From a bacterium (lineage in GTDB: Bacteria; Patescibacteriota; Microgenomatia; Levybacterales; UBA12049), in contig JBEPUU010000002.1 of assembly GCA_041691355.1 (NCBI GenBank), forward strand, positions 1-34,024: a DNA stretch of 34,024 nt. Direction: 5' to 3'. Both the position numbers and the translations under genes were made by a program. Shown here piece after piece: positions 1-34,024 of the stretch. Each line of letters starts with the position of its first letter. Positions within the stretch are counted from its first letter, which is position 1. Below the pieces are notes generated by a model that saw nothing but the letters and a program-made list of their open reading frames with translations, was not told where the DNA came from and searched no databases.

Positions 1-588
1 GTGTGTCCCCCATTTACGCTTCTCTCGGAAATGAAGGCAATTATTGATGTGAATAATTTGCCTATACGACTTGGTATGCAAAATATCTCACCCTTTGGTG
101 AAGGAGCATATACTGGCGAAATTTTTGCACGAGAAGCGAAAGATTTTGTAACACACGTCATTGTTGGTCATTCGGAACGAAGGAAATTCTTTCATGAAAC
201 AGATGAAGATGTTCTCTCAAAAGTAAAGCAACTTTTGGAAAATAATTTGACACCAATTTTGTGTATCAGCGACATGAAGCAGTTGGAATATTTCTTACAA
301 GAAGACGAGGTACTCGTTACTAATGCAGAAAAAATAATTTTTGTTTTTGAGCCTCCAAGTGCTATTAGTGGAGGTGGCGCATTTCATGCAGAAGATCCTG
401 AAGTGATTAATACAAATACATCAGAGGTTGGAAAAATGATAGGAAAAGCAGTAATTACCTTGTATGGAGGAAGTGTAAATCCGGATAATTCAGCAACGCT
501 ATTTGGATTAGAACATGTATCAGGCGGATTACTTGGACAGGCGAGTCTTGATGCTGAGAAATTTGTTCACATTATTAAGTCTGCGTAA
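1..588 (+). CDS. tpiA: triosephosphate isomerase, 5'-truncated by window edge
   Basis: ORF is open from base 1. TIM signatures are present: GAYTGE, VGHSERR, catalytic-Glu segment FEPP, LYGGSV, GQASL. About 195 aa of an expected ~250 aa. Confidence 0.85.
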   Translation: MCPPFTLLSEMKAIIDVNNLPIRLGMQNISPFGEGAYTGEIFAREAKDFVTHVIVGHSERRKFFHETDEDVLSKVKQLLENNLTPILCISDMKQLEYFLQEDEVLVTNAEKIIFVFEPPSAISGGGAFHAEDPEVINTNTSEVGKMIGKAVITLYGGSVNPDNSATLFGLEHVSGGLLGQASLDAEKFVHIIKSA

Positions 589-620
589 AGAAAAGTTGTT
601 TAGTATGTGTTGCCAACGCA

Positions 621-1823
621 ATGGATAATCTATATCGCACCAGAATGCGCTCGCGAAGACAAAAGCCTCCTCGCAAACGAGTATTTTTTGCTCTACTAGT
701 CGCACTTATTCTCATTTGTGGAGTGCTCCTGTGGAAAAGTAGTGCTCTCCTCTCTCTTATGTGGAATACTGGCGTGGATCAACTCACTCATTTAAATGCA
801 CCCCCTGAAAAACCAATTAATCTCTTGCTTCTTGGTATTGGTGGAGGAACACATGATGGTCCTGATTTGACTGATACGATTATTTTTATGCATGTGGACC
901 CCGTTCATAAAAAAGTAAGCCTGGTTTCTCTTCCGCGAGACCTTTGGATTCCTGATTTGGGTGCTAAAGTTAATGCTTCATATACATTTGCATCGGAAAA
1001 AACTCATGGAAGTGGACTGAGTTACACTGAGGCTGCGATCGGCAAAATTCTCGGTCAGCATATCGACTATGGGGTAAAGATTGATTTTGGTGGTTTTGTG
1101 AAAGCTGTAAATATTCTCGGTGGACTAGATATCAAAGTTGCAAATACATTTGATGATTATCAGTATCCGATTGAGGGAAGTGAAGACGCAACGTGTGGAT
1201 TATCAGAGGATCAAATTGCAAGTGAGTCTGCGTCTATAGCCTCAGGAAGTGCTTCAGAGACTGATGCTTTCCCATGCCGATACAAACACATACACTTTGA
1301 TAAAGGATCCGCTCATATGGATGGTGATACAGCGCTTGAGTATGTCCGCTCTCGTCATGCGCTTGGTCCAGAGGGTTCAGATTTTGCGCGTTCCAAACGC
1401 CAAGAAAATATCATTAGTGCATTTAAAGCCAAACTTTTCTCGGTCGGCACTCTCCTAAATCCTGTGAAGATGATCGATTTGGTAAATACATTACAAGGAA
1501 GTCTTGAAACAGATATCCAGCAAAGCAAATATAGTGATTTTATTCATATTGCGCAAGATATGAAGGGAGCAAAGATCTCAAGTACGGTTATTGATACAGG
1601 GGACACAGAAAGAGGTAGATATGGCTTACTCATTAATCCGCCTATCAGTACTGATTATGGCGGCCAATGGGTACTTGTACCAAGCGTAGGTCCTACGGAT
1701 TATTCTGAAATAAAAGAATATGTTATGTGTGAGATTCAAGGTGGAAATTGTATCGTTGGTCAATACGGTATCATAACGCCAACTTCAATGCCCACTCCCA
1801 AATCGACAGGACCAGAGAAATAA
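621..1823 (+). CDS. LytR-CpsA-Psr (LCP) family cell-wall glycopolymer ligase, membrane anchored
   Basis: Basic N-terminus plus TM (FFALLVALILICGVLLW). LCP core motifs: LLLLGIGGG, DTIIFMHVDP, VSLVSLPRDLW, IDYGVKIDFGGF. Confidence 0.85.
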   Translation: MDNLYRTRMRSRRQKPPRKRVFFALLVALILICGVLLWKSSALLSLMWNTGVDQLTHLNAPPEKPINLLLLGIGGGTHDGPDLTDTIIFMHVDPVHKKVSLVSLPRDLWIPDLGAKVNASYTFASEKTHGSGLSYTEAAIGKILGQHIDYGVKIDFGGFVKAVNILGGLDIKVANTFDDYQYPIEGSEDATCGLSEDQIASESASIASGSASETDAFPCRYKHIHFDKGSAHMDGDTALEYVRSRHALGPEGSDFARSKRQENIISAFKAKLFSVGTLLNPVKMIDLVNTLQGSLETDIQQSKYSDFIHIAQDMKGAKISSTVIDTGDTERGRYGLLINPPISTDYGGQWVLVPSVGPTDYSEIKEYVMCEIQGGNCIVGQYGIITPTSMPTPKSTGPEK

Positions 1824-1893
1824 CAAAATTAATTTCCACTATTAGAAAATACATTTCTCAAAACGGCCATTTTTTATTTCAATACCATAACAA

Positions 1894-1933
1894 GCCTAGT
1901 CTTTATATATAAGGTAGCGCATAAAGACTAGGC
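1894..1933. terminator. bidirectional stem-loop between convergent genes
   Basis: Perfect 12-bp inverted repeat gcctagtcttta / taaagactaggc with a 16-nt loop. It lies between the stops at 1823 (+) and 1959 (-). Flanking T/A runs are short. Confidence 0.5.
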
Positions 1934-1958
1934 CTTTAAGTTAGTCCTAGGGGTTTGC

Positions 1959-2792
1959 TTACGGATTAAGCAGTACTCCTGTCATACCAAGCGCATTGGC
2001 GACCAAAGCCGTCCAAGGCTCATAGCCAACACCTAGGTTCCTGAGACATTCACCGGTCGGCATGTAGCCGGTACCGTTATTGTGTGCCCAGGTATAGAAC
2101 TGTCCCAGATCGTAGTTACTTAAGCTACTTACTGGTATCTTAGCACTAAACTCTGTCTTGTGTACGCTACCGCTCACTACCTGCTTCGTGTACCAAACTT
2201 TACCACTTGAATCAGTAAAAGTCGGTCCAGAACCAGCATTAGCTAGACCCAAAGTCGAGTAGGCACCATGAGTCCCACTGGCTACAGCATCAGTGAAAAT
2301 CGCGATATTCACATTAAATGTCGGATTAGTGTCTGTAGTGCAGTCCGAACTGAACTGATTGTCGATGAGCTGGTCATACTTGTGACCTGAGGTGTTATCA
2401 ACACCAGACCACGTACCAGTAAACTTCGGGTCAATTGTTCCGTAGACACCAGGCAACGTCTGGCTTTGATTAGTGGTGCTCGTACAAAAGCCGCCTTCGC
2501 AACCAATATTCGTGTCGGGATAGGCGACAGGATTGGAGTTAGCAGTATTGATTGTTTGTGACGCAATGGTAAAATCTACCCCATTGGTTCCAATCTTGAG
2601 ACAAGCGTTACCACCATTCCAGTTATCTGCATTGTTAAGCACCTGGACACTTCCCGATTCTGTACCGAGCTGCCAGGTAGTTTGTCCTGTTGGACATGTA
2701 ACTGCATATACTGGGGTTGCACCTTTTGTTACAACTACTAGTGCAACTACCAAAAGTATTAAGCTTAATAAACTTGTTATTATTTTTTTCAT
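1959..2792 (-). CDS. secreted protein, GH12-like (concanavalin-type beta-jelly-roll) fold, possibly non-catalytic
   Basis: Start is placed at MKKIITSLLSLILLVVALVVV (signal peptide), which is preceded by GGAGG (gaaaggaggtgaaaagaaaATG). By-eye match to GH12 motifs: NNADNWNGG (~NNLWG), KYDQLID (~YDIWLD), GVGYEPW (~GTEPF). Confidence 0.6.
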   Translation of the reverse strand: MKKIITSLLSLILLVVALVVVTKGATPVYAVTCPTGQTTWQLGTESGSVQVLNNADNWNGGNACLKIGTNGVDFTIASQTINTANSNPVAYPDTNIGCEGGFCTSTTNQSQTLPGVYGTIDPKFTGTWSGVDNTSGHKYDQLIDNQFSSDCTTDTNPTFNVNIAIFTDAVASGTHGAYSTLGLANAGSGPTFTDSSGKVWYTKQVVSGSVHKTEFSAKIPVSSLSNYDLGQFYTWAHNNGTGYMPTGECLRNLGVGYEPWTALVANALGMTGVLLNP

Positions 2793-2823
2793 TTTCTTTT
2801 CACCTCCTTTCTTAAGCAAGTTG

Positions 2824-2852
2824 AGTATAAAAATTCTCGGTAAGGATGTCAA
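2824..2852 (-). promoter_or_regulatory. sigma70-type promoter for the GH12-like gene
   Basis: On the minus strand: TTGACA (2847-2852), 17-nt spacer, TATACT (2824-2829). About 30 nt upstream of the ATG at 2792. It lies inside the over-extended ORF-track start. Confidence 0.6.
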
Positions 2853-2952
2853 TGCTTCAAAGTATTAAATAGTAAATCAATTAATTTTGTTACATTTTCT
2901 TTTTTTCACTCTGGAGTTACTTTGTTTTAAAGGTACTATTGAGGGTATGAGA

Positions 2953-5226
2953 TCAGCTATTTATTTTATAAATCCTCGTATTGCCGTGTTGAAAGACTTT
3001 ATGGCCGAGTTGTTTGAATTTCTGTTCATCTAAATTCGGATATTTTTGATATTCGAGAGTCCCAACGTATACATACTGGACGTGATATTCATTGAATAAT
3101 TGCTTTGCTGTCTGCAGATTGATTGTATTGTAGATTGTTTGAACATCGGCAATTCGTGGAGCTGGGACGTCATATGAACCTCTCCACAACCATTCATGAA
3201 CTGTCCAGCCAAGTACCGTTGGAAGGCCTGTGTTGGTTGAAATTCTTGCATAATCGGTATACGAGTCACCTTGCGCTTCAAGAATTATAGGTTGACCTTT
3301 GATGTTTTGGTTTATCCAATTTATTGCGACATAATCGTCGGGATATAATGTTTTTAGATAACTAATACCATTGAGTCCCTGATAATTTTTAAAATTACCA
3401 TAGTATGAAGTAATTGCAAGATACGGATACGTCATAACAAGGCCAACAAGAACAGCAGATGCAAGGAAGAAAAAGAACAGAAGCTTTCGTTGCGCGAGTC
3501 GAAGATCAGGTATGAGGGTTGCCATTCTGACAATGACGTATCCACTGCAAATAGAAAGCATGATAAATGCTTGGAAAACGAGTTTGAACATTGTGTTGGC
3601 TCGGTAATATGTTGGATAAATATCTTTCAAATAGAAAAATTCAGGAATAATAATAAGAAATGTTGAAAGGATAATCATGAGGGCAACAAAAACATCAGTC
3701 ACTGTATGTCTTTTGGAGCGGGTGAGAAATATCCCAAAAGAGATCGCAAAAAAATAAAAGAAACCATATAGCATCAATAGTTCCCACCAATATGACCTTT
3801 GACAATGATCAGGCTCAAAAAGGAACGGTCCGATTTTGCCAATTTTTGTTAAGAAATCTGGTGGACACACAACTCCGATTCCATGACTATAAGCAGCGCT
3901 ATTAAAAAAGAGATTGTATGGAGTTGCAAAGAGAAGTAATCCTGCTGTTATGACAAGCATCGAGATAGAAAAATCACGTCCCCATGCAAGATGCCAGGCT
4001 TTTATTTTAAACAAACGACTTTTTGATTTTTTGTTATTTGCAATAACCAAGGGGGCTTCTTCTTCTCCATTAGCATTTTTATAGAGTGGTATTTTTCGTC
4101 CATGAATATACATCATGGTTAATGCAGTAAGGAGCCAGTAAATTGCACCGTCCCAAGCATTGGTCATATACATTGCAGCAAGAAGCAAACCGACAAATAT
4201 AAGATGAAACGGATGCACAATAAATGTTTTACTTTTATCACTATTTGTTTCTTTGTCCAGATCGGCTTGTAAAAGTAGTAAGGAGAAAAGAAATGCAATT
4301 ATAAGAAGAACAAACGGAATATCAAGTACATGACCATGAAGATCTGCAACTGTCCAAGAATAAACCGGAAACTCGTGGATTGTATGGTAAATAAAACGTG
4401 TCGCATTTGGATACCAGTAGGCATTTGGAAAAGAAAGTGGCTTGAATGGTAGTTGCCAAAATGGCACTGGAGTTTCTGCATTATATGATGTGAAGAATGA
4501 GTAAAAAATATGGAGATTGCCTGCAAAGGTAACAAGGCATGTAGTGAGAAGTCCTGAAGCGATTATTTTTATTTTCGTTATTTTCACATTTTGGGCGATA
4601 TTAAAATATATATTTGCACCAATTGAAAATGCCAATGTAAAGCAACTAGCGACAATTGTTGAGAGCATGAGATTAAACGTGATATATGAAGGAAGTCCTG
4701 AGAGTTTGGTGAGCATTGCTGTGACCAAATGGCCAAAATAATAATAATTGATTGAGTATGGGGTGAACCACATGTCTTTGGGTGGGAAATATTGTGTGCG
4801 GAGAAGCGAGTTAACATACCCAAAATCCATGTATTTCTCAAGTCCATGGATGTCAGGAGCAAACGAATGAACATATGCCCATACCATAAGCACGATCAAG
4901 AAAATGAGCTCTTCTATTGCAAATGTAAGCCATTGTTGTGTGAAAATATACCACAATTTCCATTTTTGTGGGTAAAAAGCACCTGATGCGAATGCTACAA
5001 CGATCGCAACAGTGAGGATCGTGGGAAAGGTAAATGGAGCAATACGAACTGTTCCGACAACAAATACACAATACCCGACAATCAGTAATCCAATAATTTT
5101 TGAAAAAGGATATCCCTTATCAAAAAAGAGCCGGAAGAGTCGGAATGTTATAGGTGTCACAATAATGCCCATGAAAAAGAGCACTACCCACCATTGTAAA
5201 ACAGCAGAAATATCAGATGGATTCAT
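2953..5226 (-). CDS. DUF2298 / 'chlor_Arch_YYY' polytopic membrane protein (putative GT-C-like glycosyltransferase)
   Basis: 757 aa with many TM helices. Signature SINYYYFGH is present (YYY codons tattattat at 4738-4746 on the minus strand). C-terminal soluble domain. Confidence 0.85.
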   Translation of the reverse strand: MNPSDISAVLQWWVVLFFMGIIVTPITFRLFRLFFDKGYPFSKIIGLLIVGYCVFVVGTVRIAPFTFPTILTVAIVVAFASGAFYPQKWKLWYIFTQQWLTFAIEELIFLIVLMVWAYVHSFAPDIHGLEKYMDFGYVNSLLRTQYFPPKDMWFTPYSINYYYFGHLVTAMLTKLSGLPSYITFNLMLSTIVASCFTLAFSIGANIYFNIAQNVKITKIKIIASGLLTTCLVTFAGNLHIFYSFFTSYNAETPVPFWQLPFKPLSFPNAYWYPNATRFIYHTIHEFPVYSWTVADLHGHVLDIPFVLLIIAFLFSLLLLQADLDKETNSDKSKTFIVHPFHLIFVGLLLAAMYMTNAWDGAIYWLLTALTMMYIHGRKIPLYKNANGEEEAPLVIANNKKSKSRLFKIKAWHLAWGRDFSISMLVITAGLLLFATPYNLFFNSAAYSHGIGVVCPPDFLTKIGKIGPFLFEPDHCQRSYWWELLMLYGFFYFFAISFGIFLTRSKRHTVTDVFVALMIILSTFLIIIPEFFYLKDIYPTYYRANTMFKLVFQAFIMLSICSGYVIVRMATLIPDLRLAQRKLLFFFFLASAVLVGLVMTYPYLAITSYYGNFKNYQGLNGISYLKTLYPDDYVAINWINQNIKGQPIILEAQGDSYTDYARISTNTGLPTVLGWTVHEWLWRGSYDVPAPRIADVQTIYNTINLQTAKQLFNEYHVQYVYVGTLEYQKYPNLDEQKFKQLGHKVFQHGNTRIYKINS

Positions 5227-5298
5227 AGTTATATTAATGTAAAGGGGTAAGGATAAAGGGTTAAGTCCTGTTTTTTCTTTTCCCTTGACGCTTTATTC

Positions 5299-5844
5299 TT
5301 ACCCTTGAAAAATCTCTCCTAATTTAGTAATTGCTTTGATATTGGTTCCGATAGTTGTTTCTTTTGTATGTGGATCGAACCAAAAAAATTTTGTTTGAGG
5401 ATTGTCTTTTGCAACATGTCTGACAAGTGAAAGGTCATCATCCACAAAGATATCCAAGTTGAGTTGTTGGAGGATTTCGTTTTTGAATTCATGTGGTTGT
5501 TTGTTGTCATAATTAAAGTAGAGTTTATCAAAAATTTGGTCTAATGCATATCGTTTGACAAGTTTTCTCGTCTCGGGTTCCAGAAAATTAAAACGACTTG
5601 AGATCAAATACAACTGATGATTTTTGTCTTTGGATAATTCTCTGAGAAAAGCGAGATTGTTTTTCATGGGTTGGCGGAGAAACGGCGCATGGCCTGCTTT
5701 GCGTAGAAATTGTTCGGGTCTTGATGGAATGCGATAGAGCAAAATGCCGTTATCACGTTTTTTGTATATTTTATTAATGACAGCAGCTGGAATTAAGGGC
5801 GGTGTGTTAATAAAAACTTTATCAAGATCAAATCCTATCTTCAT
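5299..5844 (-). CDS. HAD-superfamily hydrolase (nucleotidase/phosphatase-like)
   Basis: Motif I FDLDKV (DxDxV), motif II LISSR, motif IV FVDDD. 181 aa. Confidence 0.7.
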   Translation of the reverse strand: MKIGFDLDKVFINTPPLIPAAVINKIYKKRDNGILLYRIPSRPEQFLRKAGHAPFLRQPMKNNLAFLRELSKDKNHQLYLISSRFNFLEPETRKLVKRYALDQIFDKLYFNYDNKQPHEFKNEILQQLNLDIFVDDDLSLVRHVAKDNPQTKFFWFDPHTKETTIGTNIKAITKLGEIFQG

Positions 5845-5882
5845 AAATGTATTATACTATTCTAGCACGGATTTATTACTGA

Positions 5883-7016
5883 ATGAAACTACTGATAAGC
5901 CTTACATATTATTCACCCCACATCAGCGGATTGACCCTGTCAATGAGATATCTTGCCGAATTATTGGCTGCAAATGGATATGAGGTTGTAGTAGTGGCAG
6001 CTCAGCATGAGAAGCGGTTGCCTTTGCATGAAAAAATGAACGGCGTTGCTGTTACTCGTGTGCCGTATCTTTTCCGTCTCAGTAAAGGATTTATGATGCC
6101 GGCATTTGTCGCTAGTGCTTATGAAGCAGTAAGACATGTGGATGTTGTTATGATCACCTTACCTCAAGCTGAAGGTTTTCTTGTTGTGCTTTTGGCAAAA
6201 CTTTTACATAAGAAAGTTGTTTGTTTGTATATTTGTGAAGTGACAATATCTTCAAATAGGATAACACAAACGCACGTCATTGTTTCTCTTTTGCGGTTTG
6301 TAAATCGTATGACTATCTTTTTTGCTGACAAAATCGTTACATTAACTGATGATTTTGCAAAGCACAATGAGATACTGAAAAAAAGAAAAGTGCATGGCGT
6401 TTATCCTGTTATGATTTCTCCACAGATTGATAATGATCAGAGAGATATTTTACTGCATAAATTTTCAGACAAAAAATATTATATTGGTTATCTTGGAAGA
6501 ATTTCTCAGGAAAAAGGAATCTCTTACTTATTGGAGGCAATTCCTCTCTTACAGAAAGAGTTTAATGATGAGTTTGTCATTGTTCTTGCCGGTCCGAAGA
6601 AAACGGTTGGCGAGGAGGAGTATCAAAAGAAAATCTCAAGTTTGTTAGAGAGATATCCTGAGCTTGTTGTTCACTTGGGCGAGCTGTCTGATAGACAACT
6701 AGGTGCTTTCTATTCGCTGCTAGACGTCTTTGTTCTTCCGAGCACCAATAACACGGAAGCGTTTGGCATGGTGCAGGTTGAAGCGATGTATTGTGGAACA
6801 CCTGTGGTCACAACTGATCTTCCTGGAGTTCGTGTTCCTGTTCAAAAAACCGGAATGGGAGAACTTGTTCCGGCGCAAAATGTTGAATCTTTGGCAGAAG
6901 GGATTTGTAAGGTTTTAAAAAATAGAAAGCACTATGTGAAGTCAAAAGAAACTATTGCAGAGATTTTTTCAGCCGAGAAGATTCTAAAAAAATATCAGGA
7001 GTTGCTTACTCCTTAG
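5883..7016 (+). CDS. GT4-family (GT-B fold) glycosyltransferase
   Basis: C-terminal EX7E motif EAFGMVQVE followed by AMYCGTPVVTTDLPG. Rossmann-like N-domain. 377 aa. Confidence 0.9.
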   Translation: MKLLISLTYYSPHISGLTLSMRYLAELLAANGYEVVVVAAQHEKRLPLHEKMNGVAVTRVPYLFRLSKGFMMPAFVASAYEAVRHVDVVMITLPQAEGFLVVLLAKLLHKKVVCLYICEVTISSNRITQTHVIVSLLRFVNRMTIFFADKIVTLTDDFAKHNEILKKRKVHGVYPVMISPQIDNDQRDILLHKFSDKKYYIGYLGRISQEKGISYLLEAIPLLQKEFNDEFVIVLAGPKKTVGEEEYQKKISSLLERYPELVVHLGELSDRQLGAFYSLLDVFVLPSTNNTEAFGMVQVEAMYCGTPVVTTDLPGVRVPVQKTGMGELVPAQNVESLAEGICKVLKNRKHYVKSKETIAEIFSAEKILKKYQELLTP

Positions 7017-7018
7017 GC

Positions 7019-8527
7019 TTATTTTACCTCAAGTACACGTGCAACAGTAAATGATTTTTTTTGTAGTAGATATGAGTGAATAGAGCTTCCGCATGAATTA
7101 ATCCTTGAACTGTCGATTGTATCTGTGGGATTTAGGATAAACACTTTTGCTCCGTACGTAGTATGTATAGTTTTGCAAAGAGAAATTGCGGAAGTGGATG
7201 TTTGGAAAAAGTTGATAGTATGTGGAATTATTACACTGTCAATAATTGCTCTCTGTTCAGGTTGACCCCACTCTCCCCAACCGGATCCAATGACGAAAAA
7301 AGTTGCTGACTGCGGATATGCATCAATAGTTTGTGCAATAATTCTAGCAAAGGGCGTGTTATGGTCAGGTAGATAGTATGGGTAGACAATAAAATATTTA
7401 TAAATGTTTGCTATTGCAATAACAATCAAAATATAGACGATACATATATACATATATGCTCTTCTAATATGTTTATCTTTGATCGTTTTTGTTAGTACAT
7501 GTTGCCATGTGGTTGTAAGACCATAGGCAGTGGTTATATAAACAAAAGGAATAATGCCTATCATGCGTCCTATATTGGGTTGTGCCAGTGGGTTATGAAT
7601 ATCGAGGAGAGAGGGGATTTGAATAAAGATAACTGGCAAGATAATACATTCTATATATCTCCATTTTTTTTCTTTTATTGATGTATAGATAAGTAAGAAA
7701 AATCCGATAAAAAAGAATAAAGCAGAAGCAGTATCAAGATGTGGTGACGCGGGAACATTGAGGCGAAATCCGTTATCTCCATGTGTGGTAAATGAAAAGA
7801 AATTTGAGGATATATTACTCTCAATATTTTTGATTATTTGGGAAAAAGGTAAGTTGTCTGTAACTGCAAGTTTTTCACCAAAGTATGAGTGATTGGTGAA
7901 AAATCCCACGCTTCCGTTTAGGAATACTATGACCAGAGGGATTGTTATAAGAAGTCCGAGAGAGAGAATGTTAAAGCGTTTCCAAAAGACCAATGGCATT
8001 GCCCAAAAACTTGCCTGTGAATACATTCCAAGTCCTAATAATGTTCCACTGAGGATAGGTTTTTTCTTTATCGCAAAAAGCATTGTTGATGCAACAAAGA
8101 GTGGCACAAGCATTCTTGCATGAGGTTGTCTTGCAAACGTGATACTCCAAAAAGAGACAGCACTTAAAAAAGTTGCACTGTAGGTGATTTCCTTCTTTTT
8201 AAAAAGCTCATCTGTGAGAAAGTACATAACAAAAATAAAAAGAAGATAGACAAGAACAGAAGTGAATTTGAGAGTATAAAAAGAGATTCCTACAAACCAA
8301 CTAACAAGAACAACAATGTATGTATATATCGGCCCATCTCCTCCGAAACGGTAGTTGAAGAAAAGATTGCCATGGAGGACTTGTTGTGCAAGTGCGTAAT
8401 GTGCTACAGCATCTCCCCACATTTCGGCCGGGAGATAATTGAGTTGAAAAAGTCCCAAAAATGCGCCTATACAAAGAATTCCTATGAGTATCCAATATCT
8501 ATACAGTAGATTCAGAATTGGTTTCAT
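7019..8527 (-). CDS. GT-C fold membrane glycosyltransferase (ArnT/PMT_2-like)
   Basis: 502 aa polytopic protein. First-loop acidic segment PAEMWGDAVAHYALAQ and the helix pattern are typical of PMT_2 proteins. Its ATG overlaps the upstream stop by 4 nt (8524-8527). Confidence 0.72.
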   Translation of the reverse strand: MKPILNLLYRYWILIGILCIGAFLGLFQLNYLPAEMWGDAVAHYALAQQVLHGNLFFNYRFGGDGPIYTYIVVLVSWFVGISFYTLKFTSVLVYLLFIFVMYFLTDELFKKKEITYSATFLSAVSFWSITFARQPHARMLVPLFVASTMLFAIKKKPILSGTLLGLGMYSQASFWAMPLVFWKRFNILSLGLLITIPLVIVFLNGSVGFFTNHSYFGEKLAVTDNLPFSQIIKNIESNISSNFFSFTTHGDNGFRLNVPASPHLDTASALFFFIGFFLLIYTSIKEKKWRYIECIILPVIFIQIPSLLDIHNPLAQPNIGRMIGIIPFVYITTAYGLTTTWQHVLTKTIKDKHIRRAYMYICIVYILIVIAIANIYKYFIVYPYYLPDHNTPFARIIAQTIDAYPQSATFFVIGSGWGEWGQPEQRAIIDSVIIPHTINFFQTSTSAISLCKTIHTTYGAKVFILNPTDTIDSSRINSCGSSIHSYLLQKKSFTVARVLEVK

Positions 8528-10185
8528 CGTATATGTTTGAAGATCATAACTTTGGGATGATCATATACAGTAAATGCTTCTTCGGCATTATCATCAGGAA
8601 TGGTGAGGGGTATTCCAAGGTATGCAAGTGATGGGTATGAGGTAAATTCTGCAACTTTTTTGTAATTTGTCTTTCCGGCAAAAAGATTTTGATAAAATTT
8701 CGTCATTTGTGGATACCGCTCGGGGACTGTTGGGATACTTCCCCATCCGCGATTTGAAGATAGAATAAGATAGTCACCTTGGCCAAGTAATGAATCCATT
8801 TTGTTCCATTTTTCCGGTGCATCAGGATCAAATACTGGAAGTTCTTGAATTGTATAGCTGTTTGGTGGTATTCCATCCATTGGTAACGGCAGTGCATCAT
8901 CCCAGCTCTCAGTCAGAAGAACACTTTTTACCGGAATGTGTGTGTAGATCCAATTCGATGCAGAGACTCGGGTGACAGGATGCGTATAAATTGAGAAAAA
9001 GAGAAGTGGCCAAATAATAACAATCAGAAGAAGCACGGCTTGGATATATTTGTTGGTTTGTTTAGAAAAATAGGTAAATCCGATTCCTGCAAGAAGCGCA
9101 AGAAATGGATAAAGGGTGAGAAAGTATCGCATTGTTTGTACTGATTGTAATGATTGATAGAGGAAAAAAAGAACGACCCACATAAAAATAACGCAAAGAT
9201 CTGTATGTCGAATTTTTCTAATAAGATAATATCCTCCCAATACACTACAAAATGTAAACCCGATTCCTACACCATACAGAACTAGATTTTTCAATCCGAA
9301 AAGAATAGGTGTTTTGTGAATCCACTGGACACCTGGTGGATACCAGCCCTTAGGATCGCTGAGCGCTTGGAGTTGTTTTAAGTTCGCAAGGTAGAGTTGA
9401 CTGATTTGTGGGTCGAGCAAATTCCCATTTTGGAAAAGATATGGATCAGCTATTCTTCCAACAATATACGCTGTAATACCAAAAAACACTAAGTCTCTGA
9501 CTATTTTGAGAAGATCTTTTTTAGGAATTTTTCGTTTTACATCATAGGTATTAACAAAAAAATAGAGAAGAAGTGGCGAGATGAAAACAGCAGTAACTTT
9601 TGAGGCGAGAGCAAGTCCGAAAAAAAGTCCGCTGAGAAGTAGCCAGCGACGATTTTTCGTAAAAGAGAAACGAAGACAGGTGTAAAATGAGATAAAGACA
9701 AATGCATTGAGAAATGTATCAACCGCAAAAAAATGGGAGAGTTGAATTGGCAGAACAGCGATTGCATAAAAGAGTGCTGCCCAATATTTTATGTGCTGAT
9801 GAATTGCATATTTCTTTTCAAATAGTTCAGCTGTTTTGAAAACCATAACAACGACTATCAAATCAAGAAATCCCGAGAGAATTCTTCCAAGCAGTGTAAT
9901 GTCATTGTAGCTATCGCCATTTGTAGCAATGGCAACAACCTTATTCAGGATTACAGGAAGAGCACCATAAACATAAAATGAATAGCCGATATTGGCAGGA
10001 TTCATGGTGGAGATATGAGGATTGAGGTAGTCAAGAAATGTATGAGGTACCTGCATTGAGCTCCCTACCATTGTCAGAAATCGTTCATCGGGATGAAGAT
10101 GTTTATTTTGATCCCAATTAACGTCACAAAATCTGAAGATTGCACCAATCATTATGATTCCAATGAGCAACAATTTTCTCTTCAT
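8524..10185 (-). CDS. GT-C fold membrane glycosyltransferase (PMT/GT39-like), HPDER-motif paralogue A
   Basis: 553 aa. First-loop HPDERF (the DE motif of PMT-type GT-C enzymes). About 10 or more TM helices. C-terminal soluble domain ends FTVYDHPKVMIFKH. Confidence 0.8.
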   Translation of the reverse strand: MKRKLLLIGIIMIGAIFRFCDVNWDQNKHLHPDERFLTMVGSSMQVPHTFLDYLNPHISTMNPANIGYSFYVYGALPVILNKVVAIATNGDSYNDITLLGRILSGFLDLIVVVMVFKTAELFEKKYAIHQHIKYWAALFYAIAVLPIQLSHFFAVDTFLNAFVFISFYTCLRFSFTKNRRWLLLSGLFFGLALASKVTAVFISPLLLYFFVNTYDVKRKIPKKDLLKIVRDLVFFGITAYIVGRIADPYLFQNGNLLDPQISQLYLANLKQLQALSDPKGWYPPGVQWIHKTPILFGLKNLVLYGVGIGFTFCSVLGGYYLIRKIRHTDLCVIFMWVVLFFLYQSLQSVQTMRYFLTLYPFLALLAGIGFTYFSKQTNKYIQAVLLLIVIIWPLLFFSIYTHPVTRVSASNWIYTHIPVKSVLLTESWDDALPLPMDGIPPNSYTIQELPVFDPDAPEKWNKMDSLLGQGDYLILSSNRGWGSIPTVPERYPQMTKFYQNLFAGKTNYKKVAEFTSYPSLAYLGIPLTIPDDNAEEAFTVYDHPKVMIFKHIR

Positions 10186-10225
10186 TCTATTATTGTAGCA
10201 TGATAATTCATGAGGTTTAAAATCA

Positions 10226-10843
10226 TTATTCTTTTATCTCTGCAACGACTCGGATAGGTGAGCCATCAAGAGAAAGTTTGAGTGGAAATGCATAGATGGT
10301 GAATTGTTTATCTTTTAATGAGGCTAAATTTGTGAGATTTTCGAGAATTAATATATCGTTTTGTAAAAGAAGTTTGTGTATAACAACTGTCTGCTGATCA
10401 ACGCTGCAGGTATCAACTCCGACCATCTTGATCTGTTTTTCAACAAGATAGTGTGCAATGATTTCTGGAATAGCCGGATAGTTTTCAAAATACTCAGGTT
10501 TAGAATATAACTCGTCCATGCCGGTATGAAATAAAACGATATCAGCTTTTTGGATATCTGTCTGTTTAATACTCTCTAAATCAAACTGATTATTCTCAAC
10601 TTTTATATATACTCCCCTACCTGTAAATGTTTCAACAGAGAATTGATCAAGTCCTTTTCCTCCTTCGAGCATATGTCTAGGGGAGTCGATATGTGTTCCA
10701 GCGTGTGTGCCAATGCAAAGATAATGATCTTCATACCCATCTGTTGATAGATTTCCTGCAGGTTTTATTTCTGTTGAGGGATCTCCTGGATATACAGGCA
10801 TGGTTTCGTTGATCGAGACTGATAAATCTATAAGTTTCATCAT
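10226..10843 (-). CDS. cyclase-family metal-dependent hydrolase (arylformamidase/kynurenine-formamidase fold)
   Basis: Diagnostic HxGTHxDxPxH motif present as HAGTHIDSPRH. 205 aa. Its start codon directly abuts the stop of the upstream GT-C gene. Confidence 0.85.
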   Translation of the reverse strand: MMKLIDLSVSINETMPVYPGDPSTEIKPAGNLSTDGYEDHYLCIGTHAGTHIDSPRHMLEGGKGLDQFSVETFTGRGVYIKVENNQFDLESIKQTDIQKADIVLFHTGMDELYSKPEYFENYPAIPEIIAHYLVEKQIKMVGVDTCSVDQQTVVIHKLLLQNDILILENLTNLASLKDKQFTIYAFPLKLSLDGSPIRVVAEIKE

Positions 10844-12493
10844 TTAACTATTTTTCTTAAAAATAAATACCGTTGGTCTATCAAAAACTGATGATGTTTG
10901 TTCCCACCAGTATACTGGGTCGTTCAGGTATGTTATTTTGCAAAAGATATCGCATGGTGTTTCATATATTTTGTGAAAGCCCAGAGTTCCATTGAGTAGT
11001 GATGTGTAGAATACATAGCCTTTGGGAAAACGTAGAGGATTTTGAATACGTAACTGCAAAATGCGCTGACTCGGAAGAATAATATATTGTGCTTGTGAGA
11101 TTTGTTGTTGCAATAGTGTCTCTGTGGCGTCCATTGAGTTATTATCCAAATCATAGAACTGGAATGTCGTAATATGAGGAAAAGCATCTTGAAATGTAAC
11201 AAGTCCCATATCTGCGGGCTCTGAAAGAATTTGGGAATCAAGGGGGATTGCATGCCGAGTAAATGTAACAGCTGCAATTCTCGAATCTGTATTGATAAAT
11301 GAAGTTTTGAAATACGAGAATGCGAAGACGATGCAGATGATACATATGATACTTGTCACCAATTTTTTGGTTTGTTTACCAAAAGAAAAAGAGGTTATCC
11401 CTAGTGCTATTGTGAGATAGATAAATGGAAGTGTAGGCATCATATACCTTGTCCACTTAACAAAAAGAAATGCTTGCGAACATAAGAGAATTAAGAAGAA
11501 AGAAGCAAGGAGTAAGGTTTGACTATTTTTTTGCCTGAAAGTTATAACGAGAAGACAAATAAATGCAGGGATAAAAAGAATTGTTACAAGTGGATTAATG
11601 AGGAGCGGATAGACGTGCAAGAACTGATAGATCACTGGAATTGTGTTAGGGAAAGCACCAGTATAAAAGACAGGCAATGTCCCAAGTGCGACACCCGATT
11701 CGTAGTGCATACTTGATAAGAAATCTTTTTGATCAAGAAAGACGAACGGATTAGTAATGATATATACGAGTAGTGAAACGATGATAAATAACAAAGAATT
11801 CTTCAAAAAATGTAAAAAGCCTGAAAGTTTGATGCTGTGAGTTTTTTTAAATGAATGCATAAGAAAGAGAGCGAGAGGAATCGGAAGAAGTGCAAGGGAT
11901 GTGACTTTGATCGCAACAAGCATCCCAAAGATAAGTGCTGCAAGGATAAAATATAGTCTCTTTGGTTTATCTAAATAATTGAGGCATACCCAAAACAACA
12001 GAGCACCAAAAAATGTAAGCCACATTTCAAATGTCCCAAAATGGGAAAATTGCGTAAATCCCACGCTCATTGTCCCCAAAAATGCAGCCAGAAGACCCGT
12101 ATGTTCATCTTTAAGTTTTCTCCCTAGGACAAAAAGGATCGGGATAAGAAATGTTGCAAAGAAAGCAGAATACGCTCTTCCGATAAGAATTGCCTGGTCA
12201 AACGTTGCAGTGAACGGCTGTGTTTGTGTTCCCAGCTGCATCAGTTGTGAAATATAGTTTGATATAAGACTTGTAAGGTAGATTACATAAATCGGAAGAG
12301 AACCATATGCGAAAAATCGAGGATTCATTTGATTTGGAAAATGCAATTGGGTCACTGCACTGGCAATATTGCGCTCATCAGGATGAAAATAATATGGTGC
12401 GCCCCAGCTGAGATTGTAGAAATGCAAAAGTATTCCAATTAGAGTAAGAAAGGATATAAGAAAAAAGTTTTTATATTTTTTAAACAGTCTCAT
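10844..12493 (-). CDS. GT-C fold membrane glycosyltransferase (PMT/GT39-like), HPDER-motif paralogue B
   Basis: 549 aa. First-loop FHPDERN then MNPRFFAYGSLP (compare MNPANIGYSFYVYGALP in paralogue A). C-terminal domain ends SVFDRPTVFIFKK. Confidence 0.8.
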   Translation of the reverse strand: MRLFKKYKNFFLISFLTLIGILLHFYNLSWGAPYYFHPDERNIASAVTQLHFPNQMNPRFFAYGSLPIYVIYLTSLISNYISQLMQLGTQTQPFTATFDQAILIGRAYSAFFATFLIPILFVLGRKLKDEHTGLLAAFLGTMSVGFTQFSHFGTFEMWLTFFGALLFWVCLNYLDKPKRLYFILAALIFGMLVAIKVTSLALLPIPLALFLMHSFKKTHSIKLSGFLHFLKNSLLFIIVSLLVYIITNPFVFLDQKDFLSSMHYESGVALGTLPVFYTGAFPNTIPVIYQFLHVYPLLINPLVTILFIPAFICLLVITFRQKNSQTLLLASFFLILLCSQAFLFVKWTRYMMPTLPFIYLTIALGITSFSFGKQTKKLVTSIICIICIVFAFSYFKTSFINTDSRIAAVTFTRHAIPLDSQILSEPADMGLVTFQDAFPHITTFQFYDLDNNSMDATETLLQQQISQAQYIILPSQRILQLRIQNPLRFPKGYVFYTSLLNGTLGFHKIYETPCDIFCKITYLNDPVYWWEQTSSVFDRPTVFIFKKNS

Positions 12494-12501
12494 ACAGTAT
12501 T

Positions 12502-13779
12502 TTACTTACCTATCAAGCGGGACACTTTCTCTCCCAATTCTACTGCGTAATTCGTACCACGATCCCATGGGTAGACTTGTTCGATATTTGCCAAAAAGAC
12601 ATGTGGAAGTGGGGTTGTCATCGAGGGAATTACTTTAGAATAATTTGTCGGTACGATTGGCTGGGCAAATGGTGCCTTAAATAGTTCTGTTCCAATAAGA
12701 TATTTTTTATAATCAGGATTAATGCGTTTGAGAAGCGGATCATAATACTTGAGAGTTTGTTCTTTGTCTTTTTGAAAAAGTTCTGAGTCGGGTGCTGGAT
12801 AATTGCCAACATATACCAAATGCTCATTATTATAGTGAGATTTGTCCATAAAATTTGTATGCTCAACAACTACCATAACTGGGGCATTTTGTTCACAAAT
12901 GCTCAGCCAATACGTCCCGTCATGTAAGAATGGTTCTTTTAATCTGAGAAGCAAATTTGTAGCACCCAGTCCTTTGAGTCGGATAAGTCTATTTCTATAC
13001 TCATCAGGTAATTGAGGAACAAGTTTGAGAAATAGAAATGATGGGAGAGTTACAATCGTTTTATCAAACAGGGCACTTTTTTCTTTGCCTTCAACTTTCC
13101 AGGCAACTGTAGTTTGATTTTCATCTTTTATATTGCCAACTTCTACATTGAATAACACTTTCCCACCTTTTTTCTCTATTGCTTTGACCAGTGCTTGGGC
13201 GAAAGGTAAAAATCCTTTTTCAGGATAGGCAAGTGATGGGGTGCGTTTTTTTATTCGGCTCCAAAACCACACGAGGGAAACATCATCAGCATACTCCCCC
13301 ATCTTGTTTCGCAGTTGTACCTCCCAAAGCATACTGTAAGCTCTTTTTCCCATTGTTTTGGTAAGAAATTGATTTGCATTTATTTTTTCAAGAGGTTTCC
13401 AAAATGGATTGAATCGCAAAAATGCAAGAACCGCTGCCATACGTAATTTTTCATGCATGGGGAGTTCTGGAAATCTAAGAAGTGCCAAGGGGGAGTCAAG
13501 TTGATATCTCTTATCGTTAAGGAAAGCTGAAGTTTTTGGGCGTTTGATAATAACAGGATAATTAATTTCTTTTGCGAGATTGAGAATATGATCATCATTG
13601 GTGAACCAGTGATGGTAATGTTTTTCAATTGTCCATTCCCAACTTTTTTCTTTAAATCCAATTGCCAGTCCACCTGGTTGAGGGTCTTTCTCAAAAACTG
13701 TGACATCATGTCCGTTTTTTACCAGTTGGTATGCTGCGGAGAGGCCGGTAAATCCTGCGCCGATTATTGCAATTTTCAT
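12502..13779 (-). CDS. FAD-dependent oxidoreductase (amine-oxidase / protoporphyrinogen-oxidase / UGM-like flavoprotein superfamily)
   Basis: N-terminal dinucleotide fold KIAIIGAGFTGLSAAYQL...VTVFEKDPQPGG. 425 aa. Substrate cannot be assigned from sequence alone. Confidence 0.8.
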   Translation of the reverse strand: MKIAIIGAGFTGLSAAYQLVKNGHDVTVFEKDPQPGGLAIGFKEKSWEWTIEKHYHHWFTNDDHILNLAKEINYPVIIKRPKTSAFLNDKRYQLDSPLALLRFPELPMHEKLRMAAVLAFLRFNPFWKPLEKINANQFLTKTMGKRAYSMLWEVQLRNKMGEYADDVSLVWFWSRIKKRTPSLAYPEKGFLPFAQALVKAIEKKGGKVLFNVEVGNIKDENQTTVAWKVEGKEKSALFDKTIVTLPSFLFLKLVPQLPDEYRNRLIRLKGLGATNLLLRLKEPFLHDGTYWLSICEQNAPVMVVVEHTNFMDKSHYNNEHLVYVGNYPAPDSELFQKDKEQTLKYYDPLLKRINPDYKKYLIGTELFKAPFAQPIVPTNYSKVIPSMTTPLPHVFLANIEQVYPWDRGTNYAVELGEKVSRLIGK

Positions 13780-13793
13780 AGAGTGATTTTGTA

Positions 13794-15185
13794 TTATATG
13801 GCAGAGAGAAAGAATAATAAAGCGCCAATACCTATTGTGGATATCGCAGCAATTATTCCTGTCACCAGTGCGGAGCTTCCTGTCTTTGGAAGCGGAGCAC
13901 GACTTGGAACAGGCGTCAGATTTTGTGAAACAGTGGGAGTAGGTGCCTGAGTTGGGGTAACAGTTGGTGTTGGAATTGTTGTTGGAGTAGGTGCAAGAGT
14001 TGGAGATGCGGATGCAATAGGTGTTGTAGGTGTCTGAATTGGTGAGACAGATGGTTCAATAAATTTACTTCCGGCTGCATATACGGTAAAGGATCTGCTC
14101 AGAGTTTGGAGAACCCCTGTGGCATCAACTGATTTGATAGTAATTGTATGATTGCCAGATGCAAGTGCTTGAGGCGGACGAAACTCCCATGAACCGCTGT
14201 CATCACTGTGTACTGTGGTCGAAATTTCTTGTTGCGATTGGATAGTAATATCAACTTCTGTATTTGGTAGAGCTCTTCCTTGGAACAATGGTTGTCGGTC
14301 GCTGAATGCTTCGGTATCAGTTGGTGAGGTAATTTCAGGAGATGAAACAGGAGCAGGTGTTGAGAGAACTGGGAATGCGGCAGAGTTTGATGCTGTTTGG
14401 CCTGATCCAGATGCTGACTGGTCAGGACTAAGTGTGAAGTCGTAATTTTGAGAGAGAACTATCTTAGGAACTTGATTTGCCTGACTTTCAAGAAGTTTAA
14501 TCGTTGAAGTTTGGGTCGATGTAACTGCTTGTAACTGTAAAACAGTATCTGGTGTCAAGGTCGCAGCATCACTCCCAGTGGTAGTTCTCATAGTAGCAAG
14601 TGGTAATTGGTATGATCCATCCGGATTGATAAGCGTAGAAAGTTGTTGTGAGCTATCTGTTGAGACGTATATAATTCCTTCTTTGGGAATACTTCCATCA
14701 CTTTGTGCAACTGTTCCTGAAAGAATAGTCTGATTACTCTGTGGATTTATCAAAGGAGCGGCTTTTGTAATTTCACAATGAGATCCGATATTGTCTGCTT
14801 TTTGACTTCCCGAATCGATAACATAATAATATCGTGTTGCCGGGGCAAGGTTGCTGACAGTTATGAAATGTACTTGGTAGTTTGCTGCTTTGCCTGCTTG
14901 TTGATCACGATTATCAAGAGCGATGTTGGGAGTTGTCGTATCGAATCCGTATGAAATTGTTCCAACGGCGCTTGCATCAGTTGTATACGAGATGGTAAAC
15001 GACGAATCTGAAATATTACTAATTTGGATATTTTTGGGTTCACTTCCGACAGTTGCTCGTGATATGAAAATAAATGCGTTTCCACTGAGGAGTACTGTGA
15101 CACAGAGAGTCATAAGCAAGACAAAAAAACCTGCATATGACGGCAGTTTTTTGTTTAATACTCTGTTTCGTCGTTCATAGCTCAT
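13794..15185 (-). CDS. LPXTG-type cell-surface protein (FN3-like + carboxypeptidase-regulatory-like + Ig-like domains, Pro/Thr stalk)
   Basis: N-terminal signal/anchor, then an FN3-like segment (PKNIQISNISDSSFTISY...ATRYYYVI) and an Ig-like segment (FQGRALPNTEVDITIQ...GNHTITIKSVD). PT-rich stalk at ~13900-14050. LPKTG (13878-13892) is followed by a hydrophobic C-terminus. Confidence 0.75.
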   Translation of the reverse strand: MSYERRNRVLNKKLPSYAGFFVLLMTLCVTVLLSGNAFIFISRATVGSEPKNIQISNISDSSFTISYTTDASAVGTISYGFDTTTPNIALDNRDQQAGKAANYQVHFITVSNLAPATRYYYVIDSGSQKADNIGSHCEITKAAPLINPQSNQTILSGTVAQSDGSIPKEGIIYVSTDSSQQLSTLINPDGSYQLPLATMRTTTGSDAATLTPDTVLQLQAVTSTQTSTIKLLESQANQVPKIVLSQNYDFTLSPDQSASGSGQTASNSAAFPVLSTPAPVSSPEITSPTDTEAFSDRQPLFQGRALPNTEVDITIQSQQEISTTVHSDDSGSWEFRPPQALASGNHTITIKSVDATGVLQTLSRSFTVYAAGSKFIEPSVSPIQTPTTPIASASPTLAPTPTTIPTPTVTPTQAPTPTVSQNLTPVPSRAPLPKTGSSALVTGIIAAISTIGIGALLFFLSAI

Positions 15186-15190
15186 TATCC

Positions 15191-15514
15191 TTATTGACCT
15201 GTTCCTGCTGATTGCGAAGCAACAGGTGACACTTGGGGAGAAGGTGATATATCTGATGACGGTGGTGTCGTTGCCGATTGAGAACCTGTTTGTTCAAAGA
15301 GCGGATTAATATCTTCCCTAGTCTTGAGTTCTTGAATAGTCTCTTGGTCAAATGTTGGATTAATAGGATTGAGTTGAGATTGGACATGTTCATTGACAGT
15401 TGAAGTAACTTTAATATGATAAATGTTAAATCCTATCCATGCCACAACCACGACAAATGATGAAATTAAAATGAAAAGAATATCTTTTTGTTTGCGTTGT
15501 TGTCCAGGTTTCAT
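15191..15514 (-). CDS. small single-pass membrane protein with Ser/Pro-rich tail (unknown function, pilus-cluster associated)
   Basis: 107 aa. Basic N-terminus, TM (ILFILISSFVVVVAWIGFNIY), C-terminal SQSATTPPSSDISPSPQVSPVASQS. One nt from the pilO stop. Confidence 0.6.
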   Translation of the reverse strand: MKPGQQRKQKDILFILISSFVVVVAWIGFNIYHIKVTSTVNEHVQSQLNPINPTFDQETIQELKTREDINPLFEQTGSQSATTPPSSDISPSPQVSPVASQSAGTGQ

Positions 15515-15515
15515 A

Positions 15516-16133
15516 TTATTGTTTGAAATATTGTCTCCCTCGTAATGTCAGTACTAAATTACTATTTTTAGGATTTGTGCCCATTTCTACCGATTCAACC
15601 GTGATAAGGCGCGATAGTGATATAAGTTCAGATGAAAATGCAAGCATGTCATTATACTTTCCTTCCGCTTGTAGTAAGAATACGAATGATTGGACTGAAG
15701 GATTTTTCGGATTAGTTGCCATTTGTACCTCAGTGACTCGATAACTTGTAACACTAAGAGTGTGTTTTTGGGCCAAAGCAGCGACCTGAGCGCTCAGGAG
15801 TGGTGCCTCAGGATTTTGTGGAACGGCATTATAAATATTGGTTAAATTAGAACCCAGCACATTATATTGTTGTTCGAGGGAGCTTAGATTATCTATCTTT
15901 GTCTGCAATTGATGGTCTACTGTCGTGTCATCAGATAATTGTTTTTGAAGGCTAAAAATTGTTGAAAGGGTTGGATTGATTGCAAAAATACCAAAAAACG
16001 AAAGTGCGGCGAAGGTAAGCGCAAGTGTCACAAAATTGTACGCTGTTTCCTGTTGCATATTCGGAAGCAATTTGAGGTAAGCCCTATATTTATTGGCCGA
16101 GAGATTTTCAAAATAGCTTTTTGGTAATTTCAT
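15516..16133 (-). CDS. pilO: type IV pilus assembly protein PilO-like
   Basis: Start is chosen at MKLPKSYF (ATG 16133), 1 nt after the pilN stop. TM, coiled-coil (LQKQLSDDTTVDHQLQTKIDNLSSLEQQ) and C-terminal alpha/beta domain match PilO architecture. Confidence 0.65.
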   Translation of the reverse strand: MKLPKSYFENLSANKYRAYLKLLPNMQQETAYNFVTLALTFAALSFFGIFAINPTLSTIFSLQKQLSDDTTVDHQLQTKIDNLSSLEQQYNVLGSNLTNIYNAVPQNPEAPLLSAQVAALAQKHTLSVTSYRVTEVQMATNPKNPSVQSFVFLLQAEGKYNDMLAFSSELISLSRLITVESVEMGTNPKNSNLVLTLRGRQYFKQ

Positions 16134-16134
16134 A

Positions 16135-16734
16135 TTATTGATTGCTGTTAGTTTGGTACAACGAATTGGTTGTTTGTTGTTCTGTTTGTGCAAAAGGCGC
16201 TTGTTTTAGTGTTGCTGTGATAATCAAAGTTACTTGCGCATTTGTAGCACTATTTTGCACTTTATCAATAGAAACAGTCGTCACTAAAGGATAGCTTTTA
16301 AGAATATTCACAAATTGTGTAAGAGAGTCGACAGATGGTGCTTGTATCTCAATGGAAGCATTCTGCGTGTTTACTGTAATATCTTTGAAGGTAATTTTTC
16401 CTTTGCCCATTGTTATTATGTCATTAAAAATAGTTGCGGTTCTGTTACCGATTGGCGTATATTGTTTTACTGTTGAGAGACGTTTTTGGAGATCAATGAA
16501 GGATGTTTCAGCGCTTTTAAAATTATCAAGGATAAAGCTTTCACTTTTTATTTTGTCATGTAAATTGACGATTTGCATATCAAGACTAAAACGATAGATA
16601 AACGTTGCAAGCGCAACCATCTCAGTCAGAATAATGAGGAGCCGGCCGATTGAAAGTGCCCAATTAAAAAATTGTGACATGAAGCTTTCCGAATTACGTG
16701 GGAGGAGATTAATTGTTGTGTCTTTCTCAGCCAT
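16135..16734 (-). CDS. pilN: type IV pilus assembly protein PilN-like
   Basis: Conserved N-terminal INLLP motif (TTINLLPRN), single TM, periplasmic-type domain. Start is ATG 16734 (MAEKD); an alternative GTG at 16749 sits inside a leader hairpin. Confidence 0.7.
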   Translation of the reverse strand: MAEKDTTINLLPRNSESFMSQFFNWALSIGRLLIILTEMVALATFIYRFSLDMQIVNLHDKIKSESFILDNFKSAETSFIDLQKRLSTVKQYTPIGNRTATIFNDIITMGKGKITFKDITVNTQNASIEIQAPSVDSLTQFVNILKSYPLVTTVSIDKVQNSATNAQVTLIITATLKQAPFAQTEQQTTNSLYQTNSNQ

Positions 16735-16767
16735 AGCAACCAGCCGCACACATTGCGGCTTAATTCT

Positions 16768-16796
16768 AGTGTATGGCTTTTATTTATAAATGTCAA
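16768..16796 (-). promoter_or_regulatory. candidate sigma70-type promoter of the pilN-led array
   Basis: Minus strand: TTGACA (16791-16796), 17 nt, TACACT (16768-16773). A 7-bp hairpin agccgca/tgcggct (16742-16760) follows in the leader. Confidence 0.45.
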
Positions 16797-16829
16797 AGGA
16801 ATTGAGCCCTGGAAAACGGTTAGTAACTA

Positions 16830-16838
16830 TGCTATACT
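16830..16838 (+). promoter_or_regulatory. candidate extended -10 promoter for fusA
   Basis: TGcTATACT lies ~36 nt upstream of the fusA ATG. The -35 is weak (TGGAAA). Confidence 0.4.
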
Positions 16839-16873
16839 CTTTCGAGTCCCCTTCGCGGGATGATTTTTTAATT

Positions 16874-19015
16874 ATGGCAGATACAGGTTCAAAATCACGA
16901 CTTTATCCACTCGATCGAATTCGAAATATCGGTATTATCGCGCACATTGATGCGGGAAAAACAACAACTACAGAGCGTATTCTTTTCTACACAGGACGCA
17001 CCTACAAAATAGGTGACATTGATGAAGGAAATACCCAGATGGACTGGATGGATCAAGAGAAGGAGCGAGGTATTACTATTGTATCTGCTGCTACAACTGC
17101 TTTCTGGGTACCGACAACAGGGTTAGAAGTCGGTAATGAACATCGATTTAACATTATTGATACTCCCGGACACGTTGATTTTACTGCGGAAGTTGAACGT
17201 TCACTTCGTGTTCTTGATGGTGGAGTTACTGTTCTTGACGCTGAAGAAGGAGTACAGTCTCAATCCGAAACAGTCTGGCGACAAGCTGATAAATATAATG
17301 TCCCACGTATTTGTTTTATAAACAAAATGGACAAATTGGGTGCGAATTTCCTCCAAACCGTTAAAAGTGTTGAAGACAGACTTGGCGCAAATCCAGCAAT
17401 TATGGTTCTTCCAATCGGTGCTGAAAATACCTATGTTGGAAATGTCGATTTGTTGACACGCAAATCTTTTATTTGGGGATCAGATGAGCTCGGTGCAAAA
17501 TATGACGTTAACGACGAAATTCCTGAAGATATGAAGGATCAAGTAGAAGAATATAGAAGTAAATTAATTGAGAAGATTGCCGAGACAGATGATGAGATGC
17601 TTGAAAAATATTTGAACGGTGAAGAGCCATCCGTTGAAGATCTTCGAAAAGCACTTCGAGCAGCAGTTATCGCATATAAATTAGTTCCAATGTACGCTGG
17701 AACATCACTTCGAAATAAAGGAGTACAGCCACTTCTTGATGCAATTGTTGACTATCTCCCGTCACCACAGGACTTAGAAGATGTTAAAGGTCTTAATCCA
17801 AAAACAGGAGCTGATGAAACCCGCAAACTCATCCCCGACGAAGATTTTTCAGGACTTGCATTTAAAATCCAAAATGATCCCCATGTTGGAAAACTTGCTT
17901 ATTTCCGTGTCTATTCCGGGAAATTAACGGCTGGATCATATGTATATAATTCCAACAAAGGAGTTAAAGAACGTATTGGACGACTTCTTATGATGCATGC
18001 GAATGATCGTGAGGAAATAAAAGAAGCGTATGCAGGAGAAATTGTTGCGATTGTTGGACTGAAAGAGACTATTACTGGGGACACATTATGCGATGAGGCA
18101 AAACCAATTGTTCTTGAACAAATCACGTTCCCAGAACCTGTTATTTCACTTGCCATTGAACCAAAAACCAGATCAGATCAAGAAAGACTTGGATATTCAC
18201 TAAAAAGACTGATGGAAGAAGATCCTACATTTACAGTCAAAAGTAATCCTGAAACAGGTCAAACGATCATTTCAGGTATTGGAGAACTTCAACTTGAAAT
18301 TATGGTTGATCGTATGAAGAGAGAATTCAACGTTGAAGCAAATGTTGGTGCTCCTCAAGTTGCATATAAAGAAGCTATTTCACAAAGTGTTGAATCCGAA
18401 GGAAAATATATCAAGCAATCAGGTGGACGAGGGCAATATGGTCATTGTTTCTTAAGACTTGAGCCCAATCCTCGCGGTGAAGGATCCGAATTTGTTAATG
18501 CGATCAAAGGTGGAGCAATTCCAGCTGAATTTGTCAGAGCTGTTGAAAAAGGTGTTAAAGAAACACTTGAGAATGGTGTACTCCTCGGATTTCCACTTAT
18601 TGATGTTAAAGTTACTTGCTATGATGGTTCATATCACGATGTTGATTCTAGTGAAATCGCCTTTAAGATTGCAGCAAGTCAGGCTATTCAATCAGGTGCG
18701 AAAAAAGCAGGAATTACACTTCTTGAGCCGATTATGAAAGTCGAAGTTACAACACCAAGTGAATATATGGGTGAAGTTATGGGTGATTTGTCATCCAAAC
18801 GGGCACAAATCAGTGGCAATGAAGAAAGAAAAAATGCAACAATTATTTTGGCTCAAGTTCCATTGTCAGAACTTTCAGGATATGCAACGCAACTCAGATC
18901 TCTTACCAAAGGTCGCGCAAGTTACTACATGGAACCATCTCATTATGAATACGTTCCAAAGAACATCGTCGACGGCCTCGTCGCCAAATCCACATTTACC
19001 GGAAGAGTTGAATAA
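16874..19015 (+). CDS. fusA: elongation factor G
   Basis: Start at MADTGSK...[17 protein letters not shown] motifs [21 protein letters not shown]. Full five-domain length (~713 aa). Confidence 0.96.
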
Positions 19016-19023
19016 GGTTTGAT

Positions 19024-19359
19024 ATGTACGTAATTAAAGAGCCGAAAGAGATTGAATTTAACAGAATTGGGCATAAAGGAAAAAGCTTCCCAACAGCTGA
19101 TTTAACAAATAAGACCGAATACCTCATAATCCAAACAGAGAAAGAGCTTGAAACGACCCTTATTGAACACGATTCCGATTTCACATACTACATAGTAGAA
19201 GGTAGTGGTGAGTTCATTATCGATGGGAAAAAAGAGAAAGGTTTCAAGGGTGATCTTGTTATTAATCCTGCAGGGAAATCATTTACGTATAAAGGAAAAC
19301 TAAAACTCCTTCTTATTGCGTGTCCTCCGTGGAAAGAAGCGCAAGAAGAAATGTTGTAG
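19024..19359 (+). CDS. cupin-domain protein
   Basis: 111 aa. Cupin pattern FTYYIVEGSGEFIIDG...GDLVINPAG. Begins 8 nt after the fusA stop. Confidence 0.72.
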   Translation: MYVIKEPKEIEFNRIGHKGKSFPTADLTNKTEYLIIQTEKELETTLIEHDSDFTYYIVEGSGEFIIDGKKEKGFKGDLVINPAGKSFTYKGKLKLLLIACPPWKEAQEEML

Positions 19360-19372
19360 TATACTATTATTT

Positions 19373-20050
19373 ATGAAACCTATTGTTGGAATTTTTGCAC
19401 ATCCTGATGATGAGGTTCTTGTGGGACCCGGAGGTACGCTCGCGACATTTGCAAAAGAGGGACGAGACACGTATCTTATTTGCGTCACAGACGGTGATGC
19501 AGGAGAAAATAGTAGCGATGATAAACGCGATCTTGGTGAGATACGTCGTGAAGAACTTCAAGCTTCAGCAAAAATACTAGGTATTAAAGAAGTGTTTTTC
19601 TTGGGATATAAAGATGGAACACTTTCAAATAACCTTTATCATGAGATAGCTGAAAAAATTACTACTATTTTGGAAAAGATAGCTCCCGAAATAATCATAA
19701 CTATGGAACACCGTGGGATTTCAGGACATCTTGACCACATCGCAGTTTCAATGATTTCCTCATATATCTATGAACATATGCATTCCATCAAAGAAATTTG
19801 GTATTATGCACTGACTGAAGAAGACCGAGCATTGCTTCCTCCATATTATATTTATTTCCCAAACGGATACAAAAGAGATGAAATAAGTAAAATTGTCGAT
19901 GTGACATCTGTATGGGATCAAAAATTGGCATCATTGCACCAGCATAAATCTCAACTTCATGATATCGAAAAAGCCTTGAGTCGATTGGAGAAGAGACCAA
20001 AAGAAGAATCTTTTATTATTGTTACGCGTCCTACAACAAATACGGAATAA
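19373..20050 (+). CDS. PIG-L/LmbE-family N-acetylglucosaminyl deacetylase
   Basis: Start at MKPIVGIFAHPDDE. AHPDDE and GHLDH zinc-ligand motifs present. Confidence 0.85.
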   Translation: MKPIVGIFAHPDDEVLVGPGGTLATFAKEGRDTYLICVTDGDAGENSSDDKRDLGEIRREELQASAKILGIKEVFFLGYKDGTLSNNLYHEIAEKITTILEKIAPEIIITMEHRGISGHLDHIAVSMISSYIYEHMHSIKEIWYYALTEEDRALLPPYYIYFPNGYKRDEISKIVDVTSVWDQKLASLHQHKSQLHDIEKALSRLEKRPKEESFIIVTRPTTNTE

Positions 20051-20471
20051 TAGCTTTGGTTTTCTTCTTATACTCTTTATATTCTTTAACTGCTTCAATC
20101 ATAGTAGATTCTTCTCTGATAATTTTGAGAAAGATAACCGCACACAAAATAACTAATGCAATAAAACGCAAAAATGTAAATTCTATCTCTACAAAACTAA
20201 TCATAATAAGGAAGTATCCTGCATAGACGGGATGACGGATAATTTCATATGGGCCTTTGGTAAAAAAGAAATATCCTGGTGGGAGATCATGTTTCTGATC
20301 ATTTTTGCCTACTCGTAGTGTAATGGCAGCCCAAATGATCAAGAGAGCGCCAAAGATTTGGACCAACAGATCAACAGCTGTTTGAGAGATAAGCTGTCCG
20401 CTTAGCAGAATAAAAATAGTTGCGAGAATACCAAAGCTATTGAAGATAACTGCTTTTAGATCATTATCCAT
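20031..20471 (-). CDS. ICMT/PEMT-like integral membrane methyltransferase
   Basis: 146 aa, ~4 TM helices, motif GPYEIIRHPVYAGYF. Its 3' end overlaps the PIG-L 3' end by 20 nt. Confidence 0.72.
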   Translation of the reverse strand: MDNDLKAVIFNSFGILATIFILLSGQLISQTAVDLLVQIFGALLIIWAAITLRVGKNDQKHDLPPGYFFFTKGPYEIIRHPVYAGYFLIMISFVEIEFTFLRFIALVILCAVIFLKIIREESTMIEAVKEYKEYKKKTKAIIPYLL

Positions 20472-20505
20472 AGGGTCCTCTAAGTATAAAGGATACGAGT
20501 TTGGT

Positions 20506-20533
20506 TTGGAAGATAGATTGGATGATATATAAT
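20506..20533 (+). promoter_or_regulatory. candidate promoter for GH18-like gene
   Basis: TTGGAA (20506-20511), 16 nt, TATAAT (20528-20533). The -10 ends 6 nt before ATG 20540, so either the mRNA is leaderless or the intervening aGGTGG is the SD of a longer transcript. The two readings are mutually exclusive and unresolved. Confidence 0.35.
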
Positions 20534-20539
20534 AGGTGG

Positions 20540-21619
20540 ATGAAACGTTTCCTAGTGGTTGTGCTTATCCTTTTGGTGACTGTGTTTATCTTACTCAGAG
20601 TTGTGAGAGCAAAAGTTGGACATGACCTCGCGGCTCCTGTGTATCAGCCTGCATTGACTCCGACTCCTACAGTTATAATTGACCGTTCACAAAAAACAAA
20701 TACTGCTCTTTTTGTTCCTAATTGGGCCATGAATTCTATCTCGGATGGATATGATCAATATATCTATTTTGGCGTTTCTCCAACAACGAGTGGAATAGGT
20801 TCTGATGATCAGGATGTAAAAGATATTGATACATTTTTTAATAATGTTCCGCAGGGTAAGCAAACACTTTTGACGTTAGAAATGACAAATTCAAGTACGA
20901 ATGCAACAATTTTACAAAGCAAAACTCTTCAGCAAAAAATTATTTCTCAAACTCTTTCACTTGCCAAAGCAAATGGTTTTTCAGGTGTGGTTTTAGATCT
21001 GGAAATGAGCAGTATTCCTTTCAGCGCACTCATAGATGAGATAAACGCATTTACAAAATCATTTGATCAGCAAACAAAAGCTCAGCAATTGCAATTTGAC
21101 GTGACGTTGTATGGTGATACGTTCTATCGTTTGCGTCCATTTGATATCAAATCAATAGCCTCAAATTCGGACATGGTTATGATTATGGCGTATAATTTCC
21201 ATAAGACTCGATCGGATCCTGGTCCAAATTTCCCCATATCCGGTCAAGCTGTCTATGGATACGATATGGGGAAAATGGCTGATGATTTTTTGCAAGCTGT
21301 CCCAAATCAAAAACTCGGTGTCATCTTTGGACTATTTGGATATGATTGGCCTGTTGACGCTCAAGGAAGTGCGATAGGTGCGGGTCAGGCTGTGACAGAA
21401 TCTCAGATTCAGAGTAAATTTTTGGATACCTGTGCTTTTAAAGATTGCCAAATCAAGCGTGATCCTGTGTCCTCGGAAACAGAAATTCACTATACGGATG
21501 ACAATAATCAAAGGCATATCGTATGGTTTGAAGATATGCAATCAGTTAGTACCAAAGAACAATTTCTCCGTAAAAAAGGAATTGGTAATTTCTCCTTCTG
21601 GGCAAATTCATACTTTTGA
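20540..21619 (+). CDS. GH18-like (chitinase/peptidoglycan-hydrolase fold) exported protein
   Basis: Start at MKRFLVVVLILLVTVFILL (signal/anchor). Active-site region reads GFSGVVLDLE, against the canonical GFDGxDxDWE. MIMAYNFH resembles the GH18 MxYD segment. Confidence 0.62.
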   Translation: MKRFLVVVLILLVTVFILLRVVRAKVGHDLAAPVYQPALTPTPTVIIDRSQKTNTALFVPNWAMNSISDGYDQYIYFGVSPTTSGIGSDDQDVKDIDTFFNNVPQGKQTLLTLEMTNSSTNATILQSKTLQQKIISQTLSLAKANGFSGVVLDLEMSSIPFSALIDEINAFTKSFDQQTKAQQLQFDVTLYGDTFYRLRPFDIKSIASNSDMVMIMAYNFHKTRSDPGPNFPISGQAVYGYDMGKMADDFLQAVPNQKLGVIFGLFGYDWPVDAQGSAIGAGQAVTESQIQSKFLDTCAFKDCQIKRDPVSSETEIHYTDDNNQRHIVWFEDMQSVSTKEQFLRKKGIGNFSFWANSYF

Positions 21620-21684
21620 TGCGGTAAGTATTGCCGTTATTGCAAAAGCAGGGCTATCCGATTATGTTGGAACCTATTTTACGT

Positions 21685-22266
21685 CTAATTATTTAATTGC
21701 GAATGATTTCGTTCTTGAAGATATTTGACACTGACAATGGCACTATTCATAAGAAAGACATACAGTGGGTAGATTAATAATATCCAGTCCATTCGAGGTA
21801 CAGCCAACATTGTTAATAAACCAGCAATTCCTGCCAATGACCACTGAATATATGTTTCACTTTTTGGATGATGATACACTTTGATAAGAGTAGGCACAGC
21901 TCCTATGCCATCGATAATTACTGCATAAACTGTAGAAAGGTGAGTATCTTTAGTGGTTAACCAATAGAGTAATAAAATCGCTGCTAGTACAAGACAAATG
22001 CGATCAATTGTAGAAGCTCCTCCCATTCCAAAACGCAGTGATAATATAAAAACACATCCGACAAGAAGAGCAGTACTTATAAAAAAGAGGGAAGAATAAC
22101 CGCCATCATTGCTTACCTGATTGAAAGCTGCAATAGTTGTCAAGATTGTCCATATACCCCACGTATAAGGATGAGGCTTTACAATATTCCGAAAAATGTC
22201 TCGAATATACGGAACGTATCCAACTAGATTTAAAATTAAGGCTAATAAACCTACTATTGCTTGCAT
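21685..22266 (-). CDS. 7-TM membrane protein with internal 3+1+3 repeat (PQ-loop/SWEET-like, tentative)
   Basis: 193 aa with ~7 hydrophobic helices. Repeated motif at the start of helices 1 and 5: LVGYVPYIRDIF and GIGAVPTLIKVY. Confidence 0.5.
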   Translation of the reverse strand: MQAIVGLLALILNLVGYVPYIRDIFRNIVKPHPYTWGIWTILTTIAAFNQVSNDGGYSSLFFISTALLVGCVFILSLRFGMGGASTIDRICLVLAAILLLYWLTTKDTHLSTVYAVIIDGIGAVPTLIKVYHHPKSETYIQWSLAGIAGLLTMLAVPRMDWILLIYPLYVFLMNSAIVSVKYLQERNHSQLNN

Positions 22267-22272
22267 TTCATA

Positions 22273-22302
22273 AGTATATCAGAGGTTTTATTAAGGAGTT
22301 AA
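22273..22302 (-). promoter_or_regulatory. candidate promoter for the 7-TM gene
   Basis: Minus strand: TTAACT (22297-22302), 18 nt, TATACT (22273-22278). The -10 ends 6 nt before ATG 22266, a leaderless-type geometry. Confidence 0.33.
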
Positions 22303-22333
22303 AGTTGTTCCCTTAGATGCATACTTTAAAGTT

Positions 22334-24058
22334 TCAATAACACGCATTTAATGTAGCTGATGTAGCTTTTTCTGTATTTTGGCAAGCTACATATGCACTT
22401 GTTTGTGGTGTGAGACCAAGTGCTGCACATCGTGCTGCGCCAAGATTTTGACAGGTAAGTGCAGATGAAAGTGGAGTACTCTTTATTTGTAGTCGATGTG
22501 ATGCAAGCGTTGTTTTCAAAAAGAATGTGTACAATTGAGAGTTGGAGTTAGTACCTGTTGGTGCTAGTGTAGTTGCGGCAGTTGGCGCAGGTATATCAAG
22601 TGCTTTGGTGTGTGTACCAAGAACACCTTTAAAGTAATTCTGTGGAAGAATTGTGATGTATTGTGCAAATGGATCCTGAAGCGATAGATAAGAGAGTTTG
22701 CCTTTCTCATCAACCGTTGCCAATTGTGTATATGCATAGCTGTAAGACGGTCCTAGGTTACCTAGATTGGCGCTATCAGTACTTTGTAGACCGATGAGTG
22801 TTTTATTAGATGGTAACTGGGAAACATAGCCATATGGCGTTCCGTTTGCAGAGGGTAGAGAAATTTGTGTGTTATGTAATTTGCCCAAATCATAGCTATA
22901 AATTCCCATTTGTTTGGTGTCAGGTGAAAGGGTTGAAATAATAACATTTCCTGACTGTTTGTCCCATTGAACATCAGAATACGTATTGCTATCGGCAAGA
23001 TTGGGAAGTCCATAACGCTGCAATGTTTTGGTGTCCAATAATTCAACGGTGTTGGGTGTAAGAAGCGCTTGTCGATAGCCATTTTTTACTGCTGCACCAT
23101 CTCCTTTGGTACCGTCATATCCTGCAAAAAGTAAATATTTTCCATCAGGCGAAAGTGATGGTTGTGAACCATATGTTCCATTTGTCATGGTGGAGATATC
23201 TTGTTTGTTAGAACCATCAAAATCAACAATGCTCATACCATACGCCCATCCCGCACCCCCCCTTGGATCATTGGGAATCATTTGATCTGTGAAGACCCTG
23301 CCGCTATCAAGAATTGCTCGAGGATAGTGGATAGGAATTGTTGTTGTCGCAGTTTCATCATAGAGAAGATTGGGTGTAGCTGGTTGAGTAAGATCAACAG
23401 AATACACACGTGATGCTCCTCCTTGTAATGTCTGTGTTTCAGTTGAAAGCTTGGCTTCCCAGAGTACTAGATAGTGTTTGTTTGGAGAAAGAATATAATC
23501 ATCTATTCCAAATCCACTATCAACCGGGATATTGGTAACAATTTGATTTTCTTCTATATTAAAAACACTTATTCGTTGCCCGTAATCATTGCTGTCTGTT
23601 TGATCGATATATAGCAATGAATTATTTGAGAGAATACTTACTTTTTTAACAGTAAGTGGCAGTGTCGCTATGGTGGTAGGAGTGGATGTGGCAATATCAA
23701 CTGCACGAACAACAGACGTCTGGCTCGTCCATGTTCCATAAACAAGAGTTTGAGATGATTTTTTGGTTGCGGGTGTAGGCTGCGCGGCTTTTTTAATATT
23801 ATCAGTTTGTTTGGGAGTCGGTGTTGCGCCAGTCGTCGGAACAGTTGATGTATCTCTCCCTGCGCTACTTATGAGAAGGAAGATAGGGATTATAATGAGC
23901 AAAAAAAGAACGCCACCTGCAATAGATAAGAGTTTTTTATTCGATAGATAGGCAAGATATTTTTTTGGTATATATGTATCTACTATCTTTTGTATTTTTT
24001 GTAGAATATTTGCTAACAGTTCTTGTTGTTTGTTAGCCTCTGATGATGTAGGTTCCAT
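22334..24058 (-). CDS. type-II membrane-anchored PD40/TolB-like beta-propeller protein with Cys-rich C-terminal module
   Basis: Start taken at MEPTSSEANK (ATG 24058); a TTG at 24097 is possible. TM LLSIAGGVLFLLIIIPIFLLISS, PT linker, PD40-type repeats (LSPDGKYLLFAGYDG, LSPNKHYLVLWEA), C-terminal 4-Cys segment. Confidence 0.65.
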   Translation of the reverse strand: MEPTSSEANKQQELLANILQKIQKIVDTYIPKKYLAYLSNKKLLSIAGGVLFLLIIIPIFLLISSAGRDTSTVPTTGATPTPKQTDNIKKAAQPTPATKKSSQTLVYGTWTSQTSVVRAVDIATSTPTTIATLPLTVKKVSILSNNSLLYIDQTDSNDYGQRISVFNIEENQIVTNIPVDSGFGIDDYILSPNKHYLVLWEAKLSTETQTLQGGASRVYSVDLTQPATPNLLYDETATTTIPIHYPRAILDSGRVFTDQMIPNDPRGGAGWAYGMSIVDFDGSNKQDISTMTNGTYGSQPSLSPDGKYLLFAGYDGTKGDGAAVKNGYRQALLTPNTVELLDTKTLQRYGLPNLADSNTYSDVQWDKQSGNVIISTLSPDTKQMGIYSYDLGKLHNTQISLPSANGTPYGYVSQLPSNKTLIGLQSTDSANLGNLGPSYSYAYTQLATVDEKGKLSYLSLQDPFAQYITILPQNYFKGVLGTHTKALDIPAPTAATTLAPTGTNSNSQLYTFFLKTTLASHRLQIKSTPLSSALTCQNLGAARCAALGLTPQTSAYVACQNTEKATSATLNACY

Positions 24059-24109
24059 ATTACTAATAGTGTGACAGTTAGGAAAAGTGCTTGTCAAGCA
24101 AATTGACTC

Positions 24110-24138
24110 TTGACGTATTTTTGAAAATATTGTATCAT
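24110..24138 (+). promoter_or_regulatory. sigma70-type promoter for tuf
   Basis: TTGACG (24110-24115), 17 nt, TATCAT (24133-24138). About 45 nt upstream of the tuf ATG. Confidence 0.55.
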
Positions 24139-24183
24139 TACTCTTACCTCATTGAAGAAATGAGATTTTTATTTTTATAACCT

Positions 24184-25362
24184 ATGGCAACATTTCAACG
24201 AACTAAACCACATGTAAATATCGGAACAATCGGTCACGTCGATCACGGCAAGACCACTACAACAGCAGCTATTGCTACAGTCTTGTCCAAACAAGGTGGC
24301 GGAAAAGCAATGAAATATGAAGATATTGATAACGCCCCTGAAGAAAAGGCTCGCGGAGTCACGATTAACATTTCTCACATCGAATACGAAACAGCAGCTC
24401 GTCACTATGCTCACATTGACGCTCCAGGACACGCAGATTATATCAAGAACATGATTACAGGAGCAGCACAAATGGACGGAGCAATCCTTGTTGTTTCAGC
24501 TCCAGATGGTCCTATGCCTCAGACTCGAGAACACATTCTTTTGGCTTACCAAGTTGGTGTTCCAGCACTCGTAGTCTTCCTTAACAAATGCGATATGGTC
24601 GATGATGCAGAGCTTCTTGATCTTGTTGAAATGGAAGTTCGAGAATTGCTTACAAAATACAAATACCCAGGAGACAAAGTTACCATTATTCGTGGATCAG
24701 CATTAAAAGCTCTTGAAGGAGATGCAGAAGCTGAAAAGCAAATCTTGGCACTTATGGAAGCTGTCGACAAAGATATCCCTACACCAGAGCGCGCATTAGA
24801 CAAGCCATTCTTAATGCCTGTTGAAGATGTTTTCTCAATCAAAGGTCGAGGAACAGTTGTTACCGGTAGAATTGAAAGAGGTATGGTTAAGATTAATGAA
24901 GCTGTTGAAATTGTAGGTCTGGATAAGAATAAAGATTCAGTCGTTACAGGAGTTGAAATGTTTAAGAAACAACTTGACGAAGGACAAGCTGGAGATAACG
25001 TTGGTCTTTTACTCCGAGGTCTTGAAAAGTCAGATGTTGAGCGTGGACAAGTTATAGCAAAACCAAAAAGTATCACTCCTCACACAGAATTTGAAGCAGA
25101 AGCATACGTATTAACCAAAGAAGAAGGCGGTCGTCACACACCATTCTTTAAAGGATATCGTCCGCAATTCTATATCAGAACAACAGACGTTACAGGAAAT
25201 GTTACACTTCCAGATGGTGTTGAAATGGTTATGCCTGGAGACACAACAAAAATGACTGTCAAACTTATCGTTCCAGTTGCTCTCGAAGAAGGCCTTCGAT
25301 ACGCGGTTCGAGAAGGTGGAAAGACAGTAGGAGCCGGTGTTATCACCAAAATAATAAAATAA
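24184..25362 (+). CDS. tuf: elongation factor Tu
   Basis: [37 protein letters not shown]. 392 aa, full length. Confidence 0.97.
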
Positions 25363-25384
25363 GTCGCCCAAGGCGACTTTTTTT
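25362..25384 (+). terminator. Rho-independent terminator after tuf
   Basis: 7-bp GC-rich stem agtcgcc/ggcgact, 3-nt loop, then a T7 run. Confidence 0.75.
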
Positions 25385-25432
25385 ACTTTTGTGAGAGATC
25401 TTTAACAGTCTGAAGGTTATATAAACAAAACT

Positions 25433-25741
25433 ATGGCAAAAGGAAGAATTAGAGTTAGATTAAAAAGTTATGACGCTCGAGTCCTAGACTCGTGTTGTCA
25501 GCAAATTCTTGACTCGGTTATAAGAACCGGAGCTAAGGTTATTGGCCCAGTTCCACTTCCCACTGACAGGTCAGTTTATGCAGTAAACAAATCACCGTTT
25601 ATCGATAAAGATGCCAGAGATCATTTCGAAATTCGAATTCATAAGCGATTAATTGATATTGTTTCACCAACAGACAAAACAATTGATAGTTTAACAAACT
25701 TAGCATTACCAGCCGGAGTAGATGTAGAGTTGAAGATGTAG
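25433..25741 (+). CDS. rpsJ: 30S ribosomal protein S10
   Basis: 102 aa, IRVRLKSYD...LPTDRSVYAVNKSPFIDKDARDHFEIRIHKRLIDI. Confidence 0.95.
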   Translation: MAKGRIRVRLKSYDARVLDSCCQQILDSVIRTGAKVIGPVPLPTDRSVYAVNKSPFIDKDARDHFEIRIHKRLIDIVSPTDKTIDSLTNLALPAGVDVELKM

Positions 25742-25871
25742 GTCTGAGGCTCTTTTTTTATAACATTGATGCCCAAACTAATTAAACATGCTCAAAGTAT
25801 GATTGATTAAAAATGCCTAGCTATGGCCACCCCATTTAGAGGGGATCAATTCACACGTTGTGAATAATAAA

Positions 25872-25895
25872 GGTAGCCAAAGGCTATCTTTTTTT
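25872..25895 (+). terminator. terminator-like hairpin inside the rpsJ-rplC spacer
   Basis: Stem ggtagcc/ggctatc (7 bp, one G-U), loop aaa, then a T7 run. Confidence 0.6.
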
Positions 25896-25987
25896 GTGTT
25901 GATGTATTTGTTGAGGTTGGGATTTAGGTAAATAGATTATAAATATAAAATAAAAGTCTTAAGTAAGACTTTAGAGAAAGAAAAAAT

Positions 25988-26902
25988 ATGTTACAAGCAT
26001 TAATTGGACAAAAAATTGATCAAGCACAGACGTTTCTTGAAAACGGTCAGCGAATTCCTGTTACGGAAGTTTCTGTAACAGATAATATTGTTGTGCAAGT
26101 TAAAACAGTTGAGAAAGACAAATATACCGCTGTGCAAGTAGGTTTTGGAACAAAGAAAAAACCAATACAAGCACTCAGTGGTCACAGTAAAAAAGCAGGA
26201 CTTGAGACTACTCCGTCACTTATTCGTGAAGTTGCATGGGAAGGCGATGAGGAATTGCCAAAATCAGGAGATGTTATAGCAGTTGAAGCAGTTTTCAAGC
26301 CAGGTGACCTTGTTAAAGTAACAGGAACATCAAAAGGAAAAGGGTTTGCAGGAACTGTTAAACGATATAATTTCCGAGGAGGGCCTAAGACGCATGGACA
26401 ATCAGATCGTCATCGTGCGCCAGGATCAATTGGTCAAGGAACAACGCCAGGAAGAGTCTATAAAGGAAAAAGAATGGCAGGGCACATGGGTGTGGAAACA
26501 GTAACTGTCAGCAATCTCGTCGTCGTTGATGTTGATTCCGAAAACAATAAATTATATGTTTTGGGATTGGTACCAGGACATAAAAAAGGAATGCTTGTTA
26601 TAACTCGAACCGGAGAGACAAAGAAATTTGTCCGTTTGCTTTCAGTCAAACAAAAAGAAGATGCACTGGCGGCAATAGAAGCTGAGAAATTGGCAAAAGA
26701 ACAAGAAAAAGCTGCAGCAGAAGCTGCTAAGGCAGAAGAAAAGGCTGCAAGAGAAGCAGCAAAAAATACACCGAATGAAGACAGCTCAACAGAGACTGAA
26801 GAAGTAAAAACTGAAGTTTCTGAACCAGTTGCAGAAACAGAACCAGCAGTTGAATCTAAAGAAGAAGCAGTAAAGGAAGGAGAAGCTGAGAATGGCAACT
26901 AA
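25988..26902 (+). CDS. rplC: 50S ribosomal protein L3 with ~90-aa acidic Ala/Glu/Lys-rich C-terminal extension
   Basis: L3 core (FKPGDLVKVTGTSKGKGFAGTVKRYNFRGGPKTHG) ends near ...VITRTGE (aa ~210). The ORF continues to aa 304. Confidence 0.93.
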   Translation: MLQALIGQKIDQAQTFLENGQRIPVTEVSVTDNIVVQVKTVEKDKYTAVQVGFGTKKKPIQALSGHSKKAGLETTPSLIREVAWEGDEELPKSGDVIAVEAVFKPGDLVKVTGTSKGKGFAGTVKRYNFRGGPKTHGQSDRHRAPGSIGQGTTPGRVYKGKRMAGHMGVETVTVSNLVVVDVDSENNKLYVLGLVPGHKKGMLVITRTGETKKFVRLLSVKQKEDALAAIEAEKLAKEQEKAAAEAAKAEEKAAREAAKNTPNEDSSTETEEVKTEVSEPVAETEPAVESKEEAVKEGEAENGN

Positions 26903-27728
26903 AACAGAAGAAACAAAAAAAACAGTGAAGAAAGCAGTGGGTAAACCAGCAAAAATTGCTGCAGCTAAACCTGTAAGTAAACCAGTGAAAAAAGAACCTA
27001 CAACCAAAATTGTAAAAACAAAAATTGTTACGGAAACGATAAAAACCGATAGTGGAGTTGTCAGTAAAAGAGTTGAGAAAACCTATGCCACAGTAAGTAT
27101 CGATGTTGTTGGAATTGATGGCAAAGTAACGGGTAAAGTTTCACTTCCGGGTGAAATATTTGGTGAAACGGTAAATAAAGCACTTCTCGCACAAGCTGTA
27201 CGAGTATATCTTGCAAATCAGCGACAGGGAAATGCTTCAACCAAAACTCGGGGAGAGGTAGATGGATCAACTCGAAAGATTTATCGACAAAAAGGAACAG
27301 GTCGCGCACGTCATGGTGGAATACGTGCCCCAATATTTGTTAAAGGTGGAGTCGTATTTGGACCAAAACCACGTGATTTTAGCCTTGCTCTTCCACAAAA
27401 AATGAAGCGAAAAGCCTTATTTGTCGCACTCTCGGCCAAAGTAAAAGATAATGAAGTAACTATCATTGATGGATTAGGCAAAATTGAACCAAAGACAAAA
27501 AACTTTGCAGGAATGCTCAAAAGTTTGGGAATAGCTGAAAAGAAACAAAAATTATTGTTTGTCACAAGTGGAGATGCTGTATCTGTTTTGAGAGCTGGGC
27601 AAAATTTACAGGGAGTGAGCTTTATCTCATCAAGGCTTATAAATACGTATGCAGTGCTTGGTGCAAAAAGAATAGTTATGATGAAAGATGCAATTGATGA
27701 AATGAAGGAGCATTTCTTTAAAAAATGA
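26892..27728 (+). CDS. rplD: 50S ribosomal protein L4 with ~65-aa Lys-rich N-terminal extension
   Basis: L4 core (ANQRQGNASTKTRGEV...GTGRARHG). There is no in-frame ATG/GTG/TTG between 26892 and the core. 11-nt overlap with rplC. Confidence 0.9.
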   Translation: MATKTEETKKTVKKAVGKPAKIAAAKPVSKPVKKEPTTKIVKTKIVTETIKTDSGVVSKRVEKTYATVSIDVVGIDGKVTGKVSLPGEIFGETVNKALLAQAVRVYLANQRQGNASTKTRGEVDGSTRKIYRQKGTGRARHGGIRAPIFVKGGVVFGPKPRDFSLALPQKMKRKALFVALSAKVKDNEVTIIDGLGKIEPKTKNFAGMLKSLGIAEKKQKLLFVTSGDAVSVLRAGQNLQGVSFISSRLINTYAVLGAKRIVMMKDAIDEMKEHFFKK

Positions 27729-28033
27729 ATACAGTTATTATCAAACCATTAGTTACAGAAAAATCAATGACAGACGTGAGTCACGGAAAATATTCATTTG
27801 TTGTTTCAAAAGACGCACGAAAATCGGCAATTAAATATGCAATAAAACAACAATTTAACGTAACTGTAGTAAGTGTTTCAACAATTACAGTAAAAGGCAG
27901 AACCAAAAGAGTTGGAACGAGAAGACAGGAAGTTCCATCTCCTAAATGGAAAAAAGCAATAGTGACTGTTAAAAAAGGAGACAAAATAGCCTTATTTGAG
28001 CCAGGTGGAGGAGAAGAATCTAAGAAAAAATAG
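27725..28033 (+). CDS. rplW: 50S ribosomal protein L23
   Basis: IIKPLVTEKS...YSFVVSKDARKSAIKYAIKQQFNV. ATGA overlap with rplD. Confidence 0.93.
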   Translation: MNTVIIKPLVTEKSMTDVSHGKYSFVVSKDARKSAIKYAIKQQFNVTVVSVSTITVKGRTKRVGTRRQEVPSPKWKKAIVTVKKGDKIALFEPGGGEESKKK

Positions 28034-28050
28034 CTTAGAGCAATATTTGT

Positions 28051-28812
28051 ATGAAAAAACTGAAAGTTATTAAGAAGAAACATTCTGGTCGAGATGCAAG
28101 CGGACAAGTTGTTGTACGTCATCAAGGTGGAGGACACAAAAGATATCTTAGAACCATTGATTTTAAACGTAACAAATTTGGGATTGTTGGAAAAGTTGTT
28201 GCAATAGAATATGATCCAAATAGAACCTGTGATATTGCACTCATTCATTATCCTGATGGAGAAAAAAGATATATTTTGGCTCCCCAAGGATTGAAAGAAA
28301 ATGATACAATTTGCAGTGGAAAAGGCGTCGAACCAAAGTTGGGTAATTCTTTACCACTTGGTGAGATACCTGCAGGATCAATTGTACACAATATCGAATT
28401 GACCCCAGGCAAAGGTGGACAAATTGCACGAGGTGCAGGAACTGGAGCGATTGTTTCATCAAAAGAAGGCGGATATGTATTTATCAAAATGCCTTCAAGT
28501 GAAATGCGACGCATAACTGAGCTTGCAATGGCAACAATCGGGCAAGTTGGAAATGCGGGATGGAAAAACGAAGTTATCGGTAAAGCAGGAAGAGCACGTA
28601 ATATGGGTCGCAGGCCAACTGTTCGAGGGGTTGCTCAAAATCCTCGCTCACATCCTCATGGTGGAGGAGAAGCCAGGTCAGGTATTGGTATGAAATATCC
28701 AAAGACCTATACAGGGCGAAAAGCAGTTGGAAAAACACGAAAACCGAAAAAATATTCAGATAAATATATTATCTCAAGAAGAAAGGGAGGAAAACATAAT
28801 CCTTCAAAATAA
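28051..28812 (+). CDS. rplB: 50S ribosomal protein L2 (N-terminally short)
   Basis: [47 protein letters not shown]. 253 aa. Confidence 0.93.
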
Positions 28813-28817
28813 TAATT

Positions 28818-29102
28818 ATGGCACGAAGTAGCAAAAAAGGACCATATATAGACGAAAAATTGCTTCTTAAAATTACGAAGCAGAATCAAATGGGCAAAAA
28901 TGAGCCAATAAAAACGTGGTCTCGTTCCAGTCAAATAGCGCCTGATTATGTCGGACATACGTTGATGATTCATAACGGTAAGCACTTTATTTCAGTTTTG
29001 ATTTCTGAGGGAATGGTTGGACACCGACTTGGTGAATTCTCGCCAACAAGAACATTTAGAGGTCACGGAAAGATCGTAGCACGAGAGGTAAGTAAGACTT
29101 AG
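28818..29102 (+). CDS. rpsS: 30S ribosomal protein S19
   Basis: [12 protein letters not shown]...[11 protein letters not shown]...[16 protein letters not shown]. Confidence 0.95.
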
Positions 29103-29106
29103 TATT

Positions 29107-29511
29107 ATGGAAGTAAGAGCAATAGCAAAATCAGTACGAGTAAGTCCAAGAAAATTGCGTTTGATCGCAGATGCAATGCGAAATAGACAAATTGATGATG
29201 CAAATCGCGTGTTGGAAGTAACGCAGAAACGAGCTGCAAAAATTTTCCAAAAAACGCTGAGGAGTGCAGTTGCCAATGCAGTTAATAACGCAAAGTTGGA
29301 AACCAATAATTTATTGATTGCAAGTGTTATGGTTAATGAAGCGCCTGCGTTCAAAAGATTTCGGCCGTCAACCAGAGGAAGGATTCATCCTTACAAAAAA
29401 CGGGGAAGTCACTTAACAATAGTGCTTAAAGAAAGAGTAATTGCTGCACCTGTGTTACCAAAGGTTGTCGCAAAAAAGGAAACAAAAGAAGAAGTAGGAG
29501 GTAAGAAATAG
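29107..29511 (+). CDS. rplV: 50S ribosomal protein L22
   Basis: VRVSPRKLRLIADAMR...ANAVNNA...FKRFRPSTRGRIHPYKKRGSHLTIVL. Short basic C-terminal tail. Confidence 0.93.
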   Translation: MEVRAIAKSVRVSPRKLRLIADAMRNRQIDDANRVLEVTQKRAAKIFQKTLRSAVANAVNNAKLETNNLLIASVMVNEAPAFKRFRPSTRGRIHPYKKRGSHLTIVLKERVIAAPVLPKVVAKKETKEEVGGKK

Positions 29512-29512
29512 T

Positions 29513-30169
29513 ATGGGACAGAAAGTAAATCCACACGTTATTAGATTGGGAGTAGTACATGGTTGGAGTAGTCGTTGGTTTGACGAAAGGCAATACAAGA
29601 ATATTGTTCTTGAAGATTATGGTTTGAGAACTATGCTGATGAAAAGACTTAAATCTGCCGGAATTGCGATTGTTGAAATTGAGAGATCAATTAACAGTCT
29701 AAAAATTATTATGCATGTTTCTCGTCCCGGTATCGTTATTGGACGCGGGGGGGCAGGTTTAGAAGAACTTAAGAAAGCTATTGCAGCATTTTTCTTTATA
29801 CAGCGCGGAAATAAGACAATGCCAAAGCTTGATATACGAGTTGAACCGGTAAAAGAACCAAATTTAAATGCGCAGTTGGTTGCAGTCAATATCGCAGATC
29901 AGCTTATCCGAAGACTTCCTTTTAAACGAGTGCTTAATTCAACTTCAGAACGAGTTATGAGTTCAGGAGCTTTGGGAGTAAAGATTCTTTTGACAGGACG
30001 AATTAACGGAGCTGAGATTGGAAGACGAGAAAAAATTCATGTTGGCACAGTACCATTATCAACGATTCGGGAAAATATTAGTTATGCGCAGGTTCCAGCT
30101 CTCACAAAAAAAGGGTACATTGGAGTGAAGGTTTGGATTAATAGACCTGAAGGAAAGGATATTATTTAG
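29513..30169 (+). CDS. rpsC: 30S ribosomal protein S3
   Basis: [13 protein letters not shown]...WSSRWF. KH-type [10 protein letters not shown] segment. 218 aa. Confidence 0.95.
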
Positions 30170-30170
30170 T

Positions 30171-30584
30171 ATGTTAATGCCAAAAAGACAAAAATATCGA
30201 AAGCAACAACGAGGAAGTATGAAAGGTGTTGCAGACCGCGGAACTAAACTTTCTTTTGGTGATTATGGTTTGCAAACATTGGATATTGGGTGGATCAGCA
30301 GTCGTCAAATTGAGTCGGCTCGTCGAGCAATCAGTAACTATACACAACGAGGTGGGAGAATTTGGATTACTATTTTTCCTGACAAACCTATTTCAAAAAA
30401 ACCACCAGAAGTAAGAATGGGAGGTGGCAAAGGTGATATAGAGTCATACGTTGCACCTGTCAGACCGGGAAGAATTATGTTTGAAATGGCAGGAGTGAGC
30501 GCAGAAGTTGCAAAAGAAGCACTTCGTCTTGCTTCACACAAATTGCCTGTTAAGACACGAATACTTGTTAAAGGAGAAATGTAA
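30171..30584 (+). CDS. rplP: 50S ribosomal protein L16
   Basis: [15 protein letters not shown]...VRMGGGKG. Confidence 0.95.
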
Positions 30585-30588
30585 AAAT

Positions 30589-30804
30589 ATGAAAACGACT
30601 GATAAAAAAAACTTACAAACAAAAAGTGCAAAAGAATTGAGGAAATTAATTGAGGAAACGTACAAAACATTAAGTCAATTCCGGCTTGATCATGTACAAA
30701 ATAAATTAAAGAATACACGTAGTATTTTCAATACACGAAAAGATATTGCGGTTATGCAATCGACCTTGCAAGTAAAATTGAAGGAAAAGGAGGAGGAAAA
30801 ATAA
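30589..30804 (+). CDS. rpmC: 50S ribosomal protein L29
   Basis: Start at MKTTDKKNL (ATG 30589), just after the rplP stop. ELRKLIEETYKTLSQFRLDHVQNKLKNT. The longer ORF-track start would overlap rplP. Confidence 0.88.
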   Translation: MKTTDKKNLQTKSAKELRKLIEETYKTLSQFRLDHVQNKLKNTRSIFNTRKDIAVMQSTLQVKLKEKEEEK

Positions 30805-30805
30805 T

Positions 30806-31045
30806 ATGGCAAAAGTATTAACAGGAAAAGTAGTTTCACTTAAGATGCAAAATACAGCAGTTATTGAAGTGTCACGCCGAGTGCCACATCCATTATATAA
30901 AAAGCTTTTGAAGAAAAGTAAACATTTTAATGTAGATACAGCAGGAAAGACTGTCGAAGTTGGAAATGAAGTAAAAATCGTTGAGACCAAACCTATTTCA
31001 AAAACTAAATATTTTGCAATCAAGGAGGTAATTACAAAAAAATAA
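30806..31045 (+). CDS. rpsQ: 30S ribosomal protein S17
   Basis: LTGKVVSLKMQNTAVIEVSRRVPHPLYKK...VETKPISKTKYF. Confidence 0.93.
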   Translation: MAKVLTGKVVSLKMQNTAVIEVSRRVPHPLYKKLLKKSKHFNVDTAGKTVEVGNEVKIVETKPISKTKYFAIKEVITKK

Positions 31046-31056
31046 CACCACTCGTT

Positions 31057-31084
31057 TTGACTTTACTAAATATATTGGTAAAAT
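31057..31084 (+). promoter_or_regulatory. candidate internal promoter ahead of rplN (S10/spc boundary)
   Basis: TTGACT (31057-31062), 16 nt, TAAAAT (31079-31084) with TG at 31076-31077 (extended -10). Located in the only sizeable gap (85 nt) of the r-protein run. Confidence 0.5.
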
Positions 31085-31130
31085 CAAAAACTCGGGTATT
31101 GCATGTTATTAGAAAGTAAGAGGTATTTAT

Positions 31131-31505
31131 ATGTTACAACTAAGAAGTATTGTAAAAGCAGCAGATAATTCAGGAGCAAAAGAACTCTATATCATTCATG
31201 TGTTCGGAGGCTCTAAGAGAAAATTCGCTCGAATCGGCGATGTAGTGAATGCGGTTGTTAAATCGGCAATCCCTCACGGACAAGTCAAAGATTCAGAAAT
31301 GGTAAAAGCCGTAGTTGTTAGAACACGAAAAGAATTCAGACGAGCTGATGGATCATATGTCAGATTTTCAGATAACGCAGTCGTTGTGATTGATAATCCA
31401 AAAGATAAAAATGTTCGTGGAACTCGTATTTTCGGACCAATAGCTCGTGAAGTACGTGATCGAGGATTCATGAAGATAGCCAGTATGGCTGTAGAGGTAG
31501 TTTAG
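31131..31505 (+). CDS. rplN: 50S ribosomal protein L14
   Basis: [17 protein letters not shown]...[11 protein letters not shown]...[12 protein letters not shown] aagagg upstream. Confidence 0.95.
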
Positions 31506-31526
31506 AAAGGGACGTAAATTAATAAT

Positions 31527-31832
31527 ATGAAATTAAAAAAAGGAGATTTGGTAACAGTAGTTCGAGGGAAAGATAATGGTAAAACAGAAAAAATTACCAA
31601 AGTTTTTTCCAAAGAAGGCAAGGTGCTTGTTGAAGGTGTAAATCAATACAAACGCCATGTCAAATCACGTATGCAGGGACAAAAATCAGAGATTATTACA
31701 ATAACCAAACCTCTGGCTGTTGCAAGCGTACAATTGGTTTGTCCAAAATGTAAAAAACTTACACGTATTGGATACAAATTCTTAAAAGATGAAAAAGTAC
31801 GCATCTGTAGGAAATGTAGCGCGGAGATATGA
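31527..31832 (+). CDS. rplX: 50S ribosomal protein L24 (Cys4 zinc-ribbon form)
   Basis: KKGDLVTVVRGKDNGK (KOW motif). C-terminal CPKC...CRKC. Confidence 0.93.
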   Translation: MKLKKGDLVTVVRGKDNGKTEKITKVFSKEGKVLVEGVNQYKRHVKSRMQGQKSEIITITKPLAVASVQLVCPKCKKLTRIGYKFLKDEKVRICRKCSAEI

Positions 31833-31858
31833 TTATGACCTAAAGAAGGGAAAAAAAT

Positions 31859-32410
31859 ATGGAATTAAAAAAGAAATATAAAGACGAATTAATTAAAAAG
31901 TTAGAAAAAGATTTGGGAATCAAAAACCCCATGGCTGTGCCACGTCTTGATAAGATAGTTATCAATATGGGGGTTAAAGATGCAATAACGGATAAAAAAA
32001 TAATTGAAAAGATGGGAGGAGCTTTGGGACAGGTAACTGGGCAGAAAGTAAAGCCAACTCGAGCAAAACAAGCGATTGCAGGATTTAAGATCCGCCAAGG
32101 CGATGTGATTGGTCTTATGGTGACACTTCGTGGTAAACGAATGTACGAATTTTATGATCGATTGATCAAAATTGTCCTTCCAAGACTAAAAGATTTTCGT
32201 GGAGTTCCTCGGGGGAGTTTTGATCTACGAGGAAATTACACACTCGGATTTCATGAGTATTCAACATTTCCTGAGATTGATCCAGCAAGTGTTGAGAGAT
32301 TACAGGGAATGGAAATGATTTTTGTAACGACGGCACAAAATAAAGAACAAGGATTTGCGTTGCTTGAAGCGCTTGGAATGCCTTTCGCAAAAGAACCAAA
32401 GCGCAAGTAG
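31859..32410 (+). CDS. rplE: 50S ribosomal protein L5
   Basis: NPMAVPRLDKIVINMGV...RGKRMYEFYDRL...LRGNYTLGFHEYSTFPEI. Confidence 0.95.
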   Translation: MELKKKYKDELIKKLEKDLGIKNPMAVPRLDKIVINMGVKDAITDKKIIEKMGGALGQVTGQKVKPTRAKQAIAGFKIRQGDVIGLMVTLRGKRMYEFYDRLIKIVLPRLKDFRGVPRGSFDLRGNYTLGFHEYSTFPEIDPASVERLQGMEMIFVTTAQNKEQGFALLEALGMPFAKEPKRK

Positions 32411-32461
32411 CCTTGAAAATATGGTATAATGACGAGCATCTAGTTTAAAAGATTAAAACAT

Positions 32462-32647
32462 ATGGCAAAAACATCAGACATTGTAAAATTTAAGAAAAAA
32501 CAGAAATTTGAGGTTCGACAAGTAAACCGATGTGGAATCTGTGGTCGTGCTCGAGGATATATGAGACGATTCGGACTCTGCAGAATTTGTTTCCGTGAAC
32601 GAGCTATGAAAGGAGAACTCCCTGGCGTTTATAAAGCCAGTTGGTAA
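32462..32647 (+). CDS. rpsN: 30S ribosomal protein S14 type Z (zinc-binding, 61 aa)
   Basis: [23 protein letters not shown], ending ...YKASW. 61-aa short form. Confidence 0.93.
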
Positions 32648-32653
32648 AAAATT

Positions 32654-33043
32654 ATGAATTACGTTATAGGAGATTTTGTTATTCAATTAAAAAATGCAGC
32701 ACTTGCTCGTCGAAAAGCAGTAGTTGCTCCATATGCAAATATGAGTAAAGCAGTTGCTAAGGTCTTGAAAAAAGAAGGATTTGTTGATGCAATTAGTGAA
32801 GAATCAATTGATGGAAAACGCATGATTTCTGTTTCTCTTCGGTATCAACGACGCAAACCCGCAATTACAGATATTTATTTGGTTTCTAAACCATCACTGC
32901 GCACATATGTCGGAGCCGATGAAATTGCCCGAAAACAAGGTCGTGCATCAACTGCGATACTATCAACCAATGTTGGTATTCTGACCGGAAATGATGCGAT
33001 TAAAAAAGGCGTTGGTGGAGAATTATTGTTTAAAATTTGGTAA
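32654..33043 (+). CDS. rpsH: 30S ribosomal protein S8
   Basis: IGDFVIQLKNA...ILSTNVGILTGNDAIKKGVGGELLFKIW. Confidence 0.95.
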   Translation: MNYVIGDFVIQLKNAALARRKAVVAPYANMSKAVAKVLKKEGFVDAISEESIDGKRMISVSLRYQRRKPAITDIYLVSKPSLRTYVGADEIARKQGRASTAILSTNVGILTGNDAIKKGVGGELLFKIW

Positions 33044-33079
33044 CCCTTCGACTAACGCGCAGGGTGCAAAAGGAAAACT

Positions 33080-33631
33080 ATGTCAAAAATTGGAAAATTA
33101 CCTATTACAATTGGAAGCGGTGTTACCGTTACTGTTATAGGAAGAAATGTAACAGTTAATGGCCCAAAAGGAAATGGAATATTGCCATTGCCTGAAGGAA
33201 TCGATGTCCAAACCCAAGAAGGCAGAGTCCTTGTGACAGCAAAAAAATTAGAAGAACGCAGGGTAAAATCCATGTATGGATTGACTCGAGCAAACCTTGC
33301 CAATCTTGTCAAAGGATTGGATTCAGGATTTGAAAAAAAACTTGAGATAATAGGCGTTGGATATCGCGCACAAATGCAAGGTGTTGATTTAGTTTTGTCA
33401 CTGGGATTTGCGCACCCGGTAAAATTTCATCCACGAGATGGAGTTACCGTTGCAGTTGCAGATAATGTAATTACAGTTAGTGGTACCGACCGACAACTTG
33501 TAGGTGAAGCAGCAGCAAATATACGAAAGGTCAAACCACCGGAACCATACAAAGGAAAAGGTATTCGATACAAAGGTGAAAGAGTAAGAAGAAAAGCTGG
33601 TAAAGCTGCAAAAGCAGCAGGAGCAAAATAG
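33080..33631 (+). CDS. rplF: 50S ribosomal protein L6
   Basis: MSKIGKLPITIGSGVTV...GVGYRA...PEPYKGKGIRYKGE. Confidence 0.95.
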   Translation: MSKIGKLPITIGSGVTVTVIGRNVTVNGPKGNGILPLPEGIDVQTQEGRVLVTAKKLEERRVKSMYGLTRANLANLVKGLDSGFEKKLEIIGVGYRAQMQGVDLVLSLGFAHPVKFHPRDGVTVAVADNVITVSGTDRQLVGEAAANIRKVKPPEPYKGKGIRYKGERVRRKAGKAAKAAGAK

Positions 33632-33634
33632 GCT

Positions 33635-33979
33635 ATGAACGACAACCAAAAAAGATTGCATAGGCAAATAAGAAGTAGAAAAAAGACATCAAACGTCACA
33701 AAACGCGTACGGCTTAGTGTGTTTAGATCCAATAATTACGTCTATGCACAAATTATTGATATAAAGGGAGATACAATTGTTAGTGTTTCTGAAAAAGTTC
33801 TTAAAAACGACGCAAAAAGTACACCTATTGATCGAGCAAAACAAGTTGGTATAGAGATTGCAAAAGTAGCTCTGGCAAAAAAAGTTACAGAAGTTGCTTT
33901 TGATAAAGGAAGATTTGCATATCATGGAAGAGTCAAAGCAGTTGCAGAGGGAGCACGCGAAGGAGGACTTAATTTATAA
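33635..33979 (+). CDS. rplR: 50S ribosomal protein L18
   Basis: RLSVFRSNNYVYAQIID...VAFDKGRFAYHGRVKAVAEGAREGGL. Confidence 0.95.
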   Translation: MNDNQKRLHRQIRSRKKTSNVTKRVRLSVFRSNNYVYAQIIDIKGDTIVSVSEKVLKNDAKSTPIDRAKQVGIEIAKVALAKKVTEVAFDKGRFAYHGRVKAVAEGAREGGLNL

Positions 33980-34024
33980 TGAATAATCAACAAAGCACAC
34001 AGAACGCACAACGAAGGCAACGAC
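33979..34024 (+). CDS. rpsE: 30S ribosomal protein S5, 5' fragment (runs off window)
   Basis: ATG overlaps the rplR stop (TAATG). Only MNNQQSTQNAQRRQR is visible. The call rests on the conserved L18-S5 gene order, not on visible motifs. Confidence 0.55.
   Translation, partial: MNNQQSTQNAQRRQR

Follow-up and report, generated by a model that had tools for sequence, protein, structure and literature searches.

A putative composite operon joining PilN/PilO, a stalk protein and GT-C glycosyltransferases in a Levybacteria-like bacterium

The array and its flanks

The window, by which we mean the whole stretch of DNA analysed (34,024 nt), comes from an uncultivated Levybacteria-like (Microgenomates, CPR) bacterium and carries nine co-directional open reading frames, all on the minus strand, that run from pilN to a membrane protein gene named GTC3. 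These genes and the features around them are as follows.

621..1823, plus strand: LytR-CpsA-Psr (LCP) glycopolymer-to-peptidoglycan ligase family protein (PF03816 at 3.9e-30)
2953..5226, minus strand: DUF2298/Chlor_Arch_YYY polytopic membrane protein (PF10060 at 4e-92; TIGR03662 at 500.8 bits, cutoff 300)
5299..5844, minus strand: h181, a small, weakly HAD-like protein (HAD_2 at just 0.0045), conserved beside DUF2298
5883..7016, plus strand: GT4 (GT-B) cytoplasmic glycosyltransferase (PF00534 at 3e-35), convergent with the array
6997..7013, minus strand: terminator-like hairpin (6 pairs) and T-run, tail GATATTTTTT, right after the GTC3 stop codon
7019..8527, minus strand: GTC3, polytopic membrane protein, probably a divergent GT-C by transitive homology
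8524..10185, minus strand: GTC2, GT-C fold membrane glycosyltransferase (PMT_2/GT39-like; PF13231 at 38.6 bits) with a C-terminal extracytoplasmic alpha/beta domain
10226..10843, minus strand: cyclase-fold (kynurenine-formamidase-like) hydrolase (PF04199 at 7.9e-29), between GTC1 and GTC2
10844..12493, minus strand: GTC1, GT-C fold membrane glycosyltransferase (PMT_2/GT39-like; PF13231 at 28.2 bits, cutoff 26.1) with an HPDER loop-1 motif
12502..13779, minus strand: FAD/NAD(P)-binding flavoprotein of the amine-oxidase/phytoene-desaturase superfamily (PF01593 at 3.8e-27)
13794..15185, minus strand: stalk protein, 463 aa, with a TM/signal helix at the N-terminus, then three beta-sandwich (FnIII/Ig-like) domains, a disordered PT-rich linker, LPKTG and a TM helix at the C-terminus
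15191..15514, minus strand: p107, small bitopic protein, 107 aa, with a TM helix, a conserved segment of about 40 aa and a variable S/T/P/A/Q-rich tail
15516..16133, minus strand: PilO-like protein, 205 aa from the internal ATG at 16133 (ORF 15516-16193; PF04350 at 1.4e-9)
16135..16734, minus strand: PilN-like bitopic protein, 199 aa from the ATG at 16734 (ORF 16135-16749), with an N-terminal TINLLP motif
16768..16796, minus strand: sigma-70-like promoter match TTGACA-17-TACACT (10 of 12), in the divergent region between pilN and EF-G

Counted from these two ATG starts, the junctions along the array measure 1, 1, 5, 14, 8, 0, 40 and -4 nt, seven of the eight being at most 14 nt or overlapping; the recomputed values are identical to those of the first-pass annotation, whose nine-gene minus-strand array is thus confirmed. 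Tight spacing is the background norm in these genomes: 589 same-strand neighbour pairs from related loci have a median gap of 9 nt, with 56% of gaps at most 20 nt long and overlaps of 1 to 8 nt in 21% of the pairs.

Identity of the encoded proteins

The identities guessed earlier for PilN/PilO, the LPXTG stalk, the cyclase fold and the flavoprotein were upheld by Pfam and NCBIfam, ortholog profiles and models. The TINLLP/INLLP motif of PilN is of the PilM-binding type, and INL(L/V/A) is kept among the orthologs. The PilN of the array has no Pfam match for its own sequence; PF05137 (PilN) is matched by 18 of 26 orthologs (best 1e-9), and the ortholog profile weakly matches M. xanthus PilN (3jc8, E 0.013). 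For PilO, the ortholog profile finds the PDB structures of PilO from M. xanthus (3e-13) and P. aeruginosa (1e-7). Both proteins would be of the type-IV-pilus type by homology, and since no PilM, pilin or ATPase gene was found within the window, homology is also their only link to a pilus. PilMNO is common in CPR, and sortase is near-ubiquitous in Microgenomates (PMC6744442).

No family in Pfam or NCBIfam matches p107, whose conserved segment follows the pattern NIYH..TSTI..PI.P.FD..TI..LK.R. On the stalk, Pfam reports Big_13 (3.7e-11) and Pur_ac_phosph_N (7e-7); its AF2 model places domains at 50-140, 154-250 and 284-368, disordered stretches at 256-273 and 376-437, and a helix at 438-462, and Foldseek returns only generic tandem FnIII/adhesin extenders. 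In some 80 stalk orthologs the TM helix is conserved, as are the PT linker and a Px(T/S)G or PG motif. The long Ser/Thr/Pro tracts noticed at first are all present, SQSATTPPSSDISPSPQVSPVASQS in p107 and PIQTPTTPIASASPTLAPTPTTIPTPTVTPTQAPTPTV...LPKTG in the stalk, and no other ORF of the window reaches 60% S/T/P in any stretch of 25 aa. That the genes of both lie immediately upstream of the enzyme genes is a counterpoint to the separability described below.

The flavoprotein belongs to the NCBIfam PRK07233 family (NF005560, 388 bits against a cutoff of 252) and has more than 7,700 homologs, of which the top 120 share 64-76% identity; no close relative was found in the PDB. The cyclase-fold protein scores 95.7 bits against TIGR03035, under the cutoff of 223. 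Its gene has no homolog in any of 156 related loci (L001-L156), and in the closest relative (L081) just 52 nt, with no cyclase-fold gene, separate GTC1 from GTC2, which points to a recent strain-specific insertion.

Three GT-C glycosyltransferases had been proposed: GTC1 and GTC2 do match PMT_2, and GTC3 is linked to the fold only transitively. GTC1 and GTC2 are paralogs (24% identity over the full length, E 2e-30). P32-D33-E34-R35 is invariant in the alignment that includes GTC1, D33 and E34 being invariant in both proteins, and by sequence this loop-1 Asp-Glu motif is PMT-like. GTC3 has no Pfam or NCBIfam match of its own; hhalign aligns its N-terminal 170 aa to the GTC2 profile (E 3.5e-5), and an HMM of its orthologs finds paralogs beside the flavoprotein in L045, L047 and L052 that match PMT_2/PMT at 1e-10 to 1e-16. 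GT-C enzymes take polyprenyl-phosphate-linked donors on the extracytoplasmic face. The AF2 model of GTC2 (pLDDT 89.7, pTM 0.89) was compared by Foldseek with the PDB, where it matches STT3/AglB (3e-6 to 8e-5), ArnT (1e-4), Pmt4 (1e-3), PglB (4e-3) and AftA (7e-3), with TM-scores all of about 0.43-0.50. The likeness to PMT, ArnT, PglB and Aft structures holds for the GT-C fold and favours no class: the model is that of a generic GT-C, about equally close to OST, ArnT, PMT and Aft/Emb, and neither supports nor refutes a protein acceptor.

Conservation and separability of the neighbourhood

Conservation outside this genome, which the first-pass annotation had asked about, is borne out: dozens of species-level Levybacteria-like loci, with protein identity falling to about 30%, share the order PilN-PilO-p107-stalk-flavoprotein-GT-C. 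Nearly all related loci spanning this stretch have p107 between PilO and the stalk, and the p107-stalk junction is -4 nt in 24 of 31 loci. Where the flavoprotein follows the stalk, a start/stop overlap of -4 nt recurs at their junction, in 16 of 36 loci and also in L090, L091, L092, L117, L129 and L139; as a counterpoint to separability, its recurrence could reflect true functional coupling rather than mere compaction.

Two anchored comparisons suggest that the array has separable halves. Among 26 metagenome loci anchored on PilO and of sufficient length, the PilN-PilO-p107-stalk block is kept in all 26, with overlapping junctions, and the flavoprotein directly follows it in only seven. Seven others have a GT-C or DUF2298 without the flavoprotein, and in four of these the first GT-C past the stalk is on the opposite strand. 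The remaining 12 lack flavoprotein, GT-C and DUF2298 altogether, the stalk gene abutting convergent LCP and TIM genes. Stalks with no flavoprotein next door keep the PT-rich linker and a sorting-like motif. The comparison is one of loci, so that lineages without GT-Cs adjoining the stalk may carry GT-Cs elsewhere, a further counterpoint.

Conversely, among 42 loci anchored on the flavoprotein and flanked by 4 kb or more on each side, the pil block and a GT-C or DUF2298 are both found in 24, the pil block only in two, a GT-C or DUF2298 only in 11, and neither in five. In other Microgenomates and Chloroflexota the flavoprotein occurs with GT-Cs and without pil genes. Its Microgenomates contexts are tandem GT-C arrays with GT2 and GT4 genes; in Chloroflexota it overlaps a flippase-like LPG_synthase_TM gene followed by UDP-glucose dehydrogenase, and DUF2298 is nearby in L050, L064 and L078. 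In L035, a locus from Blackburnbacteria, 8 kb with subtilase and cohesin/dockerin genes separate the pil/stalk block from the island.

DUF2298 is the most constant member of this glycan island, downstream of the flavoprotein and GT-Cs in Levybacteria-like loci, and h181 orthologs lie directly upstream of it in at least 17 loci. GT4 belongs to the island in some relatives (L002, L016, L021, L028, L043 and L081) and is missing from many other loci. LCP, beside TIM, forms the convergent syntenic boundary of the island, at the same position in most Levybacteria-like loci, island-less ones included. As EF-G or MurJ on one flank and LCP/TIM on the opposite one are just as syntenic, adjacency is in part a matter of a conserved backbone that carries a variable island.

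Possible readings of the array

Could the nine genes be merely co-directional, and transcribed from several internal promoters? The TTGACA-17-TACACT site exists, as first described, but it is not the only match: promoter-like sites also lie inside the array, at 10221-10192 (TG-extended -10, in the 40-nt gap) and at 13841-13814 (just upstream of the flavoprotein gene), and the region holds 45 such sites against 46.4 +/- 6.3 expected. The upstream match being no better than chance, its supposed uniqueness is weak evidence. Terminator-like sites are likewise at chance level (seven against 9.3 expected). Three of them are internal to the array on the minus strand, all weak and within coding sequence; the sole well-placed one, at 7013-6997, fits an operon end, with the proviso that such sites are overall at chance. 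We nevertheless hold separate transcription to be very improbable, given the short or overlapping junctions, the start/stop codon overlaps kept across species, and the position of that hairpin. Many Levybacteria-like loci repeat the full order, frequently with start/stop overlaps of the ATGA kind, which makes co-transcription likely, and the array is probably a real operon.

Two further scenarios concern function. The GT-Cs may attach O-glycans to the Ser/Thr/Pro-rich tracts of two co-transcribed proteins, the stalk and p107, using a polyprenyl-phosphate sugar made via the flavoprotein. Conservation of the full order with overlapping junctions, the above-threshold PMT_2 scores and PMT-type Asp-Glu motif of GTC1 and GTC2, and the confinement of the tracts to these two proteins agree with this, and there are precedents: a bacterial GT39 of C. 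bescii adjoins the genes of its PT-linker substrates (PMC6151902), and type IV pilins are arabinosylated by the GT-C TfpW, with a donor from the flavoenzyme DprE1 together with DprE2 (bioRxiv 10.1101/2020.04.19.049825). However, no flavoprotein follows the stalk in 19 of the 26 PilO-anchored loci, the PT linker persisting even in the 12 without GT-C or DUF2298, and flavoprotein/GT-C sets are widespread without pil or stalk genes. A single PMT suffices for protein O-mannosylation, and three to five GT-C paralogs plus DUF2298 would better suit stepwise glycan assembly; moreover, Foldseek shows no preference for PMT, and Pfam reports no MIR domain. The 'self-contained module' with stalk-dedicated enzymes first envisaged is thus not supported, its halves separating among loci, its cyclase being absent from relatives and its GTC2 fold generic. 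Dedicated stalk glycosylation is possible, and we regard it as rather unlikely.

Alternatively, the island may build or decorate a peptidoglycan-linked or lipid-anchored glycopolymer unrelated to the stalk, adjacency being synteny in a compact genome: extension of the polymer by the GT-Cs would take place outside the membrane, and its ligation to the wall would fall to LCP. Such a scheme would resemble mycobacterial arabinogalactan (DprE1/E2, Emb/Aft, Lcp1) and the GT2/flippase/GT-C systems of Gram-positive wall polymers; LCP enzymes join glycopolymers to peptidoglycan (PMC7831098), and wall polymers of monoderms are modified by GT-C enzymes (PMC8035078, PMC7831098). It is consistent with the LCP gene bounding the island in nearly all loci, with several GT-C paralogs co-occurring with DUF2298, GT4 and the HAD-like protein, with the flippase-like, UDP-glucose dehydrogenase and GT2 genes that accompany the flavoprotein elsewhere, and with the spacing norm. 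Yet in loci that lack the island LCP still adjoins the stalk gene, and so belongs to the syntenic backbone rather than to the island; neither a GT2 polyprenyl-phosphate-sugar synthase nor a small flippase was found in the window; and the recurrent stalk/flavoprotein overlap is left unexplained. We regard this scenario, too, as rather unlikely.

On balance we lean towards a composite operon, probably co-transcribed, whose two units are separable in evolution. Unit 1 (16734-13794) would be the conserved core, comprising PilN, PilO and two lineage-specific envelope proteins, p107 and the stalk, which may work with PilN/PilO at the membrane-wall interface; compared with the classical pilMNOPQ operon, they fill the gene positions held there by pilP and pilQ. 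Unit 2 (13779-7019, on to DUF2298 at 2953) would be a variable envelope-glycan island, which only some lineages have between the stalk gene and LCP/TIM and which comprises the PRK07233-family flavoprotein, two or three GT-Cs, DUF2298, the HAD-like protein and GT4. The substrate of the flavoprotein may be a sugar linked to a nucleotide or to polyprenyl phosphate, or else the lipid carrier, and the GT-Cs would then pass such sugars to an acceptor on the outside of the membrane. Candidate acceptors are secreted proteins in general or a wall or lipid-linked glycopolymer, the latter suggested by the LCP ligase gene that flanks the island; the acceptors might also include the PT-rich tracts found in the stalk and p107.

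Array layout and conserved gene order

The nine minus-strand ORFs at 16749-7019 encode PilN, PilO, a small bitopic protein of 107 aa (p107), a 463-aa LPKTG protein with a PT-rich linker (the stalk), a flavoprotein and, on either side of a cyclase-fold gene, the candidate GT-C glycosyltransferases GTC1, GTC2 and GTC3. Their junctions measure 1, 1, 5, 14, 8, 0, 40 and -4 nt, as the first-pass annotation had it, when ATG 16734 is taken as the start of PilN and the internal ATG 16133 as that of PilO. The idea that this 'gap-free' spacing is special did not hold, however: same-strand neighbours in the related loci are separated by a median of 9 nt (n = 589), and 21% of these 589 pairs overlap by 1-8 nt. 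Tight spacing was discarded as a distinctive feature once this background had been measured. The upstream promoter match, TTGACA-17-TACACT, is present at 16796-16768 on the minus strand, but it is not the only one, and further promoter-like sites lie within the array, including its 40-nt gap. Promoter-like sites (45 observed, 46.4 +/- 6.3 expected) and terminator-like sites (7 observed, 9.3 expected) are both at chance level. At the end of the array we found the following signal:

7013-6997, minus strand: terminator-like hairpin, directly 3' of the last stop codon of the array

Upstream of the array lies a divergent EF-G gene. Its listed ORF start, 16790, overlaps the promoter-like site of pilN (window 16790-16873); the conserved EF-G N-terminus suggests that the true start is the Met at about 16874, in which case the divergent intergenic region would be about 139 nt long. 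Past the array's limits as first drawn come a convergent GT4 gene and the genes for a weakly HAD-like protein, a DUF2298 protein, an LCP ligase family protein and TIM. Rfam and tRNA scans of the window gave no matches. GC skew is positive in almost all 1-kb bins of the window (1-34024) and its cumulative curve climbs steadily, so that the entire window belongs to a single replichore, and transcription of the minus-strand array would run counter to replication. Between EF-G and EF-Tu (19316-21619), genes for a PIG-L family de-N-acetylase, an ICMT-family methyltransferase and a GH18 protein break the usual str/S10 ribosomal gene neighbourhood. The ribosomal proteins encoded at 25988-27728 are long (L3, 304 aa; L4, 278 aa); the Pfam L4 domain does not begin before residue 83, and residues 95-185 are all that the L3 match covers, which suggests that both bear lineage-specific extensions.

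Related loci were collected with two anchors. GTDB species representatives were scanned with a flavoprotein alignment, which gave 80 loci, followed by tblastn and HMM searches, and metagenomes were scanned with a 5-sequence PilO alignment, which gave 75 loci (the Blackburnbacteria PilO used alone as a metagenome query found none). As these scans are pattern-based, the counts describe samples, not censuses. The gene order is conserved outside this genome and recurs in about 35 Levybacteria-like loci: EF-G or MurJ (minus strand), PilN, PilO, p107, stalk and flavoprotein, then GT-Cs, sometimes with GT4 (minus strand) and HAD-like genes, then DUF2298, and finally LCP and TIM (both minus strand). 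Over this set, PilN, PilO and stalk identities fall to about 30%. Best homologs that carry a name belong for the most part to Candidatus Levybacteria / Levyibacteriota and to unclassified Patescibacteria MAGs, which places the window in a Levybacteria-like member of the Microgenomates (CPR). The p107 and stalk genes overlap by 4 nt (junction -4) in 24 of the 31 loci, and the stalk-flavoprotein junction is likewise -4 nt in 16 of 36 (median 1 nt), with ORF starts placed at the first start codon of each ORF, a choice that affects the exact values. Loci with MurJ in place of EF-G have a plus-strand ORF of about 100 aa just upstream of pilN (L130, 8919-9236; L102, 8848-9153), which has no counterpart in the window.

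Separability of the pil/stalk block and the glycan genes

The first-pass annotation proposed that the array may be a self-contained module that builds and O-glycosylates a pilus-associated or wall-anchored stalk. We therefore give the company kept by each gene set, counted from either anchor.

Gene content within 6 kb of the flavoprotein gene, in 42 flavoprotein-anchored loci with at least 4 kb on each side
Pil block with GT-C or DUF2298: 24/42
Pil block only: 2/42
GT-C or DUF2298 only: 11/42
Neither pil block nor GT-C/DUF2298: 5/42

Genes following the stalk gene, in 26 PilO-anchored loci with at least 3 kb beyond it (a few of them near-duplicates of each other)
Flavoprotein next, with GT-C or DUF2298: 7/26
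GT-C or DUF2298, no flavoprotein: 7/26 (GT-C on the opposite strand in 4)
None of these, the stalk gene abutting convergent LCP and TIM: 12/26

Every PilO-anchored locus with enough sequence contains the PilN-PilO-p107-stalk block, and the stalks of loci that have no island keep the TM helix and the PT-rich linker, together with a motif of the Px(T/S)G type (PRSGN or PRTGN, for instance). In the Blackburnbacteria locus L035, PilO-p107-stalk and a flavoprotein/GT-C-like/DUF2298/LCP set stand 8 kb apart. The stretch at 2248-9975 of that locus holds the stalk gene, then genes for a 1099-aa subtilase with FG-GAP repeats and for three cohesin/dockerin-domain proteins, then the flavoprotein gene; these surface-protein genes resemble a cellulosome-type set in a CPR genome.

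Taken together, the two tallies show that the pil/stalk block can occur without the glycan genes, and the glycan genes without the block. The latter act like a variable island that has been placed between the stalk gene and an LCP/TIM backbone. A self-contained module is thus not supported, and the facts favour a composite operon.

The PilN-PilO-p107-stalk block

PilO has the PilO family domain (PF04350, 1.4e-9; 38.6 bits for a cutoff of 22), and a profile of its orthologs matches solved PilO chains of the PDB (3e-13 and 1e-7). The PilN copy of the window has no Pfam match of its own, and PF05137 is matched by 18 of 26 PilN orthologs; the PilM-binding motif is present at its N-terminus as TINLLP, kept as INL(L/V/A) in the orthologs, and the ortholog profile matches PDB PilN weakly (E 0.013). 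p107 is made of a TM helix, a conserved segment of about 40 residues and a variable low-complexity tail. The S/T/P-rich strings reported for p107 and the stalk, and the LPKTG of the latter, are found in the ORF translations, and these are the only two proteins of the 34-kb window that reach at least 60% S/T/P over 25 residues.

Pfam recognizes Big_13 and an FnIII-like domain in the stalk. Its AF2 model (mean pLDDT 80) has an N-terminal helix, three well-predicted beta-sandwich domains and a C-terminal helix (438-462), with predicted disorder at 256-273 and in the PT linker (376-437). Foldseek returned generic tandem FnIII/Ig proteins alone, none of them resembling PilQ, PilP or a pilin; an exact-sequence look-up found no record of the protein. 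The LPKTG motif is followed by a 26-residue tail, SSALVTGIIAAISTIGIGALLFFLSAI, which includes a hydrophobic segment. The positively charged C-terminal tail is absent, the protein ending in ...LLFFLSAI with no Arg or Lys; an R/K-G tail is present in roughly half of the orthologs. Their sorting motif is degenerate: about 40% have (L/I)Px(T/S/A)G, and the rest PTG(S/N), PRSG or PG(S/N). Judged from its sequence, the C-terminal signal of the stalk is LPXTG-like, lacking the basic tail in the window copy and degenerate among orthologs. Over the C-terminal 45 residues of the stalks in all 156 loci (L001-L156), the motif preceding the TM helix depends on lineage (LPxTG, IPxSG, LAPTG, PTGS/N, PRSGN or only PG(S/N)), which points either to sortases of several specificities or, in some lineages, to another processing enzyme. 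Sortase is reported to be near-ubiquitous in Microgenomates (PMC6744442); within the 34-kb window there is no gene for a sortase, a pilus ATPase or a GT2.

Since the four-gene block is conserved and translationally coupled, its organization hints at a joint action of PilN and PilO with p107 and the stalk. The closest known arrangement is pilM-pilN-pilO-pilP-pilQ of Pseudomonas and Myxococcus, found as pilMNO in monoderms and CPR. The array shares with it an INLLP-type PilN, a PilO supported by Pfam and PDB profiles, and the succession of pilN and pilO by a small membrane-anchored protein and then a larger envelope protein, in the positions of pilP and pilQ. It differs in that no pilM, pilin, ATPase or platform gene adjoins the array; pilM, pilins and PilB/PilC are absent both from the 34-kb window and from the inspected 10-kb flanks of the relatives. 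Moreover, neither p107 nor the stalk shows detectable homology to PilP or PilQ, and the stalk is a predicted tandem beta-sandwich with an LPXTG-like signal, not a secretin. The parallel with pilP/pilQ is thus an analogy of position only. PilMNO is reported to be widespread in CPR, and PilQ to be missing from them (PMC6744442).

Two other surface systems were compared. The CPR Pam operon encodes PamR, an RbmA-like protein with two FnIII domains and a C-terminal TM helix (bioRxiv 10.64898/2026.03.03.709456). Compared by description, PamR and the stalk are both FnIII proteins tethered by a C-terminal TM helix in a CPR-specific surface system. However, the Pam operon has PamC/D chaperone-like proteins, donor-strand pilins and ATP synthase flanks, none of which is present here, and it is without PilN/PilO; given this difference in operon content, identity with the Pam pilus operon was rejected. 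The T4P-dependent secretion of Bsa in C. perfringens was likewise set aside as an analogue, the bsa genes lying outside the pil operon.

The glycan island and its possible acceptors

The first-pass annotation counted three GT-C enzymes. This stands for GTC1 and GTC2, whereas GTC3 joins them solely via transitive homology. GTC1 and GTC2 are full-length paralogs (24% identity, E 2e-30) that pass the Pfam PMT_2 cutoff of 26.1 bits (28.2 and 38.6, respectively); GTC3 has no PMT_2 or PMT match in Pfam. An HPDER motif occupies the first extracytoplasmic loop, its P32, D33, E34 and R35 being invariant in 56 sequences including GTC1, whereas GTC3 shows AEMWGD at the aligned position and does not keep the Asp-Glu pair. 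Direct PDB sequence searches with the three proteins gave no matches. Structural comparison, done on GTC2 with an AF2 model (pLDDT 89.7), confirms the GT-C fold at the level of the predicted structure: at E <= 1e-3, all 17 of 17 Foldseek matches are GT-C enzymes (STT3, AglB, ArnT), and past that threshold come Pmt4, PglB, AftA, ALG3 and Emb. The E-values are 3e-6 to 8e-5 for STT3/AglB, 1e-4 for ArnT, 1e-3 for Pmt4, 4e-3 for PglB and 7e-3 for AftA, with TM-scores of about 0.43-0.50. The comparison that had been proposed as a way to single out protein O-glycosyltransferases thus upheld the fold, but its matches do not separate protein, lipid A and glycan acceptors. The top structural matches are catalytic subunits of OST. 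Just after its last TM helix, GTC2 has an invariant stretch, E-x-W-D-D-x-L-P (residues 426-433, window about 8887-8910; ESWDD, with E426, D429 and D430), which in sequence bears a loose resemblance to WWDYG, the acceptor-binding motif of STT3/PglB.

The 757-aa protein encoded at 2953-5226 belongs to Chlor_Arch_YYY (TIGR03662, 500.8 bits for a cutoff of 300; PF10060, 4e-92), that is, DUF2298; hhalign detected no relationship between it and the GTC2 profile. In Chloroflexi and Archaea, TIGR03662 members are paired with TIGR03663, and here too the member is linked to GT-C-like proteins. These differ in matching TIGR03663 weakly, below its cutoff, and membership of Agl23/TIGR03663 was rejected (GTC1 25.6 and GTC2 16.6 bits for a cutoff of 126; no match for GTC3).

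The cyclase-fold protein belongs to the general Cyclase family (PF04199, 7.9e-29); assignment as the arylformamidase KynB was rejected (TIGR03035, 95.7 bits for an equivalog cutoff of 223). None of the 156 related loci has a homolog of it, not even the one whose neighbouring genes are 84% identical. In that closest relative (L081, in which GTC2 is 84% identical), the same Pfam-annotated gene order has 52 nt and no cyclase gene between GTC1 and GTC2. The gene itself (10226-10843) lies 0 nt from GTC1 and 40 nt from GTC2, and the 40-nt gap contains a TG-extended -10-like site at 10221-10192. From these sequences, the gene appears to have been cleanly inserted, on its own and recently.

The flavoprotein is an amine-oxidase superfamily member of NCBIfam NF005560 (PRK07233, 'hypothetical protein'; 388.4 bits for a cutoff of 252), with an invariant GxGxxG region (G7, G9, G12) of the FAD/NAD(P) Rossmann motif and more than 7,700 homologs. 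The PDB holds no close solved relative, and a profile search of it yielded no functional assignment, the matches falling for the most part in the Rossmann N-terminus of amine oxidases, desaturases and UGM. The family is common to CPR, Chloroflexota and one Nanoarchaeota MAG. Beyond the Levybacteria-like clade its gene still has neighbours linked to glycans, but none from the pil set. In the Chloroflexota loci L062 (8991-12710) and L076 (8994-12799), its gene overlaps by ATGA a flippase-like LPG_synthase_TM gene, and a UDP-glucose 6-dehydrogenase gene follows; this conserved trio hints at the pathway of the flavoprotein. In three other Chloroflexota loci (L050, L064, L078), DUF2298 is found some 5-8 kb away from it. 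In other Microgenomates (L045, L046, L047, L052), the flavoprotein stands in tandem PMT_2 arrays with GT2 and GT4 and no pil genes, GT2 adjoining it in L045.

Several GT-C paralogs, the DUF2298, GT4 and HAD-like genes, and the flavoprotein's partners elsewhere (flippase-like protein, Ugd, GT2, GT-C) fit an extracytoplasmic, stepwise assembly of glycan from lipid-linked sugars. Mycobacterial arabinan synthesis follows such a logic, as does the glycosylation of Gram-positive wall polymers (reviewed in PMC8035078 and PMC7831098). Like the mycobacterial DprE1/E2, Emb/Aft and Lcp1 set, the locus brings together a flavoprotein, several GT-Cs and an LCP ligase gene, and the structural matches of GTC2 include AftA and EmbA/B. 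As in Gram-positive GT2/flippase/GT-C systems of the CsbB-GtcA-YfhO type, GT2 and flippase-like genes accompany the flavoprotein in relatives; the window, however, has neither a GT2 polyprenyl-phosphate-sugar synthase nor a small GtrA/GtcA-type flippase. The locus also departs from wall-polymer systems in that LCP stays where the island is missing, and we know of no wall polymer in these organisms.

The question arises as to what is glycosylated. The PT-rich tracts of the stalk and p107 could be among the acceptors, as the recurrent stalk-flavoprotein overlap and the PMT-like Asp-Glu motif would favour; what argues against it is that the two units are separable and that there are several GT-C paralogs. 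Two precedents are on the favourable side. In Caldicellulosiruptor bescii, the GT39 enzyme Cbes1864 is encoded beside CelA (PMC6151902), and here similarly PT-rich candidate substrates are encoded nearby. The likeness to GT39/PMT enzymes, in Actinobacteria as in C. bescii, extends to the GT-C fold, the PMT_2 matches above threshold and the invariant loop Asp-Glu of GTC1 and GTC2. The array differs in having three paralogs and DUF2298 where those systems have one enzyme, in its flavoprotein partner, and in that Foldseek matches GTC2 less well to PMT (E 1e-3 to 2e-2) than to OST and ArnT. The other precedent is TfpW of group IV P. aeruginosa, a GT-C encoded with pilus genes that O-glycosylates a pilus protein from a lipid-linked arabinose donor requiring the flavoenzyme DprE1 together with DprE2 (bioRxiv 10.1101/2020.04.19.049825). 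Compared by description, both loci combine a GT-C, pilus genes and a flavoenzyme; TfpW, however, adjoins pilA and modifies the pilin, and no pilin gene is near the array. DprE1 presumably belongs to a flavoenzyme family other than the amine-oxidase family of the flavoprotein studied here.

A more specific proposal, which we consider improbable as a whole, is that, in monoderm CPR, p107 and the stalk correspond to PilP and PilQ. The sortase-anchored, three-domain stalk, on its long PT-rich spacer, would carry the PilN/PilO platform through the cell wall; where the island stands directly behind, its GT-Cs would O-glycosylate the spacer, with the PRK07233 flavoprotein helping to make the sugar donor. 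If true, this would be an undescribed, glycosylated, wall-spanning part of the type IV pilus machine, and the first function for a flavoprotein family of thousands.

The T4P alignment proteins, GT39-like GT-Cs, DUF2298 and LCP are of known kinds. What is new is the conserved PilN-PilO-p107-stalk unit and its lineage-specific fusion with a flavoprotein/GT-C island into one operon. In the literature searched, we found no description of this block or island, and no functional information on DUF2298, PRK07233 or Agl23. CPR/Patescibacteria rely on surface structures for host attachment, and their envelope is almost uncharacterised. The conserved four-gene unit may be the part of the pilus machine, so far missing in monoderm-like cells, that spans the envelope. 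The variable glycan island is delimited around a highly conserved flavoprotein, and both units are defined well enough for testing. Should the island glycosylate the stalk, bacterial O-glycosylation would gain a new case in which substrate and enzyme genes are encoded together; if it does not, the locus would act as a hypervariable glycan site of the O-antigen type in CPR.
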